64,000 nt of DNA from a virus. The stretch lies in IMG/VR virus record IMGVR_UViG_3300032050_010539. One strand, given 5' to 3'. Shown in pieces: positions 1 through 64,000 of this stretch. The first letter of the stretch is position 1, and each line of letters starts with the position of its first letter. The notes beneath the pieces are model-generated. The model had not been told where the DNA came from and ran no database searches. It worked only from the letters and a program-made list of their open reading frames with translations. Both the position numbers and the translations under genes were made by a program.

Positions 1-1463
1 TCCCGGGTTGCACTAATCCCCGGGAGGAAGTTGGGTTGTTGTAGGGAACGTATAAAACGCCCCTCGTAGTACTCGAAATCCCGGGTAGATACGCCCCAAT
101 TGGCGCACTCAAAAGCAAACTCTTGGTGCTTAATATTTGTGTACTTACGTACTTTACATGCCGTCACTAGTTGACGGAATGGCAGAGAGCGCTCCTCTGT
201 ATTTAGTTTGTGCCAGACTCGGCATATTAAGCCGAGTTCAGAAACTGAGGTAGAGCGCTGGCGTAGGCGCTCCCCCTGTGCGAATAGAAACTCGCTCAAT
301 CCCTGCCCGCCGAGGGGTAACCAGTAGGTGGCGTCATGCTCGCTGTAGCCGAGCTTGGCCATCTTACTGAGCCACTCCTCAGAGCGGCCTCCAAAAGTAA
401 CCACCAATGGGACAATGTACTCTAGAGGATTCTCACGTAGCAATAGCTTATTAGCTGCTGTTACCTTCAAGGTAGGTATATGCCCGCCCTCCCCAAATAT
501 AGTTTCTTCGTTTTCTTTAAAGGCCTTGAGCAGAGGGCGCTCAATAGCACAACTAAGTTCCCCGTACAATTTACGGAGGGCTAGGCGCTTGTGCCCATTA
601 AGCCACAGGTACTGAGCTATGGCCGTGCGCCCCAAGTGGCACACCTCATTAAAGCGCTGCCAGAACGCATTAACGCGTTCGGTACGGGAACGGCGGCGTG
701 CCCGATCCCATTGTTTCCCCTCCTCTTTCCAGATGACCCCAGCAAGGGCTCGGAGGTCTGGGCGGGACTTGTACAGAGTTCCCAGCCGTACAGCCAGAGA
801 CTTAGGAATCTCTGTATTGTACTTCCACACGCTCGCAGCTGGGATTAGATCCCAGACGTTACCAATGCGGGTGGAAACAGGCATACGAACTAGTACACGC
901 TTAACCCAAATGGGTAAGCGGTTATAGTTCGGGGTGCATGCTACTGCCAATACCGTACTGTGGTCTGGTTGGTAACCAGAGTTCCATACCCGCCCAGGGG
1001 CGCGGACACCCTCCCATAGAGGGAGAAAGCGCTTTACTTCCCACCAGTGTTTAACACCTAGATCTACTAGGCGTTCAGCTAACTGAGGAGTTCTTAGCTC
1101 CTCGAACCAAATTCCCTCTTTCTCGTAGGGGAGTTTAATACCTTCGTTTAAATGAAGGTATCGGATAAGGCGGAGGCGCACTTTATTTGCTTCCTTTGCC
1201 TCCTCCAAGGCTACTTCTCGGGTGATGACCCGAGAGATAATCCAGCGCTGGGAGCTAGATAGACTATTCCACTCCTCCCATTCACTCCAGGGAGTGAATG
1301 GATTGAGTTCCAGCCACTCCCGGAACTCAAGTAAAACGTTATAAAGAGAGAAGTAGTAGGGAGCGGGGTCAGCTCCCAACTCAGCTCCCAACTCCCACTC
1401 AAAGGAGTAGGCAAGCTGAATACGGCCCGCTTTGGTTTTGGCAGATTTGATAAACTTAGACAT
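1..1463 (-). CDS. Hypothetical phage protein, over 487 aa, runs off the left edge (absent from the ORF track)
   Basis: Manual translation from ATG 1463 (MSKFIKSAKTKAGRIQLAYSFEW...) is open to base 1; GGAGG RBS 8 nt upstream; divergent from the rest of the window. Confidence 0.85.
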   Translation of the reverse strand, partial: MSKFIKSAKTKAGRIQLAYSFEWELGAELGADPAPYYFSLYNVLLEFREWLELNPFTPWSEWEEWNSLSSSQRWIISRVITREVALEEAKEANKVRLRLIRYLHLNEGIKLPYEKEGIWFEELRTPQLAERLVDLGVKHWWEVKRFLPLWEGVRAPGRVWNSGYQPDHSTVLAVACTPNYNRLPIWVKRVLVRMPVSTRIGNVWDLIPAASVWKYNTEIPKSLAVRLGTLYKSRPDLRALAGVIWKEEGKQWDRARRRSRTERVNAFWQRFNEVCHLGRTAIAQYLWLNGHKRLALRKLYGELSCAIERPLLKAFKENEETIFGEGGHIPTLKVTAANKLLLRENPLEYIVPLVVTFGGRSEEWLSKMAKLGYSEHDATYWLPLGGQGLSEFLFAQGERLRQRSTSVSELGLICRVWHKLNTEERSLPFRQLVTACKVRKYTNIKHQEFAFECANWGVSTRDFEYYEGRFIRSLQQPNFLPGISATR

Positions 1464-1499
1464 AGAATTGTCCTCCTGGGACTAAAATTCACCAGAAGG

Positions 1500-1520
1500 A
1501 AAAAGGGGCCCGCAGGCCCT
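1500..1520 (-). terminator. Short GC hairpin plus U-tract upstream of the leftward gene
   Basis: Minus strand reads AGGGCC-TGCG-GGCCCC-TTTTT (5-bp stem). Confidence 0.35.
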
Positions 1521-1614
1521 ATTATTAATGCTATACCATCATCTACTTGAAGCAAATGATATCAATACCCAAGAGGATCGAGCATCCCTATATTAGTTGG
1601 AATGGATAACCTCT

Positions 1615-1794
1615 GGGTGGGGGAGGGGGTATACCCTATAATACACCAAAATACCGCCAGCAAATATCGAGAATCTAAGAGCTCTAGGTATTAATACGTA
1701 TATAGTTTAATACCGCCAGCAGGAGGGTGGGGGAGGGGGTATACCCTATAATACACCAAAATACCGCCAGCAAATATCGAGAATCTAAGAGCTC
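1615..1794. repeat. Two identical 70-bp direct repeats (1615-1684, 1725-1794) in the divergent intergenic region
   Basis: GGGTGGGGGAGGGGGTATACCCTATAATACACCAAAATACCGCCAGCAAATATCGAGAATCTAAGAGCTC occurs twice, period 110; partial third copy AATACCGCCAGCA at 1709-1721; contains palindrome GGGTATACCC and TATAAT. Confidence 0.95.
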
Positions 1795-1849
1795 AGTAAT
1801 AAGCTGTAGAGGTATGGCAGTATGGAGCAGTTATATAGGAGGTAATGAT

Positions 1850-2476
1850 ATGTTAAAGGACATCAAAGGAACAGTGAAGATAGAGGACCTAAGTGAAGAG
1901 CAAATAAGAGAATTACAGAGGAGGCTAGGGATACAGCAGACAGGAATAATGGGGCCAATGACGAGGAAGGCCTGGGAGGACTGGAAGAGGAGTAAGGGTA
2001 TGGGGGAACCGGGGTTAATAGGGCCGGGTTCTATAGGTCTATTACTAGAGGAGATAGACTGGACGGATATGACGAGTAAGGTAAGCAAGTACTTTACTGT
2101 GGGAGAGGTAACGAAGCGGCAGGCGGCGCGCATACCAACGAGTAAGGTCATCCAGGACAATATAGTGAGACTAGCTAAGGAGTTAGATAAGGTAAGGGAG
2201 GAGTGGGGTAAGCCCATTATAGTAACGAGTTGGTATAGGCCCCTCGCGATTAACAGGGCAGTAGGAGGAGTGGATAATAGTCAGCATATAGAGGGGTTAG
2301 CGGTAGACATAGTGCCCATAGACCCCGTCGAACTAATCGAGTTCGAGAGGTGGTTAGACGAACATTGGTACGGTCCGCTGGGGTGGGGGGCCCAGAGTGG
2401 GAGGGGCTTCACGCACCTAGGGTTAACGAAAGGGTGGAGAGCAGGAGGAAAGAAGGGGCCCCGCTGGAGATACTAA
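1850..2476 (+). CDS. Endolysin: PG-binding domain plus peptidase M15A (Zn peptidase)
   Basis: TSWYRP..NRAVGG..NSQH..GLAVD..FTHLG motif set; N-terminal IRELQRRL..GIMGPMT PG-binding signature. Start moved to ATG 1850 (GGAGG RBS); the 1727 start lies inside the repeat. Confidence 0.85.
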   Translation: MLKDIKGTVKIEDLSEEQIRELQRRLGIQQTGIMGPMTRKAWEDWKRSKGMGEPGLIGPGSIGLLLEEIDWTDMTSKVSKYFTVGEVTKRQAARIPTSKVIQDNIVRLAKELDKVREEWGKPIIVTSWYRPLAINRAVGGVDNSQHIEGLAVDIVPIDPVELIEFERWLDEHWYGPLGWGAQSGRGFTHLGLTKGWRAGGKKGPRWRY

Positions 2477-2533
2477 TGCCTACCCCTCCCCACACAAGAC
2501 AAGGAGCATTAGCATACTGATACAAATAGAAGT

Positions 2534-3289
2534 ATGCTAAGAAACATTGATAGAGCAATGCGGCTGCAAGAGTTAAATAGTCAGCAGGTGCGGGAGCTAC
2601 AACAGGAGCTAGGTGGTTTAGTAGTAGATGGAGTAATGGGGCCGAGGACAGAGGCTAGGTGGAAGGAGTGGAAGAAGGCAAATAATCAAGCAGAGCCCAA
2701 CCTAATAGGACCAGGCTCTGTGCGTCTATTACTATCAGATGAGGAAGTAATGACGAGAGGAGAGTACGATCTAGCGTTAGCCCCCGCCTCTAAGAAAGAT
2801 AGGGATCGATACTACAGGCCTCTAATGGCAGCGATGGAGGAGTGTAATATAAAGGGGCCCGCGCGTATGGGGATGTTCTTAGCTCAGCTGATGCACGAGT
2901 CGGGGAACCTACGTTACGATGAGGAGATATGGGGGCCCACACCAATACAGAGGGGATACGAGGGCAGGAGAGACCTCGGTAATATAAAGGTAGGAGATGG
3001 GCGAAGATTCAGGGGTAGAGGTTTATTTCAGTTAACGGGCCGGGCCAATTACCAAAACATGGGGAATATGCTAGGGCTACCGCTAGTAGATAACCCAGAA
3101 CTAGCAAGGGAGCCCGTCAACTCAGCACGCATAGCGGCGCACTACTGGAGAACACGGGGGCTAAATGAAATAGCAGACAAGAATGATATAAACGCATTCA
3201 GGCAGGTAACACGACGTATCAATGGCGGGCTGATAGGGTTATCAGATAGACTAGAGCATTGGAAAAGAATACAGGCGGTGCTGACATGA
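2534..3289 (+). CDS. Endolysin: PG-binding domain plus glycoside hydrolase family 19 (chitinase/lysozyme-like)
   Basis: FLAQLMHESG, FRGRGLFQLTGRANY and VTRRINGGLIGLSDR motifs; VDGVMGPRT PG-binding motif paralogous to the previous gene. Confidence 0.9.
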   Translation: MLRNIDRAMRLQELNSQQVRELQQELGGLVVDGVMGPRTEARWKEWKKANNQAEPNLIGPGSVRLLLSDEEVMTRGEYDLALAPASKKDRDRYYRPLMAAMEECNIKGPARMGMFLAQLMHESGNLRYDEEIWGPTPIQRGYEGRRDLGNIKVGDGRRFRGRGLFQLTGRANYQNMGNMLGLPLVDNPELAREPVNSARIAAHYWRTRGLNEIADKNDINAFRQVTRRINGGLIGLSDRLEHWKRIQAVLT

Positions 3290-3696
3290 TAACAGGAAGG
3301 TTCCGTATATATCCGAGTAGAGACAACTATATGTTAGAGGAAGACGGTCACTACTATGAGGCCCGCATTCACGACACTGTGGGATCTCTACTATTATGGG
3401 GGCACCAGAAGAGAGAGGGGCATACAGTAGACTATAAGGCCATAGTAATACCAGACGATAATATAAATGAGGACGGCCATATACATAGTAGAGTGGGATG
3501 GGTAGGGTTATGTCTTCCCTACCTAGATGCCGGTATAATAGCGCACGAGGCCCTACACATAGCCACATCATATCTGAGACTGAAGGGTCTACTTAAACTA
3601 GGAGAAGATATAGATGATGATGAAGAGACATTAGCGTATACGTTAGGTACGGTAATGAGCCAGATAGGGGCGTATATACACAAGAGATACAGATAG
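3286..3696 (+). CDS. Hypothetical protein with HExxH metallopeptidase-like motif
   Basis: IIAHEALH..DEETLAY; ATGA overlap with the upstream stop supports start 3286. Confidence 0.6.
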   Translation: MITGRFRIYPSRDNYMLEEDGHYYEARIHDTVGSLLLWGHQKREGHTVDYKAIVIPDDNINEDGHIHSRVGWVGLCLPYLDAGIIAHEALHIATSYLRLKGLLKLGEDIDDDEETLAYTLGTVMSQIGAYIHKRYR

Positions 3697-3767
3697 TATT
3701 GGCAGAGGCGGCCCCGCAAATTTATTGTAGTTCCTCTGTAATTTAATTATTTAATTAGGAGTAATTT

Positions 3768-4694
3768 ATGACGTTACCTATTGTCGGCTCGAGATACGGA
3801 TTTGCCACTTATGGTTGGCGTACATCTGAGGTTGGCGGAGCATATTTTAATATGCCTGATTTTCTTTTATTCCTGGATGCTATTGGTATCACCTCGACGC
3901 ATCGATTTGTCAGTGCAGATGGGACGCTAATTAATCTTCGATTCCCAGAGGTTGATACTGACTTAATCCAGTTGGGAAATGTAACTGAAAGTTCTAGCGA
4001 TGGGAGGTATCGGGTGTCGATGGTACGTGCTAATAATAATGTTGGAACTAACCCATTTTTCTGGTCGCTTTTGGCGCATACCTATGCCACAAGAACCCAG
4101 CTTAATGACACAAGATCTACAGTAGTAGGTACGTTTGGCGCAGTCTCAGGATACTTATACGCCTGTGCCGATGATATGGGGATTGCTATGTTCGCGGCGA
4201 CTAATACCGGATTATCTACATATAGTGGCCAAACATCTTTTCACTATTTTGGACACTGCGGGGATCCAGCATCCGTAGCTTATTTTGGCAATAATGACCG
4301 CTATCCACTGGACTATGTTGCAGTTGGATCTGGCGGTGATTTTAGAAGAATTAAGGAGATAGCATTACCTGGAACACCAGGGGGCATACAATCCCCTCAA
4401 CCTGTGGTAGTTATTGGATCTATTAATTGCGTCAATCCTACTCCTGGTGCCAATAGTACTGATCTTATGTTTAGGGACAACGGTCCCTCAGACTATGGGA
4501 CTAATTATCCCCTAGGAAGAGCCAGACCCTTTTTATTATTTATTAACCAAAATCTAGCAGTGAATAGTCTAGTAAGGGTTCTAAACGAAGAAGAACCGAC
4601 ACCAGAAGATCACTTTCACATAGTAGTTAGTAGTGTTACTGGTGGCGGCAGCATATTAATGCCAATTATTACTGAAAATTACACCTTGCCATAG
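3768..4694 (+). CDS. Putative virion/receptor-binding protein, paralog of 45058-45873
   Basis: 308-aa beta-rich ORF with AGGAG RBS; shares Y.CA...G, Y.G, YPLD, PFL and GSILM blocks with the 271-aa protein in the baseplate module. Confidence 0.55.
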   Translation: MTLPIVGSRYGFATYGWRTSEVGGAYFNMPDFLLFLDAIGITSTHRFVSADGTLINLRFPEVDTDLIQLGNVTESSSDGRYRVSMVRANNNVGTNPFFWSLLAHTYATRTQLNDTRSTVVGTFGAVSGYLYACADDMGIAMFAATNTGLSTYSGQTSFHYFGHCGDPASVAYFGNNDRYPLDYVAVGSGGDFRRIKEIALPGTPGGIQSPQPVVVIGSINCVNPTPGANSTDLMFRDNGPSDYGTNYPLGRARPFLLFINQNLAVNSLVRVLNEEEPTPEDHFHIVVSSVTGGGSILMPIITENYTLP

Positions 4695-4746
4695 CAGATT
4701 GATTGAGGGCGCAACACTTAACCTTCTCAAAGTCAATCAATACTAA

Positions 4747-5466
4747 TTAGTCTTGAGTTAGGTATGGCTTTGAAACAAGTGTCTTAAGTTTGTTGAATAC
4801 CTGTATTTTATGGGCTACGCCGTGTACCGGTATGACTATGTTCTTACCTGTATTACCATTACATTTAAGGCACGCGCTACACTGAGTCTCGTTAACTGAA
4901 TAGAGACAAGCCTGCTCTCCCCTAATAGGTAGCTCACCATCTATAGCAACCCGATAGGTAGCCCAACCCATAGAGTGGGCCAGCTTTAAATCCTCATATG
5001 ACTCTACACTAGCATGGAGATAGTTGCGCCACTCAGGGTCACAATCACGCCATCGATGAGTATAACCAGTCCATCCCGGTGCCTTATTAATTAGAGGTAG
5101 CCAAGCAGAGAGGGGCACCATAGCTGGATCGCCATAGGCTCCCAAGCGCAGGGGGAATGGTAGTGTAGTGTTCTTCCAGGTATCGAGATCACCACGTTCC
5201 CACATACGCCATAGGTTATTAGAGGCCCGCGGATCCACATAACACACCCGTTTCCGCAGAGGACAATCACCGCATATACTACTATCAGCACCAGACTGTA
5301 TATTAGATATAGGCGAGCCCTCCTGACGCAGGATATATGTCTGTATCATAAAGCCCGTCTTACGGTTCATACTGGGGCGCTGGAATCCACTGGCGAGAAC
5401 TACTATAGGTTGACTGTCCCAGAGAGAAGGACCACTCCATATAACGAGGGTACTACTTTTATACAT
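4747..5466 (-). CDS. Cys-rich putative Fe-S/radical-SAM-like phage protein (DUF7227-like)
   Basis: NRKTG, ICGDCPL..CYV, LRLGAYGDP, GYTH.W, ASVES and C-terminal C..CSACLKC motifs. Confidence 0.5.
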   Translation of the reverse strand: MYKSSTLVIWSGPSLWDSQPIVVLASGFQRPSMNRKTGFMIQTYILRQEGSPISNIQSGADSSICGDCPLRKRVCYVDPRASNNLWRMWERGDLDTWKNTTLPFPLRLGAYGDPAMVPLSAWLPLINKAPGWTGYTHRWRDCDPEWRNYLHASVESYEDLKLAHSMGWATYRVAIDGELPIRGEQACLYSVNETQCSACLKCNGNTGKNIVIPVHGVAHKIQVFNKLKTLVSKPYLTQD

Positions 5467-5493
5467 AGAATATAGTCTAGAATGGATTGAGGT

Positions 5494-5856
5494 ATGGTAT
5501 TATCATTGAAAAATATGCACACACAACTCGAAGATTGTGCTAGTCAACTACTAGTAGCAGCAGTAATCAAGAGAGATGAGGAGGCCACTGAGGCTATTCT
5601 AGATGTCATCGCCCTATTATTCAGCGAGGCCGAGCAGGTAGAAGCAGCTCATATGGCTTACAATAGCCTAGATGAGAGTGGATGTGACTGGCTTCAGGAG
5701 CAGATAGAATTGCTAGACTGCCCCTCAGCCGAGGTTAATCAGAAGGACTTGATGCAAGCACTAGAAGACGAGGGTATCTTTGTAACAGAGCAGGCCCTAG
5801 AACACACGTACGGTAAGTCGGAGCATGATGATGAAACTAATACGATTCTTAAGTAG
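5494..5856 (+). CDS. Hypothetical acidic protein
   Basis: 120-aa ORF, GAGGT RBS, first of an overlapping run. Confidence 0.65.
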   Translation: MVLSLKNMHTQLEDCASQLLVAAVIKRDEEATEAILDVIALLFSEAEQVEAAHMAYNSLDESGCDWLQEQIELLDCPSAEVNQKDLMQALEDEGIFVTEQALEHTYGKSEHDDETNTILK

Positions 5857-6106
5857 TTTACTAGCTCTAGTACGCCTACTGAGTCGAGCTCATCTTACAT
5901 GGGCCGGCCCGTATCTCACAGTAGACTATGAGGGAGTGATAATCCGCGTAGGTCAGGGGGAGTTGAGTATAGATACCAGTAATCATATGATGATTAACTG
6001 CAATCACAAGGAGGATAGTAGACCAGATGTTTCCAGCGTGCAGGATAGGAGATATGGTGAGGAGCATATGCCCCAGGATACCCGACGGGCCTTTCTACAC
6101 AGGTAG
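5825..6106 (+). CDS. Hypothetical protein with basic/hydrophobic N-terminus
   Basis: 93-aa ORF between 5856 and the PAAR gene; overlaps PAAR by 80 nt. Confidence 0.5.
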   Translation: MMMKLIRFLSSLLALVRLLSRAHLTWAGPYLTVDYEGVIIRVGQGELSIDTSNHMMINCNHKEDSRPDVSSVQDRRYGEEHMPQDTRRAFLHR

Positions 6107-6284
6107 TCCTGATACTATGATTAATGGTAGACCCGCCATACGAATAGGGGACATGTCAGTGCCGGGCCCTGCTATCACTGGTAGCCCGCGCACATTTATT
6201 AATGGCATACCCGCCGTGAGTATTATAGATAACGTCTTCTGTGGCGTTATAATAACAGGTAGCGAGGACACCTTCATAGACTAA
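6027..6284 (+). CDS. PAAR-repeat spike-tip protein
   Basis: Three PAAR-like repeats (PACRIGD, INGRPAIRIGD, INGIPAVSIID) with ITGS spacers and Cys residues. Confidence 0.9.
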   Translation: MFPACRIGDMVRSICPRIPDGPFYTGSPDTMINGRPAIRIGDMSVPGPAITGSPRTFINGIPAVSIIDNVFCGVIITGSEDTFID

Positions 6285-7192
6285 TGCTTACATTTAATAG
6301 AGATCCACAACCTGCCACCATAAGCGCACCCCCCACTACTACTAATGCCGTCATACAACAGTTCAATAGTGAATTGGAGGAGGAATGGGTAGTAGGAGAG
6401 CAGCAGGTTACCACACAGGAGGCCCGCGTGTATAGTCGACGATATCACGAGATACGCTTCAACGAAACAGATCTCGTACGATTAGATATGGTCAGCCTGG
6501 GTCAATATTCTAGTATGTATGAGGCAGATCACTACTACAGACTCATACGCCCCTTCTACGAGGACGTATACTCTGGCTCAGTGTCTAATCCCTATAATAT
6601 GGGCCCGCCCAGTGATAGTGATTTCCTGCAGTGGCAGAAGCGTATTAATACGTATAGGCAGGAGAAGCACTATAAACCTAAGTGTGTGGATACGCTGGTA
6701 TGGCAGCGTCCCGCTGATTGGCCATCACTAGGAGAGGATCAAGAGCAGGGTACCCTTCCTACTACACCCTATGTACTACCTCTAATCAATGTAGGTAAGA
6801 GGGTGGCCGCCCGTGTAGTCGTAGATCCCCCTGTATCTCACACGGTAGAGATACTACAGACTCCTGATGGGCCGGCCCAGGTAGTCAGTGGTATATTCTT
6901 ATTGCACTGGCCTATTATACGTATTAAACTACTAGAATTATCACTAGAGGCTCCCTCTACCGTAACCGTGGAGTTCTGGGGAGAGTATCTATTCTCTCGC
7001 TTCAGTCCCGAGATAAATCACTCAGGAGAGAGCGATATACTACAGCACCCCGTAGGCTCTAGTCTAGAGACCAGATTATTACCCCCCAATAGGAGCGGTA
7101 TGCCGCAGAACTTCTGGAATAACGGTGGGGATACAGCCCCATTAGTAGATGATTACTGGGCTCGCCAGGGGAATGGATCATGGACAAGCTAA
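6284..7192 (+). CDS. Hypothetical protein
   Basis: 302-aa ORF coupled (TAATG) to PAAR. Confidence 0.75.
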   Translation: MLTFNRDPQPATISAPPTTTNAVIQQFNSELEEEWVVGEQQVTTQEARVYSRRYHEIRFNETDLVRLDMVSLGQYSSMYEADHYYRLIRPFYEDVYSGSVSNPYNMGPPSDSDFLQWQKRINTYRQEKHYKPKCVDTLVWQRPADWPSLGEDQEQGTLPTTPYVLPLINVGKRVAARVVVDPPVSHTVEILQTPDGPAQVVSGIFLLHWPIIRIKLLELSLEAPSTVTVEFWGEYLFSRFSPEINHSGESDILQHPVGSSLETRLLPPNRSGMPQNFWNNGGDTAPLVDDYWARQGNGSWTS

Positions 7193-7428
7193 TACTACTA
7201 GATAAGCTAGCGCCACTAGATAAGGTGAAGTTAGAGGAGTTGGAGCCAGAGGACATGTGCCAGCTCCTACATTTATATTACCTAGATACACCAACTGATA
7301 TAGATATCCTTAGGATTAGAATAAGTAAGAGATTACTACGTGGAGTTAACCGTACCTATCTTCAGCACCTTAAGCTACTATATGTTTACTTAGGACACTA
7401 CCTTAAGAAATCAGGAGTTATACGTTGA
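7180..7428 (+). CDS. Hypothetical protein
   Basis: Overlapping operon member, phage-like codon use. Confidence 0.6.
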   Translation: MDKLILLDKLAPLDKVKLEELEPEDMCQLLHLYYLDTPTDIDILRIRISKRLLRGVNRTYLQHLKLLYVYLGHYLKKSGVIR

Positions 7429-7679
7429 TTTATATATCAATTACATTCTCACAGCATCAGTCCCTTGATTGGTCACATACAGTAGGAGAGGATGCCTTTG
7501 GCTGGCTACAGACAGCGGGGGAGGATAATATTATAGTAGAGAAGTTAGAACCATACGAGGCAGTACTAGCTATAGAAGATGATATAGCGGATAATATAGG
7601 ATATATATGCGCCATGCTAATAGAGTACGGCGTAGTAGAATTTAATGTTCACGTAAGTCCTACTCAATTAGCATGGTAA
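7425..7679 (+). CDS. Hypothetical protein
   Basis: TTG start with AGGAG RBS, coupled to the upstream stop. Confidence 0.6.
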   Translation: MIYISITFSQHQSLDWSHTVGEDAFGWLQTAGEDNIIVEKLEPYEAVLAIEDDIADNIGYICAMLIEYGVVEFNVHVSPTQLAW

Positions 7680-7948
7680 CACTCTCAGACTACAAACTCA
7701 CATACGAGATAACATCACTACCGACTATAATATTCGCTGGGATGACCGCGGCGGATGAGCCATTTCACTTCACTCGCTTTGAGGTGCCCCCCATTAATGG
7801 TCCTATCGAGTGCCGCTTTTCACTATTCGATAAGTCAGGTAATTTAATAGAGTTATCTAATCAATATGTGCACAGTACTACGCTAGTGGCTACCTGCAAT
7901 ATAGTGCCACTGCGTATGATAGAGAAGCTAGTTAAACCAGATCCATAG
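7673..7948 (+). CDS. Hypothetical protein
   Basis: Last of the operon; 17-nt convergent overlap with the giant ORF. Confidence 0.6.
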   Translation: MVTLSDYKLTYEITSLPTIIFAGMTAADEPFHFTRFEVPPINGPIECRFSLFDKSGNLIELSNQYVHSTTLVATCNIVPLRMIEKLVKPDP

Positions 7949-10900
7949 AGTAACTCTCACTCTCATCTCGATAGGCCATACTATTAGGACGATCTACTGT
8001 TAGGTCGCTCATGTAGAGGGCGTCATAGGTGTCGTATTCATCACCATTGAATATAGTTTGTACGAAGAACTCAACAGGGGAGCCCGTGTCATCTACGACC
8101 TCGGTTTCAGCATTATCCTCTCGTTCCATGCGAGCTCGATTCATACCTTCTTGAGTAGCGCGTATACCAGCACTAACAGCGTCTAGAGCCGCGGGGGCTA
8201 CACTACGCTGCATACTGACCTCTAACCCACGATGAAGTAACTTATTTACGAAGCCTGCTGATACGAGACTCAATGCCCCCGTGATGACGTTGCTAGCTAC
8301 ATTACGCAGGCCCGCGAATGGGTCAGAGTCTATTGTGGGCGCCTTACCGAGTGTCTTCTCTACGAATGGGTTGATAATATAGCGGCCTGCGAGTTGAGCT
8401 GTTGCGCCAAAGGCTATCTCCTGTGCTAGTAGCATACCGACACCAATTGTATAGTCCTCGTGTAGTTGACCTGCTAGGCGGCCCTTGAATCCCATACTCA
8501 TCAGAGTACCTGCAGCGAAACGTCCCATCTGGTTACCTGCTGGGGCGCTTACGTAGGCCATAGCGCCTAGCATATTACCCATAGTCTGCTGCATTGCCTC
8601 GGGGCGGGCTCCGCCACTACTAATCATATCTCCTGCCAGTGCCATTAGGGGGAATAGAAGTACATCCATTAGATTACCGGCAGTATTGTTAAGAATAGGT
8701 AGATCATCTGCTACGCGTAAGAGGGGGCGGTCTGGTCGCGGGCGAGGGTCTAGTGGGTCTACATCAGGGGGTGAGCCGGCCAGTAGATAGTCGCGCCGAC
8801 GAGCTGATAACTCCTTAGCTCTATCTGGGGCGACCCCCATATCCTGTAGCAGTTTTATATAGCGCGTATCGACGTCACGGCTCTCATAATCTCGTAGCTC
8901 CTCTACTAGTCTATCGGCTGTATCTACCTGCTGACCTAGTGCTGTAGCGCGAACATAAGTAACTAATCGACTAGTGGCTGTCTCATCTGTGAGAACTGTC
9001 TTCTGAATAAATTCTGCTATCTCCTTATCAGCTGGGCTAGGGGTACCGCTATTGAGTAACACACTAAAGATATCTGCTATTTCATAGCGCTTACCATCAG
9101 CGTGAGTGAAGGTATCCATAAGAGACTCGAGGGCCCGTGTTACCTGCTCAGGCTCGTTTATCTTCCCGGCTGATACAGCCTGTAACAGTGATCTAACTAG
9201 CGGACTAGCTCCTGAGCCAGTAAGGTCACCAGCGGTAGTAATCAGATCCTGACCGAGTACATCCTCTAGTTGTCCTCCGTATAGTGTGGAGCGGGTACTA
9301 TCATTAATAGCGAAGCGCAGTAGTTTACTGCCATCAGTATTAGCCCAGAGTGATGCACTCTCCCTACTACGTAGGAAGTTCATAGCTAATATACGCTTAG
9401 TATCCGTACCCATATCCTGGAAGCGCTTATCTCCTATTACATCACGAGTGAAGTTCTGGAACTCTTCTACTTCTATCTCCATCTCGGTGAGGCCATTAGT
9501 GATGCCGCCTGCTATGAGAGTATCTATCTGAGCGGCCCGCGCGGGCTCACTATTTATGTAGGTCTCTACACTCTCTGCTAGGCCTCTACCAGAGCTAATG
9601 GGGTTACCTGCCTTATCGGTTGGCATAGCCCGCTCGAAGGCGAATACAGCCGTCATACCTACTAGGTCCTGACGTAGTTGATAACTGGCTATGAGGGCGC
9701 GGCTATGAGTACCTATTTCATCTCCTCGCAGTACGCTCAATCGACGAGATAAATCTAACTGCTCAGTTTCTCCAATGGATAGCTTAGTCAGCAGATCATT
9801 AATCTTAGAGTCCTGGGCATCATTAGTAGCTGATGCCAGTAATTCTTTATGAGCCCCTATATACGCATCTAACTTGAATAGAGGAGTTATAGATGGTAGT
9901 AGTCTACTCATATCATCTACTACACGCTGGCGCTCCACATCATCGACAGCATCTACAAAGCGCTTATGGTACTGCGATAAGTTCTCTAGGAACTCAGCAC
10001 CCCCCATCTTAGGCTTAATAGCGTCCCGCAGCATTTGCTGTATCTCTTGTAGGAATGTGCCTACCTCGCCTACCTCTGTTCTACTCTGGCGGGCCAGTCT
10101 CTGTATATCCACTATCTTACTATCGGCCTCTAGGTTAACATCACTCGCGCTCATGCCTCCTGCCATACCCTGATCGATTAGTATACGACGCATGTCATCC
10201 TGTAGGGCCGAGCTATTCTCTAGTGCGTGAGACACAGCCATGATGGGGGAGCGCTCGTATAGCATACCCACGGTAGTGTTATACGTCTTACCGAGGATTA
10301 CACTACCTGCCTGGCCCAGTACCTTCTGCATCATATCGAATTGGCCGCCGCTCATGACACTACCATCAGCGCGCTTCATGTACTTGCTGAGATTATCGCG
10401 GGCATTAACAGCAGTTAGTTTATGCAGGAAGTCATAGGCCTTCTCTTCCTGATCATTACCTGTAGCGCTCAGGATATCATGTAGACTAGCCCGCACGAAT
10501 GGCCCCGTATCAGGGTTATTAACAAGATCGGTTAGTATGTTCTGATCCGTAGAGGTAGATAATCTATTGACTATATCAACTGCACTATCAGTTCTGCTCT
10601 GCTGTATTAATTCTAATAAGGGCTCATGGGCCGGCTGTATACGCGCGTATACGTCCTCCATCATACCGAAGAGACCGCGGGACTGTTCTACTAATACCAG
10701 GGCATGTTCTATACCTCGCTGTTCCAGCATACCCTTATCTAATTTCATATAGCCCGCTACCCAGCTATACACTGAGTCGGTATACTCATTCCAATTAGCA
10801 TTAGTGGCTACCTGCTGTATAGTATCCAGTAGAGCACTGGCACGCATATCTAGGTCATTAGCTTGCTTCTCTAGAATGGTGCGCTTAGCGGGATCAGCAG

Positions 10901-13900
10901 CCTGAGATGCCATCTCCCGCCGCTCCTTAGCGCGTTCCAGCATATCATCACGCTGCAACTTCATCTGAGAGTAATTGAAGAATATAGCGCTGAAGGTATC
11001 CCCGTCGAAGTCCCCTAGGTTACTAGTTATAAAGCTGATGGGATTAAGTAGAGTCAACGACTTATTACGAGTATCATCAAAGAAGTTAAAGCCACTGCCA
11101 GTTAGGTCCCGGTATATGTTATTGATACTATTGAGCGTATCTAAGCCGAACACCAGCTTATCGAGATGGGTGTTCCCAGGAGGCGGGCTACGTTGAATCC
11201 AGGCTCTTGTTAACTCTAGCTCAGTGAAGAACATACTCATATCAGCCTGTAGAGTACTATTCATTATGAGTAATGAATCGCGCGCCGCACGATTAGCCAT
11301 TACTGTATCTAGTTCCACTGCATAGGCAGCGTTTGCATCACTTACCAGCTTCCTATACTGAGCTATGAGAGCTACACCTCTATTATGTAAATCAGTGCCC
11401 CGCGGGCTCTTACCTTCTAAATACGTATCTACAGCAGAGGTCACGGCATTAATAGTTCTCTCTAGACTATCTAGTCTAGTAGAGAATGTATTCAGCATCT
11501 CAGCACCATCCTTACCACGCGTATCGCTGAAGAAGGATAGGTCTATGGGATTCTTACGTATACGGCCCTGTAGTAGATCCAGGTTATCAAACCTATTACC
11601 TAATGCATTAGTGTCAATGTAGATCCGCATATTATCAGGTATGATAGAGCGGGACGGGCCCTGACTACCTATCATGAGCCCAGAGATAATAACAGGTAAG
11701 TGACCCAGATCTCTATACTTATGAGTTTTAGCTCCAGGCAGAGATTCTAATATTGTTCCCATCTCGGCTTCACCTAGAGTAGATATTAGAGAATCCCCGC
11801 TACCGCTGAATTTCATGCTACTGAATCTATCCATCTCAACTTTAATTTCTATCTCTAGTTGAGCGTATTCAGCTGCCTGTGAATCAGGAGCCAGTTTTCT
11901 TATACCGGCTGCTTTGCTCTGGAAGTTCTTACTTTTATCTACTACTGTCTCTAGCCCATACATACCCGCTATACTGAGACCCTCAGTTATAGCGTATATC
12001 TGCTGTTGTATTAACCTGCGACCAATTCTCTTATCACCTGACTGGCTAATAACAGACAGGTTATTCTTAAGATGGTCCCCTAATCTACTAAGTATCTCCT
12101 CTCGTGTCTGACTACCTCGCGTACCAAAGCGCTCCATAGTGGCCTCTGCTAGTACGGCGCCGCGCACAGGTACATACCAGCTAGCGGCCCCTACACCAGT
12201 AGTACCTGTCACACCTATCTTATTACCAGTGATAGACTGCAGATATGCACTCGCCAGGTCATTATAAACGCGGGCCTCATAAGTGTTATTGAGTTCCTGG
12301 AACCGAGTCAACTCCTGTATCTGGAAGTCACTGAGGCCCTCTAGTTCAACAGTAGTCCTCGAGCCAGACTCAATGGCCACCTTCTCGAAGATATCGCGTA
12401 CTGCACTACCGGGGGCCAGCATAATCCACTTATCTACCGTAGCAGCGGCTATCTCATTCTCGTGGCTACCGAACTGGATACCTGCTATCCTCACGTCCTC
12501 AGGACTCAAGATAAATCCCCTATCCTTAATAGTTGTATTGAATACAACGTTATTCCCCTCTATACGGAAGGAGGGGAACTCATAGGCTATACGACGAAGA
12601 CCCTTCTGGCCCATTGACTGCACGGTAGCTTCAGTAGCCTCTACACCCAGTACCTTATCCCCTGCTAGACGCCAGCGAGACGCATGGGCATATACATCAT
12701 TCTTCAGGACACGAAGTGACTGGCGCACTACATTACGCAGAGTATCTCTATCGGTCCCAGCAGGTTGCCCCATCCATGTAGCTATCTCATCAAGTATAGT
12801 ATGAGTAACATTAGTAGTATCGAGGCCCGACCCTCTAGTATATGACACCATGTCAGTATCACTGGCACTCTCGAGTAGAGACAATGCAGTGTGGAACTGC
12901 CTGTATCGTTCGCGTAGATTAGTTATATCACTTAATGGGGCCCGCGCATCGTTATATGCTCCTAGTAGTATCTCTCCCAACGTAGAGTTAGCGTGGAAGT
13001 CCAGACTAGCCAGGTCATACATAGGGATATCATCCACCGCTATTTTATTGGGGTCTGCCCCTATGGCCATCTTCATGACGCCAAGGATAGCCCTACGCAT
13101 ACTATCAACACTACCATCACGCTTGAATTTATCCACGTTAGCCATGAAGGGACTAGATACTATATGCTGCATTTCTAGTTGCGCAGTGTCCTTACTACTC
13201 AATGGCACCTTAGAGCTACTACCCATCACGGCATTATATAGCACTACATAGCGAGAGTAATTACTCAATCTATCGAGCATAACGGCCACGTTCTCCTGGC
13301 CTACGCTTATCTCATCTGCCTGCGTAACACCTGCTATAGCGCTCATAGCCGCATACGCATGACGAGATATACTATCGCTACCAGTCACTGGCGTAGTCTT
13401 GAGCTCTAGGGTATTATTAAGTGACATGAGCTGCATCATAATCTCTAGATTACCGGCTATAGCAGCACGCTCAAAGCCGCGACCCATAGCCCCAGTATCT
13501 ACATAACCCCTGCGCGCTGCATCTGCTGCATCTACTATCAGACCTACCTTATTAGATAGTGCCCCGCTACTAGTTCCACTGCGCAGGGCCATCATTATCT
13601 CTGATATATCAATGGCCCCTAGAACAGGACTCTGTAGTCTATTAATAGCACCATCACCCCCGCGTACTAGCTTCTTACCTATTTCGAGATGAGGGGGGCC
13701 ATCTCCTAGTTTATCATTCCGCATAAGTTCCAGCATAGTAGACATATAGAGGTCACGATAGTAATTACCGAGCCGCCCCTGCGCTGCCAACTGCGCTATC
13801 TCTATATGGACACTGTCTATATTAATATTGCTGCTATTACTAAAGAGACGCGAATCAGTTATGGAAAGGAGAGCGGCCGCTATCTGCTGATCATTCCGTT

Positions 13901-16900
13901 CTAGTACCCCCCGACGGAATAGCTCCCCGCCATTATAGGTAAGTAGAGTAGCCCCGTGGTTGAATGCGTAGCTCTTCAGGTTAGTGGGGCTGATTATATA
14001 CTGGATGTCCTCTATCTCGAGGGCACTATGATAGCCCCCCTGCTGTATAGTGGGGAACACCTCACTACGCATAACGTCCTCGCTCAGGAACACAGGGACT
14101 ATCTTAGCCAGACCGCGCTCTGCCTCTACCCTTCGAGAGCCACCCTCAAGTAGAGTGCGTAGGAATTGTATCTGCACCTGCACCTCATTAGTAGCATCGC
14201 TACCAGTCAGCCTACTGACCTGTAGTAGCTGCTCAATAGCGTACTCGCCTCGTATACCAGCTGCGGCACTAGTAGCCATAGCGGCCCCCATATTAGGATT
14301 ACGGGATGTACTCTCTATCTGGTCTAGGAATACACGCATCTCACTACGACTAGTGATAGCCTGCTTACGGCGCCCCTCTCTATCTAGTAGATAGTAGCGC
14401 TGCTCTCTCTCATCGAATACAATACGGTCATCGCTACTCACCAGTATATTATCGAATGTCCAATCCCGCCCTAGTAGACTAGCCTTACTACTCTTAGTAG
14501 CCTGATCTAGGAAGCCGCGTCTTACCCTATGTAGAGGGTTAGCATACGCGTAGTCACTATAGGCTCCCTCCAGTGCCATAATCATAACAGTAGGACGGGC
14601 CTGTCCAGAGCCTATCAATCCCCGCTCTCTACTAGCGAATAGCTGAGATTGCACTATAGTGGCGCGGAATAACTCGGCCAGTACGCTATCATCCTCAGTG
14701 GGTATATCCTCACTATCGATACCCAGGCGGTCGGCCAATTCATACCGTATAGCCTCTAATTCTACAGCTGCCTCACTACTCATAAAGCGAGATATTCTAC
14801 CACTGAATATAGCACCATAGCGATAGCTATCATCTACGATACTACTATCTAGTCCACGTGCCTCTAACCCGGCGCGCAGGTCAGCTAGGTATGCGTCCTG
14901 ATACATGCTGCCCTGCAGTACATCTACATCGCTACCTCCGTAACGGGCTTGATACCTAACGGGGGTCAACTCAGGTATGACCCTACCGGTATCAGTGGGA
15001 CTAACTAACTCCAGCACCCGGGTATAACCCTCGCTTATATCCATGAGCGGGCGCATACCAATCACGTTCTTGAGACGCTGAGGCACCTGATCCGGCTTAT
15101 TAGGATCAAAGAAGAACCGGAGTAGATTATCGCCGCGGGCATCGAACTCTGCTTCTAGCAGGGAGCGGTCTATGCCCAAATGGCTCACTGCCTTCATGTA
15201 TTCACTCAGCTCATCTCGTCGTATGATATCTCCCACACCAGTACTGCGTATGATGGATAGGTCGAAGACCTCACTGGCAGTGGCACGGCGAGATAGAGGT
15301 AGCACATTATTATAACCAGTAAAGTACTGGCTCTCATCAGTAGCCGTAGGGCCTGCATTACCTTCAGCAACTCGTACAAAGAGAAAGTCATCGCCTACAC
15401 CAAGATCAGATACCGGACCTACAGGCAGTGGGCTGGCAGTATAAGCAAAGGCACTCAGGTTACTAAAGGTAGTCTCATTAGCCTTAATACGACGTAGTGC
15501 GGCATTAACTATAGATATACCAGCGGGCTGCCTATCCTGACCAAAACCGTAGGCTAGTAAGCGATTACTTGCTTGTGTAGAACCATAATTACGAGCCTGT
15601 GTAGGGGTAAGGAACGCGGCGAATGCACTATCATGTATCTCCTTTAACCTCTCGCGCGCATCAGTCTTATAGCGACTATCATTCTGGGATTCGATAAACT
15701 TGAATAACACATCAGCGAACATAGGGCCCTGATCCATAATCTCATATAGCTTATTAGCAGCAAGATTAAGGGCCCCTCTGCGGTGTGCCTCTAGGTCTAT
15801 TATGGGCTGGCCTCTTTCATCTGCAGACCGCGCATAGGTAAGAAATATGTTAGATAGTTCCTCGAAGGCCACTCTACGGCGGCTATCAATACGAGATATA
15901 CCCGCTAGGTCTCGTATACGATCTAGATCGGGGTCACTAGAGTAAAACAAGGAGGTCAGGTTACTGAGGCCCTGCTGTACTCTACTAGTACCCTCGTCCG
16001 TGGTTAGGTCAAGACCACTCACGCCCAATAGCTTCTCGAAGAAGTTCATGGCACTCTGATACTGAGCGCCAGGGTCGCGCTGTACGGCTTGGGCAGCGCG
16101 TATATTATCAGGGCTATAGTACCTCTGGTACTCTATAAGTGGGGCCCGCACTAAACGAGTAGTCTCACTCTCTAACGCAATAGAGCTCATGAGACCCACT
16201 ACTACATCCAGTGGATTAAGGCGCAGGCGTCTACGGGGATCCAGACCCACACCAAGACCATCACGTTCTATAGCCAGCTCCATACGCATTGTGCCAGTAT
16301 TGAACAGCTCAGCTGACTCTATCTGACGACCCCCGCTTATATCTATGAAGGCGGCGGGCCCCTGTCCACTAGCGTTCTTATAGGCACCCCATCTATATAC
16401 ACGCTGAGTAGGTAGGCCCTTATTGAGCGTTAGAGTAGCGCCCTCTAGGTTAAGACCATCGTAGTCTCGCTGTACGCCTATGACCTCAGAGCCTACAGCC
16501 GCGTTAACTCTCTCTATTTCGTTGATTAGGTCCAGTATGGCTCCTCTATCTACTCTATTACCGTACATAGACCTACGGTCCCGTTCACTATAATGAGTCT
16601 CACCTATTCGTTGTATTCCCAGGGAGCTCTGTAATTTATAGAAGGCCCGCGCGTATTCTCTATTCTCCTCATTACGCTCCTCATTAGAGAGACTGAGAGG
16701 GCTTGTACCCCCCACCCTATCGTAAATTATATTGATCTCCTGGTTAACGAATTGGCGGCTCAGGGGATCATCATTATCTGCCAGAGAATTAAGACCATAG
16801 TTACTAGATCCCTGGCTACCACCCAGGATATCGAAGGCCTGGCGATTGTTTATATTCTGCATGTCAGGCCCGGCCCCTTGATTTATGGCGTCATTCTCGT

Positions 16901-23977: not shown

Positions 23978-25084
23978 ATGTCTATCCACAACGTTTGGCA
24001 GGCTCTCCCTGGAGCGCGTAAGCCGATCTACGATACGCTGTATGTGTTGGGTGGGGTAACTACCACCCCCACCGCAGCTGTACAGGCCTCTCCTAACGAG
24101 GACACGATTAACTTCACTGGTGGAACCATCGAGTTCGATGGTATCCCTATTTCTCTCAATGGCTTATCTCTTGATTTCGGCGCTCTTGGTTCTCTTGTAG
24201 CAGAGGGACAGCGCTTTGTAATTAGCGCAGTACCTAGTTACTTAGAGCCGGCTGATAAAACTGCTGCTGTCACCGCTGGCGTCAATTACTTCGTTAACTA
24301 CGATGCTAATCTTGAGGCCTACGCTGAGGTATTCATCAGCCCCGCTGCCGAGGCTGCTGTAGCTGCTCTTGGTGGTATCGATAATGTGCGTAACCGCGTA
24401 TTCAAGGGATCGGCTAGCGCAGCTGATATTGTAGCCTTCAACAATTACGAAGAAGAGCGCGCTAAGAGTACCAGCCGTCCTTATGCTCCTTATCCTCTCG
24501 TTCCTTCTGGCGTGCGCCTAGTTCTCAAGGAAGTAATTCCCCAGACCAATGCAGCATCCCAGAATCTCTTAGAGAACATCACCTCTACTGGATTTCTCGA
24601 GTTGAGCGCTCAGGTACCTGAGTTCCCTGCAGTCCGTAAGGTATTTACTAAGGCCGAGGCTGTAGCTCGCTACAACACTGTTGGTAAATCCTTCTTAATT
24701 AAGCCCGGCACTGCGTTCCATTATGCTAACGTTGGCAACGCTAACTCTGGTACCGCGGGCACCGCGGTTGCTGACATCAGTAACATCAACGCTGCCTCTG
24801 GTACTCACGTCTCTGTGTTTGAGTATTACATGCCCAGCACTACTGCGTCTGCTCAGACTGGTAGCGAACCAGCTATCCAGCGCGTATTAACTCGTTCTGA
24901 CTCTGCATTACTAGGCCGTATCAATCCTATCTACTTAGCAAATGAGGCTCCTATGCGTAAGGTCGGAAAACCAGGTGACTCTCGCCTGACTAAATGGGCT
25001 GATCCCACTGACCTAGTTGAAGTGACTGTAGGCCCATCTGATGCTCTCACTATCTCCCGCACTATCTACAGAAGCCTAGTCTAG
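23978..25084 (+). CDS. Second major head/decoration protein
   Basis: 368 aa, Ala/Thr-rich, strongly biased codons, followed by a terminator. Confidence 0.7.
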   Translation: MSIHNVWQALPGARKPIYDTLYVLGGVTTTPTAAVQASPNEDTINFTGGTIEFDGIPISLNGLSLDFGALGSLVAEGQRFVISAVPSYLEPADKTAAVTAGVNYFVNYDANLEAYAEVFISPAAEAAVAALGGIDNVRNRVFKGSASAADIVAFNNYEEERAKSTSRPYAPYPLVPSGVRLVLKEVIPQTNAASQNLLENITSTGFLELSAQVPEFPAVRKVFTKAEAVARYNTVGKSFLIKPGTAFHYANVGNANSGTAGTAVADISNINAASGTHVSVFEYYMPSTTASAQTGSEPAIQRVLTRSDSALLGRINPIYLANEAPMRKVGKPGDSRLTKWADPTDLVEVTVGPSDALTISRTIYRSLV

Positions 25085-25097
25085 TAGTGCGATGCCT

Positions 25098-25133
25098 ATA
25101 TAAAACGCTAGGAGAAATCCTAGCGTTTTATAT
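25098..25133. terminator. Intrinsic terminator (possibly bidirectional)
   Basis: ATATAAAACGCTAGGA-GAAA-TCCTAGCGTTTTATAT, perfect 16-bp stem. Confidence 0.85.
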
Positions 25134-25177
25134 TATGGAATGTGTTAAATTGTATATGATATCCATTTTCCAAATAT

Positions 25178-25810
25178 ATGACTACATTAGTACTGACCAT
25201 CCTAAGTCCTTTTGACTATGAGTTCGGGGGCAAAAGTCGCGCTTACTTCACAGGAGATAGACCTCACTTTGACCTTAATGATGTACAGGCGAAAGAGGAG
25301 CTCAAGTTTCTAGTTAGCCCGCAGTCTATTCATCTGGATTACTTCTATCTCGATGAGTATCAACAGGGCTATAAGGAATTAATGGATGAAGTAAACCGCG
25401 AGGGCGCTAACTACGATTACATTGAAGGCGAGGTTACCCACGGCGTCTCTACTCAAGAAGAGAGTGTTATCAGTTACGAAGTATATGATATCCCGGTGGG
25501 TTTACCGGGAGAGCCTCTAGTACCTATTGAAGAGAAGGCTCCTGAGTTAGGAGAGTCTGGTATGCCTCCCGTAGAGCCTGAGATTTACGATGAGGATGAT
25601 GACGAGACTACGGTATTCCTGACAGCAGATGGAAAGGAAATTGAGGTTAGCACCGTTAATAGCCCTACCTTCATTAATGCTGCTAATTTAGATAGACGAG
25701 CCCAATTAGAAAAACTGACATCTGACAAAATCAAGGATATAGCTGTAGAAAAGGGTATTCGTTTCATAGGTAAGGCGCGTACTATTGATGCTCTAATGAA
25801 CCTTGAGTAA
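25178..25810 (+). CDS. Acidic hypothetical protein with C-terminal HeH/Rho-N-like motif
   Basis: LEKLTSDKIKDIAVEKGI..KARTIDAL at the C-terminus. Confidence 0.6.
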   Translation: MTTLVLTILSPFDYEFGGKSRAYFTGDRPHFDLNDVQAKEELKFLVSPQSIHLDYFYLDEYQQGYKELMDEVNREGANYDYIEGEVTHGVSTQEESVISYEVYDIPVGLPGEPLVPIEEKAPELGESGMPPVEPEIYDEDDDETTVFLTADGKEIEVSTVNSPTFINAANLDRRAQLEKLTSDKIKDIAVEKGIRFIGKARTIDALMNLE

Positions 25811-25822
25811 CCGGAGGTTACA

Positions 25823-27700
25823 TTGAACAGTTTTGGCCAGAGTGGTCCCATCCGCACCTATATAGAGACTAACCGCGAGGCATTCCTTGATATGGTAGTC
25901 TCTCACAGTGTTCTATTATCAGCCTATAGACGACGGCAGGATGAGGTAGTGGCTGTAGCGCTGCAACAGGCCTATCCGCGCATGGGCTTGATACTGAGCG
26001 CAGCCCGCGCTCTGGATAACACGTATCTATTCGGCGATACATATCCCATAGTATTCCAGCGAGTAGTCGAGATACTCAGCGATTCTAGCGGCCCATTCCA
26101 AGAGGGTCTACTGGCCATAGCAGCTACTCTCACTGCTAGTCGTCTAATAGCCTCCATTCCTATTGATGCTAATGTTAAGAATATAACGCTAGCGGAGAAT
26201 TTAGAGAAGGCGGCTATAACCGATCTAGAGCGTATCATAACTCTCTATAAGGATGGTTTAGTATCAGGAGACGGGGCACGTGAGCTAGATACTGATAAGG
26301 AGCGTACTCTCTACTTTGCACTTAACCTCAACCTAGACTCACTATCCTATACTGACTTCACATCTATCAATCTAGATACGAGCCGGCCCAACTCACCAGT
26401 ACGACAGTTAGAGACACTACATATAGATAGCGATAACTATAGCTATGTATATCTCTACTTATCTAATAAAACGGGCCCCACCGATGGATACGTAGTAAGT
26501 AACTCTAGTGCAGTAGAAGTCATAGTGCCTATGGTAGATGGCTATACTATTCACGACGTCATATCTAGTGTTACTATGGCTATTAATAATGCTACGCTAG
26601 GCGCACTAGACTGCACCAACCTATTGGTGGGCCCTAATAGTAAGAGGCCCCGCTCTGTGCAACTAGACATAGATAGTAAGAGTTATTTCCCGAATGAATT
26701 ACCTAAGCGCACGAGGGCCTCTGTATGGTTCGAGACGGTAGGTATGAGCCTGGGAGTACGGCGCCACGATGCTACTATTGGTAAAGAGCTGGTGATAATG
26801 TCGGCCCATACTATAGCGCTAAGCGCTATATTACCAGGCTATCTAGGCGGGTGGACCGCAGGCTCTACATACGCTATTGGTAATGTAGTCAGATATAATG
26901 GCCTATTCTACCGAGCGCTAGTAGCAGGTCTAAATACAGCTCCTCCCAGTGCACAGTGGGAAGTTGTTACTATAACACCTGCCACGGCTATAACGGCCCG
27001 TACCTCTAGTGAGTATCACATCCCAGGGCTACTCCATAGTACGGGACCCGACTTTAGTTCTATGGGGGAATGGGGGAGTCGTTCTCTTATACTCGAGGTC
27101 AAGGAGGGCAATTATAAGGCTATGGAGCCCACACCGACTACCGATTATGAGCTCAATACGTTTTACTTCAGAACTACGGGCCCCTTAGAAGGAACCGTAC
27201 GGCTTCGTATTAGTAGTAGTCAGCCTACGGAAGAAAGTTATACATTCTTAGATACGGACGATACATTACTCATAGAGGTAAATGGTTTAACACCTATGGC
27301 ACTAGTAGAGTCTCTACTACAGGCTACATACTCTATAAGCCCTTACACTGGGGTACTAGGCGCTATACATATTGATAGAGATGGCGTGCCGGGCATAACC
27401 TTCACGTCTTTCAGAGAGTCAGCTCTTGAGATAAGAGAGATAATCGATCTACTAGCAGGAGATGATGGCTTCCCTAGCAAACTCGAGGTAGGAGTAGGGG
27501 ATGAGGTAGCCAATAGATCAGCTTATACAACAAACCCCCGCTCTCTAATTATAATGGCTAAGAAGCAGGATAACTTGAATGAGAATAGGGCCGCCATACT
27601 AGACCCTAATAAGAAGAGCGGTAAGGTAGTTAGAGTAACTACAGGAGATATGAGCCCGCGCCTCCAGGATGTATTTGACCGTCTCAGGAGACTAAAATGA
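25823..27700 (+). CDS. Putative head-tail/neck protein with CBM5/12-like carbohydrate-binding module
   Basis: WTAGSTYAIGNVVRYNGLFYRA..PPSAQW; GGAGG RBS before TTG; lies between head and sheath genes. Confidence 0.55.
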   Translation: MNSFGQSGPIRTYIETNREAFLDMVVSHSVLLSAYRRRQDEVVAVALQQAYPRMGLILSAARALDNTYLFGDTYPIVFQRVVEILSDSSGPFQEGLLAIAATLTASRLIASIPIDANVKNITLAENLEKAAITDLERIITLYKDGLVSGDGARELDTDKERTLYFALNLNLDSLSYTDFTSINLDTSRPNSPVRQLETLHIDSDNYSYVYLYLSNKTGPTDGYVVSNSSAVEVIVPMVDGYTIHDVISSVTMAINNATLGALDCTNLLVGPNSKRPRSVQLDIDSKSYFPNELPKRTRASVWFETVGMSLGVRRHDATIGKELVIMSAHTIALSAILPGYLGGWTAGSTYAIGNVVRYNGLFYRALVAGLNTAPPSAQWEVVTITPATAITARTSSEYHIPGLLHSTGPDFSSMGEWGSRSLILEVKEGNYKAMEPTPTTDYELNTFYFRTTGPLEGTVRLRISSSQPTEESYTFLDTDDTLLIEVNGLTPMALVESLLQATYSISPYTGVLGAIHIDRDGVPGITFTSFRESALEIREIIDLLAGDDGFPSKLEVGVGDEVANRSAYTTNPRSLIIMAKKQDNLNENRAAILDPNKKSGKVVRVTTGDMSPRLQDVFDRLRRLK

Positions 27701-28395
27701 CAGATCTCAGGATAGAGAACTCACTATACGACATCAGCCGTCGTCTATTCACATATTTATCTAATCACCCTCTACTCTACTACCCATTAGTAAAGCACCC
27801 TGTCACTGGAGACGTAGTGAATATAGAGTACTGGAGACAGGCAGCGGGACTAGCTACACAGCCGGGCCTCATTTGTTCTATATTCCCTAATAACGAATCG
27901 GAGACTAGCACCCCTCATAGCTCTATAGGTTATGAGGTTAGTAGTGTATATAAACCCCATACTATGGGAGGAATGGGGGGCTATGAACAGGCCTGCTTTA
28001 ACTTCATAATACGGTTCTCTATGCAAGAGGTTAGCTTCGATGATCTTGATATAGAAGAGTGTCCTATACTTATAACTGATAATTTAGAGCCGCGCCTGCA
28101 AGAACCCATAGTATCTACTGCTAGGCTGGCTATTAGTCCTCCACTAGCTATTATCAGTAACTACATGGAGCTAACGCGCCTTGCATTATACGATAATGAA
28201 CACAGCGTAGCGCTACCAGGCGATAATATACAGGTATTGAGTAGTAATTACTCAACTAGTAAATGGGAGGACAGTGGTAACGTTTACTTTCATCAGGGTA
28301 GTCTATTAATAGCTCTAGATAGTTACGTCAGCAAGGGCTGGCGGGATAGATTAAGACAACCCCTAGAGAGATTTATCATATTAGGTCCTACTTGA
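27697..28395 (+). CDS. Putative tail completion/terminator protein
   Basis: 232 aa immediately before the sheath; call is from position only. Confidence 0.45.
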   Translation: MTDLRIENSLYDISRRLFTYLSNHPLLYYPLVKHPVTGDVVNIEYWRQAAGLATQPGLICSIFPNNESETSTPHSSIGYEVSSVYKPHTMGGMGGYEQACFNFIIRFSMQEVSFDDLDIEECPILITDNLEPRLQEPIVSTARLAISPPLAIISNYMELTRLALYDNEHSVALPGDNIQVLSSNYSTSKWEDSGNVYFHQGSLLIALDSYVSKGWRDRLRQPLERFIILGPT

Positions 28396-28446
28396 GTCTA
28401 TCTAATAACTGATAAGACTACTAAGTCCCTATGGATATATAGATAA

Positions 28447-30771
28447 ATGGCTCGCGCCCCCTTTATAGAATTTCAAGATAGCAATGTAGGTTTAGCCTTG
28501 CCGCGGCCGAACGTATTGAATCGGATTGCCATCATAGACCGATTTAATCGAGGGCCGGCTAACCTCCTGACCTACATTGGTAACTTCTCAGACTTTGCGA
28601 ATCGCTATGGCTCCGACACTAGTCCAGGTTCATTACAATACCAGGTTGTATATGATCAATTCACTAATCCAGATGATGCTAACATTGCCCTAGTACGAGT
28701 TACTGGTCGGGGCCGCCCTGCTTCTGCGTCCCTCACATTCTCTGGTGTAGCGGGAGTTAATAACACTCTCAATATCCACACCAATTTCGTGGGAGAGGTC
28801 ATTGCTCGCGAGGATGGAGCCGCTGATATAGTGTGGCCTATGCTCACTAATACTACCGTAGCGCCTGTAGTCAATAATAAAGAAACGGTAACTGCAGAGG
28901 GCCCGTATACTGGTTCTACCAGTGGCCGATACTTCCTTCGTGTTGATGATGTCGATGCTGGTGTAGCTACTATTAAATGGCAGTTTGTACCACTGGGTCA
29001 GAATCCACTTAACTGGGCGGCTGTCACTACGGATATTGATGTTAATATCGCTGCTGGTGTAGATAGTTCTAGTAACATTCTCATTTCACTAATTAGTAGT
29101 AACATCAGAGTTCGCTTCGGCACTGTAGCCGGTGCGGCCCTCAATCTAGTAGAAGGTAATAGCTGGAGTATTAGAGTTAATAAATATGTAGTCCCTGTGC
29201 CTATCTCTAGTGGCGACCTACCTAACCAGATTGTCACTAGTCTGATCAGTGCCTCTGTAGGTGTGGAGCCTTTTGGTGAGATTACTCGTAATGTTGAGGA
29301 CAACGGAGTAGTCATTCAATTAGAGCCCTCCCTCACTGGTTCTATCAGCAATCGCTTCTCGTTCTACGTAACGACAAACGATAACACTGCTAATAGAGGT
29401 TTTACCGCTAGTCCTGCATTAGTCACTACTATTCCGGATCCCGTTACTCATTTCACTTCGTTCCAGGGCGGATTGGATGGTCCTCGTAGTGCATTCCGTG
29501 ATTTCTATACCTTCAATGGTACCCCTCTCCTACGCCTCCAAGCAGTCAGTGAGGGTAGCTGGGGTAATCAAGTTACGGTTAGTATCTATCCTGTGAGTAA
29601 TAGCGAGTTTCGCCTTACTGTACGAGACCTAAGTGGTAGTGCCTTCGACCCACCTCTCGCTGATGAAGTTTACACTGTTAAGCTGGAGGATACAAACGAA
29701 TCAGGTGAATTAAATGCACTCCTCGATTCGAAGTTTATCCGAGGCTTCTTCTTACCTAAGTCCATCGACTCGATTAATTACGACGCCGCTCTAGTACGTC
29801 AGTCACCGCTGAGAGTAGCCCCGCCCGACGAGAGTGAGACTGATGTTGAGAACCCTACCCACGTGGATTTCTATGGTCCTAATGTGTTAGTGAATGTGAC
29901 ACTAGAGAATGGCTACGACGGGCCTCCTGTAACTAATGATGACTATGTCAGCATCATCCGTACTCTAGAGAACCAACCTGTGCATATTCTTCTAGTGGGC
30001 ACTACTAACGTAGGTGTTCAGCAGGCTCTTATTACTGAAGCCGAACGTGCTCGTGATAGTGATGGCCTTCGTATTGCAGTATTAGCTGCTCCTCCGCGCA
30101 CTACCCCTTCTCTGGCCGCCAATATTACACGTGGATTCAACTCCACCCGTGCGGTTATGGTGGCAGGCTGGTTTACGTACGCTGGCCAACCTAATAGTAG
30201 TCGCTATGGTGTGCCTGGTGCTGCTGTTTACGCAGGTAAATTAGCTGCTATTGACTTCTTCGTCAGTCCCGCAGCGCGGTCTCTTGTCGGGCCCCTCTTT
30301 AACATCATAGAGTCTGATACGGATAACTATGCTAGCCGCAGCAATCAGGACATTTATTCAGCTGCGCGGTTAGAGGTACTGACTCTGGATACAGTTGATC
30401 GTACCTACCGCTTTGCTAGTGGTGTTACACTATCTACTGATCCTGCATGGGAGCGTATATACTTACGCCGGGCTCACGACGTTGTTAGGCAAGGGGCGCA
30501 CGCTATCCTACGGAATTATGTGGCTATGCCTAATAGTCGTTTAGTCCGTAATCAGATAGCCGCCGCTCTTAATGCCTTTATGGGCGAGCTCAAGCGGAAT
30601 GGCAGCATTGTTAGCTTCCGGCCTGCCATTATCGATAGCAACAATAATAGCGCAGCGTCTTACTTTAGCCGCGAACTATACGTTAGTTTACAATTCCAGC
30701 CCCTTTATAGCGCGGATTATATCTACGTGACGATTAGCCGCGACACAGAATCCAGTCCCTTAGGCGAGTAA
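28447..30771 (+). CDS. Contractile tail sheath protein
   Basis: DRFNRGPAN..F..RYG, EGSWGN.V.V, LENGYDG, WERIYLRR and FQPLYSADYIYV sheath signatures; 774 aa. Confidence 0.92.
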   Translation: MARAPFIEFQDSNVGLALPRPNVLNRIAIIDRFNRGPANLLTYIGNFSDFANRYGSDTSPGSLQYQVVYDQFTNPDDANIALVRVTGRGRPASASLTFSGVAGVNNTLNIHTNFVGEVIAREDGAADIVWPMLTNTTVAPVVNNKETVTAEGPYTGSTSGRYFLRVDDVDAGVATIKWQFVPLGQNPLNWAAVTTDIDVNIAAGVDSSSNILISLISSNIRVRFGTVAGAALNLVEGNSWSIRVNKYVVPVPISSGDLPNQIVTSLISASVGVEPFGEITRNVEDNGVVIQLEPSLTGSISNRFSFYVTTNDNTANRGFTASPALVTTIPDPVTHFTSFQGGLDGPRSAFRDFYTFNGTPLLRLQAVSEGSWGNQVTVSIYPVSNSEFRLTVRDLSGSAFDPPLADEVYTVKLEDTNESGELNALLDSKFIRGFFLPKSIDSINYDAALVRQSPLRVAPPDESETDVENPTHVDFYGPNVLVNVTLENGYDGPPVTNDDYVSIIRTLENQPVHILLVGTTNVGVQQALITEAERARDSDGLRIAVLAAPPRTTPSLAANITRGFNSTRAVMVAGWFTYAGQPNSSRYGVPGAAVYAGKLAAIDFFVSPAARSLVGPLFNIIESDTDNYASRSNQDIYSAARLEVLTLDTVDRTYRFASGVTLSTDPAWERIYLRRAHDVVRQGAHAILRNYVAMPNSRLVRNQIAAALNAFMGELKRNGSIVSFRPAIIDSNNNSAASYFSRELYVSLQFQPLYSADYIYVTISRDTESSPLGE

Positions 30772-30775
30772 TATA

Positions 30776-31486
30776 ATGTCATCTAAAGATGCTCTTTTCC
30801 TCACTCCTGCTGTCAATAACTTTGGTCTCGATCCCTTTAGTGGGTTTGACTTCGAGGTCTGGGTTAATGACACTAGTAGCGGACAGATTGCCTGGTTCGG
30901 TAAGTTCCAGTCCCTGACGCTCAGTATTAGAAATTCAACTGAGACCTATTTAGAATTAGGCCAACGCGTACCTGTCTATCTAGACGGGGAATTTAACATC
31001 GCGTGGGTACTAGAACAAGGTTTAGTTGATGGTGAATTTATGGGCCGCACGTTCGGCACTAATGAAATTGGTCGTGATCAAGTACTAGGTCGGAGCCCCC
31101 GGTTCCAGATTACCTTCGATGCTAATGCAGCTGAGTTAGTATCTTCACCCCTAACTCGTAGTGGAACAGATAGCCGTAGATTAGGATCCCTTGACTTCTG
31201 GAATATCGATTCTAATGTCGATAACCAGAGTGGCATTGAGTTCCCTTCTAATAGTGCTGCTAGTCGTAATCGTAGGGCGAAATTCAGATATGAAATAACT
31301 AGATGCAAGGTAGATAACTACAGCGTCGGCTTCATGCCTGGTCGACGCGTACCTGCACAACGTTGGGAGGGTGTAGCTGAAGGTATTCGGTATATTCCTG
31401 AATCTGTTCAGCAGTTCAAAAACAATACTCGTCCTATATCTGTGGGAAGCTCTTCTTCATCGTTTGGGAATAGTATTACACAATAA
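30776..31486 (+). CDS. Tail tube protein
   Basis: DPFSGFDFEV..GKFQSL..E.G..L.G..I.L.QG (T4 gp19-like pattern); follows the sheath. Confidence 0.8.
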   Translation: MSSKDALFLTPAVNNFGLDPFSGFDFEVWVNDTSSGQIAWFGKFQSLTLSIRNSTETYLELGQRVPVYLDGEFNIAWVLEQGLVDGEFMGRTFGTNEIGRDQVLGRSPRFQITFDANAAELVSSPLTRSGTDSRRLGSLDFWNIDSNVDNQSGIEFPSNSAASRNRRAKFRYEITRCKVDNYSVGFMPGRRVPAQRWEGVAEGIRYIPESVQQFKNNTRPISVGSSSSSFGNSITQ

Positions 31487-31507
31487 TCCCACATTCTCTC
31501 CGCTCAT

Positions 31508-31537
31508 GGGACTCAGGATTTCCTGAGTCCCTTTTTT
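31508..31537 (+). terminator. Intrinsic terminator
   Basis: GGGACTCAGG-ATTT-CCTGAGTCCC followed by T6. Confidence 0.9.
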
Positions 31538-31544
31538 ATTAATT

Positions 31545-33416
31545 ATGCGTCCTAAGACACCTGCTGCAGTAATAACGCTGGCCACAGCTGTTAGTGATAT
31601 ACAACCTATATTATTTGGCACTCAGATATGCGCTACTGATATAAACAAGAGTCGCTGGACTGTACGCGCCGTAGATGTTATAATCAATGCCGATAACTGG
31701 AATATAAATAGAGCTCGCGTAACGCTAACCGTACCAGATGCACCAGGATTACTACCAGCGCTACCTGATGTTAGTAAGTACAGGGGCGGGCGCTACCCCT
31801 ACCTCAGCGAGGAGGATGAGATTCGAATTTACATGGGGATGGTAGGGTCAGATAAGCAGGTACTGGATATCAGTAATCTATCTGATATACCATTTCCTAT
31901 ACCAGATACAGATATGAAACCGAAGGAGGGCGCTACTCTATTCCCTGTATTCTGGGGCTTCATTGAGAAGGTAGAGGTAACGGCTGATGCTAATACAGGT
32001 GTGCAGGTAGTGCTATCGTGTCAAGATCGTATGAGGCTACTACACAACACACGTGTTCTATCTAACCCAGATACCTTATTCAGTGCCCCCACACCAGAAC
32101 AGAAGGGCGATAGAGCCCTCATACTGCGTAAGATACTGAACTTTGCAGTAGGTTACTCCCCTATTGAAACAGAGAGCGGCCCGCAGGTAGCCAGCTGCTG
32201 GAAGGAGTTCAAGGAGGGTATGACTGTACGCGGCTACGACATAGGAGCAGATGGTAAGATAGAATACTTATTCGCTAATAAACTAATAGCCGGAGATGCG
32301 AGTAATTCTGAGGTTAAGATTATACAGGACATGAATAAGCTTACGCCAGGCGAAGAGCTAGTAGATGCGCCGCGTTGGACACGGGCTGCTATGTTCACGC
32401 CTATGAGCCCAGGAGGTAACCCCCGTACTCATATATGGTTACAGCGCCCGCCTATCGAGCAGGGACAGAACCGCGGGGTATTCAACTTCATTAATGAGAG
32501 CCCCGCTGATATAATACAAGCAGCGTTTCTACTCAAGGAGGAGCGCGTAGTAGACGCCTCATTCAGCCATATCAATGGTGATTTTATAATAGCGCCTAAT
32601 AGCGGCGATACTAGTGGCTTCCAAGATCCCAATAGGCTGTATAGAACCTATTTCTTCCGCAGCCTACCGGCGGGTCTTAACATATGTCCTGATGAGAGAC
32701 AGCGCATACTCTCCATGCGGGTAGTAAGTAGTAGTATAGCCACAACTAACCGCTTTATAGTAACTGATGATGGAGGTAATGGCGCATCTGATTCATTCAA
32801 TGATGCCATCGAGGTTACATTACAGGCCACGCCCTATAAGTACGCTAATAGAAATCCTCCTATTGCATGTAGGGCCACTGTCGTTGAGGATAAGAACCTA
32901 AGCGCCTATACTGACGCAGGCATCAGTAAAGAGACAGGGGCTTTATTAGTTGGTTTAGGTATGGCCCGCCGTACCAGTAGAGATATTAGCACGATACAAA
33001 TCACGATAGTAGGGGACCCCACCTGGTATCCGAATGAGATGTTTCAGGTGTATAATACATTAATACACGATAGGCAGATTATATCAGCATATGATTCTAT
33101 AGCAGAGGAGAGTGCTATGCACGCTACTAAGAAGGAGTTGAGTAATCTATCAGCGCGCATGCGAGAGCACGTAGCAAGTAGCCCCTCGGCGCGGGCCGTG
33201 CCCTTTCCTGATGGCAGTGATATACTAACACGGTACGTAGGTGCCCACGTCAATGCCACTGATGATAACTATGCTGATCCTAATAGTGGCCGCATAGTCA
33301 GCAATGTAGACGCTAATCTAGCTAACGCGGTACTACCGAAGTACAAGGTACGCTCGATTCGTCATAAGTTAACACACAGAGATTACACTACTACTATTCA
33401 AGGAAGCGCTGATTAA
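31545..33416 (+). CDS. Baseplate hub protein (gp27/gpD-like)
   Basis: EIRIYMG, VFWGFIEKV, SCQDRM, IVGDP and YKVRSIRHKL..YTTTI hub-type motifs. Confidence 0.65.
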   Translation: MRPKTPAAVITLATAVSDIQPILFGTQICATDINKSRWTVRAVDVIINADNWNINRARVTLTVPDAPGLLPALPDVSKYRGGRYPYLSEEDEIRIYMGMVGSDKQVLDISNLSDIPFPIPDTDMKPKEGATLFPVFWGFIEKVEVTADANTGVQVVLSCQDRMRLLHNTRVLSNPDTLFSAPTPEQKGDRALILRKILNFAVGYSPIETESGPQVASCWKEFKEGMTVRGYDIGADGKIEYLFANKLIAGDASNSEVKIIQDMNKLTPGEELVDAPRWTRAAMFTPMSPGGNPRTHIWLQRPPIEQGQNRGVFNFINESPADIIQAAFLLKEERVVDASFSHINGDFIIAPNSGDTSGFQDPNRLYRTYFFRSLPAGLNICPDERQRILSMRVVSSSIATTNRFIVTDDGGNGASDSFNDAIEVTLQATPYKYANRNPPIACRATVVEDKNLSAYTDAGISKETGALLVGLGMARRTSRDISTIQITIVGDPTWYPNEMFQVYNTLIHDRQIISAYDSIAEESAMHATKKELSNLSARMREHVASSPSARAVPFPDGSDILTRYVGAHVNATDDNYADPNSGRIVSNVDANLANAVLPKYKVRSIRHKLTHRDYTTTIQGSAD

Positions 33417-34981
33417 TGTTTGCTAATAATAATGGTGGCCTATACTCTGAGCCCTATTCCCATAAGTACAGTAAGAGCCAGTGGGGCATACAGCGCGGCA
33501 TAGTCCATAATATCACTAGGGAGGGCCGCCTAGGTAATTTCTGCTCGGTGCGCCTATTGAAGGGTATGATCCTGGATAACGTTAGGATGAGCGGCCCCTT
33601 TGGTCATAATGGGCTAGGCGTATACAACCCACTCGAGATAGGACAGCCAGTCCTAGTGGGCTTCAATGATGGGAAGATGGAGGATGCCTTCATCATAGGC
33701 GGATATACATCAGAGGGTAACTACGATAAGTTATACGTAGATGGTGATTTACAGAAGCCTAATCAGCGCGGCCCCGAGGGTCAGACATTCAACCAACCAC
33801 TAGGGCATCCTAATCGCATAACGCAGCCCAATGCCTTCTTCCACGTAACAGGCATCAATTCACTAGATACGGCGTATGATAGCCCTGATTACGGTTCACT
33901 AGCAGAGGCCTATGATAGACAACCCCGCCCCGGTGTTATAGAGATACGCAATGACGAAGGCACCCGCTCTCTCTATACAAGCGGAGAGAATATACTATTC
34001 AGTGATAGTAACATCTACCTGGTAGCTAACGGCGACCGCCGCAGCAGTGTCAATCACCTCCTGCAGCTATCAGCACGACACTGCGCCCGGGCGGATGGAC
34101 TAGAGAGAATGCAGGGTATCAAGCCTACATCGGCTACCACGAAGTCACTGCCTAGCGGCATAACACCTATGGTAACGGGGCAGGAGGAGGAGTCTGTATC
34201 TACGACTACTGCTATAACAGTTTCCTATCGTATACAAGAGGAGAGGCGGTTATGTCAGGCCTACCTAGAGGCTAGCCGCCAGAATTTACAACGACAGGCT
34301 GAGGGCATAGCGCGCGTTGAGGATAGTGCACAAGACATACCTACACAGAGGGAGCCTGAGGTATCTGATACATATAATGAAAGCCGTAAGAATGATAAGG
34401 ACTGGCAGAGTGCTACTAATAAGGAGCCTACTCGCTGGTTCATAACAGCCGGCCACCGCGACGGTGTATCAGGTACTAGTGGAGCTGCTGGCACACCTCT
34501 ACCCCAGGCCCCAGGTCAGTCGGCGGAGAGTTGGATGAATGAACAGGTTGTCAAGATAATGGAAAGACTAGCCCCCTCTTACGGTCTCCAACTATCTATA
34601 TTCTTACCACCAATAGGTACCTCCTGGCAATCAGTGTTAGATAGAGCCGTGCAGGAGAAGGCCAATGGCGCGGGTGTTCTAGAGATACACTTCGACGCAG
34701 GTGCGGCAGGAGAGTATAGGGGTTCCACTGGCGTCATACCTAGCCGTAAGGAAATACTACCATACGAGGATAGACTAGCTCAAACATTTGGCGCCTTCAC
34801 CAGAAATCACCGCAACGGCTTATACGGGCCCAATAGAGGAGTACCGCTAGTTGAGGTAGGAATATTAAATGCGCAGGTAGAGGCTCTAATGAGAGGAAAT
34901 GATACAGCAGCACAAAATGCCTATTTTGAAGAGAAGGCCCGTGCTGTTTTACAATCCCTGAAGGGGGGGGCACCAATATAA
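33416..34981 (+). CDS. Baseplate spike OB-fold fused to N-acetylmuramoyl-L-alanine amidase (Amidase_3)
   Basis: N-terminal G.G.YNPLEIGQPVLVGF..FIIG (gp5/VgrG OB fold); C-terminal ITAGH, E..N, LEIHFDA and LVEVG zinc-amidase motifs. Confidence 0.75.
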   Translation: MFANNNGGLYSEPYSHKYSKSQWGIQRGIVHNITREGRLGNFCSVRLLKGMILDNVRMSGPFGHNGLGVYNPLEIGQPVLVGFNDGKMEDAFIIGGYTSEGNYDKLYVDGDLQKPNQRGPEGQTFNQPLGHPNRITQPNAFFHVTGINSLDTAYDSPDYGSLAEAYDRQPRPGVIEIRNDEGTRSLYTSGENILFSDSNIYLVANGDRRSSVNHLLQLSARHCARADGLERMQGIKPTSATTKSLPSGITPMVTGQEEESVSTTTAITVSYRIQEERRLCQAYLEASRQNLQRQAEGIARVEDSAQDIPTQREPEVSDTYNESRKNDKDWQSATNKEPTRWFITAGHRDGVSGTSGAAGTPLPQAPGQSAESWMNEQVVKIMERLAPSYGLQLSIFLPPIGTSWQSVLDRAVQEKANGAGVLEIHFDAGAAGEYRGSTGVIPSRKEILPYEDRLAQTFGAFTRNHRNGLYGPNRGVPLVEVGILNAQVEALMRGNDTAAQNAYFEEKARAVLQSLKGGAPI

Positions 34982-36159
34982 TGTGGAATAGAGAGAATCT
35001 ACAACCTCTACTGAATAGGCCTGAGTTTAGGGCCCTCCTGGATGTAATCAGTGATGAACAATTTGAGGGGGCCGACTACAATACACTATATGGTGGATCT
35101 ACATTCAGTAGTTACGAGGACCACCCCCGCCAGAGATTTCCAATAGGAAATAATGGGAACTACACCACGGCCGCAGGTAGATACCAAATCTTAGATGTGA
35201 CGTGGGATGGTATTAATAGAGAGACTGGAGGAATGCTATCTGACTTCAGCCCTCTGAATCAGGATCTAGCCGTATTATATTTAATACTCGATGAGACTGG
35301 TACTACGGTAGAAGAGGTCATGAGTGGTGACATACTAAGCTACTATAATAAGCTACAGAAACAATGGACTAGTCTACCGGGGGCCTCTGAAGCACGAGGT
35401 GGAGAGAATACGCTAGATACTCTATATAAGCAATATCTAGCCTATAGGCGAGGACAGGGCCCGGCACCATCTACCTTGAGTGGTGGTGGGAGTAATGCCC
35501 CCACCATACCGGGCGATAGTGCTTATTCTAATGAACAGTTAGAGGGTATAGATGGATTTGTTAATGCTACATTCAATCGTACAGGAGAGTTCAAGTGGCC
35601 CTATAACCAACGCGATGCCATTATCCATACAGGTTCCGTACCTCAGGTTAATAGAGCTATGACTAATAATTCTCTATCCTATGGAGCAGGAGCCCCCGGG
35701 TTTCAGTTCAATGAGGTAAGCGCATCAGCAGGTCAGGTAATGCCTGGTAGTCCAGGCTCTGGGGGTGGCATAGTACCCTCTAAGGGACCTCTGACTAGTG
35801 GGTTTGGCTGGCGTTGGGGTAGGATGCACAACGGTATAGATATAGGGGCTCCAATAGGCACACCTATATTAGCCACTATGACAGGCAAGGTGATATCAGT
35901 CGGATTCGAGAATAATGGATTTGGTAATATAGTTAGACTAGAACACGTAGGGGGCAATCAGAGTTGGTACGCGCATATGAGCAAGTTTGCTGTTAAATTG
36001 GGAGACGTAGTACAACAAGGACAAGTAATAGGTGAAGTAGGTAATACTGGCCGTAGCACTGGTCCTCATCTTCACTTTGAGTGGAGAGTAAGATCTGGTA
36101 TAGGTGGGGGTCTGAATGCAGTAGACCCGCGCCTTACCGTATTAAAGGGATTAATATAG
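34981..36159 (+). CDS. Lambda-R-like lytic transglycosylase/lysozyme plus M23 endopeptidase
   Basis: TAAGRYQIL..TW, DFSP.NQD, WTSLPG; HNGIDIG, YAHM, GNTGRSTGPHLHFE. Confidence 0.9.
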   Translation: MWNRENLQPLLNRPEFRALLDVISDEQFEGADYNTLYGGSTFSSYEDHPRQRFPIGNNGNYTTAAGRYQILDVTWDGINRETGGMLSDFSPLNQDLAVLYLILDETGTTVEEVMSGDILSYYNKLQKQWTSLPGASEARGGENTLDTLYKQYLAYRRGQGPAPSTLSGGGSNAPTIPGDSAYSNEQLEGIDGFVNATFNRTGEFKWPYNQRDAIIHTGSVPQVNRAMTNNSLSYGAGAPGFQFNEVSASAGQVMPGSPGSGGGIVPSKGPLTSGFGWRWGRMHNGIDIGAPIGTPILATMTGKVISVGFENNGFGNIVRLEHVGGNQSWYAHMSKFAVKLGDVVQQGQVIGEVGNTGRSTGPHLHFEWRVRSGIGGGLNAVDPRLTVLKGLI

Positions 36160-36163
36160 ACTA

Positions 36164-36676
36164 ATGAGAACTACTAGTAGGGATGGGGATGAACTAGAGA
36201 GAGCTATAGCCCGCGCGGGCGGTATTAACACTCACGTAAATCAATTCAGGCTCCTAACACAATATACGTACGATGCGGATACCCGTGATGCGCGCGCGGG
36301 CTACGCACTAATAGTAATACTACCCAGGCCCTATTGGTTAGATGCTGTATGGCTACTGAGCGGTATAGAGTTAGTTAGTAGCCCCCGTCGTATGATGCCG
36401 GGCCAGGTACTAGCGCTGAATGCAGCTACTATAGGTGTAAGACTGCCGCAGGCCATACAGATGCGAGTTGATAGTAGAGAGAGGCCCAACGTAAACGCCG
36501 AGGGTCTCGAGGTGCTAATAAGAAAGCGAATGCCTGATACACCACTAATTAACAACTTTATGATGCTAGCTAACTCGGCTAATAAACCGCTAGTGGCAGC
36601 TCAACTAGCGCGCTGGTTCGGCTACTCGGAGGAGTCAGTGCAAAGTATAGTAGGAGCAGTATATCGTGCTAATTAA
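36164..36676 (+). CDS. Hypothetical protein
   Basis: 170-aa operon member. Confidence 0.7.
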   Translation: MRTTSRDGDELERAIARAGGINTHVNQFRLLTQYTYDADTRDARAGYALIVILPRPYWLDAVWLLSGIELVSSPRRMMPGQVLALNAATIGVRLPQAIQMRVDSRERPNVNAEGLEVLIRKRMPDTPLINNFMMLANSANKPLVAAQLARWFGYSEESVQSIVGAVYRAN

Positions 36677-37760
36677 CCTAGAGGCCGTACCTCAATTACC
36701 CGGGGCTAATACAGATGCCGTAACACGCATAGATGAAGCGGCTATTAATAATCTATCTATTCTGATAGCCGGCTCTCACGAGAGACTAGCCAGTATCATG
36801 CGTAAGGTGCCGGCCCCTCGTACCCGTCCTACGTGGAGAGATATAACTCGCTCTCTAGAGGAGCAGCTCATACTGTTACTATCACTACCTACCTCGAGTA
36901 ATCTGGACTACACGGTCATTACGCAGCACGCAGATAGATACAGGCGTATAGCGGAGAGGCCTAATTGGCTACCACCCAATGACTATAGTGAAACACTACT
37001 ACTAACTGATAGGCGAGTATGGGGGACCTCTGCTAGTAGCATAGGCTATTACCTACTACTGGGGGGCTATAGAATGCACTATGCCAGCCCCTGTCGTCTA
37101 GTATATGAAGCCACTCGTACTCTATGGAGCATGCAGCCCAATTGGAAGGAGTATTACGCAACGCTAGGAGCAGAGGAACCACTAGATAGCCACCGTTTCT
37201 TCAAGGCATTTCTATGCCAACCCACTGGTATAACTCGCGTAGCCGGCTTCCTGAACGCCATACAGAATATGGAGGCTCCCTATCTAGAACGCTACTGGGT
37301 GGTGCCAGGCGGGCCGGATCTACTATGGGATCTATGGCACGGACAGATAGACCCAGCGTTATTTAATCTCTATGAGGACCTAAGCCAGGATCCACCAGAT
37401 GAGTTACGAGAGTGGTTGATACCTACAGAGCCCGGCCTACTACGGCAGGTAAGCAGCAGTATCATAACTTCATTACCGTATCCAGGTGGCCTCAATACGC
37501 ACCTAGTGACTATGGCAGCATACACGACCAACCTGGCTTACATACATGCTTATAACTCTCCTCGACCCGATGTAGAGGTATATGTTCTCGCTGATGATGC
37601 AGAAAGAACACGCCTAGGACGGGTACGTAATCTACTATATACCGCCTCGCAGTATTTGCGGCGGTCTACGCTAGATCACTGGATAATAATGGGCAATAAC
37701 CTAGCAGCCATATCTGAAATAGATAATCAACGAGGAGCCATACAGGATATAGACCTATGA
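36666..37760 (+). CDS. Hypothetical protein
   Basis: 364-aa operon member. Confidence 0.75.
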   Translation: MLINLEAVPQLPGANTDAVTRIDEAAINNLSILIAGSHERLASIMRKVPAPRTRPTWRDITRSLEEQLILLLSLPTSSNLDYTVITQHADRYRRIAERPNWLPPNDYSETLLLTDRRVWGTSASSIGYYLLLGGYRMHYASPCRLVYEATRTLWSMQPNWKEYYATLGAEEPLDSHRFFKAFLCQPTGITRVAGFLNAIQNMEAPYLERYWVVPGGPDLLWDLWHGQIDPALFNLYEDLSQDPPDELREWLIPTEPGLLRQVSSSIITSLPYPGGLNTHLVTMAAYTTNLAYIHAYNSPRPDVEVYVLADDAERTRLGRVRNLLYTASQYLRRSTLDHWIIMGNNLAAISEIDNQRGAIQDIDL

Positions 37761-40700
37761 GTAAAATAGAAGATCAACTACTGAAAGGAGATCTAGAAGC
37801 GGGCCGCAACACTCCTACGCTGGGACCTGCGCTCAATGATCTCAATGAGGTATCTAAGAACACAGCATACCAACAAGCAACACAGACACTAGGGCAGGCA
37901 ACGGCATCTACCACTCCGTTCGAACCTCGCCGCATCAGCTCTCAGATTATAGTAGAGCCCGTGCGGGCAGTAGAGGGGCTATTAGAATTAAGAGACATGA
38001 ACCTACAGGCCAACCAGGTTCTGCGGGAGGGCATAGCGCCTAATACAGAACAAAATATTAATGCTGCAGGTACGGCAGTTAATGGTAATACTGAGCAATC
38101 ACTAGATGGAATCCGTAAGCTCAAGGAGAGCTCACTCCTTAGCGATAGAGCAGAGCTAACTGATATAAGTCAGGGCAATGTCAATATTGCCCCTGCCAAT
38201 AGACTCACGCAGGTAGCTAATAACATACAGCTTGTGAGTGATACTAATATCATGCAACGGGCCCCCTTCATGCAGTCCGTCACCGACAACTATGTAGTGC
38301 AGTCCGGGAACTCCATTAATCACATTAGCGACCACCACTACGCAATGGGTAAGGATAGTACTCGAATTATAGAGGGGGACGACTTACAGCGCTCAGGTAA
38401 TAGACTACGCGTATCAGATAGAAGTGAGACAGTAGCCCAAGTAGATAAGGCTACGGCCCTAGGCGAGATGGAGCGGGTCTCTACTGATTACAAGAGTTAT
38501 GCTACTACACACACTAGCACATCATTAAACGAAATGAAGCTCTATAGCTACGGCGAGATGGTAGCAAGAGCCACTAACGTAGATCTAATAGCAGCCGCAT
38601 CACCTATAGGATCAGAGGCTGCAGACGATAAAGAGGAGCCAGCTGAGATACCAGTGGGCCGCGTTAATATATACTCATCGGTACCAGGAGGCGGTCTATC
38701 AGGTATGACCTTCAGTCCTGAAGGTATGAACTCCTATGCACTGAAGAGTGCCTTCCAGGGCATAACTCACAATCATATAACTGCGGGGCCCAGCATATTC
38801 CAGGGCGCGGGTGCTGTATTCTCCCTAAGCGGAGTTATGACTCTCAATACACTACCGGTTATACCTGATGAGATAGAGTTAAACGTCGATCTCATTCCGC
38901 ACATACCAGAGTTCCCTAAACTACCTGATTTACCTAATGGATGCGGGGCCATACTTGAAAATACAAATACTCCTGATGAACCAACTCAGTCTGATATAGA
39001 GCAGTCTGATCCAGATGGTGACCAAGTACCCACCGAGCCTAATGACTCTACCACTACGCCAGACGCCACTACGCCAGACGCCACTACGCCAGACGCCACT
39101 ACGCCAGGAGGCGATGCTATAGGCTCACTAGGAGAGGATATACAGCGCTCTATATCAGCCTATAAGGCAGCTCCTAAGAACCCAGGTAAGGAGAACATAG
39201 CTAAGAGCGCTACTGATACAGCTAAGAATCCACCAGCGTTGGCAGCAGTAGAGCCGGCCGCAGTATCATCAGTAGCCAGTGATGTATATCTAGAGCGAGA
39301 GGGTGAAACGGTAGAAGAGTTGACTATATCTATCAATACACCCCTTATAGATATAGCGGGGGACGTGCAACTAGATGTACAGGAGGTAGGAGAGGGTCTA
39401 CAACAATTGGGGCTCAGTGTATCTGCCTCTCAGGTAACCACTCTAGTCAATCAGGTACTAACTACCAGTAGAAATAATAGTATAGATCCCATAGCCATGT
39501 TAGAGGGCGGGACCAGTCAGGATCTAGTGCCCGCAGAATTGAAGCAATTGTTTCTTGATTCTCCTTCACTCAAAACTTATATAATCAATGAGGTTAAGGA
39601 CGCCCTATCGCTATTATCTATTGGTCTCCTAGAACTAAGTGATCTAGACAGCACGGCCCGCGGGCTAAGAATAAGTGATAACTCAACAGATCTAGCGCGG
39701 GTATACTCCTTAGTATCACCTGCATTAGACCGGCTATACAAAAGCACAGGTCTTAGCCAATACGTAGACACCACTCAACTAGCGCAGCTGGGAACCTCAC
39801 TATTAAATGGCCAGAAGCTAAATGAGAAGACTATAGAGGCCCTAGTACTTAACTCCGTTAGTCGTAACCTGAGTAGAACACTGGGTGTGAATGGAGCAGC
39901 CTTATCCAATAATGTATATAATTTAGCTAAACGACTGGCCAATGGCGAAGTCGTAGACGTTAATAAGGAGATAACCTCTCTCATGAGTTCATTAGGCACT
40001 ACACTGAACTCTGATTTACTAAAAGATGCTGTGCACTATAAACAACTAGGAGAGAGTATATATAAAAGTGCCGCTACACTAGCCAACAGTATTTCCACCG
40101 GGGACATAGGTAGTATCATACGCGGTGATAGCATCAAACCCCTACTATCAGGAGGGCTAAACCAAATCATAGGTGAGAATAATACAGCTCTCATCAGGGC
40201 AGCAACTGATATAGGTCGCACCGGACTAGCCCTAGGTAAGTCACTGGCATTAATGCCCAGTGTCATAGGCGCGCTAAGCGGTAGCCCTATCCAAAAAATA
40301 GTGCAACTAATAGATATAATCTCTTGTCTAAATATCATAGATCAGGCCCGCGACCTAATCACCGCCGTAGGTAATATCAATACACAGCCTAATAGTAGTC
40401 GACCGGGCCGCTCTGGTACTACTGATACACTAGACACACTGGATACTATATCTCTATTACCGCGTCTAACTCAGTATAACAATACTGTAATTGATCTATA
40501 CGATAACGGAGATGAGGAGTTAAGGCAAGAGATCATCGAATTACTTGAGGGGCCTATTGATGGCGAGGATCCTGTAACTCCCCGAGAGCCATTACCTACT
40601 ACAGTAGAGCTCCTGGAGGGCAGCTGGAGACTAGAGCTAGATGAGAGCTTCCAACTGCCGCGTCTCACACTAGCTCTAGCAGATATACAAATATTATCAA

Positions 40701-41044
40701 TCAATACTAAATTAACGTGGGGCCTAACTAATCCATTATTGTTCTATACTCAGCCAGAGTTACTACCCGGTAGAGAGGACGACTTACAAATAATAGTAGA
40801 TAGCTGGACATACGATAATAGTACTCTATACCCACTGCAAATTGATAATAGCTATACATCCTCAGTGCTAACCTACAGGATAACTGACTATGATTGGGAG
40901 ACTAATGTAGGCCATGCTATATATGATGGTCAGTATAGTTATCTCCGTCTCATCGATGATAGAGGTACTATATACACTATACCCAGTACTGCTATCGGAG
41001 GCCGCCTCATTCCCTTCATCTCATCATCGTACCTAGTGAAATAA
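37757..41044 (+). CDS. Large tail/baseplate protein with a spike-like beta-helix segment and helical C-terminal half
   Basis: About 8-residue periodic strands at aa 140-280; acidic/Pro linker with PDATT repeats. Confidence 0.55.
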   Translation: MSKIEDQLLKGDLEAGRNTPTLGPALNDLNEVSKNTAYQQATQTLGQATASTTPFEPRRISSQIIVEPVRAVEGLLELRDMNLQANQVLREGIAPNTEQNINAAGTAVNGNTEQSLDGIRKLKESSLLSDRAELTDISQGNVNIAPANRLTQVANNIQLVSDTNIMQRAPFMQSVTDNYVVQSGNSINHISDHHYAMGKDSTRIIEGDDLQRSGNRLRVSDRSETVAQVDKATALGEMERVSTDYKSYATTHTSTSLNEMKLYSYGEMVARATNVDLIAAASPIGSEAADDKEEPAEIPVGRVNIYSSVPGGGLSGMTFSPEGMNSYALKSAFQGITHNHITAGPSIFQGAGAVFSLSGVMTLNTLPVIPDEIELNVDLIPHIPEFPKLPDLPNGCGAILENTNTPDEPTQSDIEQSDPDGDQVPTEPNDSTTTPDATTPDATTPDATTPGGDAIGSLGEDIQRSISAYKAAPKNPGKENIAKSATDTAKNPPALAAVEPAAVSSVASDVYLEREGETVEELTISINTPLIDIAGDVQLDVQEVGEGLQQLGLSVSASQVTTLVNQVLTTSRNNSIDPIAMLEGGTSQDLVPAELKQLFLDSPSLKTYIINEVKDALSLLSIGLLELSDLDSTARGLRISDNSTDLARVYSLVSPALDRLYKSTGLSQYVDTTQLAQLGTSLLNGQKLNEKTIEALVLNSVSRNLSRTLGVNGAALSNNVYNLAKRLANGEVVDVNKEITSLMSSLGTTLNSDLLKDAVHYKQLGESIYKSAATLANSISTGDIGSIIRGDSIKPLLSGGLNQIIGENNTALIRAATDIGRTGLALGKSLALMPSVIGALSGSPIQKIVQLIDIISCLNIIDQARDLITAVGNINTQPNSSRPGRSGTTDTLDTLDTISLLPRLTQYNNTVIDLYDNGDEELRQEIIELLEGPIDGEDPVTPREPLPTTVELLEGSWRLELDESFQLPRLTLALADIQILSINTKLTWGLTNPLLFYTQPELLPGREDDLQIIVDSWTYDNSTLYPLQIDNSYTSSVLTYRITDYDWETNVGHAIYDGQYSYLRLIDDRGTIYTIPSTAIGGRLIPFISSSYLVK
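39051..39107 (+). repeat. 15-bp tandem repeat x3.8 (encodes TTPDA)
   Basis: Three full CCACTACGCCAGACG units plus a 12-bp partial copy. Confidence 0.95.
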
Positions 41045-41394
41045 TGGTAACACCAATAGACGCCCCACAAGTCATACGCTACGGCATAGCGGTATACGCG
41101 CCCCCTCTACTTAACGTAGATAGCCTGACGCTCGAGATTCTCTATAGTGAAAGCCCCAACCCCCGCCTTATACCCCGCTCTACTAGTACGCGCCTATGGA
41201 AACGAGAGAGTGAGCAAGGGGAGAGGGGCACCCTATTCCTATGGAAGAAGGATAATCAATTAACTCGAGGCTACTATACACTTATATTAGAGGCAAATAA
41301 TAGACGAGGCTACTGTTCTATTGCGTTAACGGCGCCCACCGACTACTGGATAGTAGGGCTACCCTATAGTATTTATCCCCCTATAGCTTTATAA
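41044..41394 (+). CDS. Hypothetical protein
   Basis: Coupled (TAATG) 116-aa ORF. Confidence 0.65.
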   Translation: MVTPIDAPQVIRYGIAVYAPPLLNVDSLTLEILYSESPNPRLIPRSTSTRLWKRESEQGERGTLFLWKKDNQLTRGYYTLILEANNRRGYCSIALTAPTDYWIVGLPYSIYPPIAL

Positions 41395-41396
41395 AT

Positions 41397-41774
41397 GTGG
41401 ATATAGCGACGAGAGACGGAGATATACTCCTCAGCACAACTGGCGATCTAATGCTAGTAGACGAAAGAGACTATCTAGTAAGGCGGGCTCTGGAGATTCC
41501 ATTGGGTCACGTAGCTATATGGGTACCTGGTACTAGCGACTTCCGATTAGTTGATGCTGACGTGGGGAATGCCCTTTATAATTATCTATCTGATCCCCTC
41601 AATCTTGACTGGGTAGGTAGGGCTGATATAGCTATAGCCAACGCTCTACGTGCCTTACCATCTGTGTATAGTGTACGCGATGTAGATATCCAGGTAACAG
41701 GCCCGCGCGAGGTACGCATTAACGTTGTGTATAATGATAACCGCTCTCTCACAACTACATTGACGCCTTCGTAA
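41397..41774 (+). CDS. Baseplate wedge/sheath-initiator protein (gp25/gpW-like)
   Basis: DGDILLSTTGDL..V, RAL..PLG, IANAL..P.V pattern; precedes the J-like gene. Confidence 0.7.
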   Translation: MDIATRDGDILLSTTGDLMLVDERDYLVRRALEIPLGHVAIWVPGTSDFRLVDADVGNALYNYLSDPLNLDWVGRADIAIANALRALPSVYSVRDVDIQVTGPREVRINVVYNDNRSLTTTLTPS

Positions 41775-41840
41775 GCGCTCTCTAGAGCGAGTTCCAATTA
41801 ATCTTAAGCCTTATTAGGGGCAGACATAACAGGTATTTTT

Positions 41841-42821
41841 ATGAATCTAAACACTATATTAAGTACCATCCAGCAAAAACTGCAGGGGACAATACTAAAT
41901 GGTACCATCAGTCCACTCAGTAATCTCTACTTCCTACTACGAGCTATAGCTGCCTGTATAGTAGATTTATACGAGGAGACACGGCCCGTTACTATAATGG
42001 ATGCCACCGATGTAGAGTTAGATGCGATGGCCCTATTATACGGGATAATTAGAAAGGAGGGCACACCAGCTAATGGCTACGCACTAGTGCTGGGCCCGGT
42101 ACCAAAGGGCACTGTTATGCTGACACCTGATAATGTAACTATTATTCTAAATGAGGCCATAAACAATAGTGGTGAGACACGCGTAGCTGTAACAGTAGGG
42201 AAGCCAGGTGAGGCTGTCATACCAGCTGGCACCCCACTGCGCGATCCCGTAACGGGTGCTACTGGCGTAGTGGGTCTATATAGAAACCCGTTCAATGAGG
42301 CCGTAGGTGATATCGTAAATGGCACTGATAGAGAGAGTGACGATGATTTACGCATACGCGTCCTTGAATACCTAGACTTATCAGATAGCAGTAGTCTATC
42401 AGCTCTACGCGCGACTATAATTAACGAGATAAATACACTCAGCCGAATAGTCATAGTTGATTCTGACCCCACGCCCGGTTATATAACTGTTTATACCGAC
42501 GCGAGCGATGAGCGCACATTATTTCAGATAAGTAAGGTTATAGAGAATAATAAGGCAGTAGGCATCGGGTTCAGGGTCAGGACACTACGACCATTCCCGT
42601 ATAATGTACGTGTGGCCGTAGCAGGTAATGTCAACGCGGGTCTAGTTATAAGACAATACTTCAGAAACCTAGCCCCTCTCACTAGCCCATCAGCGAGAGG
42701 TATAGGTCTTGCTCTAGTAAATTCAGGGGCCAGCTCAGCCCGAGTGCTGAGTACATTACCACTCGCACCAGTTGATACTATGCCAGTCCTAGAGAGTGTA
42801 GAGGTGGTTCCAATTGGTTAA
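41841..42821 (+). CDS. Baseplate J-like protein
   Basis: AT..ELD..A..YGI.RK, NGTDRESDDDLRIR and PGYITVY motifs. Confidence 0.88.
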   Translation: MNLNTILSTIQQKLQGTILNGTISPLSNLYFLLRAIAACIVDLYEETRPVTIMDATDVELDAMALLYGIIRKEGTPANGYALVLGPVPKGTVMLTPDNVTIILNEAINNSGETRVAVTVGKPGEAVIPAGTPLRDPVTGATGVVGLYRNPFNEAVGDIVNGTDRESDDDLRIRVLEYLDLSDSSSLSALRATIINEINTLSRIVIVDSDPTPGYITVYTDASDERTLFQISKVIENNKAVGIGFRVRTLRPFPYNVRVAVAGNVNAGLVIRQYFRNLAPLTSPSARGIGLALVNSGASSARVLSTLPLAPVDTMPVLESVEVVPIG

Positions 42822-45027
42822 TTATCGTTATAGGTTATCACGACTACTAATCCCGGGGGGCATACCTGATCCTGAGATAGGAGAGGTAGAGCTATTCCTG
42901 GCTAGTGATAGAGAGGGCTATGTTAATAATATAGACCTACCCCCGGATCCCAATTGTCTAGAGATCAACTGTACCTCTACGCAATGCGTAGAGCGGATAG
43001 GTATATGGAGCAATCAGGCACTAGGCCCGCTGGGTACAGAAGGTTTCTTCCCAGCAGGTAAACCTTTCTTCATAGCAGGTGAACCTGATGATGAGAGTAG
43101 AATTACTGTAATCAACGTGGGTGTAGTGTGTCCCCTCACTGGCACACCGGGGCGCTCCAATTACGCTCTCTATCCACAGAAGCAAGGTACTCTTGAGCTA
43201 ACTACACCCCTCATACCAGGTCTGCCGTACGCTGAGGTAGTGCGCGTTAGTCCAACGGCAGGAGAGTTCCTATTACGCTACTACAAGACACAGGGCCTTC
43301 CTCACACGCAGCTAGGCATAGCGCGCTCTCTAGCGAATCAGACGATAGATACTGAGGAGTTAGCGTGGACTATCATAGGTATGGTAGGAGCATCTATACG
43401 GCCAGACGCTAATGTAATATACCGCAGTTCTGAAATAGACACGACAGTCAGCGAATACATTAGACGGGCATGCACGGGCCTACTAGAACTAATGGATCCC
43501 GGCAGTCTACCGGGCAGACGAGGGAGCATCCCTCGCTTTGTGTATAGCCTGAGCTCTGAGGCCGATATATACGGCCCCGAGGCAGAGAAACTACAGGCAT
43601 TAACTGAGATACACGTAGTAGAGAACTGCAGCGATTGTATAGAAGTGGGCCCCAATAATAAACGCGTATCTCGAGAGGTACGGGATAGATCGTGCGCTGC
43701 TGTATTGCTAGCGCTCTGCATCGCAGGCTACGAAGAGGAAGTCACTCCACTAGCAGAGTATCTAGTGAGTCGTATAGATAACCGCGGTAGAATGATTACT
43801 GGTTGGACGGACGCACGCCCTCTAAGCACGTCACTTAGCATAGATAGTCCTACAGCTAGTGGTACGATAACAGCGGCCCTAGCTATATTGGCCTATAGTC
43901 GTGTAGATAGATCATACCTACCCCATGCTCATAGATTAATAGAGAGTGCGCGCCTCTACTATTACACATCCTCCTGGGGCACCGATGCTATAGATATAAC
44001 ACTAGGGGCCCTTATAAGCCGCGTGCTAGTTGACTACGCTGATACACCTAGCCAGGCGCGGGCGAGCCTCAGTAATGTAATAGGACAGGCAAGTACAGTG
44101 AGTCCTACATTCCTAGCACTCCAACTAGAGTTAGTAGGAGATGTTAATTTAAATACTACATACCGCTCTATATTAGATAATGACCCTACACTAGAGTGTG
44201 GATTATCACTAGCTAGAGAGCTATCCAGCACCTCATTCCTAGGAGTACTAGATGAACTGGGCCCTGTGTATAGGAACTATCTCTATCGTATAGATAAGAC
44301 AATGTCGCGCGTAAGAGGGGCTCTACCTACAGACTTCGGCCTATTCAGTAAAACAGCCATTAGATCGGGTAATCTAGGACGCATACTAGAGGCCCTAGTA
44401 CCCTCAATTAGTGCGGCGTATAATAAGCCACTAGTAGTACCTCCGGCCCCGACTAGGGTCCCTGCGACTATATCGGGTATTCTCAACTGGTTAACAGGAT
44501 TAGGGTATCAAGAAGTATATGTTACAGAGGCGTGGAGAGAGGCACTGCACGTAGTTGGTAATCTACCTACTTACGGTGACACCACCCTAGGCACAGGACT
44601 ACTAGGTATGCCCCGCCCATCAGCGCGCGTAGGAGTACTAGGACGATGGGAAGAGAGAATTAATCCTGCTCCTGGCGGCGTGCTGGTTATACGAGAGGGT
44701 AATATACTGGGGACTGGCACTATAGATGATATACCAGCAGCAGGCGCGCTAGTCCCAGATGACGAGGAGTGTAATATCTGTTACTGGTTTGGTATTTGTG
44801 AGGCACCAGAGCCATATGGCTGTCTCGCAGGTCAATTTGACTTCTGTCCATTTGAACTCTTGTTTATATATTGCCCTGGGGTTTTACCCAATAGGCCAGT
44901 AAAAATCATTGAAGTCAATCAATCTGCTGTATATTGTCCTGGGGTTTTACCTGATAGACCAGCAAAAATTATTGAAGTCAATCAATCTGCTGTATATTGT
45001 CCTGGGGTTTTACCTGATAGGGCATAA
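42814..45027 (+). CDS. Baseplate wedge/tail protein with Cys-rich repeated C-terminus
   Basis: 737 aa following J; ends in YCPGVLP(N/D)R repeats. Confidence 0.6.
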   Translation: MVNYRYRLSRLLIPGGIPDPEIGEVELFLASDREGYVNNIDLPPDPNCLEINCTSTQCVERIGIWSNQALGPLGTEGFFPAGKPFFIAGEPDDESRITVINVGVVCPLTGTPGRSNYALYPQKQGTLELTTPLIPGLPYAEVVRVSPTAGEFLLRYYKTQGLPHTQLGIARSLANQTIDTEELAWTIIGMVGASIRPDANVIYRSSEIDTTVSEYIRRACTGLLELMDPGSLPGRRGSIPRFVYSLSSEADIYGPEAEKLQALTEIHVVENCSDCIEVGPNNKRVSREVRDRSCAAVLLALCIAGYEEEVTPLAEYLVSRIDNRGRMITGWTDARPLSTSLSIDSPTASGTITAALAILAYSRVDRSYLPHAHRLIESARLYYYTSSWGTDAIDITLGALISRVLVDYADTPSQARASLSNVIGQASTVSPTFLALQLELVGDVNLNTTYRSILDNDPTLECGLSLARELSSTSFLGVLDELGPVYRNYLYRIDKTMSRVRGALPTDFGLFSKTAIRSGNLGRILEALVPSISAAYNKPLVVPPAPTRVPATISGILNWLTGLGYQEVYVTEAWREALHVVGNLPTYGDTTLGTGLLGMPRPSARVGVLGRWEERINPAPGGVLVIREGNILGTGTIDDIPAAGALVPDDEECNICYWFGICEAPEPYGCLAGQFDFCPFELLFIYCPGVLPNRPVKIIEVNQSAVYCPGVLPDRPAKIIEVNQSAVYCPGVLPDRA
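44869..45021 (+). repeat. 63-bp in-frame tandem repeat, about 2.4 copies
   Basis: Units start at 44869, 44932 and 44995 and encode YCPGVLPxRPxKIIEVNQSAV. Confidence 0.9.
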
Positions 45028-45057
45028 AAGATTTGTATTCTGTTCTACGTACTTATA

Positions 45058-45873
45058 ATGATTACTCCAATAAACACAAAAGATGGTATTACATACTTTG
45101 GTTATAAATCAGGCCTCAGTCCTGGTATAGATATCACGCGTTCTCAGTTAGTAGAGTTTCTAGACACAGCGCTAGGTGCTGCTAATAATGAAGTATTACC
45201 TAATGTTATAGGGTTTCACGCGCGTATACCCTCCCGAGAGCTTATAACTGGAGTCGTTACAACTACTGCTAGTGATGGTAGGACTCGTGTGGTATTCGAC
45301 AATAATTTACGCATAACAGGGGTATATCCTCACAATGAGGCTACGCCGGGCCCATTTGTTCCTGTGCAGAACCCATATGTCATACCTAACCTGACAGATG
45401 AGCGAGTTGTATATATGTGTGCCTCTAATGCGGGTCTAGGTATACTACAGATACGTCTGAACTCAGGTGTACCAGACCAGAACGGCTATGTGTTTAATTA
45501 TATAGGTTATTCGACTGAGGCATACAATGTTAACTACCCACTGGATCTGCACTGTATAGTGTCGTATAAGATAGGGGACTCTACTGACAATGGTGTATTC
45601 GGTATAACTAATAATACCAGTACTACAGCCCGCACTATAACCCCCAGGCCTAATGTGAGTTGTAGGGAGAATCGAGCAAAGCCAACTAGTGACGTAGTCC
45701 TCAATGAATCTATTAAGGCGCAGCCATTTCTAGTATGGTTGGATAGGCCGCTGGCAATTGGAGGCGTAGCGAGCATAGTAGGTAATTCACATGGGTTATA
45801 TATAAGTTGTGGTCGTCTAGGCTCCGGCAGTATACTGATGAGAGTAATAGGGCAGAATATAGTATATTGCTAA
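45058..45873 (+). CDS. Putative tail/receptor-binding protein, paralog of 3768-4694
   Basis: 271 aa at the end of the baseplate operon; shares motif blocks with the 308-aa protein. Confidence 0.6.
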   Translation: MITPINTKDGITYFGYKSGLSPGIDITRSQLVEFLDTALGAANNEVLPNVIGFHARIPSRELITGVVTTTASDGRTRVVFDNNLRITGVYPHNEATPGPFVPVQNPYVIPNLTDERVVYMCASNAGLGILQIRLNSGVPDQNGYVFNYIGYSTEAYNVNYPLDLHCIVSYKIGDSTDNGVFGITNNTSTTARTITPRPNVSCRENRAKPTSDVVLNESIKAQPFLVWLDRPLAIGGVASIVGNSHGLYISCGRLGSGSILMRVIGQNIVYC

Positions 45874-46069
45874 CACCTGCGTATAGTTCTGACGCTGTAT
45901 CTATTAAAACTGTACAAATACCAAACTCAGGTCTCCCGTGATATCACTCAGGACAACAACTGAACAAATAACACCGGGCATACAGGATACAATGAGTTAT
46001 CCCGGCGATACTCTATTAGATGTAAATAGCTAGAGATAATTAATTACACATATTTAACCACCTCTTGCT

Positions 46070-46195
46070 TATTCTAAGTTCTTCATTTGTTGCCATTGTT
46101 TTAAGTGTCTGTAACCCCTGTTGTTTTAATAAAGTTTAAAATAGTCTCCATTATCTTTGTCGTTTCTGGAATCATAATATTGAACTCTTCTGCTG
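46070..46195 (-). pseudogene. Remnant duplicating the junction of the 47367-47780 and 47030-47362 genes
   Basis: About 100 bp similar to 47355-47450 (TGTTGCCATTGTTTTAAGTGT..AAAATAGTCT..ATTATCTTTGT..TCTGGAAT). Confidence 0.65.
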
Positions 46196-46597
46196 TTATT
46201 GTTGTAGTGTCACCTCGGTTTGTATTTCATGTTCAATAAATGAAAGGATATTAATCATGATTCGTGTTCCTTTTTCACGCCATAAGCTTAGTTCTTTACA
46301 TTGACATATTCCATCTCCTTTGAACAAAATTTTATTATTTTTTTCTTGGTTTACCCATACTGTAAAAACTCCTTCCCACGCTAAACGATCTATAATGCAA
46401 TAACCTTTTATTAAGTCAACTTGCAAATTACTCGGATCGTGACTAATAATGTCTATGTATATTTCTATAAAAGCTTTACATCCATAAATACACGGTTCCC
46501 CATTTTGTCCAGTCCATTTATCATCATCCCATCTTAATTCGGGATAATTTTCTTGACAAAAATATAGTATTTTCGTGGTTACTTCTGCTATGTTCAT
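46196..46597 (-). CDS. Paralog-array protein 1
   Basis: KI..FCQ..YPEL.W start; LWREKGT.IMINILSFIE.EIQTEVTL end. Confidence 0.75.
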   Translation of the reverse strand: MNIAEVTTKILYFCQENYPELRWDDDKWTGQNGEPCIYGCKAFIEIYIDIISHDPSNLQVDLIKGYCIIDRLAWEGVFTVWVNQEKNNKILFKGDGICQCKELSLWREKGTRIMINILSFIEHEIQTEVTLQQ

Positions 46598-47019
46598 AGT
46601 GTTACCTCGGTTTGTATTTCAGTTTCGATAAATGAAAGAATGTTAATCATAATTTGTGTTCCTTTTTCACGCCATAGATTTAGTTCTTCATGTTTAGCAG
46701 TCCCACTTTTCTTGAATGAGATTTTACTGTTTTTTCTATCATTTATCCATATAAGAAAACTTCCTTCCCAATCTAGATTAGAGATAGTAGTTCGACCATC
46801 TATATAATTTCTAAAATCACTAGGTGAACCGTCACTGCTATAAGAGTTGTTGCTATTGACCTTTATATCTATTTGTATTCCATTTATAGAATTAAGAATA
46901 GAGTGATACCCGTAAATCATGTCTTGAGTTTTAGTTAAAGACGTAAGTGACCACTTTAGCTCTGGGTAAGTTTTTTGGCAGAAATTAAATATTTTTTGGG
47001 ATGCTTCTTGTTTGTTCAT
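46594..47019 (-). CDS. Paralog-array protein 2
   Basis: Same termini as protein 1. Confidence 0.75.
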   Translation of the reverse strand: MNKQEASQKIFNFCQKTYPELKWSLTSLTKTQDMIYGYHSILNSINGIQIDIKVNSNNSYSSDGSPSDFRNYIDGRTTISNLDWEGSFLIWINDRKNSKISFKKSGTAKHEELNLWREKGTQIMINILSFIETEIQTEVTL

Positions 47020-47029
47020 TGTTATTACC

Positions 47030-47362
47030 TTAAATACAAATAACTAGATCACCGACACAAACATTGATAAATTTCTCGCAATTGTATCGAGAATTATTGC
47101 AAGCTTGAATAATAGAGGTATTTTCCTCAACAGAAATAACCATTCCTGACCCTTTATAAAGAATACGATGACCAATGAAGTCTCTAGTTATTGGGTCGTA
47201 TATTGGCTTGTTTGTAATTGAATAAACCAAGTGAGAGGCATCTATTCGGATACGATTTAATTCACCACGGTTTATTACTACTTTAAAATCATCGATAACT
47301 TCAATTACCTTAGCTGGATACGTTCCTTTAGGCGGAAGTCCTAGATCTTTATCTGTTGCCAT
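47030..47362 (-). CDS. Small beta-barrel hypothetical protein
   Basis: AKVIEVID..VVINRG..IYDPIT..IG..VGDLV pattern (FlgT C-terminal-like); start moved to MATDKD. Confidence 0.6.
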   Translation of the reverse strand: MATDKDLGLPPKGTYPAKVIEVIDDFKVVINRGELNRIRIDASHLVYSITNKPIYDPITRDFIGHRILYKGSGMVISVEENTSIIQACNNSRYNCEKFINVCVGDLVICI

Positions 47363-47366
47363 TGTT

Positions 47367-47780
47367 TTAAGTGTATGTAGCCTCAATTGTTTTAATAAAG
47401 CCTAAAATAGTCTTCATTATCTTTGTTGCTTCTGGAATTAAGATATTTAAGTTTTCGTTAATCCCCTCACTTTTTGGCTCTTTTTTAATCGAATCTATCT
47501 CAACCCAATCATGCCCAGTGGCTGTCCCCTCTACCCTAACTACTAAAGTTTTAGATGATTTGGAACGATACTCAACCCAAACATCGTATCTTCCTTCTAG
47601 CTCGTTTGGATAGAGAATATTGATAGAGCCTTCTAATACTAAATCTGTGAAGACATCTATTTGCCTTAGCTTAAGAGTCCATTTTGAGTAATCAGCCATT
47701 TTATAAGTATTATCACAAAAAACTCCGATTTGTTTTAATGCTTCTATCATTTTGTAAGCATCTATTTCCCATGTGTCCAT
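47367..47780 (-). CDS. Paralog-array protein 3 (divergent)
   Basis: IGVFCDNTY..W start; ATKIMKTILGFI end; GGAG RBS. Confidence 0.7.
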   Translation of the reverse strand: MDTWEIDAYKMIEALKQIGVFCDNTYKMADYSKWTLKLRQIDVFTDLVLEGSINILYPNELEGRYDVWVEYRSKSSKTLVVRVEGTATGHDWVEIDSIKKEPKSEGINENLNILIPEATKIMKTILGFIKTIEATYT

Positions 47781-47793
47781 CTGTTACTCCTAT

Positions 47794-48156
47794 CTATTCT
47801 TGAATTTCATCAAGGATGAAGTTAAAAATATCTAGCACTATTTTTCGGGTTTCTCTGTATTTGTTGTTAAAATAATCACGTTTTGACTTTCTAATATAAT
47901 CAAAGAATATTTTATTTTCATAAGAACGGTTATTGTCTCTATCGTCAGGGTTTATCCATAATTCAAATCCGCCCACATCATACGCTCCGCATGAAACACG
48001 CTTAAGCAGTCCATCCAGAAAAACCTCTATTATTAATTCATCAGGAAAAAGTGGACACTGAATTGTATTATTTTCAGAGTCAAGATTCCATCTTAAATTT
48101 GGATAACTTCTGTGACAGAATTCAAATATTTTCTCTGTTACTTGTTTTATGTCCAT
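47794..48156 (-). CDS. Paralog-array protein 4
   Basis: KIFEFCHRSYPNLRW start; TRKIVLDIFNFILDEIQ end; GGAG RBS. Confidence 0.75.
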   Translation of the reverse strand: MDIKQVTEKIFEFCHRSYPNLRWNLDSENNTIQCPLFPDELIIEVFLDGLLKRVSCGAYDVGGFELWINPDDRDNNRSYENKIFFDYIRKSKRDYFNNKYRETRKIVLDIFNFILDEIQE

Positions 48157-48181
48157 TTGTTACTCCTGTTGGGTGAAATTA

Positions 48182-48870
48182 TTAGGAAATACCTACTGTT
48201 TCCTCTACTACGATGCTATGGTGCCCGCTGCGACTTAGAGCTTCTAAGTAAGCCATTAGTCGGCTTTCGTGCATAGATGTTCTAATTCTGCAAGGCTTAT
48301 TTTTTTTATCTATTGTCCTGATTCTGTATCTCATTGTCTCCAATCCTTTAGGTGTTTTTTGCAATAATCTAAATATGCTTTGAGTCTATTAGCAGACTCT
48401 TGTTCTTCCGTTCCTTTGACAAGTCCTTTGTTCTTATCAAATCAGTATGACATTGATAAGTTTTTCCACACTTTTTAGTTTCTTTTTCCATAATTACACT
48501 TTCATTTGTTGTCTAAACAGTACCGTATGATAGACCTTAAATTAGCCTTATAGTCTTTATGAGAATCTATAAATTCTAGCGATAAAGCCGTTGAAACTAC
48601 TATATAAACTAGAATAGTTATACGAAAGATTATACTCCATAGTCGCTTTTTTGAATTTGTCATCATTCTGTACCTACACCTCTATTTTTTCAAGTCCACG
48701 TTGTTCTAGAATTTTATTATACTCTTTAATTTTTGAGTATAAAGCGTTACGTTTTTGTGTACATTTTCCCCAGCTTCTTGTTTAGCATTTTTATATTGTC
48801 CTGCGTAAAAATTAACATAATATCTAATTGTAGTAGTGTCCATGTTTGCTGCAACAAGCTTCATAATTTT
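48182..48870 (-). pseudogene. Cluster of very small, partly disrupted phage-like ORFs
   Basis: A 60-aa ORF (48182-48364), an ORF of about 54 aa from about 48665, and an RBS-led ORF from about 48863 whose reading continues in another frame. Confidence 0.45.
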
Positions 48871-48907
48871 CTCCTTGATTTATTATTGTTTTTAACTGAT
48901 AACTAAA

Positions 48908-49162
48908 TCAATTAATTGTCCACCTTGCCTGAACGTCATATATATAAAGTGGGTCAGGATCATCTGGTGGTTCATACATTTTATTATAAGCGTCCTCAAT
49001 GTTGACATCATTAATATCTTCCGCTAAACGGTTAATCAAAATAGCAGCCATGTTTTCAGCTTCCTCTTTGCTTAATTGAACATCTGACTTACTCCAATAA
49101 TCAGTTTCATACTCAAGAATGCACTTAACTAATTCATTAACACTATCTTGCAATTTACTCAT
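48908..49162 (-). CDS. Hypothetical acidic protein
   Basis: 84 aa, AAGGAGG RBS. Confidence 0.7.
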   Translation of the reverse strand: MSKLQDSVNELVKCILEYETDYWSKSDVQLSKEEAENMAAILINRLAEDINDVNIEDAYNKMYEPPDDPDPLYIYDVQARWTIN

Positions 49163-49191
49163 AATTTCCTCCTTGATTCATTACTTAAATC

Positions 49192-50007
49192 TTACATTAT
49201 TTTACTAGAATTGTCAAAAACCGGATTTAGTATGACTCCATCACTATCAAAAACTGTTCCAATAGTAGCAAGAGACGAAGTGACTAATCGGAGTAACTTG
49301 TCTTTTGTCTCTGCCAAATTCTTATCTTCTGTATTGCGCTGTAAACTTTGAGTATTATAAATTTTTTTAATTAATTCTTCACCAGCAGAAAAAACATTAC
49401 TATCTGAATATTTGGTTGTACTGGCTTCTTCAAAAAATATATTAATTCCCTCTGACCATTCAGCTTTTAACTCTGAGTCATCTACTTGCTCTAATAGATT
49501 ATTACTAAGAGATTGAAGTTCTTGAAGCTGCGTTTTGACATGAGGTGCTTTCGCATAAATTCTTCCCCAAGTGGCCAAAAAATCAAAAGTTTGTTCGGCA
49601 ATTAAAGGGGTTCCGTCCGCAAGACTAACTTTAAAAAAAGCGTCGAGGGCAGGGGCAAGAAGCGCAAAAATTGGTAATTCCCAACTATTGACAGAAGCGG
49701 TAAGAACAAGTAGGCTGATTCTAGATGGACTATCAGGGGGAATACTATTGCGAGATAAAATTGACGCAATAAATAACCAAACAACCTCATTGTTAATCTC
49801 GCTGTCATTCTGTAGAAGCTTACGTCCCAATACCCCTAAGCCGATTTCTGAAGCTTTGATCGATCCCAGTGCCAACAGATCTGCAAACTCTCTAACATGA
49901 CTATCCACCCTTCTCAGATTGCCGAAAGCTCTATCGATTTCTTCTCTAGCGTTATCACTATCGCCAGAGTCTAAAAATTGTTGTACTCTTCTAAGCATCG
50001 TTGTCAT
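49192..50007 (-). CDS. All-helical (HEAT/TPR-like) protein, possible immunity protein
   Basis: 271 aa, coupled (TAATG) to the upstream 80-aa ORF. Confidence 0.6.
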   Translation of the reverse strand: MTTMLRRVQQFLDSGDSDNAREEIDRAFGNLRRVDSHVREFADLLALGSIKASEIGLGVLGRKLLQNDSEINNEVVWLFIASILSRNSIPPDSPSRISLLVLTASVNSWELPIFALLAPALDAFFKVSLADGTPLIAEQTFDFLATWGRIYAKAPHVKTQLQELQSLSNNLLEQVDDSELKAEWSEGINIFFEEASTTKYSDSNVFSAGEELIKKIYNTQSLQRNTEDKNLAETKDKLLRLVTSSLATIGTVFDSDGVILNPVFDNSSKIM

Positions 50008-50249
50008 TATGTTTGGGGCGAAGGGATAAAGGTAAGACCACTGCGAATTTCAATATCTACACGGGCGTTTTTAGTTTTACGTTTAGAATCCTGAAATGAG
50101 TGCGGTTGTGCCTCTGGAGTGACACCACCTTGCTCACTAGCATTTGTAACAAAGCGTTCAGCTTTTCTAAACGCTTGTTTCCGTTCCTCTCGTTGACATT
50201 CGCTGCATTGCTCTTTTATATTAGCAAGAAATAATAAGTAGTCGTGCAA
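50007..50249 (-). CDS. Small basic protein, possible orphan toxin tip
   Basis: 80 aa ending GGV..SF..RVDIEI..G..F. Confidence 0.4.
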   Translation of the reverse strand: MHDYLLFLANIKEQCSECQREERKQAFRKAERFVTNASEQGGVTPEAQPHSFQDSKRKTKNARVDIEIRSGLTFIPSPQT

Positions 50250-50401
50250 AATAAATTTCCCAGTGAAGAAAGGCAGGGGGCAAGAAGTAAAGAGGGGATT
50301 AGATATGTGTAATTAATTTTGCTTAGGTACTTATTCTATAAGAACATTATGCACGATGGCTTAACTCAACATTTGCATCTACCGCCTCATACCAAAGGTC
50401 A

Positions 50402-50608
50402 TTAGTTATCATCTTCGATTCGAGACTTATCAATTATAACACAAGGTTTCCAAGTGGATTTTTCCTGAGATTTAATGTTTACTTCTTCGGAAAATAAGAT
50501 TTTCGGTTGATGAGAAACTACACTAGAACGTTTAATTTTAGTTAAATTCAAATATTCGATCATATCTTCTCCATCATCAAATTTGCGGTCAAAATCTTCA
50601 GCTTTCAT
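50402..50608 (-). pseudogene. brnA: Truncated BrnA/CopG-type antitoxin
   Basis: MKAEDFDRKFDDGEDMIEYLNL start typical of the family; the C-terminal RHH half is missing. Confidence 0.65.
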
Positions 50609-50687
50609 AAATTTTTACCTCTTTAGGTCTAGAGCATCGGACTGAAATAATACGGATTTTGGTTTGACGATAGGTAACTACAGCTGA
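50598..50687 (-). pseudogene. brnT: 3' fragment of BrnT ribonuclease toxin
   Basis: Translates SAVVTYRQTKIRIISVRCSRPKEVKIYES*, overlapping the antitoxin start; preceded by in-frame TAG. Confidence 0.7.
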
Positions 50688-50705
50688 CTATTACTTATTA
50701 CTTAA

Positions 50706-52130
50706 TTACTGTCTATTCTGTAATTTTATCACTAATTCGTGGAAAGGTTGCCAATCGTCTTTAGAGGTAATTGCTTCCCAAACCGATTCGATTAGCGGTC
50801 TAAGTAAAGCGGTTTTAGGATTATAATGCGTTAAGGTATCGCCAATTTGAGACAAGGAATCTGGGGGTAATTGATTTAAGACCAAACTATATAACTCTCG
50901 CCAACGTTGCCAATCAGCTTTTGGTAAATCCATATTTTCAAGAATTAGAGAACTATTTTCTCGCCAACCGTAATTAAATTGTTCACTTAATTGATAGAAA
51001 AATTCGTGATAACCGAGGCCAGTTTCTTGGAGAACTTCCACAGTTTTGCTGACCAGTAAAGCGGATTCGGGAGTAAAAATATCCTCAAAACCTAACTTTT
51101 TAAGCATCATTTTTTGATAATAAAAATTGTAGTGCTGGTCATAGTTAGCCAAGGCCATATCTAACTCTAACAAGGAGACAACCATGGCCAGGGGAGATTG
51201 CAGTAACTCTAGATTTAAACGACAGATAAAAGGCTGATTACCGTAACTATAGCGACCACCGTAGTCGAAATAGGCCGCCGTAAATTGGGGGTTATAGTAA
51301 GGAATAAAAGCGTAGGGACCATAATCAAAACTTTCCCCAGTAATTGACATATTATCGGTATTGAGAACCCCATGACAAAAACCTGCGGCCATCCATTGGG
51401 CTGCTAATTTAGCGGTTCTTTCGATTAAAGCGGCGTAAAATTTTAAATAGCGATCGCTATCTTGGGGATCGATTTCAGGATAATAATAAATAATCACATG
51501 ATCGAGGAGTCTTTTAATTAAATCGGCACGTTTAATATGAAATAAACGCTCAAAAGTCCCGAAACGAATATGAGAATTACTAACTCGAATCATCACCGAA
51601 GATCGCGTCGGGGAAGGTTCATCACCACGCCAGAGGGGTTCCCCCGTTTCCACCAAACTCAAACAGCGAGAGGTATTCACCCCTAAACCGCGTAAAGCTT
51701 CCCCGGCTAAGACTTCTCTAACTCCACCCTTGAGAGTTAACCTACCGTCCGCATGACGGGAATAGGGGGTCCGTCCCGATCCTTTCGTACCAAAATCGTA
51801 TAATTTGCCATCAATACCCCTAACTTGACCGTAGAGAAAACCGCGACCATCTCCCAAAAAAGGATTATACTCGCCAAATTGATAACCGTGGTAACGCAGG
51901 GCTAAAAAGGGGGTAAGGGCTTGAAATTTACCAAAAGCCTCGATAAAATGCTCATCTAAGGTTAATTCTGGCTGAATTCCCACCAAAGGTAATAAAGCAT
52001 CATTGCGAAAACGAAGGATATGACGGGGAAAATCCGCAGCCGCAACTTGATCATAGTATTGGCCCCCCAAATCCTGCATGGCGCTTTCGTAAGGGAGACT
52101 GAGAAAGAGATTGGTGAGATGGTCTGTCAT
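50706..52130 (-). CDS. selO: Protein adenylyltransferase SelO (YdiU/UPF0061), cyanobacterial type
   Basis: [36 protein letters not shown] and [23 protein letters not shown] motifs; intact 474 aa. Confidence 0.95.
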
Positions 52131-52360
52131 AGTGGTGGTGTCGATAGAGCTTTGAGACGATAAAGTGATAAAGAGGGTTAATACTAAATCCGTTGAGTAT
52201 GCGCTACATATCAGGCCGCTGCTCTCAGGGTTATGATTAAATATGGGGTACTCTAATATTAGAATATATAGTGTAGGAGAAAAAAGTCATCCTACAAGTT
52301 AGAGTCCAGAGGCGTCTAATATGACTCTTAACATTTAATCCTTACTACAACGCAAATTAT

Positions 52361-54097
52361 ATGACTATTCAAGAGACTGCACTAGCATTACCACTACTCC
52401 CCAGCATAATAACTGGAGACTCAATGGTAATGGTGCTAATTCGTAATGGAACAGTAACACCATACCGCATTAATCTGAGTACCCTATTACCTGGGCCCGC
52501 TACAGCCAGCGTACTAGGTACTATCAGGCTAACCGGCGACTTAGGTGGTACAGCAACAGCGCCTACCGTACCCGGCCTGGCAACACGAGCCCCTATCAAT
52601 AACGCAGCACTAACCGGGGCCCCCACTGCTCCCACACCTCCTAGTGGCGACAATAATACGCGGTTGGCCACTACTGCTTGGGTACGCACGCATATAAATA
52701 GCACTGGTATTAATACGCTGAGTGATGTGACTATAACTACTCCTGTTATAGGGCAAAACCTAACATGGAATGGCACTAACTGGGTTAATGCTACAGCATC
52801 TGGTGGGGGGGATTTACTAGCGCTCAATAATTTAAATGATGTAAATAACAGACAGACTGCGCTCAATAATCTAATAGATGGTGATAATAATATCCACACT
52901 ACAGGCACTATTAGGTGGAGCACCAATATAGCTAATATAGGTGGCCTACCACCAGCTAATACCTACCGAGGTATGTTTGCTGCAGTCAATGACGCGGGGG
53001 GTGCCTATTATTCTAATGGTACTGAGTGGCTACGGCTAGATAGAGCGCTGCTCAATGACCTCAATGATGTTAATACTGCAGGCGTAACTAATGGTCAGGT
53101 TCTAGCATATCAGAGTGGTAACTGGATACCTACTACTCTGGCGGCGGGTCCAGCCACTACTACTAATCTACCTGAGGGCGCTAACCTCTATCATACAAGC
53201 GCTCGAGTAGATGCGCGTATCGAGCTGGCGGAATTATCTGATCTACTGAATGTCAGCAATACAGCAGCTACTAATGGGCAGTACCTAGCGTGGAATAGCG
53301 CAACTAGTAACTGGGTTCCTACCACACCAACTGGTTCTACTTTCACTAGCCCTCTTACTACTAAGGGCGATCTACATACATATAGTACTACCAATGCTCG
53401 TCTGCCCATAGGGGCTAATGGCACCTTCTTAGTAGCTGACTCTACAACGACGACGGGGCTACGGTGGCAGGCCCCCGCTGATACTGATGATATAGCTGAG
53501 GGTACAACTAATCTCTACTACACTGATGCACGTGTAACTACTAGATTCAATACTCTAATTCCTGCAGTAGCTAAGGGGGATCTATTGGTACAGGGTGCCA
53601 CAGTACTAAGTCGGCTCCCTGTAGGCAGCAACGACCAGGTACTACTGGCCGATAGCACTACAGCCACTGGTTTGCGCTGGGGTACAGTTAATAGTGGAGG
53701 CGGCGCTCTGGCAGGTCTATCTGATGTAGCTATTACTAGCCCTGCGCAGGGACAGGTATTGACGTGGAATGCCACTACCAGTAGATGGAACGCAGCCAAC
53801 CTCAGTAATCAGGTATCACTGAATAGGCAGTCTCTCACTGAGGCGCTGACTCTCACACTATCCAGCGCTGGTACACAACACCTGGACCCTGGTGGTACGA
53901 ACAGAGATGTATTATTACCGCCTAACCCTACGGTGGGTACGCGTTTCCGTATACTGAATCTGGCGCCCGCGTTTAATATTCTAGTTAAGAATCCCAATAC
54001 TAGCGCTACCGTACTGACGCTGGGTAATACCAGCACGAGTATACAGGCAGAGTTCACATGGGATGGCGTAGATTGGTACTCTTGGGAACCTGCCTAA
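52361..54097 (+). CDS. Tail fibre protein
   Basis: ALTGAPTAPTP..DN.TRLATTAWV; repeated L.DL.DV..NGQ.L.W, TNLPEG.NLY.T.AR and KGDL..RLP.G..GLRW units. Confidence 0.85.
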   Translation: MTIQETALALPLLPSIITGDSMVMVLIRNGTVTPYRINLSTLLPGPATASVLGTIRLTGDLGGTATAPTVPGLATRAPINNAALTGAPTAPTPPSGDNNTRLATTAWVRTHINSTGINTLSDVTITTPVIGQNLTWNGTNWVNATASGGGDLLALNNLNDVNNRQTALNNLIDGDNNIHTTGTIRWSTNIANIGGLPPANTYRGMFAAVNDAGGAYYSNGTEWLRLDRALLNDLNDVNTAGVTNGQVLAYQSGNWIPTTLAAGPATTTNLPEGANLYHTSARVDARIELAELSDLLNVSNTAATNGQYLAWNSATSNWVPTTPTGSTFTSPLTTKGDLHTYSTTNARLPIGANGTFLVADSTTTTGLRWQAPADTDDIAEGTTNLYYTDARVTTRFNTLIPAVAKGDLLVQGATVLSRLPVGSNDQVLLADSTTATGLRWGTVNSGGGALAGLSDVAITSPAQGQVLTWNATTSRWNAANLSNQVSLNRQSLTEALTLTLSSAGTQHLDPGGTNRDVLLPPNPTVGTRFRILNLAPAFNILVKNPNTSATVLTLGNTSTSIQAEFTWDGVDWYSWEPA

Positions 54098-54231
54098 CAT
54101 TCAGGTTAATAGCAGGCGCAGCGTATAGTATAGAGTAGGTAATACTAGCGATACTGCGCTGTCACTAGGTACAATAGATCAAACGGTACGGTTAAGCACC
54201 GGCGTATGGTATATAACGGGGACTATAATTT

Positions 54232-55245
54232 GTGATTGTAAATATAATGGGACTAGGCCCGCGCGGCCTATCAGTAGCGTTAGAAGCACTTAATCAAGGT
54301 CTATCTGTACGTGCATGGGACCCGAGGCCCCTGAGCAGCTGGAGTAAAGATGAAGTAGTACCCAATCTACAGATGAGGAGTCCTATCTCCTTTGACCTAT
54401 GTACTAATATAGAGGGCGCTGATTACAGCCTCTGTCACTACCTACAACGAGAGCCTATACTGGGGAGCCAGCGTGAGATAGAGGCAGTGCAGGAACGATG
54501 CAACAGGGATGTATTCGAGGGCTACTTACAGTGGGCCTTACAACGAGCACTGAGCATGGGTCTAGAGATAGGCCCCCTAGAGGAGGGCCCCCTGGTTATA
54601 GCTACAGGACAACGAGAGCAGCGCGTGCCTGATTGGACAGTGGGTTACGATACTCATACGCTCAGTCACTACCTGAAGCACCCGGCACTTAATAAACGCC
54701 TCCTAGTATTAGGTAGCGGTCAGGGCGCGGCAGAGGCAGTAGCGCACCTAGCGCAGAACAATGAAGTTACCTGGAGTCACGGGGGGTACCGTATAGATAA
54801 TTACCCCGCTCCATCCTACGCGCACTGGTATAATAAGACAGCGCTGGGCGGATACTATAGAACCCTCCCATTAAATAAACGTGCTGAGTACCTATCTCGT
54901 GTTAAGAGATGGGGGCCCAGCATCACGCCATATATAGCCAATGAGCTAGCCCAGTATAATTACAAGGAGATACCCCGCATAACTAATAGTAGAGAGATAC
55001 CGGATGTGGATTCTATTGTATTAGCGACTGGCTTCTACCCATCGTGGCCAATGAATTATCCTGCTGATCCAATATTAGTTAGATTTCCACTAGTTAAGCC
55101 CGGCTTTCGTCTAATAAAGAATGTATATATAACGGGAATAGGGGCTACAGCATACGATGGGCCTCGTCAGAACTCATTGATTAGCGCTGGTATAACCAGT
55201 CGTGAGATAGTCAATGCCATAATAGAAGACGCCATAGTGAGATAA
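54232..55245 (+). CDS. Flavin-dependent lysine/ornithine N-monooxygenase-like protein (IucD/PvdA/SidA family)
   Basis: GLGPRG FAD motif, GSGQGAAE NADPH motif and IVLATGF motif. Confidence 0.75.
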   Translation: MIVNIMGLGPRGLSVALEALNQGLSVRAWDPRPLSSWSKDEVVPNLQMRSPISFDLCTNIEGADYSLCHYLQREPILGSQREIEAVQERCNRDVFEGYLQWALQRALSMGLEIGPLEEGPLVIATGQREQRVPDWTVGYDTHTLSHYLKHPALNKRLLVLGSGQGAAEAVAHLAQNNEVTWSHGGYRIDNYPAPSYAHWYNKTALGGYYRTLPLNKRAEYLSRVKRWGPSITPYIANELAQYNYKEIPRITNSREIPDVDSIVLATGFYPSWPMNYPADPILVRFPLVKPGFRLIKNVYITGIGATAYDGPRQNSLISAGITSREIVNAIIEDAIVR

Positions 55246-55802
55246 TGAGTACTACCATCATAAGTAAGACTACACCAGAAGGGCGGGTATATCGTCTGAT
55301 ACAGATGAGAGACACACTGCCCTTACGTGTGGGAATAGGCCGCTATACGACATGGGCCCCCGATAACCCACTAGATATAGATGAGCCGCCGGATAGACCT
55401 ATACCGCAGGACCCTGCATTCCTGAGCACACAGGTTATACTACGCCCTCACCGAGTATCACTGGCCTATAGAGTAGAGAGCGGCGGTGATATTATACAGG
55501 GGGACCAGCGCTGGAACATAATACCTAACGATAGAGCTAACCTTATATCACTCCTAGGCTTATTACCCCAGGCGTTATACGTAGAAGCAATAGTATCAGG
55601 TGAGCAGGTACCCGGGGCCTTCCGTTCTGCATCACTGCTAACTGATGTAGTATTACAAACAGGCGCGAATACTAATGCTGACTTCTGGCTACCCGGCGAA
55701 TGGCTCGACACGGGCCCTGCGCAGATGGCACTCCTATTCACCCCCGTGACTCACGCAACCCCTACTGACCGCACACGCGTTAAATTCATATTACCTATTT
55801 AA
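55245..55802 (+). CDS. Putative baseplate protein
   Basis: 185 aa; GIGR.T.W..PP, LYVEA and FRS pattern; precedes DUF4815-like genes. Confidence 0.55.
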   Translation: MSTTIISKTTPEGRVYRLIQMRDTLPLRVGIGRYTTWAPDNPLDIDEPPDRPIPQDPAFLSTQVILRPHRVSLAYRVESGGDIIQGDQRWNIIPNDRANLISLLGLLPQALYVEAIVSGEQVPGAFRSASLLTDVVLQTGANTNADFWLPGEWLDTGPAQMALLFTPVTHATPTDRTRVKFILPI

Positions 55803-55805
55803 TCG

Positions 55806-58800
55806 ATGTCTATATTACAAAGACCAGAATACCCCGAGAATTATACCCTCGATAGTAATTGGGTGAAAGTACTACCAGAGGACGGCCAACCCTTAGTGGC
55901 GCAGGACCTCCTAGAGATGCAATCAATAGTGCATGGCCAGTTCCAGACCGGTATGGATACGCTCTATAGAGATGGTACTATACTCTCGGGTGTAGAGTTA
56001 GTCGTCGTAGGTGATGACGGTACGACCATGGATATTCTTATAACTGAAGGCCGTGTATATGCTGCGGGTGTAGTAGTCAAGACTAAGCCCACGCGCTTTC
56101 AGGTATCACGAGAAGGAGAGACTACATTTTATCTCGAGGTCACCACTACCGTACTCGAGGATGAGAGTATGCGGGCCGGCAATCAATACGGGCCCCGGGG
56201 GGCATCTCGATTAGTAGTTAATAGTAGTATAGTCCTTACGGGGCGAGGGTATCCCCTCTACTCTATACGCAATGGATTACCTATTAATAGAGCGAGGGAC
56301 CTACCTGGTGGTATTGAGGAGACACTAGCAGAGAGAGTATTTGAGAGACACGGTAACTTCTGCGTGCGAGGGCTGGACCTAGCGCTACTGGACCGCCCCC
56401 GCACTCTAGCTGATACCAGTCTAGTGACGCTCAATGAAAATTACTCTACACTAGAGGCGCGGGCTACTGAATCACGTAGCCTATATCTAGAGAGTAAGAG
56501 TAGACTAGATGGATTACTACTGCGATTAGATGATGCACGGGATATAAGTAGTGTCAGCCCCACGCCCGCTAACCTGACTATACTCGCTGATCTTGAGACG
56601 CGTGTAGTGGAAGAAGAGGCCCTGGTAGCTACACTAGAGGCTACCTACAGAGAGAGACAGACGGCAGCACTGGGCGGGCTAGCAGAATTAGAGGAGGCCC
56701 GACGTAGGTCAGAGTCTTCACTTGGTATGTCACTGGCACCTGGAGTAGCCTACGTCGTGGGGCGTAGAGTAGTTATTGATACACCAATAAATCTAGCACT
56801 ACAGCGTACCACAGATAGTCAGGTAGTAACGGCGGCTACATTTACTTATGCAGGTATAACTGCTATAGCCAACCGCACCATATCGCTGCAGGGTACCTCC
56901 ACGTGGGCTAATGTACTAGCACAGGGTACCCAAGTAAGCATAAGCTTTGCTCCTATCAATAACTTGACTATAACTGTGACGGCTAATACTTCAGCAGCCA
57001 CCTCAGTAGAAACCTTCATAGACTACGTAATAGCTCGCATAGCTACTGGTACTGATAGTAATAGTACTATTACTGGTACCAACATTACTACGGATGCGGC
57101 CCGTAATCTACTCCGAGATGCCATAGCCTTCCGCCGTAATGGACTGACACTCGTCATGGAGTCCATAGGTATAGGTACCACGTCTAACCTAGTGAACATT
57201 ACCATAGGTATCACTATCACAGGAGGGGCCCCCAGTAATTTACTAGGCGTCGACGTGCCCATCGGACCCATTGGAGGTGCAGCCAGTACTAATGAGTTTA
57301 TGTTAACTCGCCGACCCGTCAAGGAGGTAACGCGACTAGTAGCTACGCTCCAGGAGAATACGGCTGCCATAGTGCGCGGGCCTACACCCGGCACTAGTGA
57401 CTACCTAGGGCGAGATACTGTATCTAGTGTGAAATCTGTATTCCAGGGCTCTATTAATTACATAGAGGGCCGGGACTTCCAGGTTCTCGATGGTGGTAGA
57501 CTGGAGTGGGCTCCTAATGGCACAGGGGCTATAGAGCCGGCACCTGGTACTACCTATTTTGTGACGTATACGTACTCTAGTCAATTAACACTAGGAGTAG
57601 ATTTCAATCTCCTGACGGCTACTGACACTATAGTATTTACTGGTACACGGAGCCCCGCACCTAATACTACATTCCAGGTAGACTATAGTTATTTCCTCAG
57701 CCGCATAGCTATAGTGACGCTAGATAAGGAGGGGCAGCCCGCTGTCATATATGGTGAGGTAGGAGTTAATCCACAGCCTCCTGCTGTTAGTGGTTCAGTA
57801 CTACCATTAGCACGTGTGCTTATAAGTAATAATAGCGCCATCATTGAGCCTATCGACTGTCGTCCTGTCAATTACGATAGTATACGGCAGCTAGCCAGCG
57901 CTGTATCGTCATTATCAGATGATATAGATAGACTACGACTCACAACTAGAGCAGAGGGGCTGGCTTTCACTAATACAGGAGCCGTACCTAACTTTACATC
58001 TATAGATGCCCTAGTGGATAGTAACGGCATTAACCTAACGGAGAGTACAGGTATGCTCTCACCTCTAACTAATAGTCTGACATCCAATAGAGTATATAGC
58101 GATGTCAGAGCAACGGCTCCCTCGGCTAGACCTAATAACGCAGGAGACCCCTACATTGTAGTACCTACATATACAGAGAGTATCTTCCTCGAGCAAACTA
58201 AGCTGACGAAAGAGAGAAGTATACAGCAAACTACAGCCCCGCGGTTATTCTGCCGCAGAGTCATCATGGCTAATAGCGATCTAGGGCGGATTAACCCCTG
58301 CGACGAGCTGGCCGTCCGAGGAGCTGCTCTATTCAGCTCCACTAGTAATCCCCTCTATCGATTTATCAATGAGGGCAATAGAGCGGAGTTCACGCGGCTA
58401 TCTCGTCGTGTACGAGAGGCTATATCAGCAGGTGAGGCTATACCAGCTATAGGTGCTAATCTAATGGGGAGCGAGGAGATAGATAAGGCGCGGGCCCAGA
58501 ATATACGATACACTATACGAGGAGAGGGGCTCCCTCAGGCCAGCTATCAACTACTGATAGCTGACACTATCATGACTACTGCAGTACCAATTAATAACAC
58601 ACCAATATCGGGCACCCTACCATTCGCGTTCCGGCCCCGATCTAATGGCATACTCGAGATCGAGTTATTCCTGCCCGCGCTACCCCCCGGTGTCCATGCC
58701 GTAGTGCTACAGTCTGATACACTGAGTGTAAGTAATACGATATCGATATTTAATAATAACCTGACCCACGTGGCGCTAGGCGGGGCGGCCTCCTGGGGGT

Positions 58801-59885
58801 TACCATCATCCTCAATAGATACCCAGCCCCTACCCCTGATGCCGAGGGTAGGCTTCGACCCACTGATGCAGACATTTCAGGCACCCTCTGATATGTACCT
58901 GAGCAGTCTTGAGATAAGAATAGCATCGGCGCCGGCATCAGGAGCCTTAGTTATATCATTGCGGGATGGCACAGCTACTACACCGGGGCAGATACTACTA
59001 GGAGAGGCTCTTGTCAGTGGAGCGGTATTACCTGATATACAGGGGCGGCTCTGGACTAAATACGTATTCCCTACTCCCATCTATCTCAAGGAGGATCAGT
59101 ATTATACACTAGGCTTCCGCAGTACAGAGGGAGACTGGAGCGTATTCACTAGTGAGATAGGAGAGGCCGATATACTAGATGCGGGGCTTCTAATAGGACA
59201 GCAGCTAGGCATAAATGGTAACATCTGGTCCAGTGACGGTACTATCATCTCTAATCACGAGAGAGAAGATATTAGTATGCGGCTCTACCGCGCTGTATTC
59301 CCGACGACTCCGATTAGTATAGATCTAGGTAGCTACTCTTACAGTATGACGGCCTTCGCCCTCAATGTACGAGACATAGTACCAGCAGGCTGCACAATAG
59401 ATTATCAGTACAAGGCGGGCGAAAATCCTAACTGGATATCTATAGCGCCTAATACACCTATATGTCTAGATAGAGTAGAGTCTACACTCCTCCTACGTGC
59501 AGTATCCACAGGTACAGCAGCCCTAACTCCCATCATAGAAATAGGGACAGTATCCCTCTATCGTAACCTGTCACCCACGCAGCATATATCTAACTGGCAG
59601 CCTATTCTCCAGACGAGTACGAAATTTACAATAGCCATAACAGCACTAATGCCGCCATCGAGTACGCTACAAGTAAGGATACAGTTCAGCACAGGGGGCT
59701 GGTACGTTCTAAACAACCCAACCACAGTCATACTAGATGCAGGACTAGGACTATCTCGCCTAACTTATGAATATGTATCTCCTGGCCCGCGTAGTGGAGA
59801 GCTGAAGTGGTCTATAGACGCATTTGGAATTTCGACAACAGACGTGCCATCTATAATGGAGGTAGTAGTATATGGAACGAACTAA
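55806..59885 (+). CDS. Large virion baseplate/tail protein (DUF4815-like)
   Basis: GQPLVAQDLLEMQSI, LAERVFERHGNFCVRG, APGVAYVVG and DPLMQTF motifs. Confidence 0.75.
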   Translation: MSILQRPEYPENYTLDSNWVKVLPEDGQPLVAQDLLEMQSIVHGQFQTGMDTLYRDGTILSGVELVVVGDDGTTMDILITEGRVYAAGVVVKTKPTRFQVSREGETTFYLEVTTTVLEDESMRAGNQYGPRGASRLVVNSSIVLTGRGYPLYSIRNGLPINRARDLPGGIEETLAERVFERHGNFCVRGLDLALLDRPRTLADTSLVTLNENYSTLEARATESRSLYLESKSRLDGLLLRLDDARDISSVSPTPANLTILADLETRVVEEEALVATLEATYRERQTAALGGLAELEEARRRSESSLGMSLAPGVAYVVGRRVVIDTPINLALQRTTDSQVVTAATFTYAGITAIANRTISLQGTSTWANVLAQGTQVSISFAPINNLTITVTANTSAATSVETFIDYVIARIATGTDSNSTITGTNITTDAARNLLRDAIAFRRNGLTLVMESIGIGTTSNLVNITIGITITGGAPSNLLGVDVPIGPIGGAASTNEFMLTRRPVKEVTRLVATLQENTAAIVRGPTPGTSDYLGRDTVSSVKSVFQGSINYIEGRDFQVLDGGRLEWAPNGTGAIEPAPGTTYFVTYTYSSQLTLGVDFNLLTATDTIVFTGTRSPAPNTTFQVDYSYFLSRIAIVTLDKEGQPAVIYGEVGVNPQPPAVSGSVLPLARVLISNNSAIIEPIDCRPVNYDSIRQLASAVSSLSDDIDRLRLTTRAEGLAFTNTGAVPNFTSIDALVDSNGINLTESTGMLSPLTNSLTSNRVYSDVRATAPSARPNNAGDPYIVVPTYTESIFLEQTKLTKERSIQQTTAPRLFCRRVIMANSDLGRINPCDELAVRGAALFSSTSNPLYRFINEGNRAEFTRLSRRVREAISAGEAIPAIGANLMGSEEIDKARAQNIRYTIRGEGLPQASYQLLIADTIMTTAVPINNTPISGTLPFAFRPRSNGILEIELFLPALPPGVHAVVLQSDTLSVSNTISIFNNNLTHVALGGAASWGLPSSSIDTQPLPLMPRVGFDPLMQTFQAPSDMYLSSLEIRIASAPASGALVISLRDGTATTPGQILLGEALVSGAVLPDIQGRLWTKYVFPTPIYLKEDQYYTLGFRSTEGDWSVFTSEIGEADILDAGLLIGQQLGINGNIWSSDGTIISNHEREDISMRLYRAVFPTTPISIDLGSYSYSMTAFALNVRDIVPAGCTIDYQYKAGENPNWISIAPNTPICLDRVESTLLLRAVSTGTAALTPIIEIGTVSLYRNLSPTQHISNWQPILQTSTKFTIAITALMPPSSTLQVRIQFSTGGWYVLNNPTTVILDAGLGLSRLTYEYVSPGPRSGELKWSIDAFGISTTDVPSIMEVVVYGTN

Positions 59886-62394
59886 GCTACTATTCACGGA
59901 TGGCCGGCCCCTACAAGCGCGAGAGCTCATAGAGATGCAGGATCTCTTACACTTGCATGTAGAGGAAATGAGCCGCAGTCTATACGATGTCTATTACCTA
60001 GCGGAGGTAGATATAATATGGGCGCCCCCCAGTCTAACAATACAAGGTGGTCTGATATATATAGAGGAGGAGGGCTGGTATCGCATTAGCCCAGCCCAGC
60101 TAACTATAACCAGTGACGCCAACGTTACACTCCGCATATACCGGATAGATTATGATGGGCGCAGTATCCTATTTCCTGAACCAGTAGTAGGGCAGGACGG
60201 TTACCCATTCCTGCAGATATCGGAGGGCCAGATACTCATATACGATGGTAAGCGATTCAGTCGGGCCCCGCGCAGTAAAGTAGCATCACTCGAGGAGGCC
60301 ATAGAGTTAGTAGACAAAGAGGTATACGGCAACTACATACAGCGAGGCCTAGAGGTACTAGGCCTGCGTTTCGATAATGCGCTAGAGATAGACCTAACAC
60401 AGAATCAACCTATTCAACGTCTGGCCGTCCAGCCCGGCCGGGCCTTCATAGATGGTAAGATAGTGGATCTATACGAGCCTGTCTATCTGCCCATGGTGGT
60501 TAGTGGTGAGATCGTCATAGATAAGAAAGGTGAGGTGAGAATAGGTACGGGGCCCCTCACGCTAGCACGTATAAGCAATAGTGAACTAATAGCCAGCGAT
60601 AATAGATGGGTAGAGCCCGGCCTACTGCGAGATCTACAGGTTAAGTTGAACACACTACGAGAGGAGGCTATAGATATAGCTCTAGAACGACTTAACTTCT
60701 ACTCGGGAGCCCCGCGTATTCTAGAGAGCGGCTTTGTAGAATCCTTCCAGAATACACTGGGAACTGACATCACAGCTCCTGGTTTTGACTGTGCTATGAC
60801 AGGTTACATGACATTACCTAGCTCGTACAACACAATCAGGCCCGATAACCTAACTATAGGCGGTAGTAGTAATGTAACCATAACGGAGTCTGGAGGGAGT
60901 CTACAGACGGCATATCTACGGCCTGCCCCTGATCTCATAATTGATCAACGACGTGCTACAGGCAGTCTGGGATTAGCAGCCCAGACACGAGACGTACGTA
61001 TGACGCTCAACCCACCAGTAGTAGCACCCGATGCAAGGCGCATCGAGTACCAGCTAGGCCATCTCACTATAGCCACCGAGGCAGTGCAAGTCACAATCAC
61101 TATAGAGGGTCTGTTATCTCTAGAGAGTGGTATAGTATTACAAATAGATGGACGGACTCCCCAGGCTACAGTAACCCGTGGCTCTATAGAAGACGGGCGC
61201 TATAGGGCTGATGTCAGTGGCATACTAGTAGCAAATATAGCAGTCCCCTCTAGTAGCGCAGTACCATCTATAACAGCAACAGGAAATGGATGGACAATAG
61301 GACAGTGTCTGGAGTTTGGTTCCACTGGAGCCCCCGCACCAGCTGTAGTACAGGTCAGGGAGGGCATGGCACAACTGTTTACTCTATCAACAGCCAATAC
61401 TATAACGGGTATACGCGTATATCCTGCGGGGGCCATAAGCGCTTGGGTGAGTCTAGTAGCAGCACCCAATAATATACCAGAGGAGAGGGAGCTAGGACGG
61501 GTCCGCCTGCAGGTAACGAGCGGTAGCCCTGATACACCAGTAGAGTTGACCTTCGACCCGCCCATCAATCTAGTGGCAGGTAGTTACTGTGTGGTCATTA
61601 GTGCCACTAGCCCGGGCTCTATGCACATCAATACAAACGCACAGCCTGCTATATCACGATACCAAGAGGGGCCAGACATACCCGGCTACCTCCTGACACG
61701 CAGTGGTAGTAACTGGCAGTCACAGACCAATAGTGATCTAACATACCAACTAATAGGAGGGAGTCTAGGTTCGACAGGTTATATAGACTTCACCTATAGC
61801 CCGGCGCCTGAGGCGGATACTCAGGTAGACCTAACACAGCTCAATAGCCTCTGGAGTTATAACCTAGGTCAGGGGGGCTCATTCTCTACCTTCTATAAGG
61901 AAGGGCAGGAGCTAGTGTCCTTACCAGAGCGAACTACGGAGCTGCCGGATAATCTAGAGATGAGACTAGTGCTCTTCACTACAGGCACGACACCCATAGT
62001 TTACCTCAACAGGAGTATGCTGATTATAGGGCGGGCCCGTTCTAGAGCTACCTGGATCAGCATAGATTATCCTACGCGTGACTACACTAATGTCAAGGTT
62101 ATATACCGCGCCTTCCTACCGCAGGGTAGTAGTGTAGTAGCCAGTGCCAGCTCCAATGGGGGCCAGACCTGGACTGAAATGCCTACTCCTACCTCTACGC
62201 TGGTAGATGGTAATATACCCCTCATTGAGAATGAGACTACATTGTCTGGGCTCACTCCCACTGTATTAGTGCGTCAGGGTGATAATGATGTACCATTGGT
62301 TAGAAATCGCATACGCATTAGATTACAAATAATCGTAAGCGGCACCATAACTATATTACCCTATGTCTCGAGCCTACAGTGTCTGACATATTAG
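59872..62394 (+). CDS. Second DUF4815-like virion protein
   Basis: GRPLQARELIEMQD, EVYGNY..RG, PGRAFIDG, GFVESF and MAQLF motifs. Confidence 0.7.
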   Translation: MERTKLLFTDGRPLQARELIEMQDLLHLHVEEMSRSLYDVYYLAEVDIIWAPPSLTIQGGLIYIEEEGWYRISPAQLTITSDANVTLRIYRIDYDGRSILFPEPVVGQDGYPFLQISEGQILIYDGKRFSRAPRSKVASLEEAIELVDKEVYGNYIQRGLEVLGLRFDNALEIDLTQNQPIQRLAVQPGRAFIDGKIVDLYEPVYLPMVVSGEIVIDKKGEVRIGTGPLTLARISNSELIASDNRWVEPGLLRDLQVKLNTLREEAIDIALERLNFYSGAPRILESGFVESFQNTLGTDITAPGFDCAMTGYMTLPSSYNTIRPDNLTIGGSSNVTITESGGSLQTAYLRPAPDLIIDQRRATGSLGLAAQTRDVRMTLNPPVVAPDARRIEYQLGHLTIATEAVQVTITIEGLLSLESGIVLQIDGRTPQATVTRGSIEDGRYRADVSGILVANIAVPSSSAVPSITATGNGWTIGQCLEFGSTGAPAPAVVQVREGMAQLFTLSTANTITGIRVYPAGAISAWVSLVAAPNNIPEERELGRVRLQVTSGSPDTPVELTFDPPINLVAGSYCVVISATSPGSMHINTNAQPAISRYQEGPDIPGYLLTRSGSNWQSQTNSDLTYQLIGGSLGSTGYIDFTYSPAPEADTQVDLTQLNSLWSYNLGQGGSFSTFYKEGQELVSLPERTTELPDNLEMRLVLFTTGTTPIVYLNRSMLIIGRARSRATWISIDYPTRDYTNVKVIYRAFLPQGSSVVASASSNGGQTWTEMPTPTSTLVDGNIPLIENETTLSGLTPTVLVRQGDNDVPLVRNRIRIRLQIIVSGTITILPYVSSLQCLTY

Positions 62395-62714
62395 AAAGTA
62401 TAGTAGCGCGTATACCAATTAATCACGCTGTGCCCCTCATCGCAGGGGCACTATATCGTCGTACCGTACCGCAGCTGGCAGCGCGGGGCTACGATAATAG
62501 ACTGGCCCTATTATTACAGGGCCTCCCTATAGCTGACTTCACAGATGAGGAGCTCGATTACCTAACAACGCTACCACTAGGCCTCCTAACGGCAGGTACG
62601 ACTAATACGTATAGAGAGCTGTATTACCGCGGGCAGTATATTCATATACCCTCTTATCTATCTGACCACACCATAGCCCAATTCCTAGTAATAGTGGAGA
62701 GCCTGCGTGAGTAA
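62379..62714 (+). CDS. Hypothetical protein
   Basis: 111-aa overlapping ORF. Confidence 0.6.
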   Translation: MSDILESIVARIPINHAVPLIAGALYRRTVPQLAARGYDNRLALLLQGLPIADFTDEELDYLTTLPLGLLTAGTTNTYRELYYRGQYIHIPSYLSDHTIAQFLVIVESLRE

Positions 62715-64000
62715 TACCAATACTACCCCACGAGTACCGGCCGCCGCACCTAACACAACAGTTGGCACTAAGCTGGGGTTGAATGATATAGTAACAGGTA
62801 AGGAGTATCCCGTTAACTTCTATCTTAGTCCTCCTACCTACGATAGCGATATAGATCTTATTGTAGAACTACTAGATAGTGACCAATTAAATAATGAAGC
62901 CAGAACAGAAGCTATAAAGTACCTCAGAGAAGTTTCTACATTGCCTCTTACTGAAGACTTCACCGAGGCAGGAAGAGATAAGGCCAGTGAGTATGTAGCA
63001 GAACTTGCCACTCCGGGTAGTATAGGTATACCTACAGGTAATGAAGTAGATCCTTCTAAGGGAGATTCCAGCAAATTAACAACTAAGCAGGAGCCGACTA
63101 TAACGTATCCACCTGCGGCAGACTGGGGTATGAGAGTTACACAAGTAGACACTAATAAGAGTTATTTCTTCAGTCTATTGCCGGCTATGGACTCAGTCAT
63201 ACCTATGACAGCGAGTAAGGATGTACCCAACGCACTGCCGGGATTACACATACGAGTTAAGGCTAATATTGCTAAGTTGCGGGTACCAGGCAGCACACCT
63301 ATCTACCAGCACATGGGGATAGATAGTGTAATGATAACTGTAGTAGGGATGTTCACTGGAGTAGATGGCGATAAACCGAGCCCGGCTACCTATCTATCTC
63401 ATGCTACTGGTAAGGATAAGGTCGGGACTCTTATGGCTAAGCTAGATACTTATGGCGCTATGCAAAGCTTCTACGAGCACGCATACCTGAGTGGGGCTGA
63501 TCTAGACGTAGAGATTAACATGGCACGCTACCAGGCCTTCGATGTAGAGGAGGGAGTGATACGCTCAGCTAAAACAGGTAATCCCCGCTTCCGCGGACAC
63601 CTATCACTACTCGAGGTAGCACATGCGCGTAGCGATAGAACATACTATACGCTACAATTCGAGACACGCTCTCTAACGGAGGATAAGTGTGAGATAACTA
63701 AGATAGAACATATACCTGCCAGTCTCAAAGAGGCTATAAGCCGGACTACAGTAGAAGAGCAGGCCAATGCGGTGGATAGCGCCCTGGCTATAATTGAGGA
63801 TATTGAGATGGCTAAGCGGGGAATCGATGGCAAAACGCTCTCTCAATGGGAGAGCAGGGATCCTGACCCCATCACCGGCCAGCGCCTTAGCGTGCATGAG
63901 GTATGTGATAGGGGTGGGGCGTGCAGATATTACGTCGTCTCTATAGGACAAGTATTTGAAGTAACTGGTGAAGATGCAATAAATAAACTTAAGGATGAAA
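62707..64000 (+). CDS. Tail/baseplate protein with P2 gpU-like tube-initiator motif, runs off the right edge (absent from the ORF track)
   Basis: GTG 62707 with GGAG RBS is open to the window end; NIAKLRVPGSTPIYQHMGIDSVMITVVGMF. Confidence 0.7.
   Translation, partial: MSNTNTTPRVPAAAPNTTVGTKLGLNDIVTGKEYPVNFYLSPPTYDSDIDLIVELLDSDQLNNEARTEAIKYLREVSTLPLTEDFTEAGRDKASEYVAELATPGSIGIPTGNEVDPSKGDSSKLTTKQEPTITYPPAADWGMRVTQVDTNKSYFFSLLPAMDSVIPMTASKDVPNALPGLHIRVKANIAKLRVPGSTPIYQHMGIDSVMITVVGMFTGVDGDKPSPATYLSHATGKDKVGTLMAKLDTYGAMQSFYEHAYLSGADLDVEINMARYQAFDVEEGVIRSAKTGNPRFRGHLSLLEVAHARSDRTYYTLQFETRSLTEDKCEITKIEHIPASLKEAISRTTVEEQANAVDSALAIIEDIEMAKRGIDGKTLSQWESRDPDPITGQRLSVHEVCDRGGACRYYVVSIGQVFEVTGEDAINKLKDE

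Follow-up and report, generated by a model that had tools for sequence, protein, structure and literature searches.

The 64,000-nucleotide stretch of viral DNA analysed here (the window; IMG/VR record IMGVR_UViG_3300032050_010539) raises the question of whether a phage infecting Microcystis carries an RNA polymerase inside a giant protein and, if so, when in the infection the enzyme would act. The gene concerned is the following:

7932..18620, minus strand: giant ORF of 3562 aa, the orthologue of gp080 of Ma-LMM01 (NC_008562 57700-68388; nucleotide identity 96.6%)

Existing annotation says little about it: the counterpart in NC_008562 is a 'hypothetical protein', the protein belongs to PHROG 31006 (function unknown), and UniProt names gp080 only as a PLD-domain protein. 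The papers on Ma-LMM01 and MaMV-DH01 describe these phages as devoid of an RNA polymerase of their own and dependent on host sigma70, and no paper in the literature searched connects two-barrel polymerases with Microcystis phages. A preliminary description of this DNA had proposed that the protein hides a single-chain polymerase with a beta-like and a beta'-like barrel, possibly undescribed in this phage group; the latter point is consistent with these papers, which would be contradicted if the proposal is true. All ten motif strings quoted there (10/10) were found at the residues given, and the DFDGD codons lie exactly at 10998-11012 of the window.

The family of the giant protein comprises at least 61 clusters at 50% identity, made of metagenomic proteins mostly of 3,200-5,400 residues, and the RNA polymerase motifs are its most conserved features; the motif residues are invariant in 8/8 homologues (25-42% identity). 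Each of the eight residues that PMC2919709 gives as universal among two-barrel polymerases is matched by a conserved residue here; the matches are ordered as in single-chain enzymes and span two regions of the protein 1,100 residues apart. The first of these regions contains the following features:

15048..15089, minus strand: PQRLKNVxGxRP motif, aa 1178-1191, upstream of the beta-like barrel (R1182, K1184, N1185, G1188 invariant, n=35)
13164..14657, minus strand: beta-like barrel region, aa ~1322-1819, resembling the hybrid-binding/DPBB part of second-largest RNA polymerase subunits
14553..14555, minus strand: D1356, at least 90% conserved (n=42); may correspond to Rpb2-D837 / beta D814, the second metal ligand
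14103..14132, minus strand: basic loop R1497...K1506, which may correspond to Rpb2 K979/K987 (R1497, L1504, K1506 invariant, n=42)
13950..13982, minus strand: NLKSYxxxHGA motif, aa 1547-1557, possible counterpart, assigned by eye, of the PSRM(T/N) funnel arginine segment of beta/Rpb2 (K1549, H1555 invariant)
13164..13220, minus strand: SxSKxxxSSKxxxxxExQH motif, aa 1801-1819 (S1801, S1803, K1804, E1816, Q1818 at least 90% conserved, n=42)

Within the barrel, PTVMIMALEGAYSDYAYANP (aa 1343-1362) contains D1356, NEVQ...AKIV (aa 1478-1508) contains K1506, and DIQYIISP and AQLEMQH occupy aa 1538-1545 and aa 1813-1819, the latter inside the SxSK motif. The invariant residues K1549 and H1555 belong to the same 42-sequence alignment, in which conservation is at least 90% at N1547, S1550 and G1556. 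The spacing from D1356 to R1497 is 141 aa, compared to 142 aa from D837 to K979 in Rpb2 (residue numbers from PMC2919709); the corresponding insert of about 140 residues between the aspartate and the basic loop would be as in multisubunit enzymes, unlike QDE-1. The beta-like barrel looks closer to the multisubunit-enzyme barrel than to YonO, gp66 or QDE-1. A Pfam search with the upstream PQRLKNVxGxRP motif gave no match.

The second region contains the putative beta' elements:

12198..12227, minus strand: GxKxxxxGxxT strand (G2132, K2134, G2139, T2141), with which the beta'-like barrel begins (cf. GKRVDYSGR); invariant in 8 homologues, consensus in 55
11211..12113, minus strand: helical insertion of ~300 aa, aa ~2170-2470, that divides the beta'-like barrel (model helices H69-370)
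11175..11192, minus strand: R2477-x-x-P2480-x-G2482, corresponding to the Rpb1 R446-x-P448 loop but longer by a residue (R and P at least 90% conserved, n=55)
10998..11051, minus strand: LLNP...GDFDGD, aa 2524-2541, candidate metal-A loop
10215..10349, minus strand: 45-residue helix, aa 2758-2802, with GQAGSxxLGKxYN; bridge-helix candidate (model helix H659-703)
10017..10148, minus strand: helix of 44 residues, aa 2825-2868, with QxLRDxIKPK at its end; candidate for a trigger- or bridge-type helix (model helix H726-769)

The strings quoted for this region were located at aa 2127-2143 (LQSITGNKIGVTGTTGV), 2474-2480 (WIQRSPP), 2524-2527 (LLNP), 2534-2542 (NLGDFDGDT), 2775-2781 (ILGKTYN) and 2861-2871 (QQMLRDAIKPK). 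The GxK strand corresponds to E40-47 of the structure model, no basic switch-2 residues are evident ahead of it, and the helical insertion is about 450 aa longer in some relatives. Conservation of DFDGD in related phages was the check that the preliminary description had set for itself: in an alignment of 55 diverse members with a mean column identity of 13%, both loop aspartates and the following GD (D2537, D2539, G2540, D2541) are the sole invariant columns, and LGDFDGD is also kept in the homologue of Microcoleus phage My-WqHQDG. At least 90% conserved in the same alignment are R2477, P2480 and G2536, G2769, G2772, G2777, Y2780 and N2781 of the first helix, and Q2862, R2865, D2866, K2869 and K2871 at the end of the second.

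Neither Pfam nor PDB profile searches detected an RNA polymerase in the giant protein. Alignment with hhalign to a 78-sequence beta' profile gave an E value of 0.013 (probability 3%), the same score as a mismatched control; the GDFDGD loop was placed, weakly (E 0.054), on ADFDGDQMAVHV of E. coli beta'. Comparison of structures gave a different picture: 49 of the 50 top Foldseek matches in the PDB of a model of aa 1280-2000 are RNA polymerase chains, mostly second-largest subunits (probability up to 0.99), the BFVD library again returned almost only second-largest subunits, and realignment of the model covers Rpb2 ~735-1059. A model of aa 2100-2900 matched four largest subunits weakly; in VIA these matches begin at the GxKxxxxGxxT strand and stop at model residues 764-774, in the 44-residue helix. 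The structural scores are modest, each below conventional significance. YonO, gp66 and QDE-1 were absent from the matches in every search run.

Prediction of the beta-like and beta'-like regions as two chains scored 0.78 (best of 3 controls, 0.00). Of 80 solved complexes 58 reached this mark, as did 2 of 110 mismatched pairs. The runs share at least 60% of their contacts, and the partner pLDDT is at least 67. Both chains come from one polypeptide, so contact as such is expected, and the pass may stem from the predictor's memory of beta/beta' complexes, indicating likeness rather than independent proof. The predicted interface includes D1356, G1493-R1497, K1506 and aa 1804-1818 on one side, and the GxK strand (aa 2133-2149), W2474, P2479, LLNP and D2537-G2540 on the other.

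These three lines of evidence (motif conservation, fold matches to RNA polymerase subunits and an inter-barrel interface built from the motifs) support in silico the proposed single-chain two-barrel core. The giant protein very probably holds a catalytic core of the cellular RNA polymerase type, which we place with high confidence in aa ~1320-2870; the product is probably RNA rather than DNA. The aspartate D1356 and the basic loop with R1497 and K1506 would come from the beta-like barrel, and R2477/P2480 and the metal-binding loop D2537-F-D2539-G-D2541 from the beta'-like barrel, split by its helical insertion; face-to-face packing would make one active site of these residues, with the two long helices following in the position of bridge and trigger elements. 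Against the core stand the negative profile searches, the RxxP form of the loop and the lack of evident switch-2 basics. The failure of every sequence-profile test, structural scores that singly miss significance and the UniProt name would also fit a large ejection or structural protein with the PLD domain as its sole enzyme, an unrelated metal site in the DFDGD loop and RNA polymerase matches that reflect a chance likeness of small beta-barrels. This is very unlikely: eight catalytic-site residues are conserved in the right order in two distant regions, two independent libraries give almost solely second-largest subunits, and the predicted interface consists of exactly those conserved residues.

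Multisubunit RNA polymerases (Rpb2/beta and Rpb1/beta'; poxvirus RPO132/RPO147; baculovirus LEF-8) are the best and nearly sole fold matches; the eight catalytic-site residues are common to both, GDFDGD matches NADFDGD and the aspartate-to-basic-loop spacing agrees. The giant protein differs from them in being one polypeptide, beta then beta', with no detectable profile similarity or Pfam RNA polymerase domain, an RxxP instead of an RxP loop, no evident switch-2 basics, and clamp, dock and zinc elements that were not recognised. The beta-then-beta' order in a single chain is shared with SPbeta YonO and with NCgl1702 of Corynebacterium glutamicum (2169 aa, a beta::beta' fusion; PMC2919709), likewise phage- or prophage-borne proteins otherwise unlike others. 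YonO and NCgl1702-type enzymes lack an insert in the beta barrel (PMC7824862), whereas the giant protein appears to have one, a comparison made by descriptions only.

The polymerase would be flanked by two further modules:

16461..18113, minus strand: PLD-like domain at the N-terminus, aa ~170-720, carrying a pair of HxK motifs whose H, K and N are invariant (n=37)
17712-17762, minus strand: first HxK motif, H287/K289/N303
16800-16925, minus strand: second HxK motif, H566/K568/N607
7935..9923, minus strand: family-specific C-terminal region, aa 2900-3562, with an acidic tail, conserved in 29-34 family members

The N-terminal domain is confirmed at the sequence level as a putative PLD-type phosphodiesterase: PLDc_2 matches 21 of 37 members (best E 7.7e-9) and PLDc 12, the window protein itself matching PF00614 under the curated cut-off (E 0.021, aa 283-306). 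The C-terminal region contains a Gly/Ala-rich, weakly hydrophobic stretch (aa ~3300-3480; window 8181-8723) with one hydrophobic window (aa 3315-3338), and 29 C-terminal regions gave no match to a tape-measure or other PHROG/Pfam family.

On the flanks of the giant gene lie two structural genes:

19467..20807, plus strand: portal gene (Portal_Mu; Pfam E 1.9e-26; PHROG 113)
6027..6284, plus strand: PAAR-motif gene, 85 aa (Pfam PF05488, E 3.3e-13)

The portal gene and the giant gene point away from each other, separated by two or three small ORFs; on the other side, a 302-aa gene comes after the PAAR gene, together with three small genes converging on the giant gene. Both arrangements are kept in two further genomes (L004 and L005), and the placement between portal/capsid genes and the PAAR gene persists in relatives at 26% identity. 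In published Ma-LMM01 RNA-seq, gp080 is of class B5, with log2 counts of 0, 0, 7.3 and 8.5 at 0, 1, 3 and 6 h, a timing shared with the portal gene, the early genes having reached ~7-8 by 1 h.

This conserved placement and the expression alongside structural genes suggest that the protein is packed into the virion and used early. Expressed together with the structural genes, the giant protein would be incorporated into the particle, reach the cell with the DNA and make the first phage RNAs, the host sigma70 enzyme transcribing the remaining genes. Against this role count a plausible sigma70 promoter of the Ma-LMM01 early operon and the host-like promoters published for all expression classes. 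A role as injected early transcriptase has, in our estimate, slightly less than an even chance, virion location and target genes being deduced; the whole explanation, core plus injected role, is the one we favour, and is fairly probable.

Coliphage N4 injects a virion RNA polymerase of ~3,500 aa with the polymerase in mid-protein, expressed late and having a T7-like right-hand fold instead of two barrels. Its size and three-part layout are like those of the giant protein, and the two would be functional analogues only. A further precedent is Thermus phage P23-45 gp96 (PMC10770324), a giant tailed-phage virion protein with a single-chain two-barrel polymerase for the first transcripts, fused to a tape measure. 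As a non-exclusive variant of the favoured explanation, the C-terminal third of the giant protein could likewise set tail length, the polymerase passing down the tail tube. The Gly/Ala-rich hydrophobic stretch, the small ORFs adjoining the giant gene (a putative frameshifting chaperone pair) and the lack of a recognisable tape-measure family in the tail module within the window are in line with this. We regard it as improbable given the absence of tape-measure matches among the 29 C-terminal regions and the position of the gene, divergent from the putative chaperone ORFs, beside the portal gene and 8 kb from the sheath and tube genes; moreover, the polymerase is central here and N-terminal in gp96, a siphovirus protein with a recognisable tape measure.

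The polymerase could also be real but act in the cell after its own synthesis: as a non-virion RNA polymerase for a few late genes, as a primer-making or RNA-templated polymerase, or as a motor drawing in the genome, all of them possible roles. The gp080 mRNA is present at 3 h, when the late genes gp086, gp087 and gp091 have yet to peak; the Ma-LMM01 early operon has a plausible sigma70-like promoter (TAGCCA-N16-TATAAC); and two-barrel enzymes include RNA-templated and DNA-synthesising members (PMC2919709). Such a role is nonetheless unlikely, as the known non-virion RNA polymerases of phages do not resemble a protein of 3562 aa that also bears PLD and C-terminal modules, the portal-PAAR placement is kept at 26% identity, and host-like sigma70-type promoters, none phage-specific, precede genes of all expression classes, late genes included (Morimoto et al.).

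The favoured explanation resembles gp66 of the crAss-like Cellulophaga phage phi14:2, a virion RNA polymerase (PDB 6VR4; bioRxiv 10.1101/2020.03.07.982082) that is likewise a very large single-chain two-barrel protein with a DFDxD loop, encoded among structural genes and missed by ordinary sequence searches. It is QDE-1-like and from a podovirus; the giant protein, whose virion location is deduced, has in addition the multisubunit-type beta-like insert, ~300 helical residues in the beta' barrel and a fused PLD domain, and belongs to a phage with a contractile tail. In phi14:2 the virion enzyme is proposed to transcribe the early genes and the host enzyme the others. The expression classes published for Ma-LMM01 are in line with such a division of labour, middle and late genes falling to host sigma70.

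Window 7932-18620 is occupied by one minus-strand ORF of 3562 codons. Its DNA shares 96.6% identity with Microcystis phage Ma-LMM01 and about 96% with the MaMV phages; Ma-LMM01 and the MaMV phages serve as the reference lytic phages for Microcystis aeruginosa, which forms toxic blooms. This giant gene (gp080 in Ma-LMM01) is annotated as 'hypothetical protein' in the Ma-LMM01 and MaMV records; PHROGs places the product in a family with no assigned function, and UniProt/BFVD names it 'PLD phosphodiesterase domain-containing protein' and nothing more. A word-indexed search recovered eight full-length homologues (25-42% identity), with all the motif residues invariant in 8/8, and when 1.8 billion cluster representatives were searched with a profile, the family grew to at least 61 clusters (50% identity), almost all of them proteins of 3,200-5,400 residues; a family of this size points to such enzymes being common among large phages not yet cultured.

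The preliminary description had read this protein as a single-chain two-barrel RNA polymerase (RNAP), and every motif it quoted was found at the residue assigned to it, with DFDGD at window 10998-11012. Conservation of DFDGD in relatives, which it had proposed as a check, was borne out: in the alignment of the beta'-like region (55 sequences, mean column identity 13%), D2537, D2539, G2540 and D2541 are invariant, and they are the only invariant positions. The corresponding DxDxD metal-A loop (compare Rpb1 D481/D483/D485) is also kept in the Microcoleus phage homologue. Other positions of this alignment are at least 90% conserved: R2477, P2480, G2536, and the GxxG..GKxYN and QxLRDxxK motifs. 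The beta-like alignment (42 sequences) has invariant R1497, L1504, K1506, K1549 and H1555, with D1356 conserved to at least 90%. Eight residues are common to all two-barrel polymerases: Rpb2 D837, K979 and K987; Rpb1 R446 and P448; and the three aspartates of DFDGD (Ruprich-Robert and Thuriaux, PMC2919709). All eight have conserved counterparts in the giant protein, ordered as in the single-chain enzymes, the sole deviation being the R2477/P2480 loop, near the predicted interface of the two barrels, which reads RxxP and is thus one residue longer than the RxP of Rpb1 (R446-x-P448), its candidate equivalent. The barrel aspartate and the basic loop (D1356 to R1497) are 141 aa apart, compared with 142 in Rpb2 and 29 in QDE-1. 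D1356 is accordingly a candidate counterpart of Rpb2 D837, and R1497 and K1506 are candidate counterparts of K979 and K987, assignments made from order, spacing and predicted interface rather than from a residue-level superposition.

Sequence comparison did not detect a polymerase. Pfam gave no RNAP match for the whole protein nor for the 55 and 42 family segments, HMM profiles of the beta-like and beta'-like regions retrieved only chance matches, such as gyrase A and SLMAP, among all PDB sequences, and a protein-language-model search for look-alikes returned no RNAP family or usable match. When hhalign was run against single E. coli subunits, GDFDGD alone was aligned with beta' (E 0.054) and no sensible alignment with beta was obtained. 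The homologue search with beta' gave only sequences at least 89% identical, and bacterial profiles were then built from 80 proteobacterial rpoBC loci (78 and 68 sequences). Against these, LLNP..GDFDGD fell on LHP..NADFDGD (E 0.013, 3% probability), an alignment that we count as uninformative because a mismatched control (beta-like profile against beta') scored equally.

Predicted structures were more revealing for one barrel than for the other. The AlphaFold2 model of the beta-like region (aa 1280-2000, family alignments, pLDDT 76) was compared with the PDB using Foldseek, and 49 of the 50 best matches were RNAP chains (E 4e-3 to 6e-2, probability up to 0.99), mostly second-largest subunits: Pol I, II, III and IV, bacterial, archaeal, poxvirus and ASFV. 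The BFVD list, once the protein itself is set aside, again consists of such subunits, with poxvirus RPO132, baculovirus/nudivirus LEF-8 and giant-virus RPB2. Taken one by one, the fold scores lie within the chance range of long helical models; it is the specificity for RNAP subunits that argues for the fold. As modelled, the beta-like region shows the beta-type barrel of the two-barrel superfamily. A wide VIA search with the same model was swamped by a C-terminal helical hairpin (aa ~1870-1990) and gave noise only. The best viral match in BFVD other than the protein itself (A0A172Q0S6, E 3.2e-3, probability 0.99) is an uncharacterised 798-aa protein of the Acinetobacter jumbo phage vB_AbaM_ME3, which may be an unrecognised beta-like polymerase subunit.

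The combination of AlphaFold and Foldseek, suggested for both regions in the preliminary description, upheld the beta-like barrel (49 of 50 RNAP chains) and gave nothing for the beta'-like one, whose model (aa 2100-2900, pLDDT 80, pTM 0.68) is helical for the most part and had no Foldseek match in the PDB. A fold search of the ESM Atlas yielded noise alone. The strands of this model (model residues 40-47 and 55-57, a helical insertion of about 300 residues, 373-377, 391-395, 424-426, the DFDGD loop and 443-448) follow an order that would fit a double-psi barrel split by the insertion.

The relation of the two regions was analysed in a two-chain prediction that paired aa 1319-1819 with aa 2119-2579. 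The score was 0.78, the best of three controls scoring 0.00, and the pass mark is one reached by 58/80 solved complexes and 2/110 mismatched pairs; at least 60% of the contacts agree between runs, with partner pLDDT of at least 67. Contact within one polypeptide is expected, and the predictor may have passed the pair partly through familiarity with beta/beta' complexes; the informative part is the identity of the interface residues. These are S1355-Y1357 (including D1356), G1493-R1497, K1506, V1508-V1516 and K1804-Q1818 on the beta-like side, and N2133-Y2149 (the GxK strand), W2474, P2479, 2509-2528 (LLNP) and D2537-G2540 on the beta'-like side. The interface is composed of motif residues from both regions, so that conserved residues 1,100 positions apart in the sequence are predicted to come together at a single site, arranged as in the active centre of a two-barrel enzyme. 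The motifs, the beta-like fold and the interface, all of them obtained in silico, uphold the single-chain polymerase, against which stands the failure of every sequence method to detect an RNAP; altogether, the giant protein very probably contains a polymerase core.

The architecture of this putative core differs from that of the QDE-1/YonO/gp66 clade (gp66 being the virion RNAP of phage phi14:2), in which the beta-type barrel is compact (29 aa from D709 to R738 in QDE-1). The D1356-R1497 insert of the giant protein is long and beta-rich (strands at model residues 88-212), and the fold matches of the beta-like model span about 220-250 residues of Rpb2-type subunits. Enzymes of the 6VR4 (gp66), 2J7N and YonO type were absent among the matches listed in the fold searches, an absence that does not exclude kinship. 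By fold matches and barrel architecture, the giant protein is closer to the beta and beta' of multisubunit enzymes than to the QDE-1/YonO/gp66 type. If the polymerase is real, a single-chain enzyme that keeps the multisubunit-type beta-barrel insert would be an intermediate between cellular enzymes and the minimal phage/RNAi-type ones.

Outside the putative core, the protein carries a further recognisable domain:
Window 16461-18113, minus strand (aa ~170-720): PLD (HKD) phosphodiesterase domain, N-terminal to the putative polymerase core, with HxK motifs.

Membership of the PLD (HKD) superfamily is confirmed by two HxK(x)4D...N motifs (H287/K289/N303 and H566/K568/N607), invariant in 37 relatives, and by Pfam PLDc_2, which matches 21 of these 37 (best E 7.7e-9); the window copy alone gives E 0.021, below the cut-off. 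We found no described precedent in the literature for a fusion of PLD and polymerase. The middle region (aa 718-1280) has no Pfam family. Within it, PQRLKNVxGxRP (aa 1178-1191, window 15048-15089) precedes the beta-like barrel by about 170 residues, its R, K, N and G being invariant in 35 relatives; the start of the polymerase module may thus lie N-terminal to the coordinates given in the preliminary description. The C-terminal 660 residues are family-specific, with one weak hydrophobic stretch.

Phage P23-45 gp96, a virion RNAP fused to a tape measure, has a recognisable tape-measure region, in contrast to the giant protein: no tape-measure or other match to PHROGs or Pfam was obtained with 29 C-terminal regions of the family. 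A tape-measure reading of the C-terminus, considered for a gene that adjoins the portal gene, gained no support from PHROGs or Pfam and is held to be improbable. No tape measure was recognised elsewhere in the window; in the tail/baseplate module (window 28447-45027) none of the genes matches the Pfam or PHROGs tape-measure families, and the genes that come after the sheath gene, coding for 236 aa and 623 aa, have no family.

The giant gene is divergent from a Portal_Mu gene, after which come the capsid, sheath and baseplate genes; its other flank carries three small genes, a 302-aa gene and a PAAR-motif gene. The same neighbourhood surrounds homologues that share just 26% identity and lie on 210-220 kb contigs, which places the giant gene firmly in the morphogenesis module and lends indirect support to a virion location of its product. 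Its expression agrees with this position: gp080 of Ma-LMM01 belongs to class B5, with log2 counts of 0, 0, 7.3 and 8.5 at 0, 1, 3 and 6 hours, a time course resembling that of the portal gene, and by 1 hour the early genes gp054-gp063 have reached about 7-8 (Morimoto et al. 2018, Table S3). Like a virion RNAP, gp080 is thus expressed with the morphogenetic genes and not early. Counts of 0 at 0 and 1 hours indicate that the polymerase is not an early product, so that any action on early genes would require its delivery by the virion. The giant protein would then enter with the particle and transcribe the early genes, as occurs in N4, phi14:2 and P23-45. Arrival with the particle for early genes is described for the crAss-like phage phi14:2 (bioRxiv 10.1101/2020.03.07.982082) and for P23-45 (PMC10770324). 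Evidence against such a role comes from the early operon of Ma-LMM01 (gp063), which is preceded by a reasonable sigma70-like promoter (TAGCCA-N16-TATAAC), located where an array of 42-bp repeats ends. Weighing both sides, an injected early transcriptase is plausible but unproven, and we put its chances slightly under even.

Papers on Ma-LMM01-type phages state that a phage RNAP is absent, and the transcription programme of Ma-LMM01/MaMV has been read as entirely host-dependent (PMC5780444, PMC9927357); no link to Microcystis phages was found in the literature on two-barrel polymerases. The suggestion in the preliminary description that this phage group is regarded as reliant on host RNAP, and that the system may be undescribed, thus agrees with the published record. 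What is new here is the giant-protein family, its PLD fusion and its host group; phage giant proteins with polymerase cores are already a known kind. The full proposal, that Fukuivirus (Ma-LMM01-type) and wider metagenomic phages (genomes of ~150-220 kb) carry in their particles an unrecognised class of PLD-fused single-chain RNAP, closer in its barrels to multisubunit enzymes than to QDE-1/gp66 and starting infection independently of the host enzyme, is offered tentatively, the odds being somewhat against it. If true, it would overturn the published picture, in which the host sigma70 RNAP does all the transcription of these bloom-controlling phages, and would give a function to the largest gene of their genomes; a particle-borne enzyme would also change the understanding of early infection, host take-over and escape from host defences.

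Several minor observations concern the surrounding DNA. The 42-bp tandem repeats upstream of gp063 lie outside the window (Ma-LMM01 record 43271-43551, which is 3514-3794 of L002, the part of that record used here); each repeat has TAGCCA followed by a short inverted repeat (CTCC-CCAGC-GGAG), and the last unit alone ends in TATAAC. A repeated element formed by a GC hairpin and TTTTYCTTYTAGTG lies between minus-strand genes (window 1490-1503, minus strand; L002 4000-4040; five more at L002 9096-11531), with six copies in 45 kb against 0.15 expected and conservation that reaches past the T-run. The hairpin and TTTTCCTTCTAGTG element was considered as a promoter for the polymerase; the one copy examined, which follows gp064, is shaped like an intrinsic terminator (GC hairpin and T-run, directly after the stop codon). 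The product of gp064 itself (1673 aa in Ma-LMM01), considered as a second polymerase, was discarded, having no Pfam match. The PAAR ORF (85 aa, window 6027-6284, plus strand, Pfam E 3.3e-13) keeps its position near the giant gene in two distant relatives (L004 22768-23028; L005 23822-24079), and the Ma-LMM01 record has only shorter hypothetical ORFs at this site. Finally, window 44001-52000, between the baseplate and DUF4815 genes, has a G+C content of 0.37-0.39, compared to 0.46-0.49 in the rest of the window, and may be an acquired segment.
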